Shown here: one piece after another, positions 1 to 64,000 of the stretch
Position numbering within the stretch: the first letter of the stretch is position 1
Layout: each line of letters begins with the position of its first letter
Assembly (NCBI GenBank): GCA_022780025.1
Contig: JALEXS010000018.1
Location: 3,837 to 67,836 of the forward strand
Source of the DNA: Mollicutes bacterium
GTDB taxonomy: Bacteria; Bacillota_I; Bacilli_A; RFN20; CAG-826
Direction of reading: 5' to 3'
Length of the DNA stretch: 64,000 bases
The notes under the pieces: generated by a model
Seen by the model: only the letters and a program-made list of their open reading frames with translations
What the model was told of the DNA's origin: nothing
The model's database searches: none
Translations under genes and position numbers: made by a program

Positions 1-138
1 AACGGAACTCATAAAGAATTAATGAATAAAAAAGGATATTATTATTCTTTATATATGAATCAATTTAAAGATTTAGAAATAGATTCTCAATTAGATATAT
101 ATCAAAATCAAATCTTAGATAAAGATATTAAATTATAA
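1..138 (+). CDS. 3' end of an ABC-type exporter ATP-binding protein (partial, runs off the left edge)
   Basis: Frame 1 is open from base 1 to TAA at 136-138. The translation NGTHKELMNKKGYYYSLYMNQFKDLE... matches the conserved GTHxEL...GxYxxLxxxQ C-terminal tail of MsbA/LmrA-type exporters. Confidence 0.6.
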   Translation, partial: NGTHKELMNKKGYYYSLYMNQFKDLEIDSQLDIYQNQILDKDIKL

Positions 139-141
139 TAT

Positions 142-867
142 TTATATTACATATAAATATATTGCTATAAATTGTAATATAGTACCAATTAAAACAAATA
201 TATGAAATACAGTATGAAACCATATATATTTTTTAGATCCAAGCCCATATAAAATAGATCCTAAACTATAACTAATCCCACCAAATAATAAAAACATAAA
301 TCCATTAAAGCCAATAACATTTAATAATTCTTTAGCTTCTAAAATAATAATCCATCCCGCTACTATATACATAACAAAACTTATTATTTTATATTTATTA
401 ATATTAATAGAATTAAATACAATTCCAATTGTAATTAATATCCATACAATACTAAATATAATATAACCAGAATAAGGAATAACTCCCCACATCGATACAT
501 CTCTTAAACTAACTAAACAAAATGGAGTATAAGAACCTGCAATTAATAAATAAACTGTATCATGATCTATAATTCTTAATACTTTCTTACCATTATTTTT
601 AGCTAAAGCATGATATACACAACTAATTGTATAAGTAATCATTAAAGATACACTATAAATAATAATCGATATAATCTTAATAATATAAGATGTATAACTA
701 TTAAAATCACTACTAGGTAAATTAATATCATAACCAATATTAACTATTTTAATTAAAGAAAATATTAAAACAAATATACCAAATAACGCTCCTAATCCAT
801 GAGTAATACTATTCCATAATTCATCTCTAAGCTTATAATTAGGAAGTTCAACTTCTTTTAAACTCAT
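142..867 (-). CDS. Hemolysin III / PAQR family membrane protein
   Basis: 241 aa with about 7 hydrophobic segments. Family motifs are NSITHGLGA near the N-terminus, HDTVYLLIAGSYTP and HTVFHIFVLIG. Confidence 0.85.
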   Translation of the reverse strand: MSLKEVELPNYKLRDELWNSITHGLGALFGIFVLIFSLIKIVNIGYDINLPSSDFNSYTSYIIKIISIIIYSVSLMITYTISCVYHALAKNNGKKVLRIIDHDTVYLLIAGSYTPFCLVSLRDVSMWGVIPYSGYIIFSIVWILITIGIVFNSININKYKIISFVMYIVAGWIIILEAKELLNVIGFNGFMFLLFGGISYSLGSILYGLGSKKYIWFHTVFHIFVLIGTILQFIAIYLYVI

Positions 868-901
868 ATTAAATACTCCTTTATCTAGTTTATAATACTA
901 G

Positions 902-1000
902 TATAGGTAGTTTTATATTTAATTGCAATATTAAAATAATATTCTAGATAATCTAGAAATTTTAATAAATATGTAAAAATAATATTATTTATTATTTAAA
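902..1000. repeat. Copy 1 of a ~99-bp direct repeat containing the palindrome TTCTAGATAATCTAGAA
   Basis: By-eye alignment with 1586-1683 gives about 90% identity with one small indel. The repeat extends 16 nt into the 3' end of ORF 985-1347. Confidence 0.8.
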
Positions 1001-1347
1001 TCTTCAAAGTTCTCTTTTAAGCACAATTCATTATATTCATCTAATGCAAATGGTTTAACAACGTATGAACCATCATTAATTTCATTTAATCTATCAACAA
1101 TCTTTTGAAGTAAATCACGCATGATAAATCTATCTTTAAATTGCTGTTCATAATTAAACCAACATGGTAAGTCATGTGAATCAAACTCATAGTATGAAGA
1201 GTACATATTTTCTGCTTTTTTATCTAATTTTTGACAAATCTCATCATTTTTTACCAAATCAAAATGCTCTATATATGCTACTCCATCTTCATCACAGCAC
1301 CAAATTGGACCATGTAAATAATCTAGCGTGATTTTTATTAATTCCAT
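985..1347 (-). CDS. Hypothetical small acidic cytoplasmic protein (120 aa)
   Basis: Intact ORF with a GGAGG Shine-Dalgarno sequence upstream. No family recognised. Its ATG sits in a TAATG junction with an upstream start-less open frame. Confidence 0.5.
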   Translation of the reverse strand: MELIKITLDYLHGPIWCCDEDGVAYIEHFDLVKNDEICQKLDKKAENMYSSYYEFDSHDLPCWFNYEQQFKDRFIMRDLLQKIVDRLNEINDGSYVVKPFALDEYNELCLKENFEDLNNK

Positions 1348-1585
1348 TATTTTTTACCTCCTAGTTTCTTTTCTGATCTAATGGTTACGATAAAGTCATT
1401 CCTATCAATTCTAGTAACAATAGCATAGTCACTTTTATATTCATAAACTCTTTCATATACTTTTAACTACTAATCATTTTTAATGTATCACTTAATAAAG
1501 TCAATGAATTTTATACCAGAAAAATTACTAAAAACTATACTTTTATATATTCAATAACTGATAAATATCGACCTAATTCATGTTA

Positions 1586-1683
1586 TATAGGTGGTTTTAT
1601 ATTTAATTACAATATTAAAATAGTATTCTAGATAATCTAGAAATTTTAATAGATTTATAAATAATATTATTTATTATTTAAAA
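1586..1683. repeat. Copy 2 of the ~99-bp direct repeat
   Basis: Same sequence as 902-1000, including the TTCTAGATAATCTAGAA palindrome. It extends 10 nt into the 3' end of the ribokinase gene. Confidence 0.8.
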
Positions 1684-2558
1684 ACTTCTTCTTTATAAGG
1701 AATAGATATTACACTACCCTTTCTACTTACAGCAATAGAACTAGCTTTACTAGCTATATCCATACTTTCTTTAATAGAATATCCACTAGCTAATGAACTA
1801 GTAAAATATCCAATATAAGTATCTCCAGCAGCGACAGTATCAATAGCATTAACTTTATAACAACCTACTTTAATTTCTTTATCTTTAGATTTAAATAAAC
1901 TACCTTGAGTACCTAAAGTAACTAAAACATTTTTAATTCCTTTAGATAATAAATAATCGATAGATTCATTAATATCATCTAATTTAGTATACATTTTAAG
2001 TTCAATCTCATTAGGAATAAAATAATCAATATAACTAAATAATTCTTCTTTTATTTCTCGATAAGGAGCAGGATTATAAATAACTATTTTATTTCTAGCT
2101 TTCGCTTCTTTTATACAAAATTCATTAACTTCTTCGCTAATTTCATTTTGAATTATTAAATAATCCATCTCATCAAATAACTTTAAATCAATATCTTTAC
2201 TAGTTAATTGACCATTACTACCTTCAATAATAATGATCTTATTCTCACTATTTTTATCAATAACAATAGTTGCGTTACCAGTTTCAACATCTTCACACAC
2301 TTTAAGCATTGGTTTAACACCATATTTAATTAAAGTATCTTTAATAATATTTCCATCACTATCATTACCAATAGCACCAATCATTGTTACATCACACATT
2401 TTAGATTTAGCTAGAGCTACTGCTTGATTTTCACCTTTTCCTCCAGGTTGAATAAATCTATTTCTTCCAAAACAAGTTTCGCCATTAACAGGAAAATCAC
2501 CATTTAAATAAACAGTGTAATCCATATTTAAACTACCAACTACTAAACACTTTTTCAT
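1674..2558 (-). CDS. rbsK: Ribokinase (PfkB family)
   Basis: 294 aa. Motifs are PGGKGENQAVALAK (N-terminal GG motif), NPAP, and DTVAAGDTYIGYF (PfkB signature 2). Confidence 0.85.
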   Translation of the reverse strand: MKKCLVVGSLNMDYTVYLNGDFPVNGETCFGRNRFIQPGGKGENQAVALAKSKMCDVTMIGAIGNDSDGNIIKDTLIKYGVKPMLKVCEDVETGNATIVIDKNSENKIIIIEGSNGQLTSKDIDLKLFDEMDYLIIQNEISEEVNEFCIKEAKARNKIVIYNPAPYREIKEELFSYIDYFIPNEIELKMYTKLDDINESIDYLLSKGIKNVLVTLGTQGSLFKSKDKEIKVGCYKVNAIDTVAAGDTYIGYFTSSLASGYSIKESMDIASKASSIAVSRKGSVISIPYKEEVFK

Positions 2559-3262
2559 TTATCTTTCTCCTCAATAACCATCGGTAAAAATAAATTCTCA
2601 ACCATCAATGCTCTTTCTTTCTCATTATTAGATATTTCTATAAAAGCTTTACGATTAATAGCTTCAATAATATAAATATAAAAACTAAATGATATAAAAG
2701 GAGCAATATAAGGTATAAAAAATAAAATTACAAAAAAACATATAAATATTATTAAATTAATAAAAGTTAATAATTTCTTTTTAAGTGATATTAACGCAGA
2801 TTTTTGAATCATCATCATGAAAGTATCATCTTTATAATAATTATTAAATAACATTAAATTAATAAATATACTTAGTAATACTAAAAATATTGGAATAATA
2901 AAACATAAAGAAATATAACCAATATAACTAACTTTAGTATTAACTATTACAACAAAATCAAAATAAATAATAACACCAATAATTAATAAGATGATCATTC
3001 CTAAAACTTCAATTCTCCAAGAAAAACTCCATTGACGTTTTATCTCTAAAAAGAAAGTTTTATAAACATTTTCATCATCTTTATCATTAATTATATTATT
3101 AATAATGGTATGTAAAGACACTAATGAAGGAAAAAATAATACAAATAAAGATAATACACTTACTAAAATAAAGATTATATTAAGCATTAATAAATCAAAA
3201 GCAAGTTTAGAATATCTATATAAAGGACTATTTAATTTCCCTTCTAGTGTCTTTTTACCCAT
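2555..3262 (-). CDS. YesL-like (DUF624) integral membrane protein
   Basis: 235 aa with several TM helices. The N-terminus has YRYSKLAFDLLMLNIIFIL, typical of DUF624 proteins found in sugar ABC loci. Its stop overlaps the rbsK start by 4 nt. Confidence 0.6.
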   Translation of the reverse strand: MGKKTLEGKLNSPLYRYSKLAFDLLMLNIIFILVSVLSLFVLFFPSLVSLHTIINNIINDKDDENVYKTFFLEIKRQWSFSWRIEVLGMIILLIIGVIIYFDFVVIVNTKVSYIGYISLCFIIPIFLVLLSIFINLMLFNNYYKDDTFMMMIQKSALISLKKKLLTFINLIIFICFFVILFFIPYIAPFISFSFYIYIIEAINRKAFIEISNNEKERALMVENLFLPMVIEEKDK

Positions 3263-3272
3263 ATAAATTTAA

Positions 3273-4472
3273 TTAATAATCACTAGGTAACTTCATACCA
3301 GTAGCATAGATTCTATAAGTAGATAAATGACCCCAATCACTACTACCAGCAGATTCATCACTTCTAGTAAAAGCTACACCTAAATTCTTACCTTGAATAA
3401 TTCTAGCAAATTCATCAGTAATTAATCCAGTATTATGATTTCTTAAAAATCCAGTTAATTCTTGATTAATTGTACCAATTAATTTCCATGATGCAGTCGT
3501 ATTATTTCCTTTAAAGAATACTTCACCAACACTACTTCCATCATTATCAATATAATAAACATCAATTGTATCAGCAATAAAATTAGGAGCTTTACCATCT
3601 GTTCCAAAATATTGACGAGGTTTAGTAACGATAATTCTATTTTTAACTTCATCATAAGCAAAATCTGCATTATTAATCATATTAGCATTAGCACCTGTAC
3701 CTCTAATACCTGTAGTATTAATCGCTTTTCTTTCTCTAATTAATTTAAAATTATCAATATCAGAAAAATCATATTCTCTTAAATTAGTAAAGGTACCATT
3801 TTTTGCTCCAATTGTTGTAAATAATAATACTCTACCTTTTTTATCAACTGATACTAAAGAAGGTTGACCAGTTCCCCAACTAGAATCATTACAATCAAAT
3901 TCACTATATTTAACAATAGGATTGATTTTAGATACTCCATCACTTTTAAAATCACATTTAATCCATGGACCACTAGGAGATTTACTAACTGCAATACCTG
4001 TTTCGTTAAGCGTACAATCACTAGGAACACATCCTAAATAAGCCATTAAATAATTATAAGTTTCATTATGAAATTTAAATTCACCTTTAATAACACTAGG
4101 ATCACAAGCGTGTCTAGAATCCCAAGATCCATGTTCACCATGAGTTAATGCATAATTCATTTCACTAGGATAAACTACTTTATCATTAATTATTTTTCCA
4201 TTTTTATAACCAACATAGTCAGTAACATTACCTTCATCTTTATTAGTACAATAATAAACATGAGATTCATTATTTTCTATAAATATTGATGGACAATAAT
4301 CATAATATTTACTTTCTCCTATTGTTCCATGTTCAAATAATAATTTAACTTCACCAACTTCAGGAATAAAATCTTCCTTTTTAGTTGGAACAATATTATT
4401 AGGATTATCTACTTTATTACAACCAGTAAGCATAAATAATATACTACTTAATATTAAATATTTCTTATTCAC
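3273..4472 (-). CDS. Lipoprotein, probable beta-propeller glycoside-hydrolase-like protein (GH43-clan-like, family uncertain)
   Basis: Lipobox LTGC. Motifs WDSRHACDPSVIKGEFKF..YNYLMAYLG..GIAVSKSPSGPW resemble five-bladed propeller GHs. It is a paralogue of 4465-5568. Confidence 0.45.
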   Translation of the reverse strand: MNKKYLILSSILFMLTGCNKVDNPNNIVPTKKEDFIPEVGEVKLLFEHGTIGESKYYDYCPSIFIENNESHVYYCTNKDEGNVTDYVGYKNGKIINDKVVYPSEMNYALTHGEHGSWDSRHACDPSVIKGEFKFHNETYNYLMAYLGCVPSDCTLNETGIAVSKSPSGPWIKCDFKSDGVSKINPIVKYSEFDCNDSSWGTGQPSLVSVDKKGRVLLFTTIGAKNGTFTNLREYDFSDIDNFKLIRERKAINTTGIRGTGANANMINNADFAYDEVKNRIIVTKPRQYFGTDGKAPNFIADTIDVYYIDNDGSSVGEVFFKGNNTTASWKLIGTINQELTGFLRNHNTGLITDEFARIIQGKNLGVAFTRSDESAGSSDWGHLSTYRIYATGMKLPSDY

Positions 4473-5568
4473 TTAAATTAACCTCAAAAGAACATAATTG
4501 AGCAGTATATCTAGATTCTTCGATACCTTCTTGATAAGTAGAATAAATAACTTCTAACTTCTTACTATCTTTATTAACTAAACCATATTCATTAGTAACA
4601 ATAGTTCCACTATAAATTTCATCCCAACCTAAAGAAGTTTCATCTTCTTTAATGATAGTATCACTACCCATAATATTTTTAATTGAATTCCATTTAGTAT
4701 TAATATCGTAAATGATTGAACTATTAGCACTAGCTACTTCAATAGCATTAGATTGACCAGGAGCATTGCTACTTGGCATACCATCATTTATTAAATAAGC
4801 TTTACTATAATCATCATTAAAGATAAATGTAGCATTAGAAATAATTCCATCTTCTCTTAACTTTAATCCACTAGCATTAAGTTCACTATAACCAGTATCA
4901 CTATTAATTTTATTAAGATTAGAAAGATCTAATTCCATTACTCTAGTACCTGATAAATTAGTTTCACCAAAAGAATAAGATAACATTACTTTTCCTTCTT
5001 TATTAATAGAAGTTAAGGAAGGGCTACCATAACCAAAACTTCCAACATATATTGAAGGATTAGATAATATAGGAGTATTACCCACTCTAATATAATTAGA
5101 AAATAAATCATTAGTAACAGCTAAACCAATATGATTATTATAATTATCATTACTATTATTACCTTGATAAGCTAATAAATATTTATATTCTTCTTTATTA
5201 TAAGTAAATTTACCTTTAACAATACTAGGTTGATAAATATATTTATCCCAACCTTCTTCATTACCTTTAAAGATAATTTTTTTCTCTTTATAAACCCATT
5301 TATTATTTTCTTTGACACCTTTTCTAATAGCAAATACTTGATTACCTTTACTTACTTCATTAGCATCATAAATAATAAATCTTTCATTATTTTCTTCAAA
5401 AATAGTAGCATCTTTAGTATTAAAACCGATAGTTTCACTAAATAATAATCCACTACCCATTACATCTTTTTTATCACCTAATTCATAAACTGGTGTTTTA
5501 ACTTTATTACCACAACTAACTAAAAGTAATGTCGATAAGAAATAAAATATAACTCGATTTGTTTTCAT
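4465..5568 (-). CDS. Lipoprotein, paralogue of 3273-4472 (beta-propeller GH-like)
   Basis: Lipobox LVSC. It shares the motif QPSIVKGKFTYNKEEYKYLLAYQG..GLAVT and SPSLTSINKEGKV with its neighbour. Confidence 0.45.
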   Translation of the reverse strand: MKTNRVIFYFLSTLLLVSCGNKVKTPVYELGDKKDVMGSGLLFSETIGFNTKDATIFEENNERFIIYDANEVSKGNQVFAIRKGVKENNKWVYKEKKIIFKGNEEGWDKYIYQPSIVKGKFTYNKEEYKYLLAYQGNNSNDNYNNHIGLAVTNDLFSNYIRVGNTPILSNPSIYVGSFGYGSPSLTSINKEGKVMLSYSFGETNLSGTRVMELDLSNLNKINSDTGYSELNASGLKLREDGIISNATFIFNDDYSKAYLINDGMPSSNAPGQSNAIEVASANSSIIYDINTKWNSIKNIMGSDTIIKEDETSLGWDEIYSGTIVTNEYGLVNKDSKKLEVIYSTYQEGIEESRYTAQLCSFEVNLSE

Positions 5569-5569
5569 A

Positions 5570-8104
5570 TTAGTCTTTTAACCCCATATTAGTTTTAATA
5601 GTATTTTCTTTTGATAAGAAAGTAGTTTTATAAGTATCATTAAAATATAAACCAACATTCTTAATAAAATATTCTAAATCTTCATATCTAGTATTATCAC
5701 TAGTTAAGAAGAAATTACCTGAGAAATAATCTAAATTTAAAATAGTATCGACTCCATCCATACCTTTATTCCAATCAGGAACATTATAAGATGTAAATGG
5801 AACTCTAATATATCCTTTAAATCCTACAGGAATTTGAACTTGGTCAGATTTTGAATACATCATATAATCAATATCTTTTTCAACATCATAAGCTAAATAC
5901 ATTGCAGGATATCCAGTAATACACCATCTTTCAGTATTAGATTTACCAGGAATTAATTCATCAAATTGTAAAGTTAAACCAATTTCTTTAACTGATCTAT
6001 TTTCACAATAGAAAGTAATACCTTTAGCATATTCTTTATTTTCACCATTCATTCTATAAGCAATTTTACGGTCACTAGTTACATTTTTATCAAACATACC
6101 TAAACACATATAATTACCATAAGTATGTCCACTTTCAAAAGGTCCAATATGAACAAACATACCATCTTTTTCTTTATTATAACTACATGCATTATCACCT
6201 ATATCATAAGTAACATTTTGTTTTAAAGTCTTATCATCTTTATAATTTAATGAATCAATAATTTTAACATCACCAATCCAACTAGATGGAATAGGAGTAT
6301 AAACTTTATTAACATTCATAAATTGATCTAAAGCACTATAAACACCATCAAATTCTACTTCAGCTACTTTATAAACAAGAGTTTGTTTTAAATCACTTTG
6401 AGAAATAACACCGATATCACCAAAAGAAATATTTAAACCAGAATCATAGAATGTATGACAAATAACGTTATAACCTTTAACTTTACTCCAATCAAAACTT
6501 TCACCAGCCTTTTGATTTAAGAAACTCTTTTCAATAACAATATTTCCTTTACCTTCGATTGTATGGATAGTATTTGGATCTCCAGTAGTATGATTCATTG
6601 GAGTAGCTACACCATTACTAATAAAGTAAATAGGATTTCTAGCACTATTTGAAGCACTTGGCATATTTAAAATATTATCATTAACATCAACAAATTCTAA
6701 TTGGAAAGCGTAACTTCCAACACCTTCAAAACTAATTGATATAGCTTCACCTTCACTTAAATTAATATTATCTTTAAATCTAGCTGCTACTGTTGAAAAT
6801 ACACTACTATCACTATTTTTATTACTAGTAATATTAACACCATTTTCAACGTCACCACTTAAATTAATCTTAGTATAATCAAATAAAACGATAGGTAATT
6901 CTTTACTACCTTCTAAGATAGTACCAGTTCCACCACTCCAAGTTTCAAAATGATTACTTAAAGCAACACTAGCATATATTTCACTACCATCATAAGCTTT
7001 ATTAACTTTAGAGAATATATCACCAACATTAATATCAATACCATCAGCTTCAAAATAAATTGCATTAGTTGTTTTAATATTATAATTTGATCCAGGCCAG
7101 CCAGTATCACCTTCTAAAGCATCTTTATTAAAACTTAAATAGCCATCAAAATTAGCAGGTAATTCAAAATATTTCCATTCATTTGCAGTTACTTTTTTAC
7201 TAAATTTACCAGTATTATCGTAATAAGTTACTTCTCCACCAGCTTTAATAATTGATCTATTAGCAAATACATCACTAGCTGCATGAATCATAAGCCAAGT
7301 AATCTTATCTAAATTATTTTTAATACGAATATACACTCCATCAGAGAAATCAAATGAATCGAATTTAACCATAAATCCACCATAACTTGCTAATTTATAA
7401 TTAATTCCACCTTTAAAATCACCATCAGGAACAAATGAATCTGCTCTTTCTAATTGAGAAATAGTTTGATAATCACTACATTGATTAATATATGTTTGAT
7501 TAAATTGTTCGGTTGATAATTCAGAAGTATCTAAAATACTCTTAGTATTTGTAAATATATCTCCAATAGCAAAATTAGCATAATTATCAAAGAATCCACT
7601 ATATTCAACATATATTCTCCAAATAGAATTACTTGTAAAATTACCATCACCAACTATTTTTGACATTTGAGTTGTATAATTCATATAAATAAAACCATCA
7701 AAATTAGCAGGTAACATCATATAATTACCCCAAGCTCTTGGAGCTATACCATCAGTTAAAACACCATCAGCAGTATAATAAGTTTGCTTAACATTAGTAG
7801 TAGGTGCAATTATAACACCATTAGTTGAATTAATCTTAAAAGTAATTGGTGTATCAATATTAGTATAATTTTTAATTCTTAAATAGATACCATCTCCTGA
7901 AAAATCAGAATTTCCATTACGTTCAGCATTAATTTCAAAGACATTACCAGTATCAACATCTCTTTTCTTATCACACTTAATGTGAGCTGCTCCATATAAA
8001 TCACCATCAATACTAGTTTCAGTTTTTAATTTTCTAATACTAGCTGGTGCTACAATCATCGCAACAGTACTTGCAAATGATAAACCTAATGCAATTTTAG
8101 TCAT
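5570..8104 (-). CDS. Large exported/anchored repeat protein of unknown function (844 aa)
   Basis: N-terminal hydrophobic signal/anchor (ALGLSFASTVAMIVAPA). A repeated module is marked by G(I/V)Y(L/I)RIKN ... (L)PANFDG(F/Y) at least twice, plus a degenerate IPVGFKGYIRVPF copy. Confidence 0.5.
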   Translation of the reverse strand: MTKIALGLSFASTVAMIVAPASIRKLKTETSIDGDLYGAAHIKCDKKRDVDTGNVFEINAERNGNSDFSGDGIYLRIKNYTNIDTPITFKINSTNGVIIAPTTNVKQTYYTADGVLTDGIAPRAWGNYMMLPANFDGFIYMNYTTQMSKIVGDGNFTSNSIWRIYVEYSGFFDNYANFAIGDIFTNTKSILDTSELSTEQFNQTYINQCSDYQTISQLERADSFVPDGDFKGGINYKLASYGGFMVKFDSFDFSDGVYIRIKNNLDKITWLMIHAASDVFANRSIIKAGGEVTYYDNTGKFSKKVTANEWKYFELPANFDGYLSFNKDALEGDTGWPGSNYNIKTTNAIYFEADGIDINVGDIFSKVNKAYDGSEIYASVALSNHFETWSGGTGTILEGSKELPIVLFDYTKINLSGDVENGVNITSNKNSDSSVFSTVAARFKDNINLSEGEAISISFEGVGSYAFQLEFVDVNDNILNMPSASNSARNPIYFISNGVATPMNHTTGDPNTIHTIEGKGNIVIEKSFLNQKAGESFDWSKVKGYNVICHTFYDSGLNISFGDIGVISQSDLKQTLVYKVAEVEFDGVYSALDQFMNVNKVYTPIPSSWIGDVKIIDSLNYKDDKTLKQNVTYDIGDNACSYNKEKDGMFVHIGPFESGHTYGNYMCLGMFDKNVTSDRKIAYRMNGENKEYAKGITFYCENRSVKEIGLTLQFDELIPGKSNTERWCITGYPAMYLAYDVEKDIDYMMYSKSDQVQIPVGFKGYIRVPFTSYNVPDWNKGMDGVDTILNLDYFSGNFFLTSDNTRYEDLEYFIKNVGLYFNDTYKTTFLSKENTIKTNMGLKD

Positions 8105-8128
8105 ATTATCGCTCCTTTCTAATTTGCA

Positions 8129-9049
8129 TTAAATATCAAGAATTTCTTTAAATAAACTAAAGAACTTCTCTTTATTCAAAGATGTAGAAACATAAATTTC
8201 ACTAGATTTATTATCATTTATAAATGTATAACCATCTCTAGATAAATCTACATCTAATTTAACCTTTTTTAATGTAACAATATCTTCATCAATTAAACTT
8301 GCTACTGTTAAAGGATCATGCATTACAGGATTAGCAAATTGATAATGACTAAACCATTTCATCATCGCTTCATAAACAAGTTTAATTGCATTTGATTTAT
8401 TATTTTTTAAATCATTAACTTCTTCATCAGTTAAAGTAGTTAAACTAGTAGTATTTAAAGTAATACCAACAATTTTTTTAACACCACTATTAATAACAAT
8501 ACTAGCTGCTTCAGGATCACAAAATATATTCCATTCAACAAAATTAAAATCAAGACCTGCTCCCATAAATCTAATTTCTTTAATTAAAGGGATAATAGTA
8601 GGATCTTTTTTAATAGCTAAAGCAATATTAGTCATTGGTCCAATTGGAATTAAAGTTACTTCATTAGGATATTTATGAATAGATTCAATAATAAAATCAA
8701 CTGCATTAGTGCTTTCAATTTCATAATCTTTCATTTTCTCATCCCATTGAGGAAATAAATATTTACCATCTTCATCAACTACTTCTTTTTCTTTTATTTC
8801 TTTAGAAATTAAATGATTGATATCTTGTTTAATAGGATTATCTATACCTGGATAAACTTTTATATCATAACCTAAAGAAGCAATAAGACATTTAGCCATT
8901 TTTGCTCTTTTTATTGAATTTCTAAAAACAGTAGTAACACCTAAACAATCAAATTTATGACTTTCTAATAAAAGTAATAAAGCAAAAGAATCATCAATAT
9001 CATCACCAATATCAGTATCCAAAATTACTTTTTTTAATGTATTATTCAT
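8129..9049 (-). CDS. Inosine-uridine-preferring nucleoside hydrolase family protein
   Basis: DTDIGDDIDDSFAL (the DxDxxxDD Ca-binding motif) and WNIFCDPEAA. Start moved to the ATG at 9049, which is preceded by GGAGAGG 8 nt upstream. The track start at 9082 lies inside the upstream gene. Confidence 0.8.
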   Translation of the reverse strand: MNNTLKKVILDTDIGDDIDDSFALLLLLESHKFDCLGVTTVFRNSIKRAKMAKCLIASLGYDIKVYPGIDNPIKQDINHLISKEIKEKEVVDEDGKYLFPQWDEKMKDYEIESTNAVDFIIESIHKYPNEVTLIPIGPMTNIALAIKKDPTIIPLIKEIRFMGAGLDFNFVEWNIFCDPEAASIVINSGVKKIVGITLNTTSLTTLTDEEVNDLKNNKSNAIKLVYEAMMKWFSHYQFANPVMHDPLTVASLIDEDIVTLKKVKLDVDLSRDGYTFINDNKSSEIYVSTSLNKEKFFSLFKEILDI

Positions 9050-10781
9050 GTGTTGCACCTCTCCAATAAGAAAAATCTCCATTACTAGTTACAAAAGTAG
9101 GTTCTTTATATGATGGATTATTTTTAGGATATCCATATGTAACACCTAATATTTTTTTAGTATTTGTATAACTTTGTTTATAAAATGTAATAACTTTTTC
9201 TAAACCTTGTCGTTTAGCATAATTTATTGCATTTTGATATTCAGTTTCATAATCATCAGCTCTAATAATTTTAATTAAAGCTTCAGCCCATTTAGTTTTA
9301 ATCTTATTAGCAGTTGTTGTAACACTAAAATAAGATTTATCACCAGTATCATGTTTTAAGAAAGTAGGTTTAAAATTATATGAATAAGGAGTTAAAGGTC
9401 TTTTCATATTATCAACATAAATATCTTTATCTTTACGGCCGTTTAATGGTTTAAGTTTATTAATATAAGCTAAATTCATTACTAAAGTCATATTGTATAA
9501 ACCTAAGCTATTTATCCAAGCTTGATCTTCTTTATTACCATTAACACCACTAATATATCGATCAGTCCAGTTAATTGCAGTATGATCTTCGTTCCAAGTA
9601 TAAGATTCACCTTCAACACCAAAAGCAACTAATCTTTGTCCTTCTTCACTATATAAATATTCTAATAATTTAATTGCTTTATCAGGTCTTTTACAATTTC
9701 TAGTAATCATTGTTAATAAATAACCATTACCAGATATATCTTGTAAAATTGGAGCTTCATTATCTTTATTTTTTAATATTAAAGGAACATAAGTTTTATT
9801 ATCAGCATAAGCATTTAAAAAAGCAGCTTGATAATCTTGAGGAGTAACAGCAGTTACAAAACAATTTCCTCTAGAAATATTAGTTCTAATTTGAGCAGCT
9901 TTATCACTATAATTACTTGGTCTAATAATTTCTTCTTTATTGCATTCATTTAAAAAACCAAGCATTTCTTTATATCGATCAGTTAATCTAATATCTACAT
10001 AATTTCCATCTTTATCTTCATAAGCAGAACAGAAATATTGAGCTAACCAATCAATTGAATCATTTCCTTCACCAGTAAAAGCATCTAATTGGAAAGGAAT
10101 AGCTTCTTCATATTTATTTTTAATATATTTACAACCTTCAATAAATGATTTAGTAGTTGTCATATCGTAACCTGCTAATTTAGCTTCGTTATACCAATCT
10201 TCTCTAACCATTAAACATCCATTAGGTTCTAATTTTTCATCATCACTTATATATTTAGTAGAATAAGCAAAATTAGGTACACCATAAGTATTGCCATCAC
10301 CTTCTTTAAAATAATTCCACATATCTTCTTGAATCTTATCTTTAAAAGAAGGAGCCCATCTTTCAATTAAACCATCTAAAGAATATAAATAACCTTGATT
10401 AGCAAGTTGAGAACATTGACTATACCAAGATTGAACACTTATCATATCAGGTAATTTATTACCACTAATTAAAGTAGACAATTTTTGATTATCATCAGTA
10501 ACAGGAGAAACAAATTTAATATTAACACCCGTTTTTTCTTTAATTATTTCACTAACTCGATCATTTCCATATGTATTCCAAGAAAATGAAGAATCATTAA
10601 CATACCACTCTAAATCCCGACTTTCAATTTTTCCATTTTCATCTTTAAGATATTCCCAAGAATCTTTATCTCCTGGAGTATTAGGGAAATTAGGATAAGA
10701 GGCAGTTTTATTACCACCACAACTAGCTAAACTTAAAGTCATTAATGACATCAAAGATAATAAAGTAATTTTTTTATACAT
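9042..10781 (-). CDS. ABC transporter extracellular solute-binding lipoprotein (large LplA/LipO-like type)
   Basis: Lipobox LASCGG, 579 aa. It sits directly downstream of two sugar permeases. AGGAGG Shine-Dalgarno sequence. Confidence 0.8.
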   Translation of the reverse strand: MYKKITLLSLMSLMTLSLASCGGNKTASYPNFPNTPGDKDSWEYLKDENGKIESRDLEWYVNDSSFSWNTYGNDRVSEIIKEKTGVNIKFVSPVTDDNQKLSTLISGNKLPDMISVQSWYSQCSQLANQGYLYSLDGLIERWAPSFKDKIQEDMWNYFKEGDGNTYGVPNFAYSTKYISDDEKLEPNGCLMVREDWYNEAKLAGYDMTTTKSFIEGCKYIKNKYEEAIPFQLDAFTGEGNDSIDWLAQYFCSAYEDKDGNYVDIRLTDRYKEMLGFLNECNKEEIIRPSNYSDKAAQIRTNISRGNCFVTAVTPQDYQAAFLNAYADNKTYVPLILKNKDNEAPILQDISGNGYLLTMITRNCKRPDKAIKLLEYLYSEEGQRLVAFGVEGESYTWNEDHTAINWTDRYISGVNGNKEDQAWINSLGLYNMTLVMNLAYINKLKPLNGRKDKDIYVDNMKRPLTPYSYNFKPTFLKHDTGDKSYFSVTTTANKIKTKWAEALIKIIRADDYETEYQNAINYAKRQGLEKVITFYKQSYTNTKKILGVTYGYPKNNPSYKEPTFVTSNGDFSYWRGATHE

Positions 10782-10796
10782 ATAGATAACCTCCTA

Positions 10797-11720
10797 TTAA
10801 CCTTTTAAAGAGCCAACTACTACTCCTTTTGTTAAGGTTTTTAAAATTACTGGATATAAAATAAATATTGGAATAACACTAACCATAATTGCTGCTAAAG
10901 AAACCGTTTCAGGAGCAATCTTATTTAATAATTCAATTGGTAAATTAACACCTGCTGAAGGCATTGATGATTCTTTAATAACTTTCATCAAATAATATTG
11001 TAAAGTCCATAAATTCTCACTAGATGTATAAATCATCGTATCAAAGAAAGAATTCCAGTGACCAACAGCGTTCCATAAAGCAACAGTAGATAAAACAGGT
11101 CCACTTAAAGGAAGCATAATTGAAAAGAATATTTTAAATTCACTAGCTCCATCCATTACTGCAGATTCATGAATTTCTTCAGGTACACCTTTAAAGAAAT
11201 TTACAAAAACTAACATATTATAAACAGAGAATAAAGCAGGAATTATATAAACTAAGAAATTATCAAATAATCCTAATAAATTAATAACCCAGAAATAAGG
11301 AATAAGTCCTCCACCAAAAAACATAGTTATAATAAAGAATCTATAAATAACTGGTTTACCTACTAAATTTGGCCTACTCATTGCATAAGCAACAACTGCA
11401 GTATATAAAACACTAGCAATAGTTCCAATAACAGTTCTAGCAATTGTTATTCCATAGCTTTTCCATAATCTAGCATCGTTTAAAACAACTTGATAATTTT
11501 CTAAAGAAAATACACGTGGATATAACCATATACCACCATTAATATAATCACTACCTTCATTAAATGATCCAGCAATAACGTATATTAAAGGATAAATACT
11601 AGCTAAAGCAAATATACTTAAAACAACTAAATTAATCCAATCAAAAGTATGTTTCTTTTGCTTTCTTCCATTACTTCCAATCATCAATTGATTCTTTTTA
11701 TATATCTTATGCTTAACCAT
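10797..11720 (-). CDS. Carbohydrate ABC transporter permease (LplC/YtcP-like)
   Basis: 307 aa, 6 TM. EAA-type loop ESAVMDGASEFKIFFSIMLP. Confidence 0.85.
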   Translation of the reverse strand: MVKHKIYKKNQLMIGSNGRKQKKHTFDWINLVVLSIFALASIYPLIYVIAGSFNEGSDYINGGIWLYPRVFSLENYQVVLNDARLWKSYGITIARTVIGTIASVLYTAVVAYAMSRPNLVGKPVIYRFFIITMFFGGGLIPYFWVINLLGLFDNFLVYIIPALFSVYNMLVFVNFFKGVPEEIHESAVMDGASEFKIFFSIMLPLSGPVLSTVALWNAVGHWNSFFDTMIYTSSENLWTLQYYLMKVIKESSMPSAGVNLPIELLNKIAPETVSLAAIMVSVIPIFILYPVILKTLTKGVVVGSLKG

Positions 11721-12712
11721 TAGAAAATCCCACTTCCTGTTGTTTTCTTAGCAACAAAGTTTCCACAGCCTAATAAAATAACTGCAATAATTGATTTAAA
11801 TAAGCCAACAGCTGTCGTATATGAATATTGTAGATTGACAGTTCCATACTTATAAATATAGGTATCTAAAACCTCCGATTTCGATAAATTAATCTGGTTT
11901 TGGAAGGTATATATGTGATCAAAGCCATTATTTAATAATCCACTGACTGACAAAATAAAGAACAAAATAATAGTAGGTGCAATTGAAGGAATTGTAATAT
12001 GGAAAATTCTATAAAATCTATTTGCACCATCCATATCAGCAGCTTCAAATAATTGAGGATCAATACCAGCAATAGCAGCTACATAAATTACACTTCCCCA
12101 ACCCATACCTTTAAGTAAAGAAGTTATAATAATAGTTGCCCAAAAATATTGAGGTTCTCCAAAATTAATTGCTTGATCAATTATTCCAGTTTTAAGTAAA
12201 ATAACATTAATAATTCCATCACTATTTATTAAAGCTAAAATAATTGCTCCATAAGTAATCCAACTTAAAAAATAAGGGAAATAAGTAACAACTTGAATAG
12301 CTTTACGCATTTTCTTCCAAGGTAATTCACTTAATAATATTGCAAAAAATATAGGTAATGGGAAATTAATACATAATTGTAAGATATTTAATCCTAACGT
12401 ATTAAGCATGACATTACTAAATTCAGGATCTTCAAAAAACGTTTTAAAATTATCGAATCCAACCCAACTTGATTCGAATATAGCTTGCATAATGTTTAAA
12501 TATCCATCACCACTTTTGAAAGCTAAAATTAATCCAAACATTGGTAAATAAGCAAATATTGCAATAAAAACTATTCCAAAAGAAACCATAGTCATTAATT
12601 CAATACTACTTTTATTCCATTTCTTCTCTTTATGATGTCTAGCTAATGGAGAAATAGTTTTTAATGCTTCATCATAAGGTTTTACTTTCTTTTTTAACTT
12701 AAGACTTAACAT
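11720..12712 (-). CDS. Carbohydrate ABC transporter permease (LplB/YteP-like)
   Basis: 330 aa. EAA loop EAADMDGANRFYRIFHITIPS. Confidence 0.85.
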   Translation of the reverse strand: MLSLKLKKKVKPYDEALKTISPLARHHKEKKWNKSSIELMTMVSFGIVFIAIFAYLPMFGLILAFKSGDGYLNIMQAIFESSWVGFDNFKTFFEDPEFSNVMLNTLGLNILQLCINFPLPIFFAILLSELPWKKMRKAIQVVTYFPYFLSWITYGAIILALINSDGIINVILLKTGIIDQAINFGEPQYFWATIIITSLLKGMGWGSVIYVAAIAGIDPQLFEAADMDGANRFYRIFHITIPSIAPTIILFFILSVSGLLNNGFDHIYTFQNQINLSKSEVLDTYIYKYGTVNLQYSYTTAVGLFKSIIAVILLGCGNFVAKKTTGSGIF

Positions 12713-13709
12713 TTTTTACACTTCCTCTAATCGTTATTGTTGGTTCAATTTTTGTTGTATTATTAGCTTTATTATCACTCATTAATTTCTTAATAACAGC
12801 TTTACAAAGTCCTTCAATATTTTGTTTTACACTAGTTAATCCAGGAGATATTAAAGCTGAAAATTGGTTATCATCAAATCCAACTAAAGATAAATCTTCT
12901 CCAATTTTAATATCATTATCATTAGCTATTTTATATACAGCATAAGCACTTAAATCATTAAAAGCAAAGATTGCATCAGCTTTTTTATTTAAAATAATAT
13001 CTTTAGCAGCATTAATTGAACCTTCAAATCTATAATTTCCTTCTACTAATAAACTACTATCAAAAGGAATATGAGCTTCTTTTAAAGCTTTTTTATAGCC
13101 TTTTAATCTTTCTAATGAAGATGAAATATTTTTAGGTCCTGTTATACAAGCTATTTTTTTATGTCCTAAATCTAGTAAATATTTAGTAGCTAAATATCCA
13201 CCTTTTATATCATCATTAATAATAATAGGACAATCTCCAAATGAAATTTTTCTATCTAAAATTACGTAAGGAACAGTAATCATTTTAGCAACATCATTAA
13301 TCTTCTCTTCATCAACTTCTTGGAATAAACTTGGTGGAACAATTATTAAATAATCAATTGATCTATTTGTAATATCAATTACATTCTTTTCAAATTGATC
13401 AAAATTATATCCAGAATCAGCAAATATTAATGAATATCCTTTTTCTTTTAATAAATTTTCTAAACATTTAATAATTCGAGCATAATAACTATTTTCTATA
13501 TCAGGAATCAATATACCTGCTGTTTTAGTAGTCTTATTTTTTAAAGCAGCAGCAATATAATTTGGTTTATAATTATATTTTTTACATGTAGCTAAAATTC
13601 TTTCAGCAGTTTCTTTACCAACAAAATCACTTTTGCCGTTTAAAACAAAGCTAACTGAGGTTATTGAACAATTACATTCTTTTGCGATATCTTTTATTGT
13701 GACACTCAT
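12699..13709 (-). CDS. LacI family transcriptional regulator
   Basis: N-terminal HTH VTIKDIAKECNCSITSVSFVLNG followed by a periplasmic-binding-like sugar domain. TAATG overlap with the upstream ATPase gene. Confidence 0.9.
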   Translation of the reverse strand: MSVTIKDIAKECNCSITSVSFVLNGKSDFVGKETAERILATCKKYNYKPNYIAAALKNKTTKTAGILIPDIENSYYARIIKCLENLLKEKGYSLIFADSGYNFDQFEKNVIDITNRSIDYLIIVPPSLFQEVDEEKINDVAKMITVPYVILDRKISFGDCPIIINDDIKGGYLATKYLLDLGHKKIACITGPKNISSSLERLKGYKKALKEAHIPFDSSLLVEGNYRFEGSINAAKDIILNKKADAIFAFNDLSAYAVYKIANDNDIKIGEDLSLVGFDDNQFSALISPGLTSVKQNIEGLCKAVIKKLMSDNKANNTTKIEPTITIRGSVKNVKS

Positions 13710-15676
13710 TAAATTAACCTCACATTAAAGTCTTTATCAATAACGCCAATATTATCTTTATCAATTAATATATTGACACTATCATTTATATTACTCTTAT
13801 TATCATTATCTTTAATAATTATAGTTTTATCTAAATCTATTAATTTAACTTTATAATATTTTGAAATATTAAAGTCGATTATTTCTTCAATAACCCCTCT
13901 AATCTCCCCTCTTTCTTCCATTTTTAAATTATCAGCATTTAAAATATATGCAATATGATGTAGATAAAATTTCTTTCCTAATAATCCATAAATTTTAATA
14001 ATATTTTCTATTGACGTTTCAATTTCAGTATTTAATAACTTATAATTAAATACTTTTCTTACTTTTTCCTTAATATTTAATTCTTTTAATAAATTAGTAT
14101 CATTATTAGATAAAGCTAATAAATATTTATTATATAAATCTACATCTACTAAATTATTCTTCTTACAAGGTAATTTCTTTTTGATTTCAGTTAATTCACC
14201 ATCAATAATATTATCTTTATTTAATTTATCTAATATTAAGTTTCCATTAAGATCATAAAAACTAACTTTAGATAAATCTATAGATAAATTTAATTTATCT
14301 CCATCTATATAATTATCATTAATATAATATAAATATTCATTATTTAACTTAACTTCATATAACCACTTATTATTTATCTTTTCTTTTTTAGTAACAATTA
14401 ATTCAAAATCATTACCAATATTTAAAGCATCTACTGGTATATTTAATAATAATTCTTTATTACCATTAATCTTATTAAATAAATAATCATTTAATAAGAT
14501 TTTATTATTTAATAAAGTTAATTCTTTATTAAATAATTTAGCATTAATAGTAAATGATTTAGGCATTCTATTTAATAAAGATTGTTCATCTTCTTTTAAG
14601 AATAAATGTATCTTTTTAATATCAAATTTAATATAGATATGACTACCTACATTTAAAGAATCATTTCTAATAGTTTTAATAACTAATTTTTCTTTATTAT
14701 TAATAGTTTCTACAATTATATTAGCTTCATTACCTAAATTTTCAATAATTGAAACTTCACATTCAATAGCATTTATATCATCTTTATTAGTAATTAATAT
14801 ATGTTCAGGTCTAACTCCAATAACGATATCTTTTTTATTAATAATATTAATTTTATCAATACGAGAAATATCAGATATTGAACAACTTATATCTTTAAAA
14901 TCAGTTTTTAATAAAACTTCATCTTTATTATAATCTAATTTAGCATTTATAAAATTCATTTGAGGAGTTCCAATAAACCCAGCAACAAATATATTTTCAG
15001 GATAATCATATAAATTCATTGGTGTATCAACTTGTTTAATAACACCTTCTTTCATAACAACGATTCTACTTCCCATAGTCATTGCTTCTACTTGATCATG
15101 AGTAACATAAATAAAAGTAGTTTTTAATACATTATGTAATCTAGTAATTTCACTTCTCATTGCACTTCTTAATTTAGCATCTAGATTACTTAAAGGTTCA
15201 TCAAGTAAAAATACTTTTGGTTTTCTAACGATTGCTCTTCCTAAAGCAACACGTTGTCTTTGACCACCACTCATATTTTTAGGTTTTTTATCTAATTGAT
15301 TTTCAATATCTAAAATTTTAGCAGCTTCATGAACTCGTTTATCGATTTCTTCTTTATTAACATGTCTAATTTTTAATCCAAAAGCCATATTATCATAAAC
15401 TGACATATGTGGATAAAGAGCATAATTTTGGAAAACCATTGCCATATCACGATTTTTTGGTTCTAAATTATTAGCTAAAACACCATCAATATAAAAATCA
15501 CCAGCAGTAATTTCTTCTAGTCCTGCTATCATTCTTAAAGTAGTAGATTTACCACATCCACTAGGTCCGACAAAAACTATAAATTCATCATCTTTAATTT
15601 CTAAATTAAAATCATCAACAGCTCTAGTGCCGTTTTCATATATTTTGTAAATGTGTTTAAGCGATAAATTTGCCAT
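13709..15676 (-). CDS. MsmK/MalK-like sugar ABC ATPase with a ~285-aa C-terminal extension
   Basis: Walker [11 protein letters not shown]-loop [11 protein letters not shown], signature [14 protein letters not shown], Walker [13 protein letters not shown]-loop YVTHD. It is 655 aa against about 370 for typical MsmK. Confidence 0.85.
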
Positions 15677-15690
15677 ATTATTAGCTCCAA

Positions 15691-15761
15691 CTAAATCGTT
15701 TTAGTAACTTTAATATACAACATTTAAAATCGTTTGTAAATATTTTTCTAAAACGATTTAG
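15691..15761 (-). promoter_or_regulatory. Three LacI-type operator-like sites with a central CG in the locus A promoter
   Basis: CTAAATCGTTTTAG (15691-15704), TAAAATCGTTTGTA (15725-15738) and CTAAAACGATTTAG (15748-15761, the exact reverse complement of site 1). Sites 1 and 3 are both followed by TAAC. Confidence 0.55.
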
Positions 15762-15828
15762 TAACTGCGTTTTTAAATACAGAAAAAAAGATGTTTTTAA
15801 TCATTTATAAGCGTATTAATCAATTCTT

Positions 15829-16893
15829 TTATATAACTTTATCAATTATAAATTTATATAAAATATCAGCATATTCCTTATGAGCTTTATAAGAAGGATG
15901 TCCATCTGATCCATTTGTATCCCCTTTAAACCCTATCATATAACAAGTATTATCTCCATATTTCTTATTAACATTATTAACACATATATTTAAAGCATCT
16001 AATAATTCTTTAGTAAAAGAAAAAGACATATTATAGCAACTTACTATCTTACAATTAGGTGCTTTATTTTTAATATAATTAAGTAATATTTCATAATTAT
16101 CAATAAATTCTTTAACTCCATTTATTTTATCTATTTCTTTAGTATTTATATCTAAATAACCAGAATTATCATTAGTACCTAAATTAATAACTACAATACT
16201 AGGAATATTATTTTCTCCATTATAAGGATGAATTCCATCATAAGTATCATATTTATCCATAATATTAAGACCAAATATAGATAAAGATTTAGTTAAAGAT
16301 ACTCCACTAAAACATATAATAGATGGATCATAATCTAATTTATTAGCTACTAAATAAGCATAAGCCATAGTTCCATCTTGTTCACTAGTTAAATAAGCTT
16401 TAACACTAGGATTACCTAAATTACCGTATCCTGCAGTTAAAGAATCTCCATAAAATTCAATTGTATTTCTTTTTGGATTATATATTCTTTTATAATATTT
16501 ATAATTATTACCTACTAAATTAGACATATATAACTTAGTAGTATTAAGTTCATTCATTTTAATAACTTTAATAGTATGTTTACCCGTCTTTAAGTTTTTA
16601 AATAAGGTAATCTCTTCTTCACCATTAGTTAATTCAATTACTTTATCTACTTTATTATCTATATATATCTTTATATATTGATGTTCATATAAATCTGATT
16701 CAGTTAATAAAGTAGCTTTTAATTCATTATTAATATCAATAGGTTCTACTATTAATTCAAAACCAGTACCAGTATAACCAAAAAATATTTGTTTTTTATC
16801 TTTATAATCTAATATTTTACTTCTTCCATATAAATTAATAGAACTTCCATCAAATATATTTAAATTATCTATTTCTTTATCAATATAATTCAT
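15829..16893 (-). CDS. CE2-like SGNH esterase with an N-terminal beta-sandwich, cytoplasmic form
   Basis: GDSLTAGYGN (block I Ser), INLGTNDN (block III), DGHPS (block V). No signal peptide. Roughly 55-60% identical by eye to 21190-22344. Confidence 0.6.
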   Translation of the reverse strand: MNYIDKEIDNLNIFDGSSINLYGRSKILDYKDKKQIFFGYTGTGFELIVEPIDINNELKATLLTESDLYEHQYIKIYIDNKVDKVIELTNGEEEITLFKNLKTGKHTIKVIKMNELNTTKLYMSNLVGNNYKYYKRIYNPKRNTIEFYGDSLTAGYGNLGNPSVKAYLTSEQDGTMAYAYLVANKLDYDPSIICFSGVSLTKSLSIFGLNIMDKYDTYDGIHPYNGENNIPSIVVINLGTNDNSGYLDINTKEIDKINGVKEFIDNYEILLNYIKNKAPNCKIVSCYNMSFSFTKELLDALNICVNNVNKKYGDNTCYMIGFKGDTNGSDGHPSYKAHKEYADILYKFIIDKVI

Positions 16894-16975
16894 AATCTTT
16901 CCCTTTAAATCTATTTGAAATTATACTACATTTATACGTATTAATGTCATTAATTATTATTAAATTCTATATTAA

Positions 16976-17001
16976 AAGTCCACTTATAATGAAGTGGACT
17001 T
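16976..17001 (-). terminator. Hairpin terminator candidate downstream of 17029-18465
   Basis: 10-bp perfect stem AAGTCCACTT/AAGTGGACTT with a 6-nt loop, followed on the minus strand by a T/A-rich tail. Confidence 0.5.
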
Positions 17002-17028
17002 TATTAATATAATTTATTTATATTTAAA

Positions 17029-18465
17029 TTATTTACTAGTAACTAAGATTGTATTATAAACCTTACGACAACTTGTTAGATTATAGGTTCCATAATCAGA
17101 ACTTCTTACTCTTAAAGTAAGTTCATTATTACTCATATCTTGAGTAATAAGTTGAGTAGATCCACCACCATCAAAATTAAGTGCATCATAAGATCCTAAA
17201 TATCTCATAAATTCAGCTAATTCAGGTAAATTAACTCCATAAGAATCAGTTGCTTCAACATTAGTTAACTTCTTGTTATATCTTAAAGCTTCGATTGTAC
17301 ATAATAAAACTCTATTTTTATTAACAACACCTACACAACTACGAGGAATATCTTTAACTTGAGCACCATTAGTATTTTCTAAAGTAACTGTCGGAGCAAT
17401 TTTTCCATTTTCTACTAAACTTTGTCTTCCACCAATTACATTATTATAATAATCAAAAGTTTCATCTTTATTATTAGTAATACTAAAACCAAGAAGATCA
17501 TCTACTTTAAAATTCATTTCTTTTTTACTAATAATATAGAAATATTTATCACAATCTTTAAAAGATTTCTTACCATCAGCTTTTTGTTTACTAATATTAG
17601 TTAACTTACCTTTAATAAATGTATTAGAATCTTCTTTTTTAATCTTATAAATATTATCATTAGTAGATAAAGAAACACTAATATTTGAGTTAATTATATT
17701 AATTGAATTATCTCCATTCATACTTATAGAATTATAAAAAACATTATCTTTAATATTGATAGTTTCTTTATTTTCATTTAAATAAATAATTTGATAACTA
17801 AAACCAGTTTTAACTGTTTCTTCAATATTTTTATCATTAACAATTGGAGATATTTTAGCTTCATTACCACTAAATCCAATAAGCATTGGTTTAGAAGCAG
17901 GTAAATCACTCTTTAAATCTTTATAATCATAAACTCCATTATCATTATGTTTACTTTTAATAATTTCATTATCTTTAACATAAGCATTAACTGAAGTTCC
18001 ACTACCTGTAGCAAAAAAATCTGCATTCATAATAGCAGCTACTTTTTTATTACTATTATTTTGATAATCAATTAATTGTCCATAAGCAGTGTCAATTCCA
18101 CTTTTAGCATAATTTGTATCAATTTTAGCTTTTGTTAAGTCTACATCGATAATATTAGCAATTACTTTATGATCATTATTTAAATTAAAAGAATATGTAA
18201 TATAATCTGCTCCATCTACTAACTTTATTTCTCTAATCTTTTTAAAAGTATCTTTTTTAAATAAAGTAGGGGTAAATTCTTCTAATTCTGGATATGTTTT
18301 GTTTTTTCCAGGAGCAAGAGAATCAAATATTGTTTCTTCTACTGGTTCTGGTGTTGGAGTTGGAGTAGGATCAGGATTAATAGGTCCATCAGGTTTTTTA
18401 TTACAGCTAAATAAACAAGTAGCCATAATTCCTACTAAAACTATTTTATTAATGTATCTATTCAT
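17029..18465 (-). CDS. Lipoprotein with a phosphodiester glycosidase (NAGPA/DUF2233-like) domain
   Basis: Lipobox LFSC, then a PDPTPTPTPEP linker. The C-terminal ALNFDGGGSTQL motif is typical of the uncovering-enzyme-like family. Confidence 0.6.
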   Translation of the reverse strand: MNRYINKIVLVGIMATCLFSCNKKPDGPINPDPTPTPTPEPVEETIFDSLAPGKNKTYPELEEFTPTLFKKDTFKKIREIKLVDGADYITYSFNLNNDHKVIANIIDVDLTKAKIDTNYAKSGIDTAYGQLIDYQNNSNKKVAAIMNADFFATGSGTSVNAYVKDNEIIKSKHNDNGVYDYKDLKSDLPASKPMLIGFSGNEAKISPIVNDKNIEETVKTGFSYQIIYLNENKETINIKDNVFYNSISMNGDNSINIINSNISVSLSTNDNIYKIKKEDSNTFIKGKLTNISKQKADGKKSFKDCDKYFYIISKKEMNFKVDDLLGFSITNNKDETFDYYNNVIGGRQSLVENGKIAPTVTLENTNGAQVKDIPRSCVGVVNKNRVLLCTIEALRYNKKLTNVEATDSYGVNLPELAEFMRYLGSYDALNFDGGGSTQLITQDMSNNELTLRVRSSDYGTYNLTSCRKVYNTILVTSK

Positions 18466-19250
18466 ATGAAGTCTCCTTTCAATATTCCATAGGCTGAGCC
18501 TAAATGTCCACCATTTAATAAGATATTTTTAATATATTTTTGTAAGCTTGTATTTTCTTTATAAGAATTAATATCTTCTGAATAAGTATTAAATACCCAG
18601 AAAATACAATCATCACTATCGTTATTAACAGCTTTTATATCAAATAAATTCATAAATTCTTTAATATGAGAATCTTTTTTCAATATATTATTTAGTTTTG
18701 GACTTAATAACCAACTATTTAAACAAAATTTATAATCAATATTAAATTTCTTTAAGAAAAATTCTTTTGCATCTTGTATAGACTTAATAATATCTTTTTG
18801 AATTAACTTAGTATCACTAGGAACATGAATATAAATCTCTTTAGTATTATGAGATATTTCATATTCTAATTCACCAATTCTAAATTCTAACATTTCAGTT
18901 TGTCTATAAGTCCACCAATATCGATCAAATATATATTTCTTTGTCGCTTTTTTAGTTTCTAATAAAAATCTATTAAAGCATTTAAATGTATCGAAATATA
19001 TATCTTGATCAATATTTAAACTTTTATAAGTTTTAGATAAAGAGAAAGCTTTATATAAATAAGTAGTTAACATAATGAATCCATCTTCATCATTTAAACT
19101 ATTTTTTATTTCTTCAAAATCAGCATTTTCTTTAGTTAAATCACTATAAATTTTATAAAAATTATAAATATTATTATTGAAGATTTCCTTGATTTTTTTA
19201 CAATTAACCTTGCTAAACCCAAGTATTTTTATAAATTTATCAAAAGTCAT
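18462..19250 (-). CDS. Hypothetical cytoplasmic protein (262 aa)
   Basis: Intact ORF translationally coupled to both neighbours. No confident family assignment. Confidence 0.4.
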   Translation of the reverse strand: MTFDKFIKILGFSKVNCKKIKEIFNNNIYNFYKIYSDLTKENADFEEIKNSLNDEDGFIMLTTYLYKAFSLSKTYKSLNIDQDIYFDTFKCFNRFLLETKKATKKYIFDRYWWTYRQTEMLEFRIGELEYEISHNTKEIYIHVPSDTKLIQKDIIKSIQDAKEFFLKKFNIDYKFCLNSWLLSPKLNNILKKDSHIKEFMNLFDIKAVNNDSDDCIFWVFNTYSEDINSYKENTSLQKYIKNILLNGGHLGSAYGILKGDFI

Positions 19251-19252
19251 TC

Positions 19253-21178
19253 TTATTTATCTTCTTTTCTTTTACGTGTAATAAGATAAGTAAAAGTAAT
19301 CCCCATTAATGCAATTATAGAAGCAATTATTGATGTAGAAACTATACTTCCTCCACATCCTTTTTTTGTTTCAGTTTTATTATTATTTACTAATTTAATA
19401 ACATCACTAAATATAACAGATTTATATTGAGGTGTTCCTTTAGGACCTAAATATAATCCACTCATAACAACATAAGCATAATTATCATGTTCTTCAATAA
19501 AGAATGGTTTCATTTCAATTGTTTTTTCACCACTATCTCCACTATAAGTAAGATATTTAGTTTCAATAGTAAAATCGCTATAAGTTACACCTTTTTCTAA
19601 TTCATATTCTTCAAGTAATATTGGTCTAATAGCAAAATCTTTTATAACATCAGCATAGTTATTAGTTAATCCAACAACACCACTATTCATTCCTTGATAC
19701 ATACTTGTTGCATTATCATAAGTCCAATAATATCCTGCAAATCCTCTTTCAGCTAATCTTTTATCATAAGTTTTATTGTATAAACTTCTATTTAAGTCGA
19801 TACCAAAATTATTACTATTTAAGACAGCGACTCCATCACTAGTTATTTTATTAAACATTAATTCATTAAAATTATTTAAAGTTGAACAAGGAATTGTACT
19901 TATTTTATCTCTCATTCTAGTTAATTGAGCATTATAAAACGAAATACATACGACTTGATCATACATTTGAGCTTCATCTAGATATGGTTTTAAATAATCA
20001 ACAAAATCAGCATCATCACATTTAATTTCTAAAACTAAAACAGTTCCAGTTTCTTTACATAACTTTAATATTTCATCTAAGAAAGGAATATGAACTCCTT
20101 TTCCAATAGTAATACCACTATAATTTTTAATAATTTTATATTGTGATATTTCTTCACTGGTCATTTCTTTAATTTTTCCAGTTCCATTACATGTACGATC
20201 AATAGTTTCATCATGCATTACAACAATCTTTTTATCTTTTGTAAGATGAGAATCTATTTCAATATGTGATGCTCCATTTTGAATAGCTTTTTTACAACCT
20301 TCATAAGAATTTTCATAAGTTGTCATACATAAACCACGATGAGCAATATTTAAACTAGTTCTATTAGTATTTTTTTGTGGTTGTTGAGTATTTTCAAAAT
20401 AAGAATAACAATTATTAGCTTTATCTATTTCGCTAGTTACGATTCCATAAATTCCTTTACTTAATAAATCAACTACCTTTAAATCTGAATATTCATTGAC
20501 AATAGTCCATACAACTTTCATTCTTCCATAAAGGTATTTAATATTATCATAAGTGGCTAAATCTTCATTAATAATTACGATATTGGCTCTAGCATCAGTT
20601 GATTCATTAACAATTTTACCTAAGTTTAATTCGGTCTTGCTACTATAATCAATAATGCCTCTAATCTTAGCACCATTACCATTACTACATCTTACTTTTT
20701 TAACTAAAGCTGGATCATTACTAATAACAGCAAAGTCTAAAGAACAGAAAGTATTATCAATATATTCAATAAATTTATCAGTAATTTCTTCATTAGAAAG
20801 ATAAATATCAGCAATCATTTTTTCTTTAATATAAGTATTAAATCCATCTTTTAAACTTATATTAAAACTATTTAAATTCTTATCACATATTTCAAGTTTA
20901 TTATTAATATAAATTATAACATTAGATGGTTTTACTTCACTTTCACTAAAGCTTTTTAATTGATCTAAACTACTTATTTCACTATTAAAATAAGTAGGAC
21001 TAACTAAATTAGATTTCTTGTCATAAGTTTTAGCAACTGTAGTATCAATTTTAATAGCACTTCTATTTCTAATAGAATTATCAAATTCACTATTAACATT
21101 ATTTAGTTTTTGCTTATTACCTAATCCTACTAATAAAGTAGAAAGTACAACTGGAAAAATAATTCTTCTATATTCCAT
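19253..21178 (-). CDS. Membrane-anchored glycerophosphodiester phosphodiesterase (GDPD) domain protein
   Basis: GDPD motifs NIAHRG...ENSYEG...HIEIDSHLTKDKKIVVMHDETIDRT. N-terminal signal/anchor and a C-terminal TM helix followed by RKRKEDK. Confidence 0.8.
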   Translation of the reverse strand: MEYRRIIFPVVLSTLLVGLGNKQKLNNVNSEFDNSIRNRSAIKIDTTVAKTYDKKSNLVSPTYFNSEISSLDQLKSFSESEVKPSNVIIYINNKLEICDKNLNSFNISLKDGFNTYIKEKMIADIYLSNEEITDKFIEYIDNTFCSLDFAVISNDPALVKKVRCSNGNGAKIRGIIDYSSKTELNLGKIVNESTDARANIVIINEDLATYDNIKYLYGRMKVVWTIVNEYSDLKVVDLLSKGIYGIVTSEIDKANNCYSYFENTQQPQKNTNRTSLNIAHRGLCMTTYENSYEGCKKAIQNGASHIEIDSHLTKDKKIVVMHDETIDRTCNGTGKIKEMTSEEISQYKIIKNYSGITIGKGVHIPFLDEILKLCKETGTVLVLEIKCDDADFVDYLKPYLDEAQMYDQVVCISFYNAQLTRMRDKISTIPCSTLNNFNELMFNKITSDGVAVLNSNNFGIDLNRSLYNKTYDKRLAERGFAGYYWTYDNATSMYQGMNSGVVGLTNNYADVIKDFAIRPILLEEYELEKGVTYSDFTIETKYLTYSGDSGEKTIEMKPFFIEEHDNYAYVVMSGLYLGPKGTPQYKSVIFSDVIKLVNNNKTETKKGCGGSIVSTSIIASIIALMGITFTYLITRKRKEDK

Positions 21179-21189
21179 AATAAACCCCT

Positions 21190-22344
21190 TTATTTAATAT
21201 TCTTTTCTATAAAATCATATAAGATTTTAGTATATGTATTATGAGCAATTAATGAAGGATGACCATTTGCTCCACTTTGATTTCCACCAAACTGTACAAC
21301 ATATCCCGTATTTGCTCCATATTTTTCATTAATATTACTATTTGATGTTTTAATAGCACTTATTAATTTAGTTCCAATATCATAACACATGTTATAGCAA
21401 GAAATTATCTTACATTCAGGAGATCTAGTTTTAATATAATCAACTATAATTCCATAATTTTTAATAAATTCTTCAATACCTTTTTTCTTTTCAGCACTAC
21501 TTTTATTTTCATCAAAATAACCACCATAATCATTACTACCTAAATTTATAACAGCTATTTTAGGTTTATTATTTTCACCTTCATATTTATTAACACCATC
21601 ATAAGTGTCATATTTATCCATCATATCAACACCATAAGGAGCTAAAGTTTTAGTTAAAGCAATTCCACTCCATGCAATAATTGATGAATCATAATCTAAT
21701 TTATCTGCTAATTGTTGAGCATAAGATAAAGTTCCATCTTGTTCTTTTGTTAAATAAGTTTTACTACTAGGTTCACCTAAATTTCCATAACCTGCAGTAA
21801 TAGAGTCTCCATAAAATTCTATTAAATTTCTTTTAGGATTATATGTTCTTTTATAATATTTTAAATTAGAACCAGTTAAGCTAGACATATATAATTTAGT
21901 TGTACTAAGTTCATTCATTTTTAAAACTTTAAGTTGATGTTTACCTACTTCTAAGTTTTTAAATAAAGTTATTTCTTGCTCGCCTTTATTTAATTCAATT
22001 ACTTCTTTTTCTTTACCATCTATATAAGTTTTAATATATTGATGTTCATGACCTTCAGATTCACTTAAAAGTGTTGCTTTAATTTCATTTTGTTCACTAG
22101 TTGGTTCACAAATTAATTCAAATCCAGTAGCAGTAAATCCAAAAAATACTTGTTTCTTATTGTTATAATCAATAACTTTACTTCTACCATATAAATTAAT
22201 TGAACTATTATCAAAAATATTCAAATTTGATATTTCTTTATCAACATTACCCATAATATTATTTCCTTTATTACAACTAAAAAGTACACTACATGATGTA
22301 GCAATAACTGCCATTGTTATTTTTAATTTATTATTAAAAGTCAT
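21190..22344 (-). CDS. CE2-like SGNH esterase, lipoprotein form
   Basis: Lipobox LFSC, then the same architecture and motifs as 15829-16893 (GDSITAGYGN, INLGSNDY, NGHPS). Confidence 0.6.
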   Translation of the reverse strand: MTFNNKLKITMAVIATSCSVLFSCNKGNNIMGNVDKEISNLNIFDNSSINLYGRSKVIDYNNKKQVFFGFTATGFELICEPTSEQNEIKATLLSESEGHEHQYIKTYIDGKEKEVIELNKGEQEITLFKNLEVGKHQLKVLKMNELSTTKLYMSSLTGSNLKYYKRTYNPKRNLIEFYGDSITAGYGNLGEPSSKTYLTKEQDGTLSYAQQLADKLDYDSSIIAWSGIALTKTLAPYGVDMMDKYDTYDGVNKYEGENNKPKIAVINLGSNDYGGYFDENKSSAEKKKGIEEFIKNYGIIVDYIKTRSPECKIISCYNMCYDIGTKLISAIKTSNSNINEKYGANTGYVVQFGGNQSGANGHPSLIAHNTYTKILYDFIEKNIK

Positions 22345-22611
22345 AATTAAACTCCTAATATTATTATAATATAATAATATTGATTTAAAGTTCGATAGAA
22401 TAATTAAAAATTAAGATTTTTTAAATATTTATTTTTTATATTTTTTAATTCTATTCTTAATAAATGTTAATTTTTAAGCAAATATTAGACAATTTACGAA
22501 TTTTAATATTAATTTTTATTAAATTATCTAAAATTTTAATAAAATAATAAAAATATTCTTTTTTTAAGAAAAATATGTTTATTTTAAAATATAAAATGTT
22601 AGAATAAAAAT

Positions 22612-23436
22612 ATGGTTAATGAAGCTAAATTTTTAAATACTAATTTCTTGCATGGAAGTGAAATTTATTTTGTTATGTCAAAAATTGAAAAAGAATATCC
22701 ACTTCACTTTCATGAATTTTATGAAATCGAATTACCAATCGAAGGTGAAGGTTATGAAATAATTAATGGCGTAAGACATGAAATTGATTATTCTACTATT
22801 TTCTTATTTCATCCAACTGATTATCATCAAATTTTTGCTACTAAGCCAATTACAATGTATAACATTGCTTTCACTAATTCAGTAATTGATGAAGAAATTA
22901 TTTCTAACTTTTTAAATTATGAAAGTGGAATCGTTATTAATTTAAGTGAAAATAAACTTAATCAAATTAAAACTACTATTAAATTAATACAAGAAATATT
23001 TAATAGTCATCGTTCTAATAAAGAAGACATATTAAGTCATTTATTAAATGCTTTACTTCTTATAATTATTGGATCTAGACAAACTCCTGAAGCTATAGAA
23101 AGTTCTCAAAGTCCTATTGTCAGTGTTTTAAAATATATCCATGAAAATTATTCTTCTAACCCAACTTTACAAGAATTAAGTGATTATTGTGGCTATCAAA
23201 GAAATTATTTCTGTGATTATTTTAAAAAGAAGACTGGATTTACTTATAAAGATTATTTATCAAATATTAAAATAAATGCTTCAAAAAGATTATTAAAAAT
23301 AACTAATAAATCAATAAAAGAAATTGCTTTAGAATGTGGATTTAATAGTGTAAATAATTTTATTAGAAAATTTAAAATACACGCTAATATCACACCAATG
23401 CAATATCGTAAATTATATTTAGAAACTAAGAAATAG
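22612..23436 (+). CDS. AraC family transcriptional regulator (cupin sensor + HTH)
   Basis: N-terminal cupin-like HFHEFYEIE. C-terminal AraC HTH ...IKEIALECGFNSVNNFIRKFK...TPMQYR. Divergent from locus B. Confidence 0.85.
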   Translation: MVNEAKFLNTNFLHGSEIYFVMSKIEKEYPLHFHEFYEIELPIEGEGYEIINGVRHEIDYSTIFLFHPTDYHQIFATKPITMYNIAFTNSVIDEEIISNFLNYESGIVINLSENKLNQIKTTIKLIQEIFNSHRSNKEDILSHLLNALLLIIIGSRQTPEAIESSQSPIVSVLKYIHENYSSNPTLQELSDYCGYQRNYFCDYFKKKTGFTYKDYLSNIKINASKRLLKITNKSIKEIALECGFNSVNNFIRKFKIHANITPMQYRKLYLETKK

Positions 23437-24625
23437 TTTCTTGATAATACTTAAATTTAAATATTCTTTCTCCTAAACTTCTTTGAGTTTTAGAACTTAA
23501 TTTTAATATTAAAGATATTGAACTTAATATAATAAATAATGAAATTATATGTAAAAATGAGATCGTTAAATTGCCAAGAATTAAGAACTTAAATGTTAAT
23601 AAATTTAAGCTTCCTTCAATAAATATAATAAAAAATAATAAATAAAAATATTTAATAAACGCTAATAAATAATTTTTTATTATAGTTATTTTATTAAATG
23701 ATTTATCTTGATTGAGTCTAGATAATCTAAATATATATTCACCAACTGTTCTACTCCTTTTATTAAATAAAGGTATTAATAATTCAGAAATTGATATAGA
23801 AATCATATAAGATAAGAAAATAAGTCCTAATAAGTTATTACTTTTAGTATTATATAATCTTTCATATGTATAAAAACTTTCGTTGTATTCTTTATAACTA
23901 AGCAAATATTCACCTGCAGTTTTATATAATTTAGTAAAGTAATTAGAAAATTCATTATCAACATTTCTTAAAGTTGAATAATTAGATTTCATTACATTGT
24001 ATTGAAATAAATATCTACAAGTTTCAACGTTTAATCTAGGTAAAGTGTTATAATCTCCATCAAAAGTAAAAAATTTACTTCCAGAATTACTAATATCCAT
24101 AAAAGTATCTATAAAATATTTTTTATAATCATTATCTATTACTTCTAATATTTTATTATTATCTTTATCATTTTTATCAATGATATAAGTTGTCATAAAA
24201 TAAGCTAAATCATTATTTATATAATCGTTTTCTTTGACATCTTTAAAGAAATCTTTTTTAGTTAAATAACCAACATTATCTAAATCTTCTTTATAAATTT
24301 CACTATAATTTTCATAACAATATTTTATATTTTGATAAACAAATATTTTATAAAGCCCATCAACATTACTAATAGCATTAGTTTTATTATTATAGTAAAT
24401 TAAATGAGAATCCCTTCCAATCTCAAGTATTTTTTCTTTATTTAAAGAAATCTCTTCATCTTTTTTATATTGATAAGCATTATAGTAAATTGGTCTAATA
24501 ATACCAAAAAAAGAAATTACTATTAATAATAAAGTAATAAGAGAATTAATTAAATTAGCAAGTATGATTAACTTATTACTAGCTAATATGTATTTGTCTT
24601 TTTTATTTAATTCGTCATTCATCAA
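23426..24625 (-). CDS. Hypothetical multi-pass membrane protein
   Basis: 399 aa. One N-terminal TM helix, a ~230-aa soluble region, then several C-terminal TM helices. An 11-nt overlap with the GH36 gene suggests co-transcription. Confidence 0.4.
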   Translation of the reverse strand: MMNDELNKKDKYILASNKLIILANLINSLITLLLIVISFFGIIRPIYYNAYQYKKDEEISLNKEKILEIGRDSHLIYYNNKTNAISNVDGLYKIFVYQNIKYCYENYSEIYKEDLDNVGYLTKKDFFKDVKENDYINNDLAYFMTTYIIDKNDKDNNKILEVIDNDYKKYFIDTFMDISNSGSKFFTFDGDYNTLPRLNVETCRYLFQYNVMKSNYSTLRNVDNEFSNYFTKLYKTAGEYLLSYKEYNESFYTYERLYNTKSNNLLGLIFLSYMISISISELLIPLFNKRSRTVGEYIFRLSRLNQDKSFNKITIIKNYLLAFIKYFYLLFFIIFIEGSLNLLTFKFLILGNLTISFLHIISLFIILSSISLILKLSSKTQRSLGERIFKFKYYQETIS

Positions 24626-26804
24626 TCTTAATAAGTTCTATAAGTTGTGGGGTAAAATTAGTCATTCCCATTGATAAATTTAATCCAATATTCATATAGA
24701 AATCACCATAATAAATTTCGTTATTAAAACTATTTTTATACTTATAATCTTTATTTAATCCTTTTAATTTTATAAATCTAGATTTCCAGTTTATATGTCT
24801 ATAATTCATAAAATAAATTATAGCTTTACTAGCATCTTTTTCGATTAATTCCCAACAAACAAAATTAGATTCATAAGGATTAATTAAAGGATAATAATCT
24901 CCTTTATCAATAGTATGTTTATTATTTAAAAATCTTTCGTTAGCAATATGAACTTCTTTTAAATCTTCATCGTTTAATTTAGTAGGATCTAATTCATATC
25001 CAAAAGTTCCAAACATTGCTACCGCTGCTTTTTCTTTAATAGATAAATATTTTCTAGCACTAACATGTGATCCAATACATTCTAAAGGGTAGAATAAATT
25101 TGTAGAATATTGAATTTGTGATCTAGAAATTGCATCTGTTTCATCACTTGCCCATATTTGATGTGAATAAAATAACATTCCTATATCAAATCGGCCTCCA
25201 CCACCAGCACAAGTTTCAAGTAAAATATGAGGATAACGTTTATTAAATCTATTTAATAAATCATAAGTTCCTAATGTAAATAAATGAAATATCTCTCTTT
25301 CTTTATCTTTTTGTAAAGTCATAGAATAAGTTTCGGTTAATAAACGATTAAAATCCCATTTGCAATAATCAATATCATAATTATCAAAAATCTTACAAAT
25401 TGAATCAAATACATAATCTCTAGCTTCTTTATTAGTTAAATCTAAAACAAATTGATGTCTTAATGTAGTAGGATTTATAGATTTATCAAATAAAGCAAAC
25501 TCAGGATGCTTTCTATATAATTCACTATCAAAGCTAATTTGTTCAGGTTCAATCCATAAACCAAATTTAATATTTAAAGAGTGAGCATAATCAATTACTT
25601 CTTTTAAATTAATTTTATTTTCATTTACCCACCAATCACCTAAAGAGGATTTATCATTATTTCTATTACTAAACCATCCATCATCTAAAACTACTAAATT
25701 AACATCCATTTTTTTAGCTTGCGTTATAAAATTTTTAATTTTATTTGTATCAAAATCCATAAAACAAGCTTCCCAAGAGTTAAGTAAGATAGTATTTTCA
25801 AATCCATCAACATATCTTAAAACATGTTTTCTAATAAAATCGTGGAAAGTGTGGGTAATATAATTTGTTCCTTTAGAAGAATAAATTAAAAAAGCTTCAG
25901 GTGTTATAAAAGTATCAAATTTATCTAATTTTGCTTCAAAATAATCATCATTTATTCCTAATATACATCTAGTTTGATCCATATTGGTTCCACTAAATTC
26001 AAATTTAAAATTACCAGAATAAATAAGTCCACCACCAATAACTTCTCCAAAGTCATCGTTAGAATCTTTATGTTTCAACATAAAAACTGGATTATGATAA
26101 AATCCTTTAGCACCAGATATTTCTTCTATTAATATAGTGTTATGTTTAATATCTTGAGCTTCTAATTCTCTATCAGTAGCATAAGTTCCTTGAATACTTA
26201 TTAATTTATAATCATCATTATTTAAATCTAATGCTAATGAACTAGCTTTATTAATATAAATAGCTTTATTAGATTTATTAATAATTTCATTATGTCTAAC
26301 TATTAAATCTAAATCTTCATAAATCGTATAATAAGCATCTAAATAAATTTCATCTTTTAAATCTTTTAAAGTAATTTTTAAAGTAATACATTCATTTTCA
26401 TTACCTTTAATATAAGGCATATTTTCAAATTTAGTTTTACCTTTAAAAATTTCATGACTTACATATCTAAAATCTGTAATTAAACTATTATCATCATGAT
26501 TAATTACGATTAAAGGTTTTCTTTTATCATAAGTTAAATAAGATGGTATCTCAATTAATGAGCCTTGTCCTGAAAAATAAGGATTAAAAAACTCATGTTC
26601 TTTTTTATTATCTAAATCATAATATGAATAAACATCACCTGATATATCATTCATATAATTAATAGCGTTTTTAGTTAAATCATGGATCTTTTCTCCAAAA
26701 TATAATTTAACTAAAACACCTATTTCATTAACATAAAAAGAATAAATTATATTTTTATTTTCTAATATAAAAACTTTATTAATATTATCAAATTTAATAT
26801 TCAT
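24615..26804 (-). CDS. Alpha-galactosidase, GH36
   Basis: DDGWF, YCKWDFNR, ETCAGGGGRFD and WASDETDA motifs. 729 aa, no signal peptide. Confidence 0.9.
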   Translation of the reverse strand: MNIKFDNINKVFILENKNIIYSFYVNEIGVLVKLYFGEKIHDLTKNAINYMNDISGDVYSYYDLDNKKEHEFFNPYFSGQGSLIEIPSYLTYDKRKPLIVINHDDNSLITDFRYVSHEIFKGKTKFENMPYIKGNENECITLKITLKDLKDEIYLDAYYTIYEDLDLIVRHNEIINKSNKAIYINKASSLALDLNNDDYKLISIQGTYATDRELEAQDIKHNTILIEEISGAKGFYHNPVFMLKHKDSNDDFGEVIGGGLIYSGNFKFEFSGTNMDQTRCILGINDDYFEAKLDKFDTFITPEAFLIYSSKGTNYITHTFHDFIRKHVLRYVDGFENTILLNSWEACFMDFDTNKIKNFITQAKKMDVNLVVLDDGWFSNRNNDKSSLGDWWVNENKINLKEVIDYAHSLNIKFGLWIEPEQISFDSELYRKHPEFALFDKSINPTTLRHQFVLDLTNKEARDYVFDSICKIFDNYDIDYCKWDFNRLLTETYSMTLQKDKEREIFHLFTLGTYDLLNRFNKRYPHILLETCAGGGGRFDIGMLFYSHQIWASDETDAISRSQIQYSTNLFYPLECIGSHVSARKYLSIKEKAAVAMFGTFGYELDPTKLNDEDLKEVHIANERFLNNKHTIDKGDYYPLINPYESNFVCWELIEKDASKAIIYFMNYRHINWKSRFIKLKGLNKDYKYKNSFNNEIYYGDFYMNIGLNLSMGMTNFTPQLIELIKIDE

Positions 26805-26811
26805 AAATTAA

Positions 26812-28689
26812 TTATAGCAAAATTTCATCATCAACTGTGTCGAAGATATGAACTTTATTTAAATCAAATACAACTTTTATAGAATCATTTTCTTTTAATT
26901 CATTATTAGCACTTGCTTTAAATATGAAATCATGATTTTGTAAGCTACTATGTAAATAATATTCATTTCCTAATAATTCAGGAATAGTAATTTTTAATGT
27001 TAATTTATTAGAAGCTTTAATATTTTCTTCAACATAATTATTTTCAATAAATACATTTTCAGGTCTAATACCAAATTTAATTTCGTATTCTTTAGTTTCT
27101 AATAATTTTTCATAATGCTCTTTAGCTTTAATAGCTTCAGTTAATTTATCTTCATAAATTCTATCACAAATTGATTTTTCATAATCATCAAGAGTTATAC
27201 TAGTTAATGGATCTATTAATTGATCATTTTCATCGAATTCGAATTTATAACCTTTCTTATTTGCATTTAATTTAAATTCTTCACGCTTAGCATTTAAGCT
27301 CTTTTCGTATTCTTGTTCTTTTCCGTTTTCAATAAAATAGTTGATTTTTGCAAGCTTTTCTTTAATTATAAGGACTAATTTATCAACTAATGCTGGATCT
27401 AAATTTAAAATATTATCATCATCAAACTTAATTTTATTATCAATAATTTTGGTATTAATAATATTCATTGAAGGACTTCCAATAAATGTTGCAACGAAAA
27501 TATTTGCAGGATGATTATAAATATCTTTAGGTTTTCCTATTTGTTGGATAACACCTTTTTTCATAATTACAATTCTATCTGCCATAGTCATAGCTTCAGT
27601 TTGATCGTGAGTTACATAAATTGTTGTTGCACCAATCTTTTTATGAATTCTAATAATTTCGCTTCTCATTGAGACCCTAAGTTTAGCATCAAGATTACTT
27701 AATGGTTCGTCCATTAAGAATAATTTAGCTCTTTTACAAATAGCTCTTCCTAATGCAACACGTTGTCTTTGACCACCACTAAGAGCTTTAGGTTTTCTAT
27801 CTAAATATTCTTCAATTTGTAAAATTTTACTAGCTTCATCAACTCTTTCATCAATTTCTTCTTTATTAAGTTTTTTAGAAACAAATTGTGGAACATTAGT
27901 ATTTTCAGTTTCTTTTAAATTCTCTTCTAATAAAGTTATCTTTTCATTTATATCTTTTAATTCTAATTTAGCTTCATATAATTTAGTAATTAATTTATGT
28001 TCTTCTTTTTCTTTAAATTTGAGTTCTTTATTTTTAATTAAATTAGGATTCTCTTCTTTTATTTTTTTGATTTCATCTTTAAGAATATTTAATTCATTTT
28101 CAAGTTTTTCAATATTAGAAAACTCCTCTTTTTTCTTATAAAAGCCTTCTAATTCCTTATTAATTTCTTCAATTTTAGTTTTATCTGGGCCATAAACTTG
28201 GTTGCCATTATCATCTAGAACAGGAACTAAAGTTTCTTTAATTCTCATTGAAAAAGCCATATTATCATATACTGACATGTGAGGATATAAAGCATAACTT
28301 TGGAAAACCATAGCTATGCTTCTATCCTTAGGAGGTAAAGAGTTTGCGTATTGTCCATCAATAAATAAATTACCTGAGGTAATTTCTTCTAGACCAGCAA
28401 TCATTCTTAAAACAGTTGATTTACCACAGCCAGATGGACCAACAAAAACAATAAATTCGTTTTTCTTAATATCTAAACTAAAATCAAAAACAGCTTGGAC
28501 TAAATTGTCATAAATTTTATTAACTTTTTGAATAGAAACAAAACTATCTTTTGGTGAAGATTTTGGTTTATTACGATTAGCTAGTTCAATTGCTACTACA
28601 TTATTATAGTTCATGACACGCTTTTCATATTCTTCTCTTTCTTTTTGCTTAATTTCTTTTCTAGTTAATCCATTTTTATTTTTAAACAT
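26812..28689 (-). CDS. MsmK/MalK-like sugar ABC ATPase with an N-terminal extension and a ~120-aa coiled-coil insertion
   Basis: [34 protein letters not shown] and YVTHD are present. A Lys/Glu-rich insert separates the Q-loop region (..AFSMRIKE) from EEIDERV. Confidence 0.85.
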
Positions 28690-28786
28690 AATTAATCCTC
28701 GCTAGTTATATTTTATAATAAACTTTATATTTCTTAAATTTTATATATGTTTTACATAATTTCAAATTAAAAAATATTAATTTTTG

Positions 28787-29461
28787 TTAATTTTCAAATT
28801 CTTTTAAATATCTTTTTGTAATTTGTAATGGTCTAGTTATTGCTCCACCAATTACAACATATTTTACACCAGTATTTAATACATTTTTTAAAGCTTGAGG
28901 AGAATCGATTCCTCCTTCAAAGATAACATTAGTTTTTGTTATCTCTTTTAATAATGATTTTGTAAATTCAATATCTGGTATTTTTATACCTTTAGTTTCT
29001 TCAGTATAACTTCTCAAAGTTGATGAGACATAATCAAATCCAAGTTTTTCAGCATTTTTTGCTTCTTCTAAAGTTGCACAATCTGCCATAATTAATTTAT
29101 TAGAATGATTTCTAATATAATTAACTAAATCTTCAAGCTTTTCACCATTATGTCTATAACGTAATGTAGCATCTAGAGCGATTACATCGCATTTTGACTT
29201 AATTAATTTTTTAACTTCTTTTAAAGTTGGAGTTATATAAACTTCTGAATCATCATAAACTTTTTTAATAATCCCAATTATAGGTAATTGACCTTTTAAT
29301 TTATGATAAATTCCATTTATATCTTTTACTGTATTAGCTCTAATTCCTTTTGCACCAGCTAAATATGCTGCATAAGCAAATTTTTTGATTGAATCACCAC
29401 CATACATTGGTTCATCTTTCAAAGCTTGGCAAGAAACAATTAATCCTTCATTGAGTTTCAT
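28787..29461 (-). CDS. nanE: N-acetylmannosamine-6-phosphate 2-epimerase
   Basis: 224 aa. The N-terminus GLIVSCQALKDEPMYG is characteristic of NanE. TIM-barrel length. Confidence 0.85.
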   Translation of the reverse strand: MKLNEGLIVSCQALKDEPMYGGDSIKKFAYAAYLAGAKGIRANTVKDINGIYHKLKGQLPIIGIIKKVYDDSEVYITPTLKEVKKLIKSKCDVIALDATLRYRHNGEKLEDLVNYIRNHSNKLIMADCATLEEAKNAEKLGFDYVSSTLRSYTEETKGIKIPDIEFTKSLLKEITKTNVIFEGGIDSPQALKNVLNTGVKYVVIGGAITRPLQITKRYLKEFEN

Positions 29462-29462
29462 A

Positions 29463-30755
29463 TTATTTTAAAATTAACCTTCTATCATCACTTATTTCAA
29501 CAGTTCTTCTATTTTTATCACTTAAATCGGCAGCCATTCCAACTAAATGTCCATCAATTGAAGTATCAATATTAGTTTGAGAAATTGATAATTTTCTTGT
29601 TCTTAAATAGTCAACGAAATCTTCAACTAAACGGATATCTCCACCACCATGTCCTTTTCCAACATCACCTAAATAAATATTTTTAGTTTCTCTAGAAAAC
29701 TTTTCTTTTATGTACTTTCTGGTAGTTATTTTATTAGATTCGAAGGTTCCAAATATTTCACCATTAGTTAAAATTATATGTATTGTACGACATGGGTAAG
29801 AAGTTCCACCAATCATTGCAAGTGAACAAGTTACACCATTATTAAAGTCAACCATAGTCATTTGATGATCAACTAAATCTTGAGGGCCATCAAATGCACA
29901 TCTTCCTAATGTAGGAGATTCCATAAAGACTTTTTTCTTATCTTCAACTGTTACTTCATCCCATCTTTTTCCAGGAACTGCATTATTAAATACAATTGGA
30001 TCTTGAGCTTTATTTAATAAATAGAAATAGCAAGAATATCTACAAGTTTCTTTATGTGGACAAGTTAAACATCTATCTGTAGCATCACTTGGTTTATTTT
30101 TTGGAACAAATACGCTTCTTCTTCCAAAACTAGAAACATAATCTGGTTTATCACCATCATTAAGCCAACACATTAAGTCAGTATCATGACAGCATTTAGC
30201 CATAATCATAGCACTACCACATTCTTTTTCGCTTCTCCATTTACCTCTAACGTAACTTGACATCATGTGTGGAATATAAACGTGTTCAGCCATTTCTATA
30301 CTTACTAAATCACCTAATTCTTTAGAATCAATTATCTTTTTAATACGTGAATAGAATGGAGTATATCTTAAAACGTGACAAATCATTAATACTTTATTGT
30401 ATTTTTTAGATTCATTCATTAACATTACTAATTCTTCAGGATTATTACAAATTGGTTTTTCAAGTAATACATCATAACCCAATTTAAATAAAGGCATTGT
30501 TGTTTCAATATGATATTGATCCATTGTACAATTAATGACTGCATCAGCTTTTTTAGGAGCTTTTAGCCATTCTTCAAAACTAGAAAAGCAATCTTCATCA
30601 TTTAATTTATATAAATTTTTTGCATAATTTAAAGCTGTTTCATTATTATCAACAATTTGAACAACTTTCATTTTATTAGGTTTAATAAGAGCTAATTCAC
30701 CATAAGTATTACCTCTATTACCTAAACCAAATATTGCAACATTAATACATTTCAT
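29463..30755 (-). CDS. Gfo/Idh/MocA family oxidoreductase with a Cys-rich insert
   Basis: N-terminal Rossmann motif VAIFGLGNRG and EKP motif LLEKP. It has an unusual CLTCPHKETCRYSC cluster. Confidence 0.8.
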   Translation of the reverse strand: MKCINVAIFGLGNRGNTYGELALIKPNKMKVVQIVDNNETALNYAKNLYKLNDEDCFSSFEEWLKAPKKADAVINCTMDQYHIETTMPLFKLGYDVLLEKPICNNPEELVMLMNESKKYNKVLMICHVLRYTPFYSRIKKIIDSKELGDLVSIEMAEHVYIPHMMSSYVRGKWRSEKECGSAMIMAKCCHDTDLMCWLNDGDKPDYVSSFGRRSVFVPKNKPSDATDRCLTCPHKETCRYSCYFYLLNKAQDPIVFNNAVPGKRWDEVTVEDKKKVFMESPTLGRCAFDGPQDLVDHQMTMVDFNNGVTCSLAMIGGTSYPCRTIHIILTNGEIFGTFESNKITTRKYIKEKFSRETKNIYLGDVGKGHGGGDIRLVEDFVDYLRTRKLSISQTNIDTSIDGHLVGMAADLSDKNRRTVEISDDRRLILK

Positions 30756-30757
30756 AT

Positions 30758-32980
30758 TTATAAATCCTCCAAATTAATATTTACTTTATAATCAAATGGT
30801 ATTATTTTTGCTTTACCATCTTTTATAATCTTTATTGTTTTATAATTAGATGCATATTTTTGATGAACAGTAATTAAACTAAATTTATTTTTATTAAATT
30901 TAATTTTATAAAGATTATATTCATCTTTTTGATAATTTAATGTTTCACCATCATCTTCATAATTAATATATTCACCATTATCGCCATATAAATGTATTAC
31001 TAATTCAGTAATATCTAATTTATTTATATGAAGTAAGTTTTCATAATTAACAATAATTGAATCTTTTTTAATAAAATATATAGATTCATCTAAATTAGCA
31101 CTACAAATGATATATTGATTTCCTTTAAATTCTTCATTTGTAAAATAGTTAATCCAATATCCTTCAGGTAAATATACAGCTCTAGTAGTCATAGATTTAT
31201 CTATTATTGGAGCTACTAATAAATTATCTCCAACCATATATTGATCGTTTATTTTTAAACATTCTTTATCGAATGGATAATTATAAAATAATGGTCTTGA
31301 TATTAATTCTCCAAATTTATTCATTCTATAAGCTAAATCATATAAATAAGGAATAAATTTATAACGAATATCTAAGAATTTTTTATAAGTTTTAATAGTA
31401 TATTCATCAAAAGCATAAGGTTCTTGATGTTTACTATTTAAAGTTGAGTGATTTCTTAAAAATGGTAAAAATAAATTTGCTTCTAACCATCTTAATAATA
31501 ATTCTTTATTAGAATCTCCTCCAAAACCTCCGATATCATCACCATTATATATAAAATTAGATAATGATAAGCTTAAAGATTGAGTAATAGAATATCTTAG
31601 ATGATGCCATAAAGAGAAATTATCTCCATTCCAACAAAAAGCATACTTACTTGTTGTAGCAAAACCAGCTCTAGAGAAATTAAATGGCCTTAAATTATCT
31701 TTTTTAAATACATTAGTAAAGCACTTTACCATATGTTCAGCATAAATATTATGAATTTCAGCATGAGTTATCTTCCTATTACCATTTTTAAATATAACAT
31801 TATTTGGTAATTCACCTTTAAATGAAGCTGGTTCATTCATATCATTCCAAATTCCACTTATACCAGTTTCTTTTATAAATTCATTAGCTTTATTTTCAAA
31901 ATATTCCCTACATTTTGGATCAATATAACTTGGGAATACACTATCTCCAGGCCAAACTACATTAACATAAGGTTTATTTTTAAGCGTTCCAACTAATTTA
32001 TTATCGACTATATATCTATATATATCGAAATTTTCATCGACTTTAATTGCTGCATCATTAATAGCGATTATTCCAACATTATCTTTTTTTAATAAATCTG
32101 TTAAATTTTTAATATCTGGGAATCTATTCTTATCAACTGTAAAATCTCGATAACCATCCATATAATGAATATCTAAATGAATATAATCTAATGGTAAATT
32201 ATATTCTTTAAATTTATTATAAACATCCATTACCATTTCTTCGTTTTCATATGACCATCTAGATTGATGATATCCTAATGTTTTTAAACTAATAAAATAT
32301 GGATGTCCTACTAAATCACTATATCTTCTTGTAACTTCTTTTGGATCATTTCCTAAAAATAAGAATAAATCATTACTACTATCAAAATTATTAATAATAA
32401 CTTTATCTAAATTTGTTTTACAAACATCAAAAGTATATCTAAAAGTACTTGGGAAAAATATAGAAAAATAATGTTTATTAGTTTCAAATAAAATATAACT
32501 GATTGACTTATATAAAGCAGGATATGCTTCATCTTGATGAGTTGGATCATCAGTTGAATGAGATTCATAATAATAACCTTTTTTATCTAAAAATCCCATC
32601 TTATCTCCAAGTCCAAAAACATAAGAATCTTCATTAATATTTAATGTTGTAGAATAATAATTACGCTTTTCTACATCACAAAATTTAGTTGAAAAGTCGA
32701 TATTTAAAATAATATCCTTGCTATTCTCAACTTTTATTTCTAATTTATCATTAATAATAAATCTATAATTTAAATATTCAATAGTGATCTCATTACTATT
32801 TTCAGATACATTAAACTTTAAAAATTTCTTAGGAAAACTTAATTCATATAACTTAGTTGAGTTTTTCTCTTTAAAAATTCTAATAGTTCCATTACTAAAA
32901 AATTCTAAATTAATAACATCTATTTCATTACTTACATTGACAATATTTTTGTTTTGCACATATTTAATCATATTAATCAT
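30758..32980 (-). CDS. GH31 alpha-glucosidase/alpha-xylosidase family enzyme
   Basis: GIWNDMNEP (nucleophile region), WNGDNFSLW and GDDIGGF. 740 aa, no signal peptide. Confidence 0.85.
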   Translation of the reverse strand: MINMIKYVQNKNIVNVSNEIDVINLEFFSNGTIRIFKEKNSTKLYELSFPKKFLKFNVSENSNEITIEYLNYRFIINDKLEIKVENSKDIILNIDFSTKFCDVEKRNYYSTTLNINEDSYVFGLGDKMGFLDKKGYYYESHSTDDPTHQDEAYPALYKSISYILFETNKHYFSIFFPSTFRYTFDVCKTNLDKVIINNFDSSNDLFLFLGNDPKEVTRRYSDLVGHPYFISLKTLGYHQSRWSYENEEMVMDVYNKFKEYNLPLDYIHLDIHYMDGYRDFTVDKNRFPDIKNLTDLLKKDNVGIIAINDAAIKVDENFDIYRYIVDNKLVGTLKNKPYVNVVWPGDSVFPSYIDPKCREYFENKANEFIKETGISGIWNDMNEPASFKGELPNNVIFKNGNRKITHAEIHNIYAEHMVKCFTNVFKKDNLRPFNFSRAGFATTSKYAFCWNGDNFSLWHHLRYSITQSLSLSLSNFIYNGDDIGGFGGDSNKELLLRWLEANLFLPFLRNHSTLNSKHQEPYAFDEYTIKTYKKFLDIRYKFIPYLYDLAYRMNKFGELISRPLFYNYPFDKECLKINDQYMVGDNLLVAPIIDKSMTTRAVYLPEGYWINYFTNEEFKGNQYIICSANLDESIYFIKKDSIIVNYENLLHINKLDITELVIHLYGDNGEYINYEDDGETLNYQKDEYNLYKIKFNKNKFSLITVHQKYASNYKTIKIIKDGKAKIIPFDYKVNINLEDL

Positions 32981-34808
32981 TTACATTTACTGAACACATA
33001 TGGCGATAACGTGAATCAACTATAGAAATAGGTTTGAAATAGTTATCAACTTGACCATAAAAATCTAGTAAATCCTCCTCCAATTCTTCAATATTTGTTA
33101 TTTTGTTATCTAAATAATCATTAATTTTTCTTTTAACAGTCTTTATTCTTTGTTTTATTCCTCCAATTCTTAAATCTTGGACATCAAATCCATTACTTTT
33201 ACTTTCTTTATTCCATTGTTCATAAAATGAATCATAAAATATATCGATTTTATTATCTAATTCATTTAATAAATTAATCATATGCTTAAGTTCATCTTCG
33301 TTTTTATCTTTATAAGCTTTTCTAAGTTTTATACCTAGATCAACTTTTATAGATAATAAATCAGCTAGTTTACTTAAAGTATCAAATATATATCCAAATT
33401 TATTATTTTCTTTAAAATTTGCTAACTCTATTGATACGTTTTTATATATCGTAGATTGATTATCATTGACACAAGTATCATATACTCCAAGTAACAAATC
33501 ATTATATAAATATATTCTACTTAAAGAATTTAAATCATCTTTATTAAATTCTTCTCTAGTTTTATTTACATAATCTAACTTAATAAAATCATCAAATTTT
33601 AAAGTCGATAACTCATAAAATAAGTGGTTTCTGCAGTCTTTTATTTCTAAAAAGTTGAAATTTGATGCATATGATAAACTTGGTAATATAGAGAATATAG
33701 AAGCTTCTCCACCATTATCACCCCAACAAGTTATCATAAATTCTTTAACTTTATTTTTATAAGATGCTTCAATAAAGTTTTTTAAATTGACAATACTATA
33801 TGTATTATTTGGAGCATGTCCTAACCGTTTCCAGGCTCCTCCAGCTACACTAATATTTTTAGTAATTTCTAAATGTTGTTTTATCTTTTTATCAAAATAA
33901 TTAACATCATTAGCGTTATAATCCCAATAAATTAAAGTTAAATCTTTATCAATGTCTTTTAAGTAATTATGTTTTTTAGTATCTTCTCCACTATAATAAG
34001 TGCTATCAAAAAACATATCGCTCCACATTTCACATTTAAATCCATATTTTTTAGCAATCTCTAAAACTTTATTTAAATGATGAGCAAATATTTTAAAACG
34101 ATCTTCATAACCATATTTATCTAAATATTTTCCTCTTCCTAAATGATGAGCTTCATCCATTCCAATATTAATTACATCAGTTTTAAATATATCTTTTAAA
34201 GTTTTAATCATATTATTGATTAATCTAATCGTAATATCACTATCAACAAGTAAAATATCATCAATATCAAAATTCCAACGATACATACAAAAGAATTGTA
34301 AGCAATTTAAATGGGCTAATGTTTGAATACAAGGAATAACTTCAATATCAAATATTGAAGCATAATTAACTACTTCTATTAACTCTTCTTTCTTATATTT
34401 TCCTCTAAGATAACCAAAATATGGTTCATCAATAACATCAAATACATCTTCTAAATAAATTTTAAATTTAGAATATCCCATTATAGCTAAATATCTAATA
34501 AGTTTCTTAATAGTATCTACTTTCAAAACATTGTTTCTAGCCATATCAACCATAATAGATAATTTTTCAATCTTTTTAGTTAATTTAATATAAAAATCTT
34601 TAGAAAAATCATAATTAAATGTTTCATAAATTAATCTAAATATCATTGAACTATCATTTGTTTTTATAATTAATTCATTTTTAAATTTATTATAAAAGCA
34701 TTCATTACTACTAGTATTAATTACTTTTATAATTGTATTAACCTTAAAAAAAGAATTTTCACCAAATTCATTTTTTAATTCATTTATACTCTTATTTAAA
34801 TTAATCAT
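32973..34808 (-). CDS. GH20-like beta-N-acetylhexosaminidase
   Basis: MVDMARN..., PCIQTLAHL and IGMDEAHHLG motifs fit the cytoplasmic GH20 subgroup. 611 aa. Confidence 0.65.
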   Translation of the reverse strand: MINLNKSINELKNEFGENSFFKVNTIIKVINTSSNECFYNKFKNELIIKTNDSSMIFRLIYETFNYDFSKDFYIKLTKKIEKLSIMVDMARNNVLKVDTIKKLIRYLAIMGYSKFKIYLEDVFDVIDEPYFGYLRGKYKKEELIEVVNYASIFDIEVIPCIQTLAHLNCLQFFCMYRWNFDIDDILLVDSDITIRLINNMIKTLKDIFKTDVINIGMDEAHHLGRGKYLDKYGYEDRFKIFAHHLNKVLEIAKKYGFKCEMWSDMFFDSTYYSGEDTKKHNYLKDIDKDLTLIYWDYNANDVNYFDKKIKQHLEITKNISVAGGAWKRLGHAPNNTYSIVNLKNFIEASYKNKVKEFMITCWGDNGGEASIFSILPSLSYASNFNFLEIKDCRNHLFYELSTLKFDDFIKLDYVNKTREEFNKDDLNSLSRIYLYNDLLLGVYDTCVNDNQSTIYKNVSIELANFKENNKFGYIFDTLSKLADLLSIKVDLGIKLRKAYKDKNEDELKHMINLLNELDNKIDIFYDSFYEQWNKESKSNGFDVQDLRIGGIKQRIKTVKRKINDYLDNKITNIEELEEDLLDFYGQVDNYFKPISIVDSRYRHMCSVNVND

Positions 34809-35668
34809 AATACCTCTCTATTAATTAATAAATTAGCACCAATAATGCCAGCATTATTACCATTAACTGCATATATTATAATATCTTTATATGAATTTAA
34901 ATATAGCTCAAAAACATCTTTAGAATTAATTAATCCACCACCAATAATAATATGATCAACTTTAATATCATTAATAATATAATCTAAATATTTCTTTAAA
35001 TAATAAAAATATTCATCTAATACCTTTTTAGCTAATAAATCTTTATTTCTAAATAAATTAAATAATTCAATTATACTAATCTCTTTTTTATAAACTTTAG
35101 AAATAATTACTTTTAATCCAGTAGCACTTATTTCTTTTTCAGCACAACCTTTATTCCCACAATCACATAAATTACCATTATCTTTAATAATATGATGAGC
35201 AAATTTACCTAAATCAAAATCATTACCTAAATATATTTTCTTATCTTTATATAAACAAGCTCCAACCCCAGTTCCTAAAGTAATCATAAATATTGAATTA
35301 TTTAAATAAGTAGGATAAATTTCTCCAATTAAAGCACAAACTGCATCATTTTCAGTAAATACTAACTTATGATACTTATTAATAAAATATTCTTTAATAT
35401 TAAAATTAGTCCAACCTTTTAAATTATTACTAGCATATACGCATATTCCGTTTTTATAATCTATATTCCCCGCACTAGATATACCAATATAATCAAAAGT
35501 AGGATATTTCTTAATAATTTCTTTCATAATAAAATCAATAGATTTTAATATTTCCTCTCTTCCTAATTTACCATTACTAGGAATAGAAAAAGTATCTAAT
35601 AAATTATTATTAGAAAAATATCCACCTTTAATTGATGTACCACCGATATCTAGGCAAATAGAATTCAT
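34805..35668 (-). CDS. ROK family sugar kinase (ManNAc/GlcNAc/glucose kinase-like)
   Basis: LDIGGTSIKGG ATP motif. CDCGNKGCAE zinc motif. Confidence 0.8.
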   Translation of the reverse strand: MNSICLDIGGTSIKGGYFSNNNLLDTFSIPSNGKLGREEILKSIDFIMKEIIKKYPTFDYIGISSAGNIDYKNGICVYASNNLKGWTNFNIKEYFINKYHKLVFTENDAVCALIGEIYPTYLNNSIFMITLGTGVGACLYKDKKIYLGNDFDLGKFAHHIIKDNGNLCDCGNKGCAEKEISATGLKVIISKVYKKEISIIELFNLFRNKDLLAKKVLDEYFYYLKKYLDYIINDIKVDHIIIGGGLINSKDVFELYLNSYKDIIIYAVNGNNAGIIGANLLINREVL

Positions 35669-35673
35669 TTTAT

Positions 35674-37176
35674 TTATATCCTTTCGGTATCAAATTCAAT
35701 CTCAAAAGTTCTATTCCATATAAAAGAAACATCAAATTTCTTAAAATATTTATCTACATTAATACCAAATTTATTAGCTTCTTTTATAATTAAATCTTTA
35801 CTAATTTTCTCAAATTCTTTAGTACCAGTTTTTAAATTAAATCTAGTAATTCCATTATTTAAATCTACTATCTTATTATTAATAATATCTCTAACAATAC
35901 CCATATAAATATAATCATCTAAATATCGATAAATAAGACTATAATTCTTATTTATTTCATCTTTAGAATAATAATAAGTAATCATATTAGCAATTGTAGT
36001 ACCTAATGTATTACTTGAAGTATTCCATCCAGCATAAGAATGAATTTTTAATAATAAATCATCATCTTTTAATAAATTCATTAATTCTTTATCAGCTTCA
36101 TTACAATAACAAACATCAGCAATACCAACTATTTTATTATTATTTAAAGCATATTTAATAAAATCTATAAAAGCTAATAAATTTCTATTTTTACCAAATA
36201 TTAATTCTTTTCTAGTATCCCATTTAGGAACAAATTCACTACCAGAATTAATATTTAATACACAATCAGCTTCCATTAAGGAATAAACTTCAAGACAATT
36301 AGTACTAAATAAATGATATTTAATAGTCTCAGAAATTGGTCGATCTTCAAACATTGGAATAGCATTTTTTCCTAATTCTGAACAGTAATTAACAAAGACT
36401 TTAGGTCTATAATTATTATAAATATTAATAGCTCTAGTAATTAAAGTTAAGCCTATTTCATCAGCTCCAGGATACATAATTACATTATTAAATAAGTTAT
36501 CATTTTTAATTTTTGATTTAACTAATCTTTGATCTTTTGAAGGGAATCCAAATTCACTACAATCATCTTGAGGTATTACAAAAAAGTCAATAATACCTTT
36601 ATTAACATAATCTAAATTATGTAATAATATTTTAATATTTGTATCTCTACGAGTTAAAAAATCATCTAAATATTCTTTTTTAATAATATTTAATAATTCT
36701 AATTTTCTAGGAGAATCTACATCTATTATACCTTGTTCTTCTTTATCAATAATTCCACCTAATTCAAATATTTCTTTACCACATTCATCAAAATAGAATG
36801 GTTCTTCATCACTTAAAGAATATGAAGGACAACGCATTATAAGTTCATTACAATAAATTTTAATGTTTTTATTAACATTTTTAATATCTTCTAATACTTT
36901 AATTTTTTCACATAATTCTTCATAACTTTTTTGATGTAATCTACTAGGTATAATTCCTCCAAAAAGGAGTGTATCTAAAGAAATCACTGCAAAATCCGCA
37001 TCAAAACATTCTTTTTTAAGCCATTCAGAAATTTTATCAATATTACAAACATCTTTTTTTAAACTTAAAATATCTTTTGATGGTGTAACAATATTGACAT
37101 TTTTTTGTAGAGGTAACTCTTTAGGATATAGGTAATTGCATGGCCTTTCATCTAAAGGCAATAATACGATCTTCAT
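35674..37176 (-). CDS. DUF4127 family protein
   Basis: The N-terminal MKIVLLPLDERPCNY is, as I recall, the hallmark of DUF4127. Start set to the ATG at 37176, which has AAAGGAGAA 5 nt upstream. Confidence 0.6.
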   Translation of the reverse strand: MKIVLLPLDERPCNYLYPKELPLQKNVNIVTPSKDILSLKKDVCNIDKISEWLKKECFDADFAVISLDTLLFGGIIPSRLHQKSYEELCEKIKVLEDIKNVNKNIKIYCNELIMRCPSYSLSDEEPFYFDECGKEIFELGGIIDKEEQGIIDVDSPRKLELLNIIKKEYLDDFLTRRDTNIKILLHNLDYVNKGIIDFFVIPQDDCSEFGFPSKDQRLVKSKIKNDNLFNNVIMYPGADEIGLTLITRAINIYNNYRPKVFVNYCSELGKNAIPMFEDRPISETIKYHLFSTNCLEVYSLMEADCVLNINSGSEFVPKWDTRKELIFGKNRNLLAFIDFIKYALNNNKIVGIADVCYCNEADKELMNLLKDDDLLLKIHSYAGWNTSSNTLGTTIANMITYYYSKDEINKNYSLIYRYLDDYIYMGIVRDIINNKIVDLNNGITRFNLKTGTKEFEKISKDLIIKEANKFGINVDKYFKKFDVSFIWNRTFEIEFDTERI

Positions 37177-37197
37177 ATATTCTCCTTTTTTATTCAT

Positions 37198-38325
37198 CTA
37201 ATAGTTTTTATTAGTAATTTGTTTAATTGCTTTTATATAATTATTAGTTAATAGATACATTCCTAAATCATTTGGGTGAACCCCATCAACACTACATTCA
37301 GCAAAATTATTTTTATAAATATCAAATAGATTGTAATTATTTATAAAAATAATATTTTTTCCTTTATCTTGATATTCTTTAACTTTGTTAATTAAAAAAT
37401 CATCATAGAATTCTTTTAATAATTTATTTTTCTCAAATTGATAATCAATTGCCATTTGAGTTTTATTCATAATAATAATAGGTAGATTAGGATATTTCTT
37501 ATAAAATACATTTAAGAAATTATCAAAATTATCATACATCCATTTATCACACCCAGCATTAGCTTCAGCATCAATTATTAATAAATCAATATCATCAATT
37601 TTATTAATAATTTCTGCAACTTCTTTTTCCATTAATCCAGCTCCACTAAAGCCATAATTAATAACATCTTTAGAAAATACTCTACTTAATACATTAGTAA
37701 TATTTAATCCAGGTCTAGATACACATCCACCTTGTAAAATAGATGTCCCATAACATACTATCTTACCTTCATTTTCATAAAATGAAGGTTTAACAGTAGC
37801 ATCTTTTTCTAATCCAATCTCTAAATAAATAACTCCACAATATAAAGGGAAATGAATTAATATATCACGTTCTTTCTTTTCATTATATAAACCAATATCA
37901 GCAATATATTTTTTATTATCTATATAATTAGGAAATGATGTATTTTGATAAATAAATTCTTCATCATTATCTTCTTTAGAATATAAATCAAACCCACATT
38001 GAGCCATAAAATTCATATTGCGCATATCATGAATTCCATTTTCTAATACTCTAATTCTTATAATTCTAGAATTAGTCTTAAATCTTAATTTAATTCCAGC
38101 ACTATGAGTAGCTAAAAAACTAACATCAGCACTTACTTTAGCAATATTATTAATATCTTCATTAGAAAATCTATAATAAGTATTCTTTTCTTTAATACCT
38201 GTTCCATATAAAGTAAATAAATCTTTATTTAATGCATAATAAAACATTAAATCATCATTATTATAAATAGGTGCACTTTCTTTAGCTTTTAAAAATATTT
38301 CATTTCTTTCTTTATCAGAATACAT
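37198..38325 (-). CDS. SGNH/GDSL hydrolase with an N-terminal beta-sandwich (Lipase_GDSL_3-like; putative sugar O-acetylesterase)
   Basis: CYGTSILQGG catalytic Ser block and DGVHPND block V. Start set to the ATG at 38325, which has GTGAGG upstream. The track start is a GTG inside the upstream gene. Confidence 0.65.
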   Translation of the reverse strand: MYSDKERNEIFLKAKESAPIYNNDDLMFYYALNKDLFTLYGTGIKEKNTYYRFSNEDINNIAKVSADVSFLATHSAGIKLRFKTNSRIIRIRVLENGIHDMRNMNFMAQCGFDLYSKEDNDEEFIYQNTSFPNYIDNKKYIADIGLYNEKKERDILIHFPLYCGVIYLEIGLEKDATVKPSFYENEGKIVCYGTSILQGGCVSRPGLNITNVLSRVFSKDVINYGFSGAGLMEKEVAEIINKIDDIDLLIIDAEANAGCDKWMYDNFDNFLNVFYKKYPNLPIIIMNKTQMAIDYQFEKNKLLKEFYDDFLINKVKEYQDKGKNIIFINNYNLFDIYKNNFAECSVDGVHPNDLGMYLLTNNYIKAIKQITNKNY

Positions 38326-38335
38326 ATTTATAACC

Positions 38336-39241
38336 TCACTTCTCACTACCTAAAGTAATACCAGATTTAATATATCTAATAACAAATGGATAAATAATTA
38401 AGATAGGAATAACACTAATAATAATTGATGCTGATTGAACATTAGTTAAATTTGTATTTAAGAAACTAGTAGGATCAGTTGATGGACTATATTGTAATAA
38501 ATTATAAATATATAAAGATAATGGCCAGAATGCTTCTTTATCACTAGTAGTACCAATAAACATTAAAGCACCACTATAAGAATTCCATGTACCAACTATT
38601 GTAAAGAATGCACAACTAGCAAATACAGGTAAAGACATTGGTAAAACTATCTTAATAAACATTTGAAAGTTACTTACCCCATCAACTTCAGCTGCTTCAA
38701 TCGTTTCTTTAGGTAATCCTTCAAAGAAGGATTTATAAAGTAACATATTAAAAACATTATTAATAGATATTATAATTACACCCCAAATAGTGCCATATAA
38801 TCCTAAATCTCTTAAAAGTAAAACAGCAGGAACAATACCAGCACTAAATAGCATTGTAATAATAAAGAATGTTAAGATACCTTTTTTAAACGGAAAATCT
38901 GGCTTAGATAAAGGATAAGCAGCCATTGCCATAAATAAATTAGAGAAGAAAGTAACACAAACTGTAATAATAACAGAATTTAAAGCACTTCTCCAAAAAG
39001 CCGCATCCTTCATAACATAAGAAAACATATCAAATGTAAATCCAACTGGTAAAAAAGTAACTTCACTATTTCTAGTTCCTGTAGAAAAAGCAAAAGCAAT
39101 TAAATTTAATAAAGGAATAATAACTAACAAACAGAAAAGAATTAAAAAGAATATATTTAAACCATTAAATACACGATCACCAGTAGGTTTTTTAATACTT
39201 TTTCTTAATCTTTTCTTTTTTAAACTAATAAAACCAGTCAT
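38336..39241 (-). CDS. Carbohydrate ABC transporter permease
   Basis: EAA loop EAAEVDGVSNFQMFIKIVLP. 6 TM. Confidence 0.85.
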   Translation of the reverse strand: MTGFISLKKKRLRKSIKKPTGDRVFNGLNIFFLILFCLLVIIPLLNLIAFAFSTGTRNSEVTFLPVGFTFDMFSYVMKDAAFWRSALNSVIITVCVTFFSNLFMAMAAYPLSKPDFPFKKGILTFFIITMLFSAGIVPAVLLLRDLGLYGTIWGVIIISINNVFNMLLYKSFFEGLPKETIEAAEVDGVSNFQMFIKIVLPMSLPVFASCAFFTIVGTWNSYSGALMFIGTTSDKEAFWPLSLYIYNLLQYSPSTDPTSFLNTNLTNVQSASIIISVIPILIIYPFVIRYIKSGITLGSEK

Positions 39242-39242
39242 A

Positions 39243-40271
39243 TTACCATAAACCTCTATTTAATAATTTCTTACTTAATTTATTACCACATAACATAAAT
39301 ATAAGTGAGACAGTTGAATTAAATATACCTAAAGCTGTCGCAAAACTCATATCAGCTCCAGCTCCTAAAGCAACTTCATATAAATAAACATCAAGAGTTT
39401 TCATCGATTCTTTTAAGTTAGGATCACTTATATTTGCTAATAAATTAATTTCTTCAAATCCACTTGAAAGAATATAAGTTATATTCATAATAAACATCAA
39501 AGCAATTGTTGGAAAAATTGAAGGAATAGTTAAACTCTTAATTTGTTGAATCTTACTAGCTCCATCAAGTTCAGCAGCTTCATAATATGATTTATCAATA
39601 CTCATAATTGCAGTATAAAACATAATAGAATTCCATCCACTACCCTTCCAAGCATCCATTAAAATTGCAAAGAATTTAAATAAATTTAATCCTTCATTAC
39701 CACCAACATTATCACCAAACCAATAAATTGGTGTCTTTATTAAACCTAAATTCATTAAAATATTATTAATAACACCATTTTGATCTTTAAATAAGTTATT
39801 CCAAATACCAATAACAGTAGGCCAACTTAAGAAATTAGGTAAACAAAGAATAATTAATATTAATTTAGAAGCAAAAGTTGATTTAACTTCACTTAACATA
39901 ATTGCAAGTAATATTGAGAAAGGGAAAACTAATAAGATTTTTATAACATTAATAATTAAAGTATTAACAACAGCTAATCCAAATTGTCCTCCATTTTCTC
40001 CAAATATTTTACTAAATTGAATAAAAGACCAATTGTTTCTAAATAATTCTGTTAAAGGTGAATTTAAAGCTAAGTTAAAATCAGATTTAAAAGCAGCTAA
40101 GATAAAAATTAAAGGAAGATATCCAAATAAGAATGCTAAAAAACCAGCTGGTAAGATAAACCAAAATATAGATGCATATTTTTTTATCTTTACTCCTATT
40201 CTATGAAAATAGTTAACTTTCTTAACATTAAGCTTTTTAATTCCTCTTCTTTTTACGCTTAAACTAATCAT
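39243..40271 (-). CDS. Carbohydrate ABC transporter permease
   Basis: EAA loop EAAELDGASKIQQIKSLTIPS. 6 TM. Confidence 0.85.
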   Translation of the reverse strand: MISLSVKRRGIKKLNVKKVNYFHRIGVKIKKYASIFWFILPAGFLAFLFGYLPLIFILAAFKSDFNLALNSPLTELFRNNWSFIQFSKIFGENGGQFGLAVVNTLIINVIKILLVFPFSILLAIMLSEVKSTFASKLILIILCLPNFLSWPTVIGIWNNLFKDQNGVINNILMNLGLIKTPIYWFGDNVGGNEGLNLFKFFAILMDAWKGSGWNSIMFYTAIMSIDKSYYEAAELDGASKIQQIKSLTIPSIFPTIALMFIMNITYILSSGFEEINLLANISDPNLKESMKTLDVYLYEVALGAGADMSFATALGIFNSTVSLIFMLCGNKLSKKLLNRGLW

Positions 40272-40295
40272 AAACCCTGCAGAACCCCAATATTT

Positions 40296-41948
40296 TTATT
40301 TATTTTTATACCAATTATTTACTTCGTTTTTAACAGCTTCTTTCCAGTAACGACTATTATAAGTCTTTCTAGCATTTTCTAATTTATCAATTCCTTTATT
40401 AATAATATTTTGCAATTGAGTAACTACATAATTTCTTGCTAATAAATCAACTTTAGAAAATTCAGTTAAAACTGGATGTAAAGCAAATGAATCTAAAATG
40501 ACTCTACTTTCATCAGTCATTAAAACTTCCCAGGCATCAAAACCAACTTCAGCTACAGGCCACCATTTTCTAGCAACATCTCCATTAACTGTAGTTTGAT
40601 ATTGGCTAGTTCCACTAATTTCATCATAGAATTTTGGTAAAACTTTTACATATTCTTCACTACTATTACCAGTTAAAAGTTTAACTGCATCTTTATCATC
40701 TTTTGTAGTTTTTTCGTAATGAATTCCTTCAGTACCTGCAACATTTAAAATAGTTGCTTCTTCAGTTAATTTATAATTAATCCAATCTAATGTATAAGCA
40801 GCATTTTTACTACTAGCAACAGGAACAGTTATATAATAACCAACACCTCTAGAATCACGAGATTTACCTTCGGTTTGAACATTAGTTCCAAGCTTTCCAT
40901 CTCCTTTAATAAAGACTTCCCATTGAACTAAAGCATCATCACTAGCAAAACCATATTGATGATCATTTTTACCATAAACATATTCTTTTTTACTACTTTC
41001 AGTTATAACATCACTTGGAAATCCTTTATAAGAAGAAATCAATGAACTTCTTAAATTAGTAACGTTCCAATAAGATATAACCATACAACTACTAAAACCA
41101 CTTACAAAGTTATTCATACAAGCACTTTCTGTTTGTGATGACCAACCTTGAGCAATAATATTACCAGTTGCTAAAGTGTTCATATATTTTAAATATTCTT
41201 CCATACGATCTGAAAATAGCATATTTTGAATTTCATTATTATCATTAACAAAGAAATTACATGGAACATCAAAAGCAGCAGTAAAAGGATTAGCTTCACT
41301 CATTGTTCCAGGAAGACCTAAAGCATGATAATTTGTATCACTACCATATTTTGTTTGTAAAGCTTTTAAAGCTTCATCAACTTCAGTAATAGTTTTAGGA
41401 AGTTTATTAATATTTACACTCTTTAAATGGTCAAAATTCCAAATAAGTCCAACATTAACCATTGAAGTATGACCAATTTCAGGTAAAGCATAAATCTTAC
41501 CGTTATAAGTAACAGCATCCCATTGCTCTTGAGTAATCTTTGCACAAGTTTTAAGATTAGGACAATATTTATCGATACCATCAGTTAAATCTGTAAAATA
41601 ACCTTGAGTAACATAATTATTAAATAATGTAGGAGATATCTTAAGCATATCAATCTTTTCTTTTCCAGTTAACATTGCTTGAACTTGAGTATCCGCTGCT
41701 CCTTCACTTGTTTGATTATATTTAACTTTATAACCAGTAATTTTTTCTAATTGTTTAGGAATATAACTATTTTGAAAGAAATCATTACTTTTAGTACTAT
41801 TAGGAAAGTAAGTATTTAAAGTTATATTACTTTTATTTTTATTTACATCAATTGTCCAATCAGCTGTTGGATCAATCGCACTTCCACATGAAGTAATTAT
41901 GCTAATTAATGCTAAACTAGTAGCAATTAAATATCCTTTCTTTCTCAT
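40296..41948 (-). CDS. ABC transporter solute-binding lipoprotein (large type)
   Basis: Lipobox ITSC, 550 aa. It sits immediately upstream of the two permeases. Confidence 0.8.
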   Translation of the reverse strand: MRKKGYLIATSLALISIITSCGSAIDPTADWTIDVNKNKSNITLNTYFPNSTKSNDFFQNSYIPKQLEKITGYKVKYNQTSEGAADTQVQAMLTGKEKIDMLKISPTLFNNYVTQGYFTDLTDGIDKYCPNLKTCAKITQEQWDAVTYNGKIYALPEIGHTSMVNVGLIWNFDHLKSVNINKLPKTITEVDEALKALQTKYGSDTNYHALGLPGTMSEANPFTAAFDVPCNFFVNDNNEIQNMLFSDRMEEYLKYMNTLATGNIIAQGWSSQTESACMNNFVSGFSSCMVISYWNVTNLRSSLISSYKGFPSDVITESSKKEYVYGKNDHQYGFASDDALVQWEVFIKGDGKLGTNVQTEGKSRDSRGVGYYITVPVASSKNAAYTLDWINYKLTEEATILNVAGTEGIHYEKTTKDDKDAVKLLTGNSSEEYVKVLPKFYDEISGTSQYQTTVNGDVARKWWPVAEVGFDAWEVLMTDESRVILDSFALHPVLTEFSKVDLLARNYVVTQLQNIINKGIDKLENARKTYNSRYWKEAVKNEVNNWYKNK

Positions 41949-41963
41949 AGTTAAATCCTCCTA

Positions 41964-43346
41964 TTACCACTCGTTTGTATAACAAACGTTTTGAATTAAA
42001 TATTTATCACCTTTTTTATAAGTATTACCAGATTTATATTTACCATCTTCTTTTCTAGTACCATATTCAAAGCTACTAGCAAAAGCACCTTGAGAATATC
42101 CATCTCTTAATAAATCTGAATCAGGATAAAAATCATATTTGATAGTACTTTCTTTACGATATTCAGTAATATCATCACTAATATATCTACTAATTTTAAT
42201 ATTATCCCAAACTACATTTTCAGTTTTAGCACCACAATCCCAGTTCCATACATTTCCAACAACTGGACAATAAGATGAAGCAACTAAAACTCTATAATAA
42301 GTAGTTACATCTTCACCATTTTCAATAAGTGGAGTTTTACCATCTTCTTCATAATGTAAATCACTAAATGTTTCAACTTTACCTGTTGCTAAATTAGTAA
42401 CATTTAAAATCCATCCATTACTATATCCAACAGCTTCAAAATTTAAATCATCACATCCAGAATATTCTTTTGTAGTACTATCATAATATTTAGATGTTGT
42501 AATTATTTTATCTTGATAAACAAAGAATCCTTGGGTTCCATGTGATTTAGAACCACAATTTCTAAATAACTTCCAAACTAATTTATCACCACTAACTGTA
42601 CCAATTAAGCCGAGATCTGCATGGTTTTTAGCTTGTAAATTAAAGAAAATATAAGCATTCCAATGATCTCCATCTTCAGTTTGACGATATTTCATTTCAC
42701 TTAATCTAACATTAGCATTAGCATAAGCAAAACCATTTATATTAGTTCCATTTTCACCTTTTCCTACTCCAGTTGTAGAAAACATATAATTATATGCACC
42801 AGCATTAAGTTCTAAGATATTTGATTGCAAATTCATATCTTCTCTATAATCTTCTCGACCTAAATAAGAATATCCTTTACCATCTCCTGATACGGCATAT
42901 GAATTTTTATGTTTTTCTGTATAAGTTAAGGCATTACTTTTAATATCATTACCAACATAGTCATGGCCATCAAAAACATACCAATTACTTGCTTTTGCTC
43001 TTTTAAATATTTGATTAAAATTACTATCTTGAACTTGTAATTTAACCTTAGTTGATGAATTTTCTCCAGCAATTCTTATTGCTTTATATAAGTTAGTAAA
43101 TGTATTAGATTCTAATTTACTTCCTTTATATTTTAAGTCAGTTGGAATAGATCCATCTTCATTATAAATAGAAAATGGAGCAGTTAATTTAATCTTACTA
43201 GAATCTTCTTTTATACCATCATAAATATTTGGATTTGTAATAGATGGTTCATTTTTTGGTGGATTATCTATTTTATTACCACATCCAACTAAAGTTAAAC
43301 TAATAAGACCTATTCCTAAATAATAAGATATATTCTTTATATTCAT
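41964..43346 (-). CDS. Lipoprotein of unknown function, member 1 of a three-gene paralogous set
   Basis: Lipobox LVGC. It shares a C-terminal ..DCGAK..N(V/I).. motif and N-terminal FxxLYxAxxxxxxN-like motifs with 43353-44864 and 45064-46773. Confidence 0.45.
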   Translation of the reverse strand: MNIKNISYYLGIGLISLTLVGCGNKIDNPPKNEPSITNPNIYDGIKEDSSKIKLTAPFSIYNEDGSIPTDLKYKGSKLESNTFTNLYKAIRIAGENSSTKVKLQVQDSNFNQIFKRAKASNWYVFDGHDYVGNDIKSNALTYTEKHKNSYAVSGDGKGYSYLGREDYREDMNLQSNILELNAGAYNYMFSTTGVGKGENGTNINGFAYANANVRLSEMKYRQTEDGDHWNAYIFFNLQAKNHADLGLIGTVSGDKLVWKLFRNCGSKSHGTQGFFVYQDKIITTSKYYDSTTKEYSGCDDLNFEAVGYSNGWILNVTNLATGKVETFSDLHYEEDGKTPLIENGEDVTTYYRVLVASSYCPVVGNVWNWDCGAKTENVVWDNIKISRYISDDITEYRKESTIKYDFYPDSDLLRDGYSQGAFASSFEYGTRKEDGKYKSGNTYKKGDKYLIQNVCYTNEW

Positions 43347-43352
43347 AAATTA

Positions 43353-44864
43353 TTATCTTTCAATAGCTTTTTCTAATTGAGTGTAACCATCAATTCTAGT
43401 AATTAATTTTTGTTGAACTGCACTTAAAGCATTAAATTTAGGTAATGTTTTTATAACAATTGCACTATCTTTAGTATCAGTATCTTTAATTTTAGCAATT
43501 TCTTGTTCAACATCTAATACTTCTTTAGTTCTTAAAGTAGTAGGTGCGATTTGTTCATAACTAATATCATAAATATCTTTATCTTTAACATCATTATGAT
43601 AATTAATTAAGCCATAATTATCTAAAATAATTTCACAATCTGCATCATTTTTTTCTGCACCTGCTAATAAGTTATAGGTTTCACCAGGTTTGCAGCACAT
43701 TTCGCTATCTCCGCCGTATTCTTCATCAGTAAGTCCTTCAGGTACACTACCTTTAGCTTCACTAACAACAATATTTTTAAAGTAAGCTCCACACATAAAA
43801 TCAGGTGCATAACTTCCTTCTTCAACTTTATCATTACCAGCAACTAAATCTAAAGAAATATTAGCTCTAGGAGTACCACGACCATTAATATTTGTATAGT
43901 CATAATTCTTCTTAAATGATTTAGTAGTTCCATCTTTATATGTAACTTCGATCGCTAAATCATTAGTCCAAACTTCTTCAGCTTTATCAAATACATAAGT
44001 AAGAGTCATTTTAACATCACCATCTGGTGTATATTCTTGTTTCTCATTATCCCAAGTAGATGTTAAAATTACTTCTTTATTATCATATTCTAAAATTTTA
44101 GAATCAGATTGAGTTTCACCTTTAAGATAATACCAATTACCAGTATCTGTATCCATATAAATACCTTGGTTAGACCAGTTATATGAATCAGTTTGAGATA
44201 AAGTAATTAAAGGTTCAACTTTTTGATCTTTAGAGTAAGATGGTCTAATTTTAGATTGAGTTAAATCAAATTTATAAGTGATTTCTCTCATACCTGTAAA
44301 AGCATGAGGATTATATCTAATAGATGTATCTAATAAAGGTAATAAGTTCCAGCTAGCTGTTTTTAAAGTTTCATGTCTTAATAAATAATAAGGTTGATAA
44401 CTTTGTTTTAAACAATCAGTAGTAACATATAATCTATTATATTTTTCACCAATATTTGTATCAACATAACCTGCTACATATTGAGTATAGCCATCTAAAG
44501 CACCATTATTTTCTGTATTATAATAGAACCATTGGTCATAAATATTATCACCTCTAATAGAATCTACACTTGATCTTTTTTGGAAAATTATAGTATCTGT
44601 AGAATCATCTTTAGCTTTTACAAAACTACCATTTTCACAATTTTCATAGACATAGTTAGCAGCTTCATATAAAGATTTAAAATCATAAGTTTTTCCATCT
44701 GGAACAAATTCTTCTCCATCCATTTCACCACTAACTACAGTAAATAAATCTAAACGACTATCTTTAAATTTATCTTTATTTTCTTTTTTTGGGGTATTTC
44801 CACAAGATGCAAGAATTGCACTTGTGCACAACATCGCAGCAATTGTTATAATATTTTTTTTCAT
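43353..44864 (-). CDS. Lipoprotein of unknown function, member 2 of the set
   Basis: Lipobox LASC. KFDLTQSKIRPSYS and PDFMCGAYFKNIVVSE parallel TWDLSKSSLIPSYN and PDLSCGAKWLNIIQSD in member 3. Confidence 0.45.
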   Translation of the reverse strand: MKKNIITIAAMLCTSAILASCGNTPKKENKDKFKDSRLDLFTVVSGEMDGEEFVPDGKTYDFKSLYEAANYVYENCENGSFVKAKDDSTDTIIFQKRSSVDSIRGDNIYDQWFYYNTENNGALDGYTQYVAGYVDTNIGEKYNRLYVTTDCLKQSYQPYYLLRHETLKTASWNLLPLLDTSIRYNPHAFTGMREITYKFDLTQSKIRPSYSKDQKVEPLITLSQTDSYNWSNQGIYMDTDTGNWYYLKGETQSDSKILEYDNKEVILTSTWDNEKQEYTPDGDVKMTLTYVFDKAEEVWTNDLAIEVTYKDGTTKSFKKNYDYTNINGRGTPRANISLDLVAGNDKVEEGSYAPDFMCGAYFKNIVVSEAKGSVPEGLTDEEYGGDSEMCCKPGETYNLLAGAEKNDADCEIILDNYGLINYHNDVKDKDIYDISYEQIAPTTLRTKEVLDVEQEIAKIKDTDTKDSAIVIKTLPKFNALSAVQQKLITRIDGYTQLEKAIER

Positions 44865-45013
44865 AATTTTTACCTCGTTAATATTTTATTAATAATATTA
44901 ATATTTGTATATGTTTAATAGGTTTTTTGCTAATAAATTAGAATTAAATACTAATATTTGTTAACTTATTTTGTTGTTTTCTTAATAACTACATTAATCA
45001 CTTATCTAAATAA

Positions 45014-45034
45014 GGGATACTCAATGAGTATCCC
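45014..45034 (-). terminator. GC-rich hairpin between lipoprotein genes (terminator or attenuator candidate)
   Basis: GGGATACTC-AAT-GAGTATCCC is a 9-bp perfect stem. Both sides are T-rich, with TTTTT on the plus strand and TTATTT on the minus strand. Confidence 0.55.
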
Positions 45035-45063
45035 CCTTTTTAGATTAAATTAAATATTATTAA

Positions 45064-46773
45064 TTAATAATGAATGCTAAATATACTTCTACCATCAGCA
45101 TCTGTTGAACTATCGACATTATTAGCACCTAATGTGAAGACTTGGTTACCAAAATTAATAGTTCTTCCAGCTGTCCATTGTAAGTTATCAGCTTCTTTTG
45201 ATTCACCTTCGCCAAGAAGTGTTTCATATTTTTCAGCGATTGAATCAGATTGAATGATATTTAACCATTTAGCACCACAGCTTAAATCTGGTAATACTTT
45301 ATCAGAATATTTAGGAGTTAAAGTAACACCATAAAGTGATCTTTCACTTGAACCGACTCTAGCTTGTTCTTTTCCAGCATCGACTAAATAATTAACTTTT
45401 CCAGTTTCTTGAGTTGCTTTATATCCAGTAATTGTATAATCTCTAGTATAATTTCCACTACAATCAGGATCATCACTAAATTTAATATCAACTTTTAAAT
45501 TAACTGTAACTTCAGGGAATGTCCAATATTTATTAAATGCATCCCATTTAGCTTTACCAATTGAAGTTGTTCCGATTTCTCTTTCTCCCATAGTAGCAAT
45601 ATTGAAACCGCCATCTATTGAAGGAACTTCTGTAAATGTATAGATATCTCTTTCTGTTCCATCAGTTAAATCTTTATTAGCTTCCATAGATCCTGCATCA
45701 AAATAGACACCAACTAATTTATTAATAACTGTACTTGAACCAAGATAAATTTGTGCAAATGTTTCTTGTTCAGCATTATATGAAGGAATTAATGAAGATT
45801 TTGATAAGTCCCATGTCATATCCATATTTTTCCATTTATATGGATCAGCCCAAGTAATGTAACGTGGACCAGCCATACCTGCTATATAATTAGCAGCTCT
45901 AAATCCACTCCAAACGTTCTTTGTTGGATCACCAGCAGTTGAGAATCCACTATTTCCATCTTTGAATAATGATTTATCACTACCGATAGGTAACATTTCG
46001 ATTCTATTGAATTTAGCATGTTTTGTTGGATTATTACTTTCATCTTTTCCAATTAAACTTGTGAATATATATGATTTTTTACTACTATCAACTGTTAATG
46101 CATAATCTTTAAACCATCCAACAGCTTTTCCATCAGCAAATTTTTCATGAGAATCAAATTCATCAGATGTTCCTTCAGCTGTAACTGCATTTAAGTATGC
46201 ACTTTGGAAAGTATATAACTTATCGGTTGCACCTTTTTTAGTAATATAACCATTTACATTATTTAAATCATCGTGTAATTTACCAATAGCATTAAAGAAG
46301 CCTTTAGCTTCAAATAATAAAGCTCCGTCTTCTTTATGTGCTTCATAAACTACTCTAGTATCGCCATAAGCTGAACTTTTAACAGTAATATCGACTGAAA
46401 CTTCGCCAATAGCAGCAGTAACTATTACTGTTTTTCCACCTTTAACATTAGTAATCTTACAGGATTTACCATCTTCGGAAGGAGTTAATGTAATAGCTTC
46501 TTCATCAGTTGCTTCCCAAGTAGGAACACCTTCAACATTTTCTAAAGTTAAAGTGACAGTATCTTCTTTACCAACTTCATCTAAAGTAACAACTTCCTTA
46601 TCTGCTTTAATAGCAGGTGTTGGAGTAGGCTCTGGTGTTGGCTCTGGTGTAGGTTCAGGTGTTGGCTCTGGTTCTGGTGTTGGATTATCTGAAGAACCAC
46701 CACAACTTGCTAAACCACCTAAAGTAAGTAATGACATAGCAGCTAATGTCATAAATAATTTTCTTTTTTTCAT
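45064..46773 (-). CDS. Lipoprotein of unknown function, member 3 (PEPT linker + Ig-like domain + family domains)
   Basis: Lipobox LASCGG, then PTPEPEPTPEPTPEPTPEPTPTP. Start set to the ATG at 46773, which has AAAGGAG upstream. The track start at 46809 is a GTG. Confidence 0.5.
   Translation of the reverse strand: MKKRKLFMTLAAMSLLTLGGLASCGGSSDNPTPEPEPTPEPTPEPTPEPTPTPAIKADKEVVTLDEVGKEDTVTLTLENVEGVPTWEATDEEAITLTPSEDGKSCKITNVKGGKTVIVTAAIGEVSVDITVKSSAYGDTRVVYEAHKEDGALLFEAKGFFNAIGKLHDDLNNVNGYITKKGATDKLYTFQSAYLNAVTAEGTSDEFDSHEKFADGKAVGWFKDYALTVDSSKKSYIFTSLIGKDESNNPTKHAKFNRIEMLPIGSDKSLFKDGNSGFSTAGDPTKNVWSGFRAANYIAGMAGPRYITWADPYKWKNMDMTWDLSKSSLIPSYNAEQETFAQIYLGSSTVINKLVGVYFDAGSMEANKDLTDGTERDIYTFTEVPSIDGGFNIATMGEREIGTTSIGKAKWDAFNKYWTFPEVTVNLKVDIKFSDDPDCSGNYTRDYTITGYKATQETGKVNYLVDAGKEQARVGSSERSLYGVTLTPKYSDKVLPDLSCGAKWLNIIQSDSIAEKYETLLGEGESKEADNLQWTAGRTINFGNQVFTLGANNVDSSTDADGRSIFSIHY
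46616..46684 (-). repeat. Tandem imperfect 12-nt repeat encoding the (PEPT)n linker
   Basis: GGCTCTGGTGTT-like units are repeated about 5 times on the plus strand. Confidence 0.7.
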
Positions 46774-46809
46774 ATTCGCTCCTTTTAAATTGAAAATAAG
46801 TTTGTGCAC

Positions 46810-46834
46810 TGAAAGCGCTTACAATGATATTATA
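46810..46834 (-). promoter_or_regulatory. cre (CcpA) site immediately downstream of a TATAAT -10 box
   Basis: The minus strand reads TATAAT-ATCAT-TGTAAGCGCTTTCA. The 14-mer matches TGWAANCGNTNWCA at every constrained position. It lies 37-50 nt upstream of the ATG at 46773. Confidence 0.6.
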
Positions 46835-47092
46835 TTTTTTATTTTTCTAAATAAAATATTTTGCCATTCATAGACTAATTTAAAATTATGCAATCTTAAT
46901 TTTTGTATATTTTTAACACTAATTATCATTAAAAATATCGTTCAATCTTAATTTTAAGCAAAGATTACTAAAATAATTGAAAATTATTAAGTTAGTATTT
47001 TTCCTTATTATTAGTTATTTATATATAAATATAAAAAGGTAATCAATCTAATAATGACTACCTTTATATAATATTTAATATAAATACATATA

Positions 47093-48439
47093 TTATTTAA
47101 TCGATTTTGTAGTAATAAAATCAAATAAATGAATTTTACCCATATCAAAATGAATTTTAAATTCTTCACCTGACTTATATATTCTTTCCATAAATGGAAC
47201 TTTAGCTACTAATTCAAAATTACTTAAATTAATATGAACATAAAATTCATTACCTAATAATTCTGATAAAGAAATAATAGGGTTAAAATATTTACTCTTT
47301 TCATATTGCTTATTAGCATCAATATGATGATGAATATCTTCTGGTCTAATAGCAAAATATATTTCATGAGGTTTATTATTTTTAATTTTATTTAAACAAT
47401 CTTTCTTTTCTAATAAAGAAGTTAAGTTTTCATTAGCTTTTAATAAAGCTTTTTCATCTTTCTTTTTCTTATTAGATTCTAAATTAATGAATTCTTCTTC
47501 TTTTTTAATTTCTTCATCAAGATTAATATCTAAATTATTATAAAATTCATCATGTTTAATCTTAAATTCATTAGGTAATTCAATAAAATTAGATTCATCA
47601 AAATAAATAATCCCATTATTATAAATGCATTTACATATATTAGTTGATGGGGATCCAATAAATTCTGCGACAAATTTATTATTTGGATTATCATAAATTT
47701 CTTTTGGTGTACCAATCTGTTGAATATATCCATCTTTCATAACTACAATTTTATCAGCCATGGTCATAGCTTCTGTTTGATCATGAGTAACATAAATTGT
47801 TGTAGCATTCATCTTTTTATGAAGTCTAATAATTTCACTTCTCATTTGAACACGTAATTTAGCATCTAAATTACTTAAAGGTTCATCCATTAAAAATACT
47901 TTAGCATCTCTAACAATTGCTCTACCTAAAGCGACACGTTGTCTTTGTCCGCCACTTAATTCTTTAGGTTTACGGTTTAAATAATCAGTTAAACCTAATA
48001 TTTCAGCAGCATTTAATACTCTTTTATTGATTTCTTCTTTTGGATAATTTCTCATTTTTAATCCAAAAGCGATATTATCATAAACATTCATATGAGGATA
48101 AAGAGCATAACTTTGGAAAACTAAAGCAATATTTCTATCTTTAGGAGATAATAAATTTGAATATTGTTTATCAATATATAAATCTCCATCAGTAATTTCT
48201 TCAAGACCTGCAATCATTCTTAAAGTAGTAGATTTACCACATCCAGATGGACCAACAAAAACTACAAATTCATGCTTTTTAACATTTAAATTAAAATCAT
48301 GAACTGCAACTACTCCATTAGGATAAGTCTTTGAAATATGTTCCAATTTAATATATTCATTATCAGTTAAGTTAGAATTTATTTCTGGTTTTGTCTCTAT
48401 TTTTTCTTCTTTCTTTTTCTTAAAAAAGCCTAATTTCAT
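47093..48439 (-). CDS. MsmK/MalK-like sugar ABC ATPase with an insert in the C-terminal regulatory domain
   Basis: [39 protein letters not shown]. Start set to the ATG at 48439, which has AGGAGG 8 nt upstream. Confidence 0.85.
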
Positions 48440-48452
48440 ATTAAAAACCCTC

Positions 48453-49367
48453 CTAATCCCCATTATTTTTCAAAAATTCCATTACATCATTATATCTTTT
48501 AATTGAAGGAATTGCACCTTTAGTTAGAGTAGTTAAAGCTCCCATTGCATTAGCAAATTTTAATGAATAATCTAAATCAAAATCATTAGCTAAGCAATAA
48601 GCAAAAGCACCATTAAAAGAATCTCCAGCAGCAACTGTATCAACTGGTTTTATTTTAAAAGCAGTTTGATAAATTACAAGATCCTTATTGACTAATAAAG
48701 AACCTTTTTCTCCTAATGTACAAATTACGTTTTTTATACCTCTAGTAAGTAATTCTTCTGCAGCAATATGAGCATCTTCAATTGTTAAAACTTCTTTATT
48801 AACTAAAAATCCAAGTTCTTTTTCGTTTGGTGTTAAATAATCGATTAAAGGATAAATATCTTTTGATATTTCTCTAGCAGGTGCTGGATTTACTATCGTT
48901 ATTAAATTATTTTCTTTAGCAACTTTAATTCCGTATTCCGTAATTTCTCTTCTCATTTCGAATTGAGTTAAGAAAATATCACATTTTTTAAGTTCATCAA
49001 TTGCTAAATCTTCTTTTTGAAAATCATGATTTGCACCTAAAACTATGCAAATTCTATTTTGGCCATTTCCATCAAGTTGAACACAACCAATTCCAGTAGA
49101 TTCTTCAGATCTTTTAATAAAATCAGTACTAATATTTTCTTTTTTTAATATTTCGATAAAATTATCACCAAAATTATCTTTACCAACTTTACCATTAATT
49201 ACTAAATCACCACCAAGTCTAGATATAGCAATACATTGATTAGCACCTTTTCCACCAGGAAAAGTTTCGAATTTATTGCCAACTACACTTTCTTTTGCTT
49301 CTGGAAATCTATCCATTGATGTTACTAAATCATAAACAAAAGAACCAAGAATAAAAATCTTCTTCAT
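48453..49367 (-). CDS. Ribokinase-like PfkB pentose kinase
   Basis: [36 protein letters not shown]. This is the second RbsK-type gene in the window. Confidence 0.8.
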
Positions 49368-49368
49368 T

Positions 49369-49965
49369 TTATTTACACTCCTTACTTAAAGCTTCTCCTA
49401 AAGCTCCATTTGGATGAAATTTAAAGAAATCTTCTTTTTTAAAGTCATATGATTTTGATAAAGCACAAGCTATAGCATCGCCTAATACTAAAGCTAATGT
49501 CGAAGATACAGTTGGTGCTAAACCTAAATGATCTGCTTCTTTTTCAAAATGATATATTAATTGATAATCAGTATTTTTAGCTAAATAAGAATCCTTTTTA
49601 CTAGTAAATCCAATAGTTTTACAACCGATATTTCTTAAAGGATTAATGTTTTGAGTAACTTCTTTAGTTGTTCCACTATTAGATAATAAGATTACAATAT
49701 CATCTTTAGTAATCATTCCTAAATCACCATGACATGCTTCTGTTCCATGAACAAAAAATGAAGGTGTACCAGTTGAAGAGAATGTTGCAGCTAATTTTTC
49801 ACAAATATGACCAGATTTACCAACACCTAAAAATACTACTTTTCCTTTAGTATTTTTAATAGCATTTATAACTTTTTCTATTTCTTCATAATCTAAATTA
49901 GCTTTCATTAAAGAAATAGCATCGTATTCTTTATTAATTACATTTTCTAAATCAGTTTTATACAT
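49369..49965 (-). CDS. SIS-domain D-arabinose-5-phosphate isomerase (KdsD/GutQ/KpsF-like, no CBS domains)
   Basis: GVGKSGHICEKLAATFSSTGTPSFFVHGTEACHGDLGMI, LGLAPTVSST and FHPNGALG closely track the KdsD SIS domain as I recall it. It is 198 aa, so the CBS pair is absent. Confidence 0.8.
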   Translation of the reverse strand: MYKTDLENVINKEYDAISLMKANLDYEEIEKVINAIKNTKGKVVFLGVGKSGHICEKLAATFSSTGTPSFFVHGTEACHGDLGMITKDDIVILLSNSGTTKEVTQNINPLRNIGCKTIGFTSKKDSYLAKNTDYQLIYHFEKEADHLGLAPTVSSTLALVLGDAIACALSKSYDFKKEDFFKFHPNGALGEALSKECK

Positions 49966-49979
49966 AAAACTAGCTCCTT

Positions 49980-51206
49980 TTAATTAAAAACAATTTCAAA
50001 TAATGATGTGTTATAAATTGGACTCCATTGAGAAACTTGCATAAACATTCTTTTTCCATCATTATCCATCATACATTCATTAATAAATCCTCCATAAAGT
50101 AATGGGAATTTATCAAAATTAATAACTTTAATTTTTTCTTTAAATTCTTCTAATAAAGAATCTGAAAGATAGAAATTAATACCATCTTCATCTAAATTAG
50201 ATATAATCCATTTATTTAAATATGGATTAAACATAATAGATCCTTCACTAGAATGATTATGATTTAATATATAGAAATAATCATCTTTATTAGTTACTAA
50301 TAAAGATTTAAATTCTTTATTTTTTGTTAATATTAAATATTTATCTTTATGTTCAATATCTATTTTTTTAACTTTTAATAAACAAGTATTTCCAAATCTT
50401 CCACCAGGATTAGCTAATAAATATATAAATTCTTTATCATCCTTATTTAAAAATGGGTAAATTTGACCAAATTGTTCACTATCACTACATTTAAAATTGA
50501 CATTTTCTACTTTTTTAAAATTCTTTAAATCATAATATTTTGCTTTTAATAATTGATTTTCTGTTACAAACCATTCTCCAGGTTTTCCCCAATATCTAAC
50601 AGACATATAAAATACATAAATATCATCATTAATTCTAATTCCACCAGTAGGAATCTTAGTAACTTCTTTATGATTGTTTATATCTAAATTTAATTCTAAA
50701 TTTTCATCATGTTGACCTTGGATAATTGGTTTAATAAGTTTATTATCATAAGAGATTATTTCTTTAAAATGAATATTATTAGAAAATTCTTTATTAATAG
50801 ATTTAGCAATAAAATTACTATTCCGCATTCCTTTATTACAGTCTTTTCCAGAAAAACTATCTCCATAAAGAAATAAACAATTATCTTTATTATCAATACA
50901 GATTCCTAAATCAGTAGAACCAATATGACTATTTTTAAATAATTCTTTATTAATAGACTCTTCTCCAGTAACAAATCCTAGATTATTAATATATTTAATT
51001 CCTTTATCTAAAGTAAAAGAATTCTTTAATCTATTATTAACATATAGAGTAACAATTTCATTAATTTCATCTACTTGATAATAAGTAACATAGTTATCTA
51101 AAAAAGCACTGTCATTAACTTCAATTTCCTTAATTTTATAGCCGTTTAGGTGGGTTTTTGCTTTTTCTAATGGCATATTGATAATATTTCTAACAGGTAT
51201 TTTCAT
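49980..51206 (-). CDS. DUF4185-like (GH183-like) beta-propeller glycosidase, cytoplasmic form
   Basis: GSTDLGI...LFLYGDSFSG....RNSNFIA, TKIPTGGI and the C-terminal QVSQWSPIYNTSLFEV. No signal peptide. Paralogue of 51208-52530. Confidence 0.55.
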   Translation of the reverse strand: MKIPVRNIINMPLEKAKTHLNGYKIKEIEVNDSAFLDNYVTYYQVDEINEIVTLYVNNRLKNSFTLDKGIKYINNLGFVTGEESINKELFKNSHIGSTDLGICIDNKDNCLFLYGDSFSGKDCNKGMRNSNFIAKSINKEFSNNIHFKEIISYDNKLIKPIIQGQHDENLELNLDINNHKEVTKIPTGGIRINDDIYVFYMSVRYWGKPGEWFVTENQLLKAKYYDLKNFKKVENVNFKCSDSEQFGQIYPFLNKDDKEFIYLLANPGGRFGNTCLLKVKKIDIEHKDKYLILTKNKEFKSLLVTNKDDYFYILNHNHSSEGSIMFNPYLNKWIISNLDEDGINFYLSDSLLEEFKEKIKVINFDKFPLLYGGFINECMMDNDGKRMFMQVSQWSPIYNTSLFEIVFN

Positions 51207-51207
51207 A

Positions 51208-52530
51208 CTATTTTAATACAACCTCCACAATAGAAGTATTATAAATTGGTGTCCATTGAGATAATTGAATATAGATTCTTTGACCATCAGTATCAGTGTA
51301 TTTATCATAAACAAATCCACCATATAGCCCAAAGAAATCACTACTAGAAACTACTTTATGAATATCATTATATGGTCCATATACGTTATCAGCTAAAGCA
51401 AAACAAATACTATTTCCTCTTAATGTAGAATAAATGTATTTATCTAAATATTTACTATACATAATAGATGGTTCACTAACTGAAGGACTTAATACATAAT
51501 ATGGATTTTCATTTAATAACTTAATTCCTTCACTACCTTTTTTCCATATATTATTACCAATTAAATATTCATATTCATCTTTATTTTCAAAACTATCTTT
51601 TTTAACTCTAAACATAATAGCTCCATCATTTCTTCCTCCCGGAATTGATGTAAAATAAACATAATCTTCATTTTTTGGATCAATAAATGGATAAATTTGT
51701 CCTGCATAAAATAATTCATCATCATTCCATCTAAGACCAGGAACATCAATAAATTCACTATAAGTATTATCTTTAGCTTTTACACATTGGTTATAAGTGA
51801 CATTCCATGATCCGCCTACTCCCCAATATCTAATTGACATATAGAAAATATATACTGTTCCATTGACAGTTATACCACCTGTTGGAATCTTAGTAACTTC
51901 AACATTTTTATTAAATTCATTACCTTGTTGATGAGCACCTTGACTAAAAGGTTTAATCATCCCATTTTCATAAGTTATAACATCATCAAACTTAAGTCCA
52001 TCTGTTAAATTATAATCACTACTAATAGCCATGAAATTAGAGTTCCAAAATCCTCCCATATTATCACCACTAAAAGTATCTCCATATAATAACATTGTCT
52101 TATTATTAGGGATTTCAAAAGGAATTCCTAAGTCAGTTCCTCTAGCACCACTATTAAGAAGTAATTCACTATTTTGCGATTCTGGTCCAGTAATATAATT
52201 AATTTTATTAATATAATTTACTAGATCATTATCCATACTTATAGCACTATCTTGCCTTTTAGAAATATTAATTTCAACTCTTTGACCTTTTTCAATCTTA
52301 TCACCTACTTTTAAATTATTTCCATAAGACAAAATTCTACCTTCAATGAGTTCCGAAGTAGGAACATGATTTTCTTTAAATAAGAAATCTGTTCCTACTT
52401 TAAGTTTCGCTTCTTTTAAAGTTAAACTATATAAATCTGGTAATGTAATATATTCTTTATTTTCATTACAAGAGAATATTGTCAAAAGAAGCGGTAAAAT
52501 ACATAACGTTTTTATATAATTTTTATTCAT
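51208..52530 (-). CDS. Lipoprotein: PASTA-like domain fused to a DUF4185-like (GH183-like) glycosidase
   Basis: Lipobox IFSC. PASTA-like ITLPDLYSLTLKEAKLKV...EGRILSY...KVGDKIEKGQRVEINIS. Then GTDLGIPF...MLLYGDTFSG...WNSNFMA ... QLSQWTPIYNTSIVEV. Confidence 0.55.
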   Translation of the reverse strand: MNKNYIKTLCILPLLLTIFSCNENKEYITLPDLYSLTLKEAKLKVGTDFLFKENHVPTSELIEGRILSYGNNLKVGDKIEKGQRVEINISKRQDSAISMDNDLVNYINKINYITGPESQNSELLLNSGARGTDLGIPFEIPNNKTMLLYGDTFSGDNMGGFWNSNFMAISSDYNLTDGLKFDDVITYENGMIKPFSQGAHQQGNEFNKNVEVTKIPTGGITVNGTVYIFYMSIRYWGVGGSWNVTYNQCVKAKDNTYSEFIDVPGLRWNDDELFYAGQIYPFIDPKNEDYVYFTSIPGGRNDGAIMFRVKKDSFENKDEYEYLIGNNIWKKGSEGIKLLNENPYYVLSPSVSEPSIMYSKYLDKYIYSTLRGNSICFALADNVYGPYNDIHKVVSSSDFFGLYGGFVYDKYTDTDGQRIYIQLSQWTPIYNTSIVEVVLK

Positions 52531-52540
52531 AATCTAGTTC

Positions 52541-54547
52541 CTATTTCTTTCTTTTTAAGAAGAAAATAATAGCTCCAACAATAATACCTACACCGGCAAC
52601 ACCACCGATAATTCCACCAGCAATAGCTCCAGTATTACTCTTCTTTTCTTCATTTTTCTTTAATACAGTAACAACAATAGAATCTTTTTTACCATTAGTA
52701 GTTTCAACACTTATTTCACAAACACCTTCACCAATAGCTTCAATTTTGCCATTATTTACTTTACAAACTGCTTCATTACTTGAAGTCCATTTGACATCTT
52801 TATTTGTTGCATCACTTGGAGTAATTGTATAAGTTAAATCCTTAGTTTCTCCAACAAAAAGTTCTAGATCTTCACTATTTATTTCGATTTTGGTTGCTTC
52901 AGTTGAGAAAGGAGTTTCACTTAAAAATCTAATATTTACATTATCAACATATAAAGTATCACCAACATTATGAGGTGTGAAAAGCCATCTAACGCTATTC
53001 CATTGAATTTTATCTTGCATGACTTGGAAATCTAAAGTAACTCTAGTATAACCATTTGATAATACTTCTTTCTTAAAATTATAATGAGCACTTTCAGCAC
53101 CACTAGTAGTTACATAACTATCATCATAATTAATCTTAGATAAATCTAATTTATAATAAGAAACATTAGCTCCACCAACAAAGCAAGAATTAATTTCTGT
53201 ATAAGTTATAGGATCATCACTAATTGTCAATTTATAATCATATTGGAATCTAACTAAATCACCAATTGTTAAATCATCTGGTGTCATTAAAAACATTGAA
53301 GAATAGTTTTTAGCATCACTTGCATCATTTTTGCCAATAGAAGCAACTTTATTATCACCATCTTTAACAATACGTCCAGGATTATCTAAACTAACACTTC
53401 CCCAAGCACCTTCTAATTGCTTTTCACTAAATTTAGTACCTTCATCAAACTTTTCAAAATCACCATTAACTACTAAATTCTTATCTTCATAATAAGTTTT
53501 TGTAGGATCAAAAGCATTTTCATAAGTTGGTTTTATGCTAAAATAAGAAATAGAAAGTTCACTAGAGCCCCTATATTCTAACTGGACTTTCTTTGCATCA
53601 CTTATTTTATTAAATGTACCTATATATGAATTTTTAGTTGTAGAAACACCATCTTTAATGATTTCAATTTCTTTAACTGAAGTTTTTTCGCTGTTTAATA
53701 TATTGAGTTTTAAATTAGCGTCACTTGCTAATTCTCCATCAAACTTAATTTCTGTAGTATATAAATTTTCATTTAATGAATCAATTTCTAATCCATAAAT
53801 ACCATCATTAGTTAATTTAACATTACCATTACCTAAAGTAACATTTTGACCATATAATTTATTTTCATTTGGAGTCATTGTTAATGTTGAAGTAGCATAA
53901 TCTAAAAATCCTTCAAAATCTCCACCTTTAAAGATATTTTCAGTGGTTCCAGTTTTAGTCATCTTAAAATTGTCAGCATAAATAGTTGCACTATTAATAT
54001 TGCACCAGAAATGCATTGAATCATAAACTTTATCTTCAAATTTTCTAGTATATTCAATATGTTTCCAATTATTAGCTAAATCAGTAGTTTTAACATCTTT
54101 ATTTTGGCTAGAATCAAAGATATTAACTTCAGGTAATCTATTTCCATCAGTTATACACCAAAAAGCAAATCCAATATTATCGGTACTACCATCTACTTTA
54201 TAATCAAATTCAATCTTATATTCTCCACCTTTTTCAATGTTTAATAATTTATAGAAAGATGAGAATCCATTACCCATAAATTTGATAACAGTATTACTAG
54301 AATTATTTTCTTCTTTAGTAACATAAGCTTTACCATCAAATGTACCCATTCCACTAATAACACTATCACCACTAGGAGCAGCACTAGGAACAACATATTC
54401 CCCAGCACCAATTTTAAAATCACCATTATAAACTATATTTTCGCCATAAATATAGTTTGCTTTTGCTTCATTACTTACATTAGCTAAAGGTAAACTGACG
54501 CCCTGAGCTAATCCAAATAATGCTAAACTTAATAAATATTTTTTCAT
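52541..54547 (-). CDS. Surface protein with three CBM4/9/22-like modules, a Big_2 Ig-like domain and a C-terminal TM anchor
   Basis: Signal peptide. Three module starts of the form N(I/L)(V/F)xxGDF(K/E). Big_2-like TKDLTYTITPSDATNKDVKWTSSNEAV. C-terminal GGIIGGVAGVGIIVGAIIFFLKRKK. Confidence 0.55.
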   Translation of the reverse strand: MKKYLLSLALFGLAQGVSLPLANVSNEAKANYIYGENIVYNGDFKIGAGEYVVPSAAPSGDSVISGMGTFDGKAYVTKEENNSSNTVIKFMGNGFSSFYKLLNIEKGGEYKIEFDYKVDGSTDNIGFAFWCITDGNRLPEVNIFDSSQNKDVKTTDLANNWKHIEYTRKFEDKVYDSMHFWCNINSATIYADNFKMTKTGTTENIFKGGDFEGFLDYATSTLTMTPNENKLYGQNVTLGNGNVKLTNDGIYGLEIDSLNENLYTTEIKFDGELASDANLKLNILNSEKTSVKEIEIIKDGVSTTKNSYIGTFNKISDAKKVQLEYRGSSELSISYFSIKPTYENAFDPTKTYYEDKNLVVNGDFEKFDEGTKFSEKQLEGAWGSVSLDNPGRIVKDGDNKVASIGKNDASDAKNYSSMFLMTPDDLTIGDLVRFQYDYKLTISDDPITYTEINSCFVGGANVSYYKLDLSKINYDDSYVTTSGAESAHYNFKKEVLSNGYTRVTLDFQVMQDKIQWNSVRWLFTPHNVGDTLYVDNVNIRFLSETPFSTEATKIEINSEDLELFVGETKDLTYTITPSDATNKDVKWTSSNEAVCKVNNGKIEAIGEGVCEISVETTNGKKDSIVVTVLKKNEEKKSNTGAIAGGIIGGVAGVGIIVGAIIFFLKRKK

Positions 54548-54571
54548 TATTATCCTCCCTAAAATAATTTA

Positions 54572-55621
54572 TTAATCTTCTAAAGGTAATCTTTCTTCTT
54601 TAGAAGGCATTTCCTTTTTAATAAGATATGGCTTAACTGTATAAAAATATGCAGTTGAAGACCAATCATCACATCTATTATTGTTATGACCATGTTCAAT
54701 AGTAACTTTTATTGATTTCTTAAAAGTAATAGGATCCATTATGTGATATCGATAATAAGTAATTTTCCCTTTCCAATTATCATCACCACCTAAAATAATC
54801 CCATGATATGGCGCATTATATTCTTGATTAGGACACCAAGCCATATTGACATAATCTTCTGTTCCTGTTCCATGAATTGAAGGATTATTTTCTCCATCAA
54901 TAAAGATAAAATCATCCCCTTCACCAGGCCAATCCCATTCTTTTGAATCACTTAAATTATGAATATTTAAATTACATCCAACATAATGTCCTTCACCGAT
55001 AATATCTAATAAAACATAATTATCTTTACCACTTACATTTTGTCCGCCAAATAAAAATTCTTTACGGTCTTTAAATAAATGATAATCTTTGCCATTAGTT
55101 GGATTATTTCTATTCCAAATAGCACCAAAATAACATATTTCATCTTTAAAATTGATTTCTTCATAATCAATATAGAAATAAAGCATTAAAGTTAAATCAC
55201 ATTCATTTACTATTTCAATTTTACAAGATTTTTTAAAAGGCATTGGCCACCAAGAATTTAACCCTCGACCATCTTGAGGAGACATTTGTAAAGGTTCACT
55301 AACAAAATTCTTACTTATTCCATGACCCATTCCAAAAAAATCACCTAATGGAACTAATACACTTGGATAATCATTATCATCATAAAAAACTTTAATATAA
55401 ACTTTTCTAAAAGCATTTTTCTCGATAATATCCCCAAAATTCATTTGGGTCATCCAAATATGAGTAATTAAACAAGATCCACAAACATCAAATATAACTT
55501 TACTTTCATTAGGTTTTATATAAATACGATCATCATTACCACCAGTTTTATCATAAGATGATACTCTTTTTCTAATTCCTTCTTTTTTAAAATAAATATT
55601 AGATAAATTATTACCAAACAT
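54572..55621 (-). CDS. DUF2961 / GH172-like glycoside hydrolase, cytoplasmic
   Basis: SSYDKTGGNDD, CLITHIWMT, PLGDFFGMG, WWPMPF and GTGTEDY motifs, as I recall for DUF2961. No signal peptide. Confidence 0.7.
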   Translation of the reverse strand: MFGNNLSNIYFKKEGIRKRVSSYDKTGGNDDRIYIKPNESKVIFDVCGSCLITHIWMTQMNFGDIIEKNAFRKVYIKVFYDDNDYPSVLVPLGDFFGMGHGISKNFVSEPLQMSPQDGRGLNSWWPMPFKKSCKIEIVNECDLTLMLYFYIDYEEINFKDEICYFGAIWNRNNPTNGKDYHLFKDRKEFLFGGQNVSGKDNYVLLDIIGEGHYVGCNLNIHNLSDSKEWDWPGEGDDFIFIDGENNPSIHGTGTEDYVNMAWCPNQEYNAPYHGIILGGDDNWKGKITYYRYHIMDPITFKKSIKVTIEHGHNNNRCDDWSSTAYFYTVKPYLIKKEMPSKEERLPLED

Positions 55622-55623
55622 AA

Positions 55624-56511
55624 TTATTTAACACCAGTTAAACTGATGCCCTCCTTAATAAATCTTTGAACAATTATAAATACAACAATAGCTGGAATAA
55701 GTGATATAAATGAAGCAGCTAAAACAGCACCATATCCAACAGTATTAATATCTTGGAATAATGAATTAATTAAAGTCATTATTTGAGTATATTGAGAATG
55801 AGCCTTATCAATAGTTAAAGTAGGCCATAAATAAGAATTATAATAACCAATAAATGTACCTGCTCCCATAATAACCATTGGAGTTAATGAATTAGGAACA
55901 AATATTTTAAAGAATATTTCAATTGAATTACATCCATCAACTCGAGCAGCTTCATCATAATCTTTAGGAAATCCTAAATAGAATTGCTTAAAAAAGAATA
56001 TATTATAAGCATTAGCTAGACCAGGAACTATTAAAACCAAAATAGTATTAAGCATTCCTAAACTAGAAACAACACTAATTGAAGTTAATAAAATTGTAAT
56101 ACCTGGAATAAACATCGTTGATATAACTATTACCCATATAATTTTCTTAAAAGGAAAATTAAGTCTAGCAAAAGCATAACCTGCAATTGAATTAATGAAT
56201 AAAGATAAAACCATTGATATAGTTGCAACAAGTAAAGTCATTCCAAACGATTGGAAGAAATTAACACCAATTGTTGTATATTGTAAATAAAATAATCTAG
56301 CAAAATTATCAGTAGTCCATTGATGAGGAAATATATGAAAATCCAAACTAAATATTTCTTTTTTATCTTTAAACATTGATAAAATAGTAAAGAATAAAGG
56401 TAAAAAGATATTAATTAAAACTATGATTACTATTAAATAAAGTAATATTTCAATAACTCTACTTTTAGTAGTTTTAGTTTTTCTTTTATTTCTAGAATCT
56501 AACTTATCCAT
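55624..56511 (-). CDS. Carbohydrate ABC transporter permease
   Basis: EAA loop EAARVDGCNSIEIFFKIFVP. 6 TM. Confidence 0.85.
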   Translation of the reverse strand: MDKLDSRNKRKTKTTKSRVIEILLYLIVIIVLINIFLPLFFTILSMFKDKKEIFSLDFHIFPHQWTTDNFARLFYLQYTTIGVNFFQSFGMTLLVATISMVLSLFINSIAGYAFARLNFPFKKIIWVIVISTMFIPGITILLTSISVVSSLGMLNTILVLIVPGLANAYNIFFFKQFYLGFPKDYDEAARVDGCNSIEIFFKIFVPNSLTPMVIMGAGTFIGYYNSYLWPTLTIDKAHSQYTQIMTLINSLFQDINTVGYGAVLAASFISLIPAIVVFIIVQRFIKEGISLTGVK

Positions 56512-56513
56512 AA

Positions 56514-57449
56514 TTATTCACCCTTTTTCTTTCTATTTGATAAAGAAAAAACAATCGCATTAAGTGCTCCAATAAATATCATTATAACTATTGAAGAAGC
56601 TATTATTTCACTTTGAGAAACATTACCATTAGCTCTAGCATGAATTAAATATAATACAGGTGTCATTGTAGAATTTAATGGTTGACCATTTGTCATAAGC
56701 ATAGGTATCTCAAACATCTGTAAATTTGCAGTAACTAAAGTAACAATAATTAATACAAAATAATTCTTTAAACAAGGTAAAACTATATACCACATCTGCT
56801 TCCAAAAATTAGCACCATCTATTTCACTAGCTTCATAATAATCTTTAGGAATATTAATTAAACCTGAATAAAATATTAAGGTAGTATAACCAGATCCAAT
56901 CCAAATAGTAGGAACAATTATTGATATATAAGCCCAGAATTTAGAATAAGTAAACGCAATAGGTTCAATATCCATCCATCCTAAAATACCATTAATTACT
57001 CCACCATTATAATAAGTTAATAAAGTAAAAATACATCCTACTACAATCCCAGAAAATAAATAAGGTAAATAAATTATTGTTCTAGCAAATATACCAAATC
57101 TATTCTTAATTCTTACTAAAATATTAGCAAATAAGAAAGCACCTATTACTTGCAAAATTACAATAAATAGTGTCATTATGCAGACATTTAGTAAAGATTT
57201 AACGAAATTTTGATTTTTAAAAATCTTAATATAATTACTAAAACCAGCAAAAATAGCTTCATTAGGTCCAGATTCAAAATAGAAAAATGATCTATATATT
57301 GCCATTATTAAAGGAACAATTACGAAAATAGTTAATAAAATAACAGCTGGAGCAATAAGTAAATATCCAGATACTTTTTCTTCTTTAACAATATTTTTTG
57401 GTAATATTGAAAACTTCTTCATAAACCTATAAACGTGGATTCTTTCCAC
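56514..57449 (-). CDS. Carbohydrate ABC transporter permease
   Basis: EAA loop EASEIDGANFWKQMWYIVLP. The track start at 57449 is a GTG overlapping the SBP gene. The ATG at 57422 is an alternative start. Confidence 0.8.
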   Translation of the reverse strand: MERIHVYRFMKKFSILPKNIVKEEKVSGYLLIAPAVILLTIFVIVPLIMAIYRSFFYFESGPNEAIFAGFSNYIKIFKNQNFVKSLLNVCIMTLFIVILQVIGAFLFANILVRIKNRFGIFARTIIYLPYLFSGIVVGCIFTLLTYYNGGVINGILGWMDIEPIAFTYSKFWAYISIIVPTIWIGSGYTTLIFYSGLINIPKDYYEASEIDGANFWKQMWYIVLPCLKNYFVLIIVTLVTANLQMFEIPMLMTNGQPLNSTMTPVLYLIHARANGNVSQSEIIASSIVIMIFIGALNAIVFSLSNRKKKGE

Positions 57450-58791
57450 TTAAAGAATTATCATTAATAATCTTAGTGACAGCTTTATCACATTTATCAA
57501 TAGAACTATCAATATCTTTTCCCATTGCTGCTTCTTCTAATAACCCTTCAACAGCAACACTAATATTCCAATCATATATTGGTTCTAAAATAGCTTTATT
57601 AGATACACCACTAATAACATCAATCCAACTAGAAGGAACATCATTTTGTTCATTCTTTTTCTTATCTAATATAGTTTGTATTGACTTTCTAGGAGATGCT
57701 TTTGAGTAAAATGCTCTAGTAAAATAATCAACTGTTTGTTCTTCATTTTCCGCAGTTAAAAATTTAATAACTTCTATAGCTTTATCTACATTTTTACATT
57801 CACTAGATATAACATAAGCCCATCCACCATTAGTAGCAGTAACTTTATCTTGATTACCATCAAATGTTGGCATAATAGCAAATCCAATATCATCTTTAAT
57901 ATCTTTATATTGATTTAAAACAGTCGATATTGACCAACTACCACAAGTAGTCATAACTGCTTTTCCATCGCATACATCAAAAACAGATTCAGTATATTCG
58001 CCACTTGATAAAGGAACATATCCATTAGAATATAAATCTTTCCATAAATTAGCTAAATCTTTATAACCTTTTTCTTTAATTCTAGAAGTAGACCAATCTT
58101 CAGTGATAGCAAGTCCTCCTGTAGCACTATGTTGCATACCCCAAGTACCCCAAGCACAAGCAACCCCAGTTGGTACACCAAAAGGATAAATATTTTTCTT
58201 ATTATCTTTTCTTAAATTAGTTTTAATATTTTTACATAAATCTAAGAAATCACTCCATTTAGTAGGAACATTATCTTTATTACCATATTGCTTTAATAAT
58301 TTCTTATTATAAGCAACTATAGTTGATGGCTCCATAACAATAGGGAATCCATAATATTTATTATTATATGTAATAGCTTCTTTAGCAGTATCTTTTAAAT
58401 CATCCCAAACTTTATTATCTAAATAACTTGATAAATCAATAGCTCTACCTGCTTGAACTTCTTTATATAGATTACCATAAGATACCATATAAATATCAGG
58501 TACATTCTTAGCTTCATAACTTGATCTAATTAAATCATCAAAATCATTCTTATTAATATAAGTTTGATCAAGTTGAATACCATCATCTTTTATTTTATTG
58601 AATGCTTTTCTTTGAGAAATATTAATTTGATTTTCCCATTCCTCAAAATCCATCATCCACATCTTAATATGTGTTGCATTTTCTTCTACAAATTCTTTTT
58701 CATCATCAATTATTATATCTGATGGTGGTTTACATGAAAATAAACAAGAAATTGCACAAAAACTTAATAAGTATAGCTTTCTTCTTTTCAT
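57427..58791 (-). CDS. ABC transporter sugar-binding lipoprotein (family 1)
   Basis: Lipobox LFSC, 454 aa. It is the first gene downstream of the AraC regulator. Confidence 0.8.
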   Translation of the reverse strand: MKRRKLYLLSFCAISCLFSCKPPSDIIIDDEKEFVEENATHIKMWMMDFEEWENQINISQRKAFNKIKDDGIQLDQTYINKNDFDDLIRSSYEAKNVPDIYMVSYGNLYKEVQAGRAIDLSSYLDNKVWDDLKDTAKEAITYNNKYYGFPIVMEPSTIVAYNKKLLKQYGNKDNVPTKWSDFLDLCKNIKTNLRKDNKKNIYPFGVPTGVACAWGTWGMQHSATGGLAITEDWSTSRIKEKGYKDLANLWKDLYSNGYVPLSSGEYTESVFDVCDGKAVMTTCGSWSISTVLNQYKDIKDDIGFAIMPTFDGNQDKVTATNGGWAYVISSECKNVDKAIEVIKFLTAENEEQTVDYFTRAFYSKASPRKSIQTILDKKKNEQNDVPSSWIDVISGVSNKAILEPIYDWNISVAVEGLLEEAAMGKDIDSSIDKCDKAVTKIINDNSLSGKNPRL

Positions 58792-58895
58792 ATTTGCTCC
58801 TATTTAATTTAACTTTATTATGACTAATAAGCCTTAATAATAATAGAGCAAAAAACTTTTAAATGATAACAAAAATTTGGAAATCGCTATTGTCT

Positions 58896-59765
58896 TTATT
58901 TTTTTGATTTATTTTTTTCGTTTTTATATTGTGTCGGATATCGTCCATCTAATTTATAAAACCAACGTGAAAAAGTTTGAGGTTCATTAAAATTAAGTAA
59001 CATTGATATTTCTTTAATAGATTTAAAAGAATTTCTAATCAAGTTTTTAGCATAACCTAATCTTAAATTATCATAATATTTTTTTGGAGTAGTATGAAAT
59101 GTCTTATTAAATAATTCATTTAATGCCCAACTAGATAAATTACTTTTGAGTTCAAAATCTTTAAGAGTTAAATTATTTTGTAAATTCTCAGTCATATAGC
59201 GAGTAATCATACTAACCATATCAAAATTTTCACTATCTTCTTTATAACCAATAGCATCGCTAATATACATTGATAATAATAATTTTAATGTTCCTTCCAT
59301 ATGTAATTTCTTTAAAGGATCATCAAAAGTATACTCATTTATTAAATGTAACATTAAACTTCTTACTAAAGATGGATTAGTTGAATGAATAACAAGTGGT
59401 AAATTTAACCCTAATTCCTTTAAATAATTAGGTCTAAAATAAGTTAATTCTTTATCACTCATATATTCTTTTTCTTTCATTGATACAGGAATAATAGGTG
59501 ATAATTCATCTTCATTAAAATCAAAATGAATATGAGGTTGACAACAATTCTCCTTATACCATCTAATAATATGATGTTTATTAGGAGGAATTAATATTAA
59601 ATCTCCTTCTTTTACTATATAAGTATCATCATCAAATTCTATCTTCATCATTCCTTTATCAATAAATATCAGTTCGAAATCAAAAATAGATCTATTAATA
59701 AAATAATCAGGAAGCCATGTATGATACATTGCAAGTCTTATATAAGGTTTAAAATTGAGTTCCAT
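58896..59765 (-). CDS. AraC family transcriptional regulator
   Basis: Cupin-like N-terminus (GDLILIPPNKHH). C-terminal AraC HTH IKEISMLLNFNEPQTFSRWF. Confidence 0.85.
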   Translation of the reverse strand: MELNFKPYIRLAMYHTWLPDYFINRSIFDFELIFIDKGMMKIEFDDDTYIVKEGDLILIPPNKHHIIRWYKENCCQPHIHFDFNEDELSPIIPVSMKEKEYMSDKELTYFRPNYLKELGLNLPLVIHSTNPSLVRSLMLHLINEYTFDDPLKKLHMEGTLKLLLSMYISDAIGYKEDSENFDMVSMITRYMTENLQNNLTLKDFELKSNLSSWALNELFNKTFHTTPKKYYDNLRLGYAKNLIRNSFKSIKEISMLLNFNEPQTFSRWFYKLDGRYPTQYKNEKNKSKK

Positions 59766-60015
59766 CTTATTTATTATGATACAACATTATTAAAAAGAAA
59801 TAACTAAAATTTGTATGCTCATTTTAATTGATAATAAATCTATTTATCTTATATATAAATAATTTTAAATAATATTAAAAGTTCTATATAGCATTAAATA
59901 ATTACTATCAAATATTTATTTGTTAATCATTAAATATTATTTTTAACTATTATTTTTATTAAAAATACAATAAGTATGCAAAACTTAACTTATTTTTTTA
60001 ATTTTTTTACATAAA

Positions 60016-60033
60016 AGTACCCATTCGGGTACT
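60016..60033 (+). promoter_or_regulatory. GC-rich palindrome AGTACCC-N4-GGGTACT upstream of lipoprotein gene 1
   Basis: 7-bp arms with a 4-nt spacer, ending 21 nt upstream of a TAATAT -10-like box. The same element sits upstream of the paralogue at 62192-62209. Confidence 0.5.
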
Positions 60034-60084
60034 ATGGCCTTATTTTAAATATGTTAATATTTACGCACAAAGGAGAACAAAAAA

Positions 60085-62079
60085 ATGAAAAGAAAAAGAA
60101 ATAACCTTGCTTTTGCTTTTGTTTTTATGTTAACACTTCCTGCAACATTAGTCTTTTCAAGTTGTGGAAAGCATAAACATAGTTTTAGTAAAGATTGGAC
60201 TACGACTGAAACAGAGCATTGGCACTCTTGTACAGGTAAAGATTGTGAAGAAAAGAAAGATTTAGGAAATCATGACTTTACTTGGTCTACTAAAACTGAA
60301 GCTGGTGTTCATATTGACAAAGTTGAAGCTGGTAAATGTAAAGTATGTAATTATGAAACTATTAGAACTATTAAAGGAACTGCTACTCATAGTTATGATA
60401 CTACTAAATGGGCATATGATGAAACTAGCCACTGGCACGGTTCTAATTGTAATGATTTAGCTCCAGCTCATGATGTAATGAAAATTGATGAAGCTAATCA
60501 TAGTGGCGATTGGACTACTAAAGTTGAACCTAATTATGGTGTTGATAAAGTAATCGAAAGAGATTGTGAAGTTTGTGGATATCATGAAGAAAAAACTTTA
60601 GAAGGAACTAGACTTGCTCCTAAAAATAGAGAGCTTACAGCTAATATTCCTGAATTAACTTATAACGGTGAGCCTCAACCAGTTGATCCTTATCTTACTA
60701 TGACTAATAACGAAGGTGGATTGACTGTTGAATATAGAAAAAAAGGTGATAATTTATTTACTAATAATGTCCCTACTAATGCTGGAACATATGAATATGT
60801 TGCTAAATTAAACGCAACTGATGAATGGTTAGAAGCTAGAACTTTTGGCGAATATACTATTAATAAGAAAACTATTTATATAAGTGATGGTCCTTATACT
60901 ATTAATTATGTTGAAAATCCTGCTAATAATGTTTTAGAACTTACAACCGGTACAATCGGTACAAATAATGTATCATTCTGTGTTGATGCTAAATATAATG
61001 TTGTTGGTAGAGCTAGTATACCTACAAGTGAAATCTTTATTCGCTTTGTTGGAACTATTAATTATAACGCAAATTATCAAGTAGCAATCGAAGGAAAAGA
61101 TAGTTTTGAATTAGTTGTTTTAGATACTTCTCCTTTCTATTGTGGTATTCAAGATGTATTATCAATTGGAGGTACTCCAATTATTACTACAAAGATTGCT
61201 AAAGGAACTGTTAAAGTTAATGATAAACTCTTTGTTAATGATATCCATAAAGAAATTACTGTTACAGCTATTGAAAAAAATAGAGTTAGTTTAACTTCTG
61301 CTACTGTTGGTGATGAAGTTGGCTTTAAAATTTCTGGAGTTACTAAAGATGAATTATCTCGTGGTTATGTTATTTCTACATTAAATACCGTTAAAAATTA
61401 TGATGTATTTAAAGCTAAAATCACTTTATTAACTAAAGCGGATGGTGGTAGACATACTCCAATAGCTAACGGATATAACCCAACATTAACTTTCCCAGAT
61501 ACTTTTGGACAATTTAGTGGTAAATTTACTTTCCCTGAAGGCCTTGAGATGATTATGCCTGGTACAACTGAGGAAAATATTACTATTACATTAGATATGC
61601 CAAAGCCTCTTATTCCTAATGCTAAATTTGATATTTATGAAGGTGGTACAACTATTGGAAGAGGTGAAATTACTACTTTACACGAACATAATGATTTATA
61701 TTTAAAAACTGGTGTATGTGAAGCATGTAATTTAAATAGACAAACTAAAGCTACATTTACAGATCTTAAATTCACTTCTACTAATAACATATATTATGCT
61801 AATGAATATAAATATTATTTAGTAAGTATGATTGCATCTCATATGGCAAATTATACTTATTACTACGATTTTGAAATAAGTGATACTACTAATTTTGAGT
61901 TTAATGTATTTGCAACTTCTGGTGGTGAATTAACATTAATTGATGGAAAATCATATAATGCGACAAAACCATTTACGGTAGTTATGAGAGTTAAAGCTAA
62001 ACAAGCTTCTACTACTGGTGATTGTACTGCAATAGTTACTAGAAGATCACTAAAAGTAATAACACCACCTAGATTGTAA
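60085..62079 (+). CDS. Lipoprotein with Cys/His repeats, an MBG-like domain and an EF-Tu domain II+III-like module
   Basis: AAAGGAGAA Shine-Dalgarno sequence. Signal peptide plus lipobox FSSC. Residues ~350-532 align by eye with EF-Tu domains II and III (ADGGRHTP, PEGLEMIMPG, YEGGTTIGRG). Confidence 0.75.
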   Translation: MKRKRNNLAFAFVFMLTLPATLVFSSCGKHKHSFSKDWTTTETEHWHSCTGKDCEEKKDLGNHDFTWSTKTEAGVHIDKVEAGKCKVCNYETIRTIKGTATHSYDTTKWAYDETSHWHGSNCNDLAPAHDVMKIDEANHSGDWTTKVEPNYGVDKVIERDCEVCGYHEEKTLEGTRLAPKNRELTANIPELTYNGEPQPVDPYLTMTNNEGGLTVEYRKKGDNLFTNNVPTNAGTYEYVAKLNATDEWLEARTFGEYTINKKTIYISDGPYTINYVENPANNVLELTTGTIGTNNVSFCVDAKYNVVGRASIPTSEIFIRFVGTINYNANYQVAIEGKDSFELVVLDTSPFYCGIQDVLSIGGTPIITTKIAKGTVKVNDKLFVNDIHKEITVTAIEKNRVSLTSATVGDEVGFKISGVTKDELSRGYVISTLNTVKNYDVFKAKITLLTKADGGRHTPIANGYNPTLTFPDTFGQFSGKFTFPEGLEMIMPGTTEENITITLDMPKPLIPNAKFDIYEGGTTIGRGEITTLHEHNDLYLKTGVCEACNLNRQTKATFTDLKFTSTNNIYYANEYKYYLVSMIASHMANYTYYYDFEISDTTNFEFNVFATSGGELTLIDGKSYNATKPFTVVMRVKAKQASTTGDCTAIVTRRSLKVITPPRL

Positions 62080-62116
62080 AAGTAATAACGCCTAAATAAT
62101 TATATATTCCTTCAAG

Positions 62117-62147
62117 AAAAATCTAAGGGTTAAACCTTAGATTTTTT
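62117..62147 (+). terminator. Rho-independent terminator
   Basis: 12-bp perfect stem AAAAATCTAAGG / CCTTAGATTTTT with loop GTTAAA, running into a T tract. It lies 38 nt after the stop codon. Confidence 0.7.
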
Positions 62148-62191
62148 ATTTATAGACAATTTTTTATTATTTATAATAAAAATTAAATATT

Positions 62192-62209
62192 AGTACCCTA
62201 CTGGGTACT
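62192..62209 (+). promoter_or_regulatory. Second copy of the AGTACCC-N4-GGGTACT palindrome
   Basis: Same arms as 60016-60033, followed by a conserved AAATATG(C/T)TAATATT..CACAAAGGAGAA leader. Confidence 0.5.
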
Positions 62210-62299
62210 AATAGATATTAATAAATATGCTAATATTAATCCACAAAGGAGAATAAAAATAAAAAAAGAAATAGTATTTTTGGTTTATTTTCTATTTTT

Positions 62300-64000
62300 A
62301 TGTTAGCTATTCCTATAACATTAGTAACTTCAAGTTGTAAGAAAAAGCATCAACATAATTATGAAGAAAATCGGACTATCACTGAAACGGAACATTATCA
62401 CAAATGTAGTGATACTAATTGTGATGATAAAAAAGATTTAGGGGAACATACCTATTCTAATTGGACTACTAAAACTGAAGCTGGAGTTGATACTAATAAA
62501 GTAGAAAAGAGAATTTGTACAGTATGTTCTAAAGAAGAAACTAGGATAATTGAAGATAGTGCTACTCATACTTGGGCTTATAAGTTTGATAATGAATCTC
62601 ATTGGGAAGAAACTACTTGTAATCATGATCCTCAATTAATTAGAAACGTCACTCCACATAGTTGGTATTACACTTCTAGCGGTGAAAATGGACATAAAAA
62701 ATATTCAACTTGCCCTACTTCTATTCATGAAGAAATAGTTATTGGACCTATTGCTCATACTTATGATGATGAATCTGATCCTACATGTAATGATTGTGGT
62801 TTTACAAGAACTATTACTAATTTAGGTTCATTTAAAGAAATTAGTGATAAAACATATAGTGGATATAATCAAGGTATTAAAGATTATGAATATGAAATTG
62901 ATGAAGCAATTCAATCTTATTCAGAAATTCAATATAAATCTATAGATGATCCTGAAGAATCTTATTCTACTACTGCTCCAATTGATGCTGGTACATATAA
63001 TGTAAGAATTTATTGTAATGGTAGCTTGACACATGGAAAAGGTGTAATTGCTACTTCTACTTATAAAATATTACCTTTTGAAGTAGATGTTAGTACTTAT
63101 TATGAAATCAAATATGATGAAGCAACATATAACGATTCTAATATTAATTTCTTACATTTAGAAACTATAGATATGTATGATGATGATTTCTATGGTAAGA
63201 CATTTAATTTAATAGCTAATGATCCTAAATATAAAGCTATAGGTAGATATGATATACCTAGAAGTGATTTATATTTAGATACTAATGGAGAAGATAATAA
63301 TTTTACAATATCTAATAGTATTACTAGTATTAAGGTATTAAATTATGATGATAGTGAACCTCAATTATTAATTCATAATGGTGCTAAGCAAACTGCTTAT
63401 ATGTATAGAGATATCTTAACTATTTATCATGTAGATTTAACAAGTGGAACTATAAGAGTTGGTGATTATTTATATTGTGATACTCTTGATGCACCTTTAT
63501 TAATTACTAGACTTTATAAAAATATGGATGTTCAAGCAATAACTAAAGGTGAAACTAAGTTTTCAGTTCAATTTAAGAATACTGTAGTAACAGAAGATAA
63601 TTTTGTTGGCAAATTAGAAATGAAAACTTTAAGAAAGGTCAGTTATGAAGTAGTAAAATATGCTGGTAATCCTTCTTTTGATTCTAAACCATTCACTTGT
63701 GAAGTAGGTGTAATTAGATTTATGGAAGTAAGTATTGAGTTAGAAGCTAATACTAAATATCGTTTCCAAGTTCAAACTATAGGAAGTTATGCCTATAGTC
63801 ATGTTGGAACTGATACACCAATTAAAGTGTATAACGTTACTGGTAAAACTTTATTAACAATGGATTCAGAGATTCACAATAAATTTTATATAGAAAATAA
63901 TACTAATGAAAAAGTAACTGTTACATTAGTTGTTGGTGCTACTAAAGTAGGTACAGATCCTAAACCAGCAGTTCATAACTTCGTATTATATGTTATTAAC
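62300..64000 (+). CDS. Paralogous Cys/His-repeat lipoprotein (partial, runs off the right edge; 5' end anomalous)
   Basis: The frame is open from 62240 to the window end and is absent from the ORF track. The translation ...KKRNSIFGLFSIFMLAIPITLVTSSCKKKHQH... parallels gene 1. The first in-frame ATG is at 62300. The position equivalent to the gene-1 ATG is not a start codon. Confidence 0.6.
   Translation, partial: MLAIPITLVTSSCKKKHQHNYEENRTITETEHYHKCSDTNCDDKKDLGEHTYSNWTTKTEAGVDTNKVEKRICTVCSKEETRIIEDSATHTWAYKFDNESHWEETTCNHDPQLIRNVTPHSWYYTSSGENGHKKYSTCPTSIHEEIVIGPIAHTYDDESDPTCNDCGFTRTITNLGSFKEISDKTYSGYNQGIKDYEYEIDEAIQSYSEIQYKSIDDPEESYSTTAPIDAGTYNVRIYCNGSLTHGKGVIATSTYKILPFEVDVSTYYEIKYDEATYNDSNINFLHLETIDMYDDDFYGKTFNLIANDPKYKAIGRYDIPRSDLYLDTNGEDNNFTISNSITSIKVLNYDDSEPQLLIHNGAKQTAYMYRDILTIYHVDLTSGTIRVGDYLYCDTLDAPLLITRLYKNMDVQAITKGETKFSVQFKNTVVTEDNFVGKLEMKTLRKVSYEVVKYAGNPSFDSKPFTCEVGVIRFMEVSIELEANTKYRFQVQTIGSYAYSHVGTDTPIKVYNVTGKTLLTMDSEIHNKFYIENNTNEKVTVTLVVGATKVGTDPKPAVHNFVLYVIN

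Follow-up and report, generated by a model that had tools for sequence, protein, structure and literature searches.

A candidate D-arabinofuranan utilisation operon with a predicted kinase-then-isomerase route for D-arabinose

Bacterial use of D-arabinan has been described for a Gram-positive, ABC-type locus of Microbacterium arabinogalactanolyticum that includes a putative 'isomerase and kinase' (Shimokawa et al. 2023, PMC10509167) and for PUL42 of Dysgonomonas gadei (Al-Jourani et al. 2023, PMC10115798). Within a 64,000-nucleotide stretch of DNA (hereafter the window), we analyzed an 11-gene operon whose host is an uncultured, very AT-rich gut-type bacterium. As in the Microbacterium locus, there are a secreted GH183, predicted to be an endo-D-arabinanase, an ABC importer of the SBP_bac_8 type, an intracellular GH172, predicted to be an exo-alpha-D-arabinofuranosidase, and downstream genes that would lead towards D-ribulose-5-P. 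An earlier sequence-only reading of this DNA had placed the described D-arabinan loci in Bacteroidota PULs and mycobacteria; the published, Gram-positive Microbacterium locus has to be added, and it follows the same logic of extracellular endo-cleavage, import, and intracellular exo-cleavage (PMC10509167).

The Microbacterium locus is actinobacterial and high-GC, which the window operon is not, and contains a GH116 exo-beta-D-arabinofuranosidase that the window operon lacks; the latter additionally encodes a surface protein with CBM-like modules, a GH183 in the cytoplasm, and its own ATPase. The GH172 is of the ExoMA1 (Asn253) type in Microbacterium, whereas that of the window is of a DgGH172c-like Cys type. 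Families of the Microbacterium 'isomerase and kinase' are not given in the text of PMC10509167; the two may be the same pair as in the window. PUL42 likewise combines GH172 and GH183 for D-arabinan, and the window GH172 most resembles DgGH172c (5e-66), with which it has the WCP motif in common. However, PUL42 is a Bacteroidota PUL, whereas the window operon couples ABC import to a putative route in which a kinase precedes a phosphosugar isomerase.

D-arabinose is known to be catabolized through FucI/FucK/FucA in E. coli, through a variant combining FucI with the D-ribulokinase DarK, and through oxidative archaeal and bacterial routes. In the isomerase-first routes the free sugar is isomerised and the ketose is then phosphorylated by an FGGY kinase, whereas we infer that in the window route a PfkB kinase phosphorylates the aldose first and a SIS enzyme then isomerises the phosphate ester. 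The D-ribulose-5-P end product would be shared with the variant that uses DarK (mentioned in PMC12307932). The Rbl D-ribulose locus of Citrobacter rodentium also clusters a pentose ABC importer with a short KpsF-like isomerase (RblI, which is dispensable; PMC12307932), but its FGGY D-ribulokinase makes Ru5P directly and it has neither a PfkB kinase nor glycoside hydrolases. Three loci from our genome scan (L063-L065), with a short isomerase and no PfkB kinase, appear to be of this Rbl type. As for the suggestion that the kinase-plus-isomerase branch is new relative to FucI/FucK/FucA, we found no description of such a D-arabinose route in the searchable, non-subscription literature, but the Microbacterium pair tempers the claim.

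The operon comprises 11 co-directional ORFs at exactly the coordinates first proposed (47093-59765; Table 1). If the gene starts annotated on the public contig are used, neighbouring genes lie 1-24 nt apart, with a single wider gap of 104 nt after the AraC gene. The operon is found whole and in unchanged gene order in further species (L006/L007, L011, L012, L013, and L082), which argues against a chance arrangement. Most likely the operon captures, imports, and digests polymers of D-arabinofuranose, an uncommon sugar typical of mycobacterial-type walls; this reading is based on gene order, families, catalytic residues, location signals, cross-species linkage, and a kinase signature. We consider it moderately probable that the 11 genes are a single operon under AraC control that scavenges alpha-D-arabinofuranosyl glycans and encodes the full pathway, including the kinase-then-isomerase steps.

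Table 1. Features of the candidate D-arabinofuranan operon, in gene order.
Feature	Position	Strand	Matches and signals
AraC-family regulator, 289 aa	58896-59765	-	Pfam HTH_18 8.6e-15; AraC_binding 3.3e-05 (cupin N-domain)
Regulator/transporter intergenic region, 104 nt	58792-58895	-	candidate operon promoter/operator
Substrate-binding lipoprotein (SBP), 454 aa	57427-58791	-	SBP_bac_8 1.4e-28; lipobox LFSC
ABC permease 1	56514-57449	-	BPD_transp_1 7.9e-12; GTG start in longest ORF
ABC permease 2, 295 aa	55624-56511	-	BPD_transp_1 6.2e-15
GH172 (DUF2961), cytoplasmic, 349 aa	54572-55621	-	DUF2961 4.1e-78; no signal peptide
Surface protein, 668 aa	52541-54547	-	Big_2 1.4e-08, sole Pfam match
GH183 (DUF4185) lipoprotein, exported, 440 aa	51208-52530	-	DUF4185 1.8e-53; lipobox IFSC
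GH183 (DUF4185) paralogue, cytoplasmic, 408 aa	49980-51206	-	DUF4185 8.1e-40; no signal peptide
CBS-less arabinose-5-phosphate isomerase, 198 aa	49369-49965	-	single SIS domain 2.5e-27; KdsD NF008141 3.9e-55
Ribokinase-like PfkB kinase, 304 aa	48453-49367	-	PfkB 3.3e-65
MalK/UgpC-family ABC ATPase	47093-48463	-	ABC_tran 1.5e-30; TOBE_2 5.8e-05

The AraC-family regulator, whose gene is also first in the operon in L006/L007 and L013, is presumed to be a sugar-responsive activator. The intergenic region that follows contains a ribosome-binding site (AGGAG) 7 nt upstream of the ATG; promoter-like hexamers at 58869-58840 scored no higher than shuffles in this AT-rich DNA. The SBP, whose closest relatives in the PDB are binding proteins for xylo-, chito-, and arabino-oligosaccharides, is predicted to be part of an oligosaccharide-type ABC importer with the two permeases (permease 1 is 302 aa in the public gene call, about 56514-57422). 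The ATPase (456 aa as the longest ORF; 448 aa in the public call, about 47093-48439) scores 441 bits against the UgpC subfamily model NF008653, above its cut-off of 432, and has a K/E-rich insert of ~70 aa upstream of the TOBE domain. It belongs to the MalK/UgpC family and is dedicated to this operon; the name MsmK, assigned at first, holds as a label only.

The isomerase lacks CBS domains, as first read: it has SIS only, and its match to the KpsF/GutQ model TIGR00393 (193.7 bits) is confined to positions 1-153 of 268, so the CBS pair is missing. PDB matches include 5uqi (1.6e-52), which we take to be E. coli CFT073 c3406, the KdsD SIS domain 2xhz (2.6e-38), and B. fragilis 3etn (1e-34). Lys50, His79, Glu143, and His184 show no variation among 38 homologues, and the single SIS domain of ~198 aa with catalytic Lys/His/Glu/His is common to 5uqi, 3etn, and CtAPI of Clostridium tetani, which is reportedly a CBS-less arabinose-5-phosphate isomerase. 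To our knowledge, the physiological role of CBS-less isomerases in Kdo-less bacteria has been left open; the window context would supply a catabolic one, with the enzyme predicted to convert D-arabinose-5-P to D-ribulose-5-P.

Isomerase and kinase form a conserved module that is tightly linked to GH172/GH183 over many species. In a genome scan covering 80 species-level loci, whose counts are not phylogenetically independent, a PfkB kinase adjoins the CBS-less isomerase in 49 of 65 species, and GH172 and/or GH183 lie within 10 kb in 31 of 65 (both in 13), bearing out the proposed co-occurrence in other genomes. Among CBS-bearing KdsD-type loci, an adjacent kinase and GH172/GH183 were each found in 0 of 12 (Fisher p = 0.001 and 8e-7). 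Two loci (L019 and L058) encode natural isomerase-kinase fusions with linkers of about 15 aa. The module also occurs in clusters with TRAP, a DHDPS-family aldolase, and RbsD (L010, L014, L015, L024, L025, L036, and L041) and with Rbs-like monosaccharide importers, for example in C. tetani, where the same kinase type follows the isomerase gene (L039); these are independent contexts that would release D-arabinose.

The kinase is ribokinase-like, as proposed, scoring 295.1 against the ribokinase model TIGR02152 (cut-off 299.65). It shares with E. coli RbsK the PfkB fold, the sugar ligands Asp16, Gly42, Lys43, Asn46, and Glu143, and the catalytic Asp255, but naturally carries Val, Gly, and Val in place of Asn14, Ala98, and Ile100 – positions tied to poor D-arabinose use (PMC9604405). 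E. coli ribokinase acts on D-arabinose with a Km of 470 mM and a kcat of 1.9 s-1; the hydrogen bond from Asn14 is the contact lost with this sugar, and A98G raises kcat on it 15-fold (PMC9604405). Asn14 is absent from 60 of 60 isomerase-linked kinases (31 Met, 25 Val, 3 Ile, 1 Thr) and Gly98 is present in 44 of 61 (72%), while every other ribose ligand is invariant. Crystallised ribokinases have both Asn14 and Ala98 in six of six cases, and the 150 nearest family representatives have Asn14 in 98 and Ala98 in 118. The signature is not unique: Ala or Ser remains at position 98 in 17 of the 61 linked kinases, and roughly one in three unrelated family representatives also lacks Asn14. A second PfkB protein in the window (1674-2558), 33% identical to the operon kinase and encoded some 5.6 kb away from a nucleoside hydrolase gene, retains Asn14/Ala98/Ile100 and, judged by these residues, is a canonical ribokinase-type paralogue that serves as an in-genome control.

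The linked kinases carry the very changes that binding of ribose's C2 epimer would call for, and we predict that the window enzyme is a D-arabinofuranose 5-kinase. It is unlikely that it is instead an ordinary ribokinase beside a SIS protein without catabolic flux (providing an A5P signal, as proposed for GutQ, or dispensable, as is RblI), with D-arabinose passing through a FucI/FucK-like route elsewhere or going unused. The score just below the ribokinase equivalog cut-off and the Asn14-less relatives would fit such an account, as would a plant ribokinase whose ribose activity, as cited in PMC9604405, hardly changed when the equivalent Asn was mutated; the dispensability of RblI in C. rodentium (PMC12307932) indicates that an isomerase can sit in a catabolic locus without carrying flux. 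Against this stand the canonical paralogue, the uniform loss of Asn14 with frequent arabinose-enhancing Gly98, and the adjacency and fusion of the two genes. Moreover, the operon has no ribose-releasing enzyme and no FucI or FGGY gene, and no FucI-like gene was found in the window. The kinase-then-isomerase branch, suggested at the outset, is strongly supported in silico.

HMM placement of the three glycoside hydrolases in DUF2961/GH172 and DUF4185/GH183, a check named beforehand, agreed with the initial assignments (E 4e-78, 2e-53, and 8e-40). So did their locations: the SBP, the surface protein, and one GH183 each have a lipobox or signal peptide, and GH172 and the second GH183 have neither. 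The lipoprotein GH183 matches EndoMA1 (8hhv) at 3.6e-27 with Asp33, Asp51, Glu243, and Arg198 aligned identically (roles from PMC10509167), and is predicted to be an endo-alpha-D-arabinanase; a PASTA domain ascribed to its N-terminal region fell below threshold (E 0.025; 15 bits versus a cut-off of 23.2), while DUF4185 and the lipobox stood. Its cytoplasmic paralogue (9.8e-11) keeps the catalytic Asp/Asp/Glu and Arg and is predicted to cut imported D-arabino-oligosaccharides.

GH172 is predicted to be a retaining exo-alpha-D-arabinofuranosidase. Its PDB matches are alphaFFase1 (3.8e-72), BACUNI_00161 (1.7e-71), DgGH172c (5.3e-66), and ExoMA1 (2.9e-31). All published catalytic residues are kept, including Glu270, Glu291, Asp292, Trp267, and Trp298 of alphaFFase1, in which their roles were worked out (PMC8605356), and the GEGDD and GTGTEDY catalytic motifs are conserved. 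The position that admits fructofuranose is Gly299 in alphaFFase1 and Asn253 in the Araf-specific ExoMA1; in the window enzyme, as in DgGH172c, it is Cys, within a 'WCP' motif common to both. Among 35 motif-bearing GH172s of isomerase-linked loci, this position is Cys in 25, Asn in nine, and Gly in one, so that 34 of 35 are of the DgGH172c (Cys) or ExoMA1 (Asn) type. The Cys appears to point to D-arabinofuranosidase rather than fructofuranosidase activity.

We regard as improbable a different furanosidic substrate – alpha-D-fructofuranosides or difructose anhydrides, or an unknown glycan – with GH183s of another activity and a kinase and isomerase for another sugar. The best PDB match of GH172 is alphaFFase1, a DFA I synthase/hydrolase, and the enzyme is equally similar to this fructofuranosidase and to DgGH172c; both GH183s are only distantly related to EndoMA1, the sole solved member (E 4e-27 and 1e-10), and no beta-D-arabinofuranosidase accompanies them. 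However, alphaFFase1 itself is efficient on pNP-alpha-D-Araf (kcat 127.5 s-1; PMC8605356), the window enzyme resembles the proven arabinofuranosidase DgGH172c where fructose is admitted, and all GH183 enzymes assayed to date are endo-D-arabinanases (PMC10115798, PMC10509167). Metabolism of fructose would call for no A5P isomerase and no pentose kinase, and the module also occurs beside ExoMA1-type GH172s. Both GH183 copies and GH172 thus look active on D-arabinofuranosides.

The surface protein consists of a signal peptide, three beta-sandwich modules (about 30-200, 205-345, and 350-545; AlphaFold, pLDDT 86.6), Big_2 (551-630), and a TM anchor (650-667). Described at first as CBM-rich, it has no HMM support for any CBM, but the best small-domain Foldseek matches of its modules are tandem CBM22 (4xup, E 1e-8) and CBM4-2 (2y64, TMt 0.59). 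It belongs to a family of just 65 homologues and is presumed to be a CBM-like glycan-capture protein.

In the pathway we propose, in which every substrate and reaction is inferred, this membrane-anchored protein would hold the polymer at the cell surface through its three CBM-like modules while the lipoprotein GH183 makes endo-cleavages. The lipoprotein SBP, two permeases, and dedicated MalK-type ATPase would import the oligosaccharides, which the second GH183 would shorten in the cytoplasm and from which GH172 would remove alpha-D-Araf units. Free D-arabinofuranose would be phosphorylated on O5 by the ribokinase-derived kinase, its sugar pocket fitted to the C2 epimer of ribose, and the CBS-less isomerase would deliver D-ribulose-5-P to the pentose phosphate pathway. 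It is highly improbable that the hydrolases serve turnover or remodelling of the host's own surface glycans or attack on neighbours, with incidental clustering: GH183 enzymes of mycobacteria are believed to act in remodelling arabinan of the same cell (PMC10115798) and L006/L007 have a gene for UDP-galactopyranose mutase close to the operon, but no arabinan-synthesis genes were seen, the tight spacing, oligosaccharide importer, cytoplasmic exo/endo enzymes, and pentose-phosphate entry are the signature of a utilisation locus, and the window is a carbohydrate-utilisation island (GH20, GH31, GH36, CE2, and several ABC importers).

The model is not 'complete', as had been claimed, since a GH116-type exo-beta-D-arabinofuranosidase and a mutarotase are both missing from the operon and from the rest of the window; an RbsD-like pyranase is likewise absent from the window. 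Lacking a GH116-type enzyme, the operon would not fully degrade beta-capped mycobacterial arabinan. Its substrate is, with somewhat better than even confidence for the explanation as a whole, either the D-arabinan found in cell walls of the Mycobacteriales type or a simpler alpha-D-arabinofuranan. If this is true, the operon encodes an undescribed two-step entry of D-arabinose into central metabolism – a route that would also account for the arabinose-5-phosphate isomerase kept by bacteria without lipopolysaccharide.

Eleven ORFs run head-to-tail on the minus strand from 59765 to 47093, with a gap of 104 nt after the first, an AraC-type regulator gene, and gaps of 1–24 nt elsewhere (starts taken from the gene calls of the public copy). 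This upholds the co-directional, tightly spaced arrangement described in the sequence-only reading, and its gene list, including the placement of one product in DUF2961 and two in DUF4185, proved correct by Pfam and NCBIfam, on which all family calls are based. A ribosome-binding site (AGGAG) lies in the 104-nt gap, along with AT-rich hexamers that resemble promoter elements; a promoter and terminator scan was uninformative, because counts in this DNA (~25% GC throughout) were at or below the shuffled expectation. TGA is the stop codon of five of the 47 window ORFs and occurs in-frame in none, so genetic code 11 applies, not the Mycoplasma code. Identical proteins are encoded in the MAG GCA_028723005.1 (contig JAQYFT010000074.1, which is not byte-identical to the window) and occur in several Logan metagenome runs, and the best identity among GTDB species representatives in the isomerase scan was 75%. 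A divergent neighbor of 664 aa, found beside the operon in the public contig too, matches EF-Tu domains 2 and 3 alone; Pfam finds no GTPase domain in it.

Features of the window and of related loci (L numbers denote loci of the cross-species genome scan, with coordinates within each locus)
Feature	Coordinates	Strand	Evidence or remark
Gene 1, AraC regulator		minus	Pfam/NCBIfam
Gene 2, SBP_bac_8 lipoprotein, lipobox LFSC		minus	Pfam/NCBIfam
Genes 3–4, two BPD_transp_1 permeases		minus	Pfam/NCBIfam
Gene 5, GH172 (DUF2961), without signal peptide		minus	PF11175 4.1e-78
Gene 6, 668-aa protein with signal peptide, one Big_2 and C-terminal TM anchor		minus	Pfam
Gene 7, GH183 (DUF4185) with lipobox	51208-52530	minus	PF13810 1.8e-53
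Gene 8, second GH183 (DUF4185), without any signal	49980-51206	minus	PF13810 8.1e-40
Gene 9, SIS-only isomerase, 198 aa	49369-49965	minus	KpsF/GutQ model TIGR00393, 193.7 bits (cut-off 203.7); KdsD 4e-55
Gene 10, PfkB kinase	48453-49367	minus	Ribokinase equivalog TIGR02152, 295.1 (cut-off 299.65)
Gene 11, MalK/UgpC-type ATPase with inserted K/E-rich segment		minus	NF008653, 441 (cut-off 432)
Divergent neighbor, EF-Tu domains 2 and 3	60085-62079	plus
Second PfkB kinase	1674-2558	minus	TIGR02152, 280
Nucleoside hydrolase (inosine-uridine)	8129-9082	minus
Long MalK-like ATPases of other ABC operons	26812-28689, 13709-15676
Carbohydrate-utilization island	1-47000	minus
ORFs without Pfam match (six ranges)	41964-43346, 43353-44864, 45064-46809, 5570-8104, 3273-5568, 23426-24625
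Isomerase–kinase fusion, L019	9947-11539
Isomerase–kinase fusion, L058	5489-7213
Clostridium tetani ATCC 19406 cluster, L039	~4829-11519
TRAP-type cluster, L010	4772-11962
UDP-galactopyranose mutase (GLF), L006/L007	14804-15907	opposite to the operon
DUF6259 protein, L030	15366-17591
DUF6259 protein, L021	5039-7276

The transport genes point to oligosaccharides, in that the nearest structural relatives of the solute-binding lipoprotein are oligosaccharide binders. The last gene had been labeled MsmK. Its membership of the MalK/UgpC family stands, but it is not a shared ATPase of the MsmK type, which is encoded apart from its importers: it sits within the operon, and other ABC operons of the window carry their own long MalK-like ATPases.

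D-arabinofuranosides are the best-supported predicted substrate of the operon glycosidases. The GH172 protein covers PF11175 from position 2 to 235 of 235 (262.6 bits), and an identical public protein carries the precomputed domains GH172_1st, GH172_dom and GH172_2nd. Its PDB neighbors are the GH172 enzymes alphaFFase1 (3.8e-72), BACUNI_00161 (1.7e-71), DgGH172c of Dysgonomonas gadei (5.3e-66) and a more remote relative, ExoMA1 (2.9e-31). In the motifs GEGDD and GTGTEDY...W every residue aligns, so that Glu270 (acid/base), Glu291 (nucleophile) and the −1 subsite residues Trp267, Asp292 and Trp298 of alphaFFase1 (PMC8605356) are all kept. Shimokawa et al. credited Gly299 with the acceptance of fructofuranosides by alphaFFase1, and Asn253 at the same position with the Araf specificity of ExoMA1. 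The window enzyme has a Cys here (WCP motif), as do BACUNI_00161 and DgGH172c, a proven arabinofuranosidase; across related loci, WCP occurs in 25 window-like GH172s, the ExoMA1-type WN in nine and WG in one. alphaFFase1 itself cleaves pNP-alpha-D-Araf with a kcat of 127.5 s-1 (PMC8605356). Both GH183 copies match PF13810 over nearly its full length and have residues identical to Asp33 (nucleophile), Asp51 (acid/base) and the essential Glu243 and Arg198 of the GH183 enzyme EndoMA1 (PMC10509167), and the GH183 enzymes assayed to date are all endo-D-arabinanases (PMC10115798, PMC10509167). We consider it very likely that the locus targets alpha-D-arabinofuranosides.

The claim of a complete D-arabinan model held in part. 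Genes with predicted roles in endo-cleavage, import, exo-cleavage, phosphorylation and isomerization are present, but no GH116-like Pfam match, such as expected of the GH116 subfamily-4 exo-beta-D-arabinofuranosidase of Microbacterium-type loci, was found in the 46 ORFs scanned (of 47 in the window that reach 120 aa). Lacking a recognizable GH116-type enzyme, the locus alone would not fully degrade beta-capped mycobacterial arabinan; since several window proteins have no Pfam match, the window may include a beta-enzyme that Pfam does not recognize. Seven sizeable ORFs (367–844 aa) have no Pfam match whatever; three of these follow the operon immediately and open the next ABC-transporter cluster. 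Within Bacillaceae loci that also encode GH172, GH183 and the isomerase, DUF6259 proteins of 741–745 aa are candidates for a missing accessory D-arabinan enzyme, for example a beta-arabinofuranosidase. The carbohydrate-utilization island, on the same strand as the operon, contains GH20, GH31, GH36, NanE, a ROK kinase, three CE2/GDSL esterases, GDPD, NAGPA and DUF4127 genes. Further ABC importers in it number at least two, and two come with separate MalK-like ATPases of unusual length (625 and 655 aa).

The surface protein had been read as CBM-rich. None of its three N-terminal modules matched a CBM HMM at E up to 10, and structure prediction took over at this point. An AlphaFold model (pLDDT 86.6; alignment of 40 sequences) shows three beta-sandwich modules followed by Big_2 and a TM helix, and its Foldseek matches include tandem CBM22 (4xup) and CBM4-2 (2y64, TMt 0.59). 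Also among them are a glycan-binding surface protein of Bacteroides and CBM-like domains from two kinds of toxin, Cry and Vip3. The matches of the modeled modules to CBM22 and CBM4-2 folds make a glycan-capture role plausible. The PASTA label of the exported GH183 proved weaker than first given; the N-termini of both copies, scanned at E up to 10, gave only a sub-threshold PASTA match (E 0.025). By eye, the cytoplasmic GH183 seems to keep a counterpart of the small PASTA-like N-domain of its lipoprotein paralogue, which would suggest tandem duplication followed by signal-peptide loss. Two related loci (L012 and L082) have three GH183 copies each.

The product of gene 9 belongs to the CBS-less subgroup of arabinose-5-phosphate isomerases (APIs; 5uqi, 3etn). 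It matches the SIS domain (2.5e-27) and positions 1–153 of the 268 in the KpsF/GutQ model, falling below the cut-off of a model whose C-terminal CBS pair it lacks. It aligns to the SIS-only 5uqi (1.6e-52), to the SIS domain of the CBS-bearing KdsD (2xhz) and to a Bacteroides fragilis enzyme. Homologues number in the thousands, and close relatives are all ~195–205 aa. Lys50, His79, Glu143 and His184 do not vary across 38 homologues, and Glu102 hardly does; we take these to be the counterparts of the KdsD catalytic residues Lys59, His88, Glu152, His193 and Glu111, respectively. As the isomerization of D-arabinose-5-P (A5P) to D-ribulose-5-P (Ru5P) is freely reversible, the catabolic direction would need only a downstream pull. 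The C. tetani enzyme of this kind (CtAPI) has reportedly been characterized biochemically without a known role, and that work is said to have raised the question of what CBS-less APIs do in bacteria free of Kdo and LPS.

That the adjacent PfkB kinase is an ordinary ribokinase seems unlikely. We rejected the TIGR02152 score as a discriminator because a canonical-looking paralogue in the window also falls below the equivalog cut-off. Residues of the sugar pocket were more informative. At the ribose-ligand positions Asn14, Asp16, Gly42, Lys43, Asn46, Glu143 and Asp255 and the lid positions Ala98, Ile100 and Ile110 (Escherichia coli numbering), the operon kinase differs only in having Val at Asn14, Gly at Ala98 and Val at Ile100. 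When D-arabinose replaces D-ribose in the E. coli enzyme, the hydrogen bond to Asn14 is the one lost and the Ala98 side chain holds the atom nearest the arabinose 2-OH; the wild type phosphorylates D-arabinose with a kcat of 1.9 s-1 and a Km of 470 mM, and A98G raises the kcat 15-fold (PMC9604405). Asn14 and Ala98 are both present in each of six crystallized ribokinases. All 60 kinases linked to the isomerase lack Asn14, its place being taken by Met (31), Val (25), Ile (3) or Thr (1), while Asp16, Gly41, Gly42, Lys43, Asn46, Glu143 and Asp255 are kept in every one; Gly replaces Ala98 in 44 of 61. In the nearest 150 family representatives (50% identity), Asn14 is present in 98 and Ala98 in 118, and hydrophobic residues at position 14 are concentrated among the closest. 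The linked-kinase family thus appears to have changed exactly where C2 stereochemistry is read, with the other ligands fixed. The paralogue, which is 33% identical to the operon kinase and whose gene lies ~5.6 kb from that of a nucleoside hydrolase, has the canonical Asn14, Ala98 and Ile100; it is probably the true ribokinase of the organism and serves as an in-genome control, so that the operon kinase would not be needed for ribose.

The isomerase and kinase genes recur together across species. Three sampled contexts each contained the pair: inside the same 11-gene operon, in a Clostridiales MAG after a pair of DUF4185 genes, and in a cluster with a TRAP transporter, a DHDPS-family aldolase, RbsD and DUF386. 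An alignment of the 38 isomerases searched against one genome per GTDB species gave 80 loci, whose six-frame ORFs were annotated with the window proteins. A PfkB kinase is directly adjacent in 49 of the 65 CBS-less loci and within 10 kb in 52; GH172 and/or GH183 lie within 10 kb in 31 (GH172 in 29, GH183 in 15, both in 13), bearing out the expected co-occurrence, including in cultured Bacillaceae, Paenibacillaceae and Enterococcaceae. Neither such a kinase nor such a glycoside hydrolase occurs in any of the 12 KdsD-type loci that carry CBS domains (Fisher p = 8e-7 and 0.001, respectively, on counts without phylogenetic correction). The complete operon is found again in Clostridia MAGs and in MAGs labeled Acutalibacteraceae, Erysipelotrichaceae, Acholeplasmatales and Izemoplasmatales. 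Among cultured organisms, the isomerase (with or without the kinase) occurs together with GH172 (with or without GH183) in Virgibacillus oceani, Bacillus yapensis, Lentibacillus spp., Lederbergia spp., Paenibacillus macerans, P. brevis, Fundicoccus and Enterococcus songbeiensis. A few genes downstream of one homologous operon (L006/L007) is a GLF gene, which hints that this relative itself makes galactofuranose-containing glycans.

Two unrelated loci encode the isomerase and kinase as a single protein with a linker of ~15 residues, one in an uncultured Lachnospiraceae MAG (L019, a 531-aa stop-to-stop ORF) and one in a Symbiobacterium MAG (L058, 575 aa). By the Rosetta-stone argument, these fusions suggest that the two enzymes catalyze consecutive steps. 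In C. tetani the isomerase gene and one for an Asn14-less kinase follow RbsD and Rbs-like ABC ATPase genes, an arrangement that suggests an uptake operon for free D-arabinose. An aldolase occurs in seven of the 65 CBS-less loci, six of those with TRAP genes. The TRAP-type cluster (L010, L014, L015, L024, L025, L036, L041) comprises IclR, TRAP DctPQM, a DHDPS-family aldolase, the CBS-less isomerase and PfkB, with RbsD and DUF386 in some. The best solved-structure match of the L010 aldolase is DapA (7.5e-13). We rejected a sialic-acid reading of these loci, since this aldolase bears no close resemblance to NanA or to any enzyme of solved structure. For the same reason it is as a hypothesis that we suggest the clusters may catabolize Kdo or a related 3-deoxy-ulosonic acid to pyruvate and D-arabinose; full-text searches outside subscription journals turned up no paper on Kdo catabolic genes.

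In the chain that we infer for the operon, polymer would be captured at the cell surface and cleaved by the lipoprotein GH183, and the oligosaccharides imported by the ABC transporter. Cytoplasmic endo- (GH183) and exo-hydrolysis (GH172) would then release alpha-D-arabinofuranose, which the PfkB kinase would phosphorylate at position 5 to A5P for conversion to Ru5P by the CBS-less isomerase. It is likely that the kinase–isomerase pair takes D-arabinose to Ru5P, and the whole chain, from surface capture to Ru5P, is on balance probable. We lean slightly toward a broader reading, in which a ribokinase-derived D-arabinofuranose 5-kinase and a CBS-less API, sometimes fused, form a module that is widespread in Bacillota and relatives and constitutes a new D-arabinose catabolic pathway, fed by at least three upstream systems: GH172/GH183 D-arabinan loci, Rbs-like importers (including that of C. 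tetani) and TRAP/aldolase clusters.

Known D-arabinose routes are either oxidative or begin by isomerizing the free aldose, after which an FGGY kinase phosphorylates the resulting ketose. A DarK variant is mentioned in PMC12307932, and D. gadei PUL42 depends on a fucose-isomerase-like protein (PMC10115798), whereas the window operon is proposed to use a kinase and then an isomerase. The sequence-only reading had set this branch apart from known routes, and full-text searches outside subscription journals found neither a description of D-arabinose catabolism through A5P to Ru5P nor a tie of GH172 or GH183 to an A5P isomerase or ribokinase. The closest precedent is Microbacterium arabinogalactanolyticum, in which the same logic of extracellular endo-cleavage, ABC import and intracellular exo-cleavage is already published. 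There, as in the window, one cluster encodes a secreted GH183, an ABC importer and an intracellular GH172; the paper also mentions a "putative isomerase and kinase" on the way to Ru5P, their families unnamed in its main text (PMC10509167). A short KpsF-like isomerase is also present in the D-ribulose locus of Citrobacter rodentium (PMC12307932) but dispensable there, so such an enzyme need not carry flux. The hydrolase part of the operon is a known kind of locus in a new lineage and with new accessory proteins; the proposed catabolic module, undescribed as far as can be told, is the real finding.

If this reading is true, it would matter for biocatalysis: the best D-arabinose kinase available at present is the engineered E. 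coli A98G ribokinase, with a Km of ~300 mM (PMC9604405). Natural D-arabinose kinases are sought for the synthesis of arabinoside drugs, and many 'ribokinase' and 'SIS domain protein' annotations would have to change. To our knowledge, D-arabinan degradation machinery has so far been described in Bacteroidota and Actinomycetota as well as in myxobacteria and phages. Its range would widen to take in Bacillota/Mycoplasmatota-like organisms of low GC content from gut and rumen, along with members of the Bacillaceae, Paenibacillaceae and Enterococcaceae that can be cultured. This would bear on how mycobacterial and corynebacterial cell walls are turned over in soils and the gut, and on enzymes used as tools for dissecting arabinogalactan and LAM. 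The module would add a further route for D-arabinose that uses enzyme families not earlier implicated, and it would give CBS-less APIs a physiological role that explains API genes in Gram-positive bacteria lacking Kdo.

Follow-up and report, generated by a model that had tools for sequence, protein, structure and literature searches.

To our knowledge, domains 2 and 3 (D2 and D3) of EF-Tu, and D3 especially, are found almost only in translational GTPases and their close relatives. As EF-Tu carries no export signal, there is a long-standing argument over whether the EF-Tu encountered on the bacterial surface functions there or comes from lysed cells as debris. For moonlighting EF-Tu at the surface, the reported ligands are mucins, fibronectin, plasminogen and factor H (PMC6822514, PMC5593925). 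The window analyzed here, the whole 64-kb stretch of contig JALEXS010000018.1 that was examined, encodes a different arrangement, in which the two barrels stand without a GTPase domain inside a predicted lipoprotein. The DNA derives from a gut bacterium, uncultured and probably wall-less, that belongs to the class Bacilli and is related to Coprobacillus sp. CAG:826; its placement in a wall-less lineage is drawn from the titles of related genome records and from the literature, not from this genome. Within RFN20, family CAG-826 is predicted to be deficient in peptidoglycan and the order itself lacks sortases, therefore lipoproteins are the expected route for surface display in these bacteria (PMC10868615).

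Residues ~346-533 of the 664-aa protein are a true EF-Tu D2 plus D3 module without a G domain (Table 1). Both Pfam models score above threshold, GTP_EFTU_D2 (PF03144) at residues 366-430 (37.0 bits, cut-off 30.3) and GTP_EFTU_D3 (PF03143) at residues 436-532 (44.8 bits, cut-off 27), and PF00009 has no match in the protein. The NCBIfam EF-Tu models are matched only at model positions ~209-394 of 394-396 (E=2.8e-35), and the whole-protein models (TIGR00485 / PRK00049) score 116-122 bits, below their cut-offs of 449-522 bits. When the PDB was searched with phmmer, EF-Tu 201-392 aligned to residues 349-532 with ~35-40% identity (E=5.4e-32), and the EF-Tu motifs xIxDVx, GTVxVGD, GGRHTP, MPG and EGGxTxGxG are recognizable in the module. 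A regex scan of the entire ORF found no P-loop/G1 (GxxxxGKT), DxPGH or genuine NKxD, the sole [NT]KxD match being TKAD within D3. The best 50 PDB matches found by Foldseek for an AlphaFold2 model of the protein (mean pLDDT 87) are EF-Tu entries only; D2 and D3 of the model superpose on EF-Tu with an rmsd of 2.0-2.8 Å (~2.1 Å) over ~189 columns, and their mutual packing is predicted to be EF-Tu-like. A preliminary description of this locus had proposed an EF-Tu D2-D3 module without its GTPase domain in a lipoprotein ORF, a proposal on which Pfam, phmmer and Foldseek agree. The four sequence blocks that it quoted are all present in the ORF translation, the E. coli EF-Tu strings that it set against them are exactly those of tufA (b3339), and its span for the module, 61132-61680 (residues 350-532), is refined to the domain boundaries in Table 1.

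The rest of the protein is that of a predicted surface lipoprotein, as had also been proposed from its N-terminus. By sequence pattern, a charged n-region (MKRKRNN) is followed by a hydrophobic h-region (LAFAFVFMLTLPATLVF) and a lipobox Cys (SSC27). The lipobox pattern is conserved in 75 of the 80 homologues with an intact N-terminus, and four of the remaining five have a lipobox-like Cys by eye. The protein would accordingly be expected to be lipidated and surface exposed. In the two His/Cys-rich units that follow, H32, H45, H47, H63, C85, C88, H102, H116, C122, C161 and C164 are invariant in the family alignment (A1), and some family members give weak Pfam matches to zinc ribbons; each unit is probably a zinc-ribbon-like module that may bind zinc. 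For the next domain, Pfam MBG_3 scores 11 bits (E=0.49), under its cut-off of 25, and 7 of 46 homologues match MBG models (PF18887 / PF17883) at E<0.01 (6 MBG_3, 1 MBG). No Pfam model matches the mid domain between this domain and D2 (residues 266-345); the idea that it is a remnant of the G domain was ruled out, its AF2 secondary structure consisting of strands only. The C-terminal domain likewise has no Pfam match, and its model gives weak Foldseek matches (E 7e-4 to 3e-3, TMq 0.42-0.60, 8-16% identity) to PliG, the claudin-binding domain of C. perfringens enterotoxin and the collagen-binding (PPC) domains of ColG/ColH; these predicted likenesses appear too weak for a ligand to be transferred from them. 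Taken together, the architecture reads as a conserved stalk, made of the two His/Cys units, the MBG-like domain and the beta domain, that carries a variable head of D2, D3 and the C-terminal beta-sandwich. In another protein (P0403), His/Cys units of this stalk type carry an FGE-sulfatase head.

Table 1. Features of the lipoprotein gene and its surroundings (positions in the 64-kb window)
Feature	Position	Strand	Remarks
Divergent AraC-family regulator	58896..59765	-	First gene of sugar ABC transporter / GH172 / DUF4185 locus
Intergenic region and lipoprotein-gene 5' region	59766..60084	+	Shared with divergent AraC-type regulator gene
Perfect palindrome/hairpin AGTACCC-ATTC-GGGTACT	60016..60033	.	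52-69 nt upstream of start codon
CDS of 664-aa lipoprotein, complete	60085..62079	+	ORF translation; exact protein on 5 independent contigs
Signal peptide with lipobox	60085..60165	+	Residues 1-27; predicted lipid-modified Cys27; sequence pattern
Two His/Cys-rich beta units	60166..60609	+	Residues 28-97 and 98-175; each HxH/HWH ... C ... H ... CxxC
MBG-like beta domain	60610..60879	+	Residues 176-265; most conserved part of protein
All-beta "mid" domain	60880..61119	+	Residues 266-345, before D2; pLDDT ~90 (AF2)
EF-Tu domain 2 beta-barrel	61120..61380	+	Residues 346-432; Pfam, NCBIfam, phmmer, Foldseek
EF-Tu domain 3 beta-barrel	61381..61683	+	Residues 433-533; includes DGGRHTP, EMIMPG, YEGGTTIGRG
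HEH...CEAC knuckle and C-terminal beta-sandwich	61684..62076	+	Residues 534-664; most variable domain; AF2 pLDDT 89
Second GTACCC...GGGTAC palindrome	62188..62213	.	Upstream of tandem paralogue
Tandem paralogue	62300..64000	+	Runs off window; 567 aa in L003

A lipoprotein with part of a translation factor inside it could be an artefact, either an assembly chimera of a tuf fragment and a lipoprotein gene or a decaying pseudogene, and metagenome protein sets do contain tuf chimeras (P0166, P0250, P0281-P0286). Those chimeras, however, are at least 60-70% identical to real EF-Tu and keep pieces of the G domain, whereas the window module is only 33-44% identical to the EF-Tus compared. Moreover, the identical protein is found on the independent contigs noted in Table 1, the family is conserved in 25 genomic loci, the frame is intact and selection is purifying at larger distances. 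The chimera, which the preliminary description had itself raised, and the pseudogene are thus both refuted.

The family comprises ~70 homologous clusters at 90% identity, none of which has a name or annotation in any source. Its 25 loci, orthologues and paralogues together, were found in species-representative genomes (uncultured gut Bacilli; "Mollicutes", Coprobacillus sp. CAG:826) by a scan with closely related sequences, a more diverse alignment having no conserved 7-10-mer. Pfam detects D2 in 42 and D3 in 39 of 46 family members, and the two barrels are kept together in 39-42 of these 46 diverse members, which span 24-93% identity. We found no description of this architecture in the literature, in agreement with the earlier suggestion that it was undescribed. 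A search of a viral fold library returned only giant-virus translation GTPases and noise.

The 131 EF-Tus to which the window module is 33-44% identical share at least 63% identity among themselves. By pairwise identity the closest are AT-rich CPR EF-Tus (41-44%), with the EF-Tu of a "Bacilli" MAG at 37%, and a family HMM scores 132 EF-Tus at 156-195 bits with the Firmicutes-like sequences slightly ahead. Neither measure, among the EF-Tus compared, points to recent copying of the host tuf. An unbootstrapped NJ tree, built with an EF-Tu set of mostly CPR sequences, places the family modules in one clade on a long branch; because the tree is of this kind, we only infer a single capture of D2-D3 from a bacterial tuf in the ancestor of the lipoprotein family. 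Under this scenario, the G domain and most residues that contact aa-tRNA would have been lost while the fold and the EF-Tu-like packing of D2 and D3 were kept.

The established aa-tRNA contacts in the pocket and at the T-stem (E215, D216, F218, R223, T228, E259, F261, N273, R318 and H319 in E. coli numbering) occupy positions that are 100% conserved in the EF-Tu set. In the window protein, E215 is replaced by Q, F218 by L, G257 by A, F261 by N and N273 by E, and R223 is deleted; D216, T228, E259, R262, R288, R318, H319 and the DGGRHTP T-stem loop (R456, H457) are kept. Among 34 non-redundant family members, the T-stem residues R318 and H319 are kept in 56% and 50%, respectively. Only 38% of the family retains G275, and the 88%-identical orthologue has Asn in place of H457. 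The alignment indicates that most residues of the aa-tRNA pocket were lost and that structural Gly, Pro and Phe residues were kept. Those present in at least 85% of members (G374, T375, D380, V393, A406, T407, G409, V412, G427, F470, P484, P492, G493 and F515) are mostly structural, and no family-specific conserved polar surface patch could be defined from residue conservation. Conservation of mostly structural residues is also expected under a pure scaffold role.

The pocket and loop residues that the window protein keeps could mean that the barrels still bind tRNA by its acceptor/T-arm, or other extracellular RNA, for instance for nucleotide scavenging by a reduced-genome bacterium. Domain 1 of EF-Tu supplies His66 and the 5'-end contacts in the ternary complex, and it is absent here. 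Together with the changes at E215, F261, N273 and R223, the patchy retention of R318 and H319 and the Asn at H457 in so close an orthologue, this makes retained RNA binding extremely unlikely. Of the "tRNA/ligand-binding barrels" proposed earlier, then, the barrels are borne out and the tRNA-binding function is not.

Similar considerations apply to the antibiotic site. D2 holds the GE2270A/thiomuracin site in solved EF-Tu complexes that are among the fold matches (5jbq, 2c77, 1d8t), and exported D2-D3 without a G domain recurs in unrelated architectures; the head might thus serve outside the cell as a decoy for, or a sensor of, molecules directed at EF-Tu, such as thiopeptides of the GE2270A type, or toxins and phage proteins that make use of EF-Tu. 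However, the D2 pocket is remodelled by the deletion of R223 and by F261N, N273E, E215Q and G257A, as well as by the loss of G275 from most of the family, and G257S and G275A in EF-Tu confer resistance. The pocket positions differ even between near relatives, and PADLOC and PHROGs gave no matches. A decoy is therefore very unlikely. Among the roles suggested in the preliminary description, adhesion or ligand capture fits the data and the antibiotic decoy is disfavored by the remodelled pocket.

At moderate distance dN/dS is below 0.6 in every domain, with D2 highest in most pairs and the MBG-like domain, which also has the lowest entropy, at 0.05-0.27. In the closest pair (the window and its sister-species locus L006) dN/dS is 1.29 in D2, 1.02 in the C-terminal domain and 0.10 in the MBG-like domain, the values above 1 coming from this one species pair with few substitutions (25 N to 6 S), to which recombination may have contributed; D2 plus the C-terminal domain differ from the rest of the protein (Fisher p=0.002). 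Variability is concentrated in the C-terminal domain, which has the highest entropy among the domains, and in D2 loop 359-366, which is equivalent to EF-Tu 218-226 and is hypervariable with indels. These patterns indicate overall purifying selection, with D2 and the C-terminal domain changing fastest. Exposed surfaces that serve in interactions or as antigens typically show such features, here a hypervariable, indel-prone loop in D2 along with the highest dN/dS.

Our favored reading, to which we give a probability of roughly 0.55, is that D2-D3 and the C-terminal domain form the exapted binding or antigenic head of a surface adhesin-type lipoprotein, a function that we infer. The gene product would be a membrane-anchored surface lipoprotein with a conserved stalk and a variable distal head. 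D2-D3, together with the C-terminal domain, would bind an external macromolecule as an adhesin or ligand-capture head, which may also be an antigenic surface under diversifying pressure, and the module would have no role in translation. Alternatively, D2-D3 could be a pure structural spacer that lengthens or rigidifies the stalk, with binding left to the C-terminal sandwich alone. A spacer would suit the conservation within the family, which falls mainly on the Gly, Pro and hydrophobic residues that determine the fold, with the EF-Tu functional residues degenerate; it would also suit the shuffling of stalk units and heads among paralogues and a D3 that is dispensable in the neighboring paralogue. 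A spacer does not readily account for a D2 that evolves unlike the stalk domains, with its high dN/dS and hypervariable loop, or for the retention of D2 and D3 together across so diverse a family, and we consider it possible though unlikely.

The neighboring paralogue, which follows in tandem, shares the signal, the His/Cys units and the MBG-like stalk; it also has a barrel derived from D2 but lacks D3. By hhalign it matches the family profile (Prob 100, E=4.5e-60) up to family residue ~410 inside D2, and compared directly with EF-Tu it is not significant (Prob 1%); the D2 ancestry of its barrel is thus supported only via the family profile. GTACCCnnnnGGGTAC occurs only twice in the 64-kb window (0 expected), once before each tandem paralogue, and L003, L004 and L006 also have one palindrome copy before each. 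The upstream region of the paralogue was duplicated together with the gene. The hairpin itself is conserved in sister-clade leaders. A 9-codon upstream ORF in these leaders was dropped from consideration, its start codon missing in L009 and L011.

Upstream of the lipoprotein gene, a Shine-Dalgarno sequence (AAAGGAGAA) lies 8 nt before the ATG. The upstream 325 bp are identical in the window and in three other contigs (L003-L005) and ~95% identical in L006. Homopolymer length does not vary among these five sequences, the T7/T7/A7 tracts being the same even in L006. Phase variation of the Vlp/Vsa type was considered and rejected, as neither a tract-length nor an invertible-promoter switch was seen upstream in the five sequences.

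The genomic setting raises another role for the head, as an accessory to glycan capture, binding a polysaccharide and passing it on to the ABC importer and glycoside hydrolases encoded next to it. The lipoprotein gene is divergent from those for the AraC regulator, an SBP, permeases, GH172 and DUF4185, and in 5/5 contexts (the window, L001, L032, L033 and L034) an SBP with a regulator and/or GH adjoins family members; mucin binding has also been reported for the surface EF-Tu of lactobacilli (PMC6822514). However, the neighboring sugar loci differ in type (GH32, GH3/GH31, GH172/DUF4185), and as the window is saturated with such loci, adjacency is expected by chance. Pfam detected no CBM family in the window protein or in 46 homologues, and the weak fold matches of the C-terminal domain are to protein-binding, not carbohydrate-binding, modules. 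Glycan capture is accordingly quite unlikely. Family members also have Flg_new-repeat proteins as neighbors. The strand switch near 60 kb was also considered as a replication origin, and no DnaA-box cluster was found.

Unrelated exported proteins with D2-D3 and no G domain are also found outside this family. They include a high-GC lipoprotein with PASTA and L7/L12 C-terminal domains and two D2-D3 copies (P0137), signal-peptide or lipoprotein forms that combine D2-D3 with L7/L12 C-terminal domains (P0151, P0232) and membrane-anchored low-GC forms (P0139, P0219, P0273). A search seeded with P0232 returned mostly true EF-Tus; its few G-less matches (P0281-P0286) are mis-assembled tuf fragments, as are P0166 and P0250, and all of these were rejected as examples. 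Tentatively, exported D2-D3 without a G domain might be a recurrent extracellular module that was recruited independently in several phyla, though we doubt it. In that case an extracellular activity would be common to the barrels and the L7/L12 C-terminal domain, which might bind one kind of ligand, from host or microbe, or else trap or sense translation-targeting molecules, and the disputed moonlighting of surface EF-Tu would have a genetic basis.

The family described here represents the permanent re-use of a core ribosome-factor fold in a location that is predicted to be extracellular. Across many species of uncultured Bacilli from the gut, selection has kept D2-D3 without the GTPase and with a lipoprotein signal. 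The question of what EF-Tu-type barrels can do outside the cell thereby gains a clean object of study that is defined genetically. The family is also a major group of predicted surface proteins, so far unannotated, in a little-known lineage of the human and animal gut, and it directs attention to other phyla in which exported proteins are assembled from translation-factor domains.

Among known systems, bacterial EF-Tu (TufA; TIGR00485) is homologous in sequence to the window module (E=5e-32) and has the same two barrels in the same packing; unlike EF-Tu, the window protein has no GTPase domain, has a signal peptide and lipobox, and carries D2-D3 between unrelated extracellular domains. Pbp11 of Pyrococcus (NF041207), a stand-alone D2-like tRNA-binding protein, is also a D2-type barrel without a G domain; the match is weak (E=0.017; 15 bits against a cut-off of 100), and Pbp11 is a cytoplasmic archaeal protein of a single domain. 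With the PPC/collagen-binding domains, the claudin-binding domain of C. perfringens enterotoxin and PliG, the C-terminal 131 residues share a similar predicted beta-sandwich, in fold only. The moonlighting EF-Tu adhesins of Mycoplasma pneumoniae and Lactobacillus johnsonii place an EF-Tu-type polypeptide on the surface of low-GC or wall-less bacteria, as is predicted here, but they are full-length tuf products without an export signal, whereas the window protein is encoded by a separate, highly diverged gene with D2-D3 only and a lipoprotein signal. In overall design, the window protein resembles modular surface proteins of Gram-positive bacteria and mollicutes (MBG-domain and Listeria-Bacteroides-repeat proteins, mycoplasma variable lipoproteins), which likewise combine an N-terminal lipid anchor, a repetitive beta-rich stalk, a variable distal region and tandem paralogues; unlike in those modular surface proteins, the head of the window protein derives from a translation factor.

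The 664-residue lipoprotein encoded at 60085-62079 (+ strand) contains domains II and III (D2 and D3) of EF-Tu, a likeness far beyond chance. The window has a G+C content of ~25% and long open reading frames (table 11). The four sequence blocks quoted in the preliminary description are all found in the translation, and the E. coli strings set beside them are identical to tufA of MG1655. Both Pfam models score above their cut-offs, GTP_EFTU_D2 over residues 366-430 (37.0 bits against 30.3) and GTP_EFTU_D3 over residues 436-532 (44.8 bits against 27). Every strong phmmer match among all PDB sequences was an EF-Tu (E=5.4e-32, query residues 349-532), while the NCBIfam EF-Tu models align only over the part from model position ~209 onward (E=2.8e-35), with scores far under the full-length cut-offs. 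In an AlphaFold2 model built from a 46-sequence family alignment (mean pLDDT 87), both barrels are predicted to superpose on EF-Tu, as the best 50 PDB matches in Foldseek were all EF-Tu (rmsd 2.0-2.8 Å over ~189 columns). The reported absence of GTPase-domain motifs was borne out by a scan of the whole ORF: G1 and DxPGH are absent, and so is any genuine NKxD. The residues preceding D2 (266-345) are all-beta in the prediction and thus not a decayed G domain. The protein shares with EF-Tu D2, D3 and, in the prediction, their packing, and lacks the G domain, a full-length score and the tRNA residues.

Domain anatomy of the window lipoprotein and of unrelated exported proteins (P-numbers) with EF-Tu D2-D3 modules
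Feature	Location	Strand	Basis
Signal peptide with lipobox-type Cys	residues 1-27	+	pattern in 75 of 80 N-terminally intact homologues
Two ~70-residue His/Cys units	residues 28-175	+	invariant H32, H45, H47, H63, C85, C88 / H102, H116, C122, C161, C164
MBG-like domain	residues 176-265	+	under Pfam threshold in window protein; E<0.01 in 7 of 46 homologues
Further beta domain ("mid")	residues 266-345	+	all-beta in AF2 model; without Pfam match
EF-Tu D2	residues 346-432	+	Pfam, phmmer, Foldseek
EF-Tu D3	residues 433-533	+	Pfam, phmmer, Foldseek
Knuckle H533-x-H535 ... C545-x2-C548	residues 533-548	+	H533, H535, C545, C548 invariant in nine-sequence alignment A3
C-terminal beta-sandwich	residues 534-664	+	modelled alone, pLDDT 89
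P0137: lipobox, PASTA, two D2-D3 modules, L7/L12 C-terminal domains			
P0151: signal peptide, L7/L12 C-terminal domains, two D2-D3 modules			
P0232: lipobox, three L7/L12 C-terminal domains, D2-D3	L035 2975-4414		interior of 11-kb contig
P0139, P0219: N-terminal membrane anchor, then D2-D3			
P0273: N-terminal membrane anchor, then EF-Tu-like body, degenerate G region			

Some family members give weak zinc-ribbon Pfam matches in the His/Cys units, which may therefore bind zinc. Another protein, P0403, combines three HxF..W..HWH..C..H..CxxC units like those of the family stalk with an FGE-sulfatase (PF03781) domain, so the unit is a general, apparently un-named extracellular repeat carrying various heads. 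The modelled C-terminal domain has only weak Foldseek matches (E 7e-4 to 3e-3, TMq 0.42-0.60), and its predicted fold would distantly resemble PliG, the claudin-binding domain of C. perfringens enterotoxin and clostridial collagen-binding (PPC) domains.

That the architecture is an artefact has a negligible probability. Although true tuf chimeras are present in metagenomic protein sets, they are at least 60-70% identical to EF-Tu and retain pieces of the G domain, whereas the window module shares 33-44% identity with each of 131 full-length EF-Tus. An assembly chimera, the possibility raised in the preliminary description, is further contradicted by five independent contigs encoding the identical protein, including the NCBI MAG GCA_028723005.1 and two Logan runs, and by a family of ~70 protein-database clusters (90% identity) that share this architecture, at 24-93% identity and ~600-1118 residues in length. 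No member of these clusters bears a name, and no description of a D2-D3 surface lipoprotein was found in the literature searched. With one genome scanned for each GTDB species, the family was found at 25 loci, their records titled uncultured Bacilli, "uncultured Mollicutes", "Coprobacillus sp. CAG:826" and a rumen "Erysipelotrichaceae" MAG, with a few bins plainly mislabelled. Some genomes encode at least two paralogues, at times in tandem. Among 46 diverse members, Pfam D2 is matched by 42 and D3 by 39.

Neighbour-joining without bootstraps groups the family modules as a single clade that a long branch sets apart from all EF-Tus; this fits one capture with strong divergence afterwards. Identity among EF-Tus is at least 63%; between family and EF-Tu its median is 31%. 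Comparison of EF-Tus by family HMM and pairwise identity singled out no donor lineage. Codon analysis of seven orthologues revealed overall purifying selection (dN/dS 0.03-0.6 in moderately to distantly related pairs), as expected of a working gene. D2 has the highest dN/dS in most pairs, while the MBG-like and "mid" domains usually have the lowest. In the closest pair, the window and the sister-species locus L006, dN/dS reaches 1.29 in D2 (25 N, 6 S) and 1.02 in the C-terminal domain compared to 0.10 in MBG (D2 plus C-terminal domain versus the rest, Fisher p=0.002); the upstream non-coding 325 bp are ~95% identical. Across 42 close relatives, variability is greatest in the C-terminal domain and least in MBG. 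The D2 hot spot is a loop with indels (residues 359-366), the counterpart of EF-Tu loop 218-226, which closes over the aminoacyl group. The picture suggested by these comparisons is of a stalk near the membrane that is conserved and a distal head that changes quickly. We therefore favor, with a probability of roughly 0.55, that D2-D3 was exapted and would form part of the head, exposed and variable, of a surface lipoprotein of the adhesin or ligand-capture type. The main rival, in which D2-D3 is a mere sturdy spacer, appears less likely: it agrees with the structural nature of the conserved residues, the fold-determining G234, G271, G289, P352/G353, F210 and F374 being present in 88-100% of the family, but speaking against it D2 evolves fast and its change centers on a loop.

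Residual RNA binding is scarcely credible. Functional positions, as established from structures of the ternary and antibiotic complexes, were compared in an alignment of 34 non-redundant family modules, 20 EF-Tus and E. coli TufA. In the aminoacyl/A76 pocket of the window protein, E215 is replaced by Q356 (Q in 44% and K in 18% of the family), G257 by A, F261 by N and N273 by E, and R223 is deleted; G275 persists in 38% of family members. In the T-stem loop, the window protein has GGRHTP intact, but only 56% of the family keep R318 and only 50% H319, and H457 is Asn in an 88%-identical orthologue. The tRNA site of EF-Tu is completed by domain 1, and that domain is missing. Given the lost pocket residues, the partly kept T-stem and the missing domain 1, binding of tRNA or GE2270A-type antibiotics is unlikely to be the selected function. 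Of the "tRNA/ligand-binding barrels" described previously, the barrels stand while retained tRNA binding is unlikely, as E215, R223, F261 and N273 are changed or deleted and domain 1 is absent.

The gene immediately downstream (62300-64000, running off the window; open frame from 62240) is a tandem paralogue without D3, its homology spanning the stalk and reaching through the first half of D2 (hhalign against the family, Prob 100, E=4.5e-60). It was duplicated with its 5' region (hairpin, TAAATATGnTAATATT, AAAGGAGAA) and has an orthologue at L006 8144-9916, whose ATG reads AAT in the window, one G being missing before an A7 run. As a result, the first ATG gives a shortened signal peptide (MLAIPITLVTSSC) with no charged n-region, which could point to non-AUG initiation, impaired export or incipient pseudogenisation. 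A perfect palindrome, GTACCC-N4-GGGTAC, lies upstream of each tandem gene (60016-60033 and 62188-62213), the sole two copies in the 64-kb window where 0 are expected; found also at family loci L003, L004 and L006 and missing from more distant ones, it may be a shared operator or 5'-UTR hairpin. The window gene has a conventional SD 8 nt ahead of its ATG. In sister clades (L001 7941-8012, L009, L011, L012, L015, L016, L018, L019, L020; alignment A9) a strong AAGGAGG lies ~45 nt before the ATG, with a conserved hairpin between them (9-bp stem, 15-nt loop, 3 pairs with compensatory changes). Folded, it would leave SD and AUG ~13 nt apart, resembling the hairpin-bridged ribosome-binding site of phage T4 gene 38.

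The lipoprotein gene is divergent from an AraC-type regulator heading a sugar-utilisation locus (49980-59765, - strand). The locus encodes a sugar ABC transporter (solute-binding protein and two permeases), GH172 (DUF2961), a Big_2 surface protein of 668 aa and two DUF4185 proteins, followed by SIS and PfkB-kinase genes. Enzymes of the GH172 and DUF4185 types have been associated with substrates such as D-arabinan or arabinofuranose-type sugars. In four other contexts the family gene adjoins solute-binding proteins, regulators and glycoside hydrolases of differing families, with a Listeria-Bacteroides-repeat (Flg_new) surface protein directly upstream in three. Glycan capture for the adjoining sugar loci is improbable; the window is packed with sugar loci, making the association weak evidence. 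A role as a decoy for molecules directed at EF-Tu is very improbable, and phage and defence families gave no matches in the genomic context. Left of ~59800-60100 all but one ORF of at least 150 aa lie on the - strand with negative GC skew, and from 60 kb on genes lie on the + strand with positive skew. An origin-like switch there is not supported but conceivable: no DnaA-box cluster was found, and the right flank spans only 4 kb to the window's edge. The RFN20 family CAG-826 is predicted to be peptidoglycan-less and the order RFN20 to be without sortases (PMC10868615). If the window belongs to that lineage, as titles of related genome records and GTDB naming suggest, lipoproteins would be the main route of surface display.

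When the module was searched exhaustively with phmmer against 1.84 billion representative proteins, 2488 matches reached E<=1e-3, among them the window family, ordinary EF-Tus and unrelated exported proteins without a G domain (see table). The modules of the latter are closer to EF-Tu (median identity 34-57%) and mostly retain E215 and D216, which suggests that translation-factor domains were recruited to the cell exterior repeatedly. P0166, P0250 and P0281-P0286 were set aside since they look like tuf assembly chimeras. P0157, P0164 and P0187, one of them 2376 aa long, have an EF-Tu-like N-terminus (MAKEKF...) and degenerate G1/G3/G4 motifs before D2-D3, and may be pseudo-GTPase paralogues of EF-Tu.

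Moonlighting EF-Tu is encoded by tuf itself, at full length and with no export signal (PMC6822514, PMC5593925), and the window protein is not of that kind. What is new is a surface lipoprotein whose head derives from a translation factor, and which, unlike EF-Tu, appears to work as the modular surface proteins of Gram-positive bacteria and mollicutes do.

Follow-up and report, generated by a model that had tools for sequence, protein, structure and literature searches.

The window, i.e. the whole stretch of 64,000 nucleotides that was analysed, carries two paralogous lipoprotein genes, gene 1 and, downstream of it, gene 2. The leader and start region of gene 2 contain the following features.

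62116..62147, + strand: intrinsic terminator of gene 1, a 13-bp stem followed by a U-run (RNA fold)
62193..62208, unstranded: palindrome GTACCC-N4-GGGTAC, preceding the Shine-Dalgarno sequence by about 40 nt
62245..62253, + strand: Shine-Dalgarno sequence AAAGGAGAA, with GGAG at 62248-62251, the same as that of gene 1
62258..62338, + strand: ancestral signal peptide frame (N)KKRNSIFGLFSIFMLAIPITLVTSS-C, with the lipobox Cys codon at 62336-62338
62259..62260, + strand: remnant AT of the ancestral ATG, the following G deleted (comparison with L013, X10 and X6, see below)
62261..62267, + strand: A7 tract, corresponding to ancestral codons 2-4 (AAA AAA A-GA = K K R)
62259..62306, + strand: out-of-frame 15-codon ORF starting from ATA, IKKEIVFLVYFLFLC and stop (translation)
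62300..62302, + strand: first canonical in-frame start codon, ATG, implied by the database protein P0020

The collinearity of the two leaders, pointed out in the initial annotation, was confirmed: in both genes the palindrome, CACAAAGGAGAA and the start region follow in that order. The terminator of gene 1 (dG -15.7 kcal/mol, z -4.19, none of 200 shuffles equally good) was not listed by the consensus terminator scan, because its stem has fewer than three GC pairs; its position implies that gene 2 is a separate transcription unit. The palindrome occurs in exactly two copies in the 1.43 Mb genome, the second one being upstream of gene 1 (60017-60032), and at the syntenic orthologous locus L013 its arms are kept in front of both genes and its spacer differs. 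It can fold into a hairpin (dG -15.8, z -4.49), and may serve as an operator or as a 5' hairpin. The GGAG motif is separated by 7 nt from the remnant AT(A) at 62259 in gene 2, and by 9 nt from the ATG in gene 1.

Downstream of the signal peptide the product of gene 2 can be divided into four parts.

62339..62830, + strand: Cys/His-rich repeats of the H..W..tE.HWH.C type (profile match; boundaries approximate)
62831..63346, + strand: middle beta-rich region with a conserved YNG...AGTY (MBG/Ig-like) motif (all-beta in the model)
63347..63640, + strand: EF-Tu domain II-like beta-barrel (structure model and alignment to D2 of gene 1)
63641..64000, + strand: C-terminal beta-sandwich of 120 residues (model pLDDT 91.1)

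The order of parts is thus lipobox signal peptide, Cys/His repeats, Ig/MBG-like region, domain II-like barrel and beta-sandwich. The initial annotation implied that the gene was cut by the end of the window; this proved not to be so, since the stop codon TAA was found at 64001-64003, right after the last position of the window. Counted from the ancestral start position gene 2 has 581 codons, and its 3' end is complete.

Genes 1 and 2 share 29% identity over 501 residues and resemble each other in the collinear leader, the signal peptide, the Cys/His repeats, the Ig-like region and the domain II-like barrel. The profile of the gene 2 family matches residues 906-979 and 1066-1115 of PDB 9qa6_A (E 6.5e-7), the Thomasclavelia ramosa IgA protease (IgAse), where the matched regions correspond to the stalk domains ZBD1 and ZBD2. 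In the description of that structure consulted here they carry putative His/Cys zinc sites and may space the protein from the cell surface (PMC12237041). In contrast to IgAse, whose zinc-binding repeats are C-terminal, ahead of the sortase signal, gene 2 is without a peptidase domain and its repeats are N-terminal, behind the lipobox. The Pfam MBG family was matched by three of the 21 members of the gene 2 family (best E 2.5e-4); the window protein itself had no match to it, and no informative Pfam match was obtained with this protein.

The barrel proposed initially for the 3' part of the gene is supported by the structure model. Model residues 350-447 superimpose on domain II of EF-Tu, SelB and eEF1A with Z 10.6-11.8 and rmsd 1.8-2.4 Å over 81-90 aligned residues (residues 206-295 in EF-Tu), and the same stretch is aligned to D2 of gene 1, a domain confirmed by Pfam. 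At the sequence level, Pfam PF03144 (EF-Tu domain 2) gave nothing at E<=0.1 in gene 2, nor at E<=1 in the 21 family members, and the PDB profile search with the gene 2 family reached SelB weakly (E 0.76). Gene 1 contains EF-Tu domains II and III (PF03144 and PF03143), whereas in gene 2 domain III was not detectable and another beta-sandwich follows the barrel. The best structural matches of this sandwich are sandwiches of binding modules, namely HA70 domain 3 (Z 9.1) and collagen-binding/PPC and similar domains (Z 7-8). Domain III, initially not seen in the part of the gene inside the window, was not found in the complete gene either, which ends 3 nt past the window: there was no match to PF03143, no EF-Tu chain among the best 50 structural matches, and in BLASTP the similarity between the gene 2 C-terminus and D3 of gene 1 was not significant (E 0.05 over 30 residues), nor was any similarity of the C-terminal domain to the tail of gene 1. 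Among the literature matches listed, titles and the opening parts of abstracts held nothing relevant on lipoproteins with EF-Tu domains from gut Bacilli.

The start region in the window and in intact orthologues

The lipoprotein frame of gene 2 is open from 62240, an in-frame stop standing just before it (62237-62239). From 62240 the codons are TCC ACA AAG GAG AAT AAA AAT AAA AAA AGA AAT AGT, followed by ATT TTT GGT TTA TTT TCT ATT TTT and then the ATG at 62300. Re-reading of the codons bore out the initial observation that no canonical start precedes this ATG: ATG, GTG and TTG are all absent from the frame between 62240 and 62300. The ATA at 62259-62261 lies in the +1 phase, one base off the lipoprotein frame. 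The A7 tract was also found as described, at 62261-62267, and a single added A would indeed bring the ATA in frame (ATA AAA AAA AGA, with a non-canonical start), i.e. the 5' coding region of gene 2 does possess a homopolymer whose length sets the frame of the ATA. In the ATA frame the A7 forms a perfect A_AAA_AAA -1 slippery heptamer, and the TAG of the 15-codon ORF (62304-62306) overlaps the region of the ATG at 62300, the stop lying 2 nt past that ATG. This short ORF is a by-product of the G deletion discussed below, and any function of it would be conjectural. Possible escape routes at this site are the ATA at a proper Shine-Dalgarno distance, the slippery A7 and re-initiation at the ATG at 62300. 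The ATT at 62276 was considered as a start codon and rejected, being 24 nt from GGAG and giving no n-region with K or R.

Comparison with orthologues points to the origin of this arrangement. At L013 the start region reads GGAGAAACAAAAATG+A7+GAAAT, i.e. ...AAAAATG AAAAAAA GAAAT, and the X10 contig, which stems from another study, has ...GAGAATAAAAATG and continues gap-free with the window sequence from 62261. Among the orthologues, 20 sequences reach the N-terminus, and 15 of them begin with MKK(R/I)NSIFGLF. The orthologues carry ATG AAA AAA AGA exactly at the site of the lesion, in line with the decay reading of the initial annotation, and the window allele is short of the G alone. The alignments show that gene 2 lacks its start codon because one nucleotide, the G of the ancestral ATG, is deleted. 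An expression element present in intact orthologues, as is typical of pseudogenes, has been lost. The ATG-less allele is real: between 62100 and 62993 (894 nt) the window is matched without differences or gaps by another contig, X4, assembled in a different study. Its 567-aa product is found in database records from three contigs and several sources. The nearest intact allele, P0025, differs from the window allele at three of 567 residues, so the loss of the start is recent. Apart from the start, the ORF of the window allele is fully intact, with no second lesion. Gene 2 was functional in its past, its dN/dS relative to L013 being 0.55 overall and 0.21, 0.38, 0.87 and 0.73 in its successive quarters.

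The ancestral signal peptide of gene 2 aligns residue for residue with that of gene 1 and with the MKKRNSIFGLFSIFMLAIPITLVTSSC of the orthologues, and the ancestral frame has the n-region, the h-region and the lipobox Cys of a lipoprotein precursor (KKRNS-IFGLFSIFMLAIPITLV-TSS-C). Translation from the ATG at 62300 would start with MLAIPITLVTSSC, and the positively charged n-region would be missing. As suspected initially, such a short signal peptide is an outlier. Among the 100 lipobox-type N-termini of the genome it is the shortest (Cys at position 13, most others at 16-29) and the sole credible one free of K and R, at least one K or R being present in 94 of the 100. There is no Shine-Dalgarno sequence upstream of this ATG. 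Taking into account both the missing ribosome-binding site and the outlier signal peptide, the ATG at 62300 is not an evolved start. When lipoprotein-like stop-to-stop frames were collected from the genome, four of the 107 had no canonical start ahead of the K/R residues: two evident false positives, the doubtful C16 and gene 2. The missing start of gene 2 is exceptional within its genome.

Lesions of gene 2 in other strains and the state of the window allele

On the allele tree the state without canonical start requires two origins. The second start-less clade comprises P0032, P0033, P0039 and P0037; DNA evidence exists for a single member of this clade, X6, in which the start position is occupied by ATT, with a T inserted behind 62259. 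The open frame of 566 codons is kept in three of the four sequences of the clade. Further breaks of gene 2 were found on a contig of 24039 nt (420 aa + 127 aa) and on a contig of 26087 nt (115 aa + 276 aa). Gene 1 is full length on the same contigs that carry a broken gene 2. In addition, the ATG-bearing X10 shows a possible change of the Shine-Dalgarno sequence (GGAG>AGAG). Gene 2 has been broken independently in other strains.

Gene 2 alleles are mosaic and strain-variable. Amino acid identity to L013 is 76% for gene 2 (P0028) vs 88% for gene 1, and 19 database matches were found for gene 2 vs 104 for gene 1. Against 40 relatives (species-representative genomes) gene 2 gave weak partial matches, the best with 39% identity over 122 residues, and its orthologues were found solely as strain-level proteins and in L013, which was reached via gene 1. 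A search of the JGI metagenome contigs with gene 2 yielded no DNA of an orthologue, its single match being a distant locus of marine origin (L012, 32% identity over 51 residues). The metatranscriptome run X15 had no coverage over 62100-64000, and is uninformative either way.

These observations make it probable that the window allele of gene 2, a strain-variable surface lipoprotein gene, has recently become a null or strongly hypomorphic allele, i.e. a nascent pseudogene. The normal state in the species is ATG AAA AAA AGA AAT (MKKRN...), 7-9 nt past the GGAG of the Shine-Dalgarno sequence. The G of the ATG has been lost, either by a single-base deletion or by a G>A mutation with later shortening of A8 to A7. 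What the ribosome-binding site now faces is an out-of-frame ATA, and no start codon that would yield a normal signal peptide is left to the lipoprotein frame. The protein is presumably absent or present at trace level in the window strain, and the lesion is one of several that have independently inactivated or weakened gene 2 in pig-gut strains. Loss of the gene 2 product may be tolerated or favoured because it would be a surface antigen or adhesin that is exposed and dispensable. The allele is present in at least two studies, so it can have no strongly deleterious effect and might even be favoured. Since the gene 2 ORF is, start aside, fully intact, some residual function is conceivable. Start-loss and frameshift polymorphisms of dispensable surface proteins present the same picture, with one recent lesion and the rest of the ORF intact.

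Of the readings offered in the initial annotation, decay, in the form of recent start loss, thus gives the best fit, phase variation through the A tract was not upheld, and non-canonical initiation is conceivable.

Possible residual expression, possible tuning of initiation, and tract length

A leaky allele with low lipoprotein output is a possible but distinctly less likely explanation. Two routes can be envisaged: (a) initiation at the ATA at 62259 and then a -1 slip of the ribosome, or else slippage of RNA polymerase to A8, either of which would restore MKKRNS..., or (b) initiation or re-initiation at the ATG at 62300 after the TAG at 62304-62306, with a minimal signal peptide. Consistent with such leakiness, the Shine-Dalgarno sequence, the palindrome in the promoter region and the entire ORF are intact, the ATA sits 7 nt past GGAG, and the sequence directly shows how the slippery heptamer is placed and how stop and start overlap. 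Moreover, infC of the same genome appears, from its sequence, to start at an ATA 8 nt past AGGAGG, and the open frame retained in the ATT sister clade (566 codons in three of four sequences) fits as well. Non-AUG initiation and unstimulated slippage on A7 are each inefficient. Selection against A/T runs is reported to become apparent, as a rule, only at a length of about 9 nt (PMC1088944). The combined yield should thus be very small. There was no stimulatory structure in the 5' region of gene 2, the fold of which is no better than that of shuffles (z -0.41), and route (b) would depend on the ATG that has no Shine-Dalgarno sequence and gives the outlier signal peptide. The intact ORF is no evidence of selection, because the start lesion is too recent.

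Like nascent pseudogenes in general, gene 2 has intact and broken alleles coexisting in the species, with other strains independently broken. Unlike in ordinary nascent pseudogenes, its lesions cluster on initiation (deletion of the G, ATT, and possibly the Shine-Dalgarno change in X10), a pattern that may be a sign of tuning and not of simple decay. A more speculative proposal, which we regard as rather unlikely, is that the repeated lesions of initiation represent a population-level silencing or dialling down of an exposed antigen or receptor under host IgA or phage pressure; this would operate via weak, IF3-discriminated initiators (ATA, ATT) and not via repeat-length switching, and the A_AAA_AAA behind the ATA would give a trickle of product.

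Even less probable is reversible phase variation, with A7 as OFF and A8, with ATA as initiator, as ON, the two states being interconverted by slipped-strand mispairing. The precedent is the Vaa system of Mycoplasma hominis, for which A8 is reported as ON and A7 or A9 as OFF (PMC524362). With Vaa, as described there, gene 2 shares that it encodes a surface lipoprotein/adhesin, that a short poly-A tract just past the start sets the frame by its length, and that the gene is mosaic and strain-variable. In that description the tract of Vaa varies behind a normal ATG, whereas in gene 2 the tract is constant and the start codon is damaged. The host differs too: the organism carrying gene 2 is not a code-4 mollicute, and the mollicute label attached to it initially does not fit the coding, since the genome reads well with table 11, TGA being a stop (ORFs of at least 150 aa then cover 87% of the genome).

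That the homopolymer occupies codons 2-4 of a gene for a surface lipoprotein, and that one more A restores the frame from ATA, is compatible with switching. The strain comparison proposed in the initial annotation as a check on tract heterogeneity gave A7 in all five DNA alleles (the window, X4, X10, X6 and L013; for X6 as judged among the indels listed), and A8 in none of the five. These are contig-level alleles throughout, a level at which a minority of A8 molecules would stay invisible. The allelic difference sits in the base preceding the A tract and not in tract length. Slippage to A8 would give a weak ATA start, while intact alleles use ATG+A7; the natural ON state is therefore out of reach by slippage. 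The ATG-less copies belong to one haplotype (one protein, three contigs, X4 being identical over 894 nt), which speaks for a single event and not for recurrent switching. Runs of A or T of length 7, 8 and 9 occur 1201, 54 and 1 times in the genome, i.e. runs of at least 8 are rare and strongly avoided. Of 99 lipoprotein-like ORFs, 19 have at least seven consecutive A no farther than 33 nt from the start. In this AT-rich genome ATG+A7 is common because of ordinary MKK coding, hence a homopolymer beside a missing start is not in itself evidence of phase variation. With A7 constant across the alleles and ATG-A7 common in the genome, the proposal of tract-length phase variation is unsupported.

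A sequencing or assembly artefact hiding a genuine ATG is very improbable, for although the assembly is fragmented (82 contigs) and indel errors do occur beside homopolymers, the missing base is a G and not a member of the homopolymer, the independently assembled X4 is identical across the site, and the truncated product stands in records from three contigs and several sources.

Meaning of the lesion for gene 2 and its family

Recent start loss being the preferred reading, the case of gene 2 is an ordinary event, the recent loss of a start codon in a variable surface protein of one strain. It has a practical consequence for annotation: the database protein starting with MLAIPI (567 aa) reflects a fallback to the next ATG, and its start should not be mistaken for the native N-terminus. 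In this uncultured gut Bacilli lineage gene 2 is a fast-evolving, mosaic and often broken surface lipoprotein gene next to a conserved paralogue, gene 1. Variable and often broken beside a conserved gene 1, gene 2 is probably subject to pressure by the host or by phages. With its zinc-binding-type repeats and a barrel apparently taken over from translation factors, which would be displayed on the cell surface, the protein family may merit a study of its own.

The start of gene 2

The frame of gene 2, the copy without a canonical start in a pair of neighbouring paralogous lipoprotein genes, is open from a stop at 62237-39 and translates as S T K E N K N K K R N S I F G L F S I F M L A I P I T L V T S S C. 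ATG, GTG and TTG are all absent from it upstream of 62300, and an ATA at 62259-61 is off the frame by one base. The initial annotation had described this region in the same terms (collinear leader, no start before 62300, A7 tract, ATA), and the description was correct on re-reading. Its proposal to extend the 3' end was carried out on the contig, where the stop codon immediately follows window position 64000, so that the gene is complete, with 581 codons from the ancestral start position.

Features of the gene 1-gene 2 region
55624-58791 (-) and 58896-59765 (-), ORF region upstream of gene 1 (from translations)
60017-60032 (gene 1) and 62193-62208 (gene 2), palindrome GTACCC-N4-GGGTAC, found nowhere else in the 1.43-Mb genome
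60085-62079, gene 1, 664 aa
62116-62147, strong intrinsic terminator of gene 1 (dG -15.7 kcal/mol, z -4.2)
62261-62267, A7 tract (from the sequence)
62339-62830 and the equivalent part of gene 1, Cys/His repeats H..W..tE.HWH.C...C..C (from a profile)

Gene 2 is preceded by its own leader, collinear with that of gene 1; the two share the palindrome, an AT-rich stretch and CACAAAGGAGAA. The palindrome lies upstream of the Shine-Dalgarno sequence in both, at a distance of ~40 nt in gene 2 and ~35 nt in gene 1. Its arms are conserved and its 4-nt spacer varies (ATTC, TACT, ATAT), also in L013, a syntenic orthologue locus of another assembly (L013 5611-5626), and it may be a paralogue-specific operator or a 5' hairpin. 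The two proteins are 29% identical over 501 residues, in an alignment that takes in residues upstream of Met 62300. Divergently from gene 1 runs a 289-aa ORF, adjoined by a lipoprotein-like 454-aa ORF and two membrane-protein ORFs, which, judged by their translations, look like a regulator and a sugar ABC transporter.

A protein search with gene 2 returned four orthologue clusters (81-94% identity) comprising 24 sequences, 20 of which include the N-terminus. Fifteen of these 20 begin with MKK(R/I)NSIFGLFSIFMLAIPITLVTSSC and five with MLAIPI, at the internal ATG; the canonical start of the majority thus falls exactly where the window has AAT (62258-60). L013, in which gene 1 is 88% identical and gene 2 lies directly downstream, has an intact start, reading GGAGAAACAAAAATG AAAAAAA GAAATAGT. 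A different study, with sequencing run X10, supplied a contig that agrees gap-free with the window from 62261 on and has ...GAGAATAAAAATG ahead of it. These two intact starts show that the window differs by the absent G of the ATG. X10 also reads AAAAGAG where the window has AAAGGAG, which, at a contig end with a depth of 5.8, is weak evidence. The ancestral ATG AAA AAA AGA AAT became AT AAA AAA AGA AAT; mutation of the G to A with subsequent shortening of A8 to A7 would lead to an identical sequence, and the two paths are indistinguishable. The window (62261-62360) and L013 (5681-5779) do not differ in the first ~100 nt of gene 2 behind the start, yet dS in the first quarter of the gene is 0.31; local constraint or recent recombination could account for this identity.

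The nearest intact allele, P0025, differs from the window product at 3 of 567 residues. The lesion is recent, and the intact downstream ORF is thus uninformative on present function. Among the three readings offered by the initial annotation, decay by recent start loss is the best. The recent loss of a single base, the start-codon G, has probably made the window copy of this strain-variable surface lipoprotein gene a null or strongly hypomorphic allele.

Alleles of gene 2 across strains

On a maximum-likelihood tree of 19 near-full-length gene 2 alleles, the state without a canonical start needs two origins, one in the window allele and one in a clade of four orthologues (P0039, P0032, P0033 and P0037; support 100/97). 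P0037 is encoded on a 24039-nt contig; record 11 of run X6, also 24039 nt long, has a T put in behind 62259, giving ATT AAA AAA AGA. Three members of this clade keep an open 566-codon frame; in the fourth the gene is broken once more (420 aa + 127 aa). A 26087-nt contig carries gene 2 in two pieces, of 115 aa and 276 aa. Both this contig and the 24039-nt contig have a full-length gene 1, as do 15 of 17 orthologue sequences listed (the gene 1 orthologue cluster has 31 members, 15 of them listed).

The gene 2 alleles are mosaic: which quarters of the gene hold most of the differences from the window changes from allele to allele. In comparison with L013, gene 1 has a dN/dS of 0.46 and gene 2 one of 0.55, the latter by quarters 0.21, 0.38, 0.87 and 0.73. 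By these ratios the N-terminal half is constrained, and the distal half (barrel and C-terminal sandwich) evolves almost freely or under diversifying pressure. Taken together, the strain-level breaks, the mosaic alleles and the dN/dS values point to a dispensable, exposed, fast-evolving and often lost surface protein. The comparison of strains suggested by the initial annotation thus yielded independent breaks and intact alleles with ATG, but no difference in tract length among five contig-level alleles.

Residual translation and tract length

Leaky non-canonical initiation could in principle leave a meaningful residual expression, which we regard as unlikely. The ATA at 62259 lies 7 nt behind GGAG, and in its frame the A7 tract forms a perfect A_AAA_AAA heptamer, so that exactly MKKRNS... 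would result if the ribosome slipped by -1 or the RNA carried one extra A. The infC gene of the same genome (contig C48, locus L017 ~2050-2075, minus strand) also appears to start at an ATA, 8 nt behind AGGAGG; its sole upstream in-frame ATG lies inside a stretch judged by eye to be GC-rich and hairpin-like, followed by a T-run. Unslipped, the ATA frame of gene 2 ends after 15 codons at TAG 62304-06, 2 nt past ATG 62300. Reading of the sequence revealed no purine-rich Shine-Dalgarno ahead of that ATG, and the product from it, MLAIPITLVTSSC, has its Cys at position 13 and no K/R. Of 100 lipobox-type N-termini in the source genome, 94 carry one or more K/R in the n-region (93 carry at least two), and the Cys is mostly found at position 16-29; with its start at ATG 62300, gene 2 is the only credible exception. 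ATA initiation, the -1 slip or extra A, and the ATG 62300 route are possible but, on general grounds, would each be inefficient. The gene 2 5' region shows no significant structure (z -0.41). Near a contig end (C16:91-270, +), a second lipoprotein-like frame (..ARFLFIPLSLLTLSSCGFV..) may lack a canonical start upstream of its signal peptide.

On-off switching by tract length, raised by the initial annotation as a device of mollicute lipoproteins, is very improbable. The source genome (26% G+C, 82 contigs, 1.43 Mb) is not that of a code-4 mollicute, since under table 11, with TGA as stop, ORFs of at least 150 aa cover 87% of it; the runs matching the window stretch are mostly labelled pig gut metagenome. 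In the closest known system, the 5' poly-A tract of M. hominis Vaa is ON at A8 and OFF at A7 or A9 (PMC524362); there tract length varies, whereas gene 2 has a constant A7 and the preceding base varies. A7 was found in all five DNA alleles seen at the contig level (window, X4, X10, X6 and L013; X6 from an indel table with two rows not shown). Every copy of the ATG-less allele seen is of one haplotype, indicating a single event and not repeated switching. A runs of at least 7 occur within 33 nt of the start in 19 of 99 lipoprotein-like ORFs and in 73 of 1192 ORFs overall, and 'ATG then A7' is simply the way this genome writes MKK plus an A-starting codon. A/T runs in the whole genome number 1201 (length 7), 54 (length 8) and 1 (length 9). 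This drop suggests strong avoidance of runs of at least 8, that is, longer slippage-prone runs are avoided, not exploited, in agreement with the selection against A/T runs reported as evident from about 9 nt in many genomes (PMC1088944).

A sequencing or assembly error is the least credible explanation and very unlikely, because over 62100-62993 the window is matched with 0 differences and 0 gaps by a contig from a further study (run X4), and 3 contigs are on record with the 567-aa product.

Domains of the two paralogues

Pfam identified EF-Tu domains II and III in gene 1. Over this part, 28% of the gene length, identity to genuine EF-Tu proteins is ~37-41%, and orthologues of gene 1 are many (70-93% identity, clusters of up to 448 members); the family is one of widespread surface-displayed EF-Tu-domain lipoproteins. 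Pfam found nothing in gene 2, and neither domain in 21 members of its family. The AlphaFold model of the 567-aa product (mean pLDDT 84.5) is all-beta. Domain II of EF-Tu, SelB and eEF1A can be overlaid on its residues 350-447 (window 63347-63640), with 81-90 residues aligned at Z 10.6-11.8 and rmsd 1.8-2.4 A. The predicted structure thus bears out the domain II-like barrel proposed by the initial annotation.

The last 120 residues, folded alone, form a beta-sandwich (pLDDT 91.1). Its best structural match is HA70 domain 3 (Z 9.1), followed by collagen-binding/PPC, claudin-binding and PliG-type domains (Z 7-8); these best matches are binding modules, but Z values of such size are common for sandwiches and show only the fold class. 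No EF-Tu chain was among the top 50 structural matches, and BLASTP detected no significant similarity to domain III or the C-terminal tail of gene 1. In line with the initial annotation, no domain III was thus found in the complete gene 2 by Pfam, by BLASTP or among these top 50 matches.

Profile comparison matches the Cys/His repeats at the N-terminus to two regions of PDB 9qa6_A (E 6.5e-7), an 'IgA protease' according to its depositors. The account of this Thomasclavelia ramosa enzyme speaks of putative His/Cys zinc-binding domains, possibly serving as a stalk (PMC12237041), and the repeats of both paralogues are related to these domains as described there.

The case of gene 2 is ordinary in kind; what makes it modestly interesting is that translation initiation has been hit repeatedly and that the protein family is unannotated.
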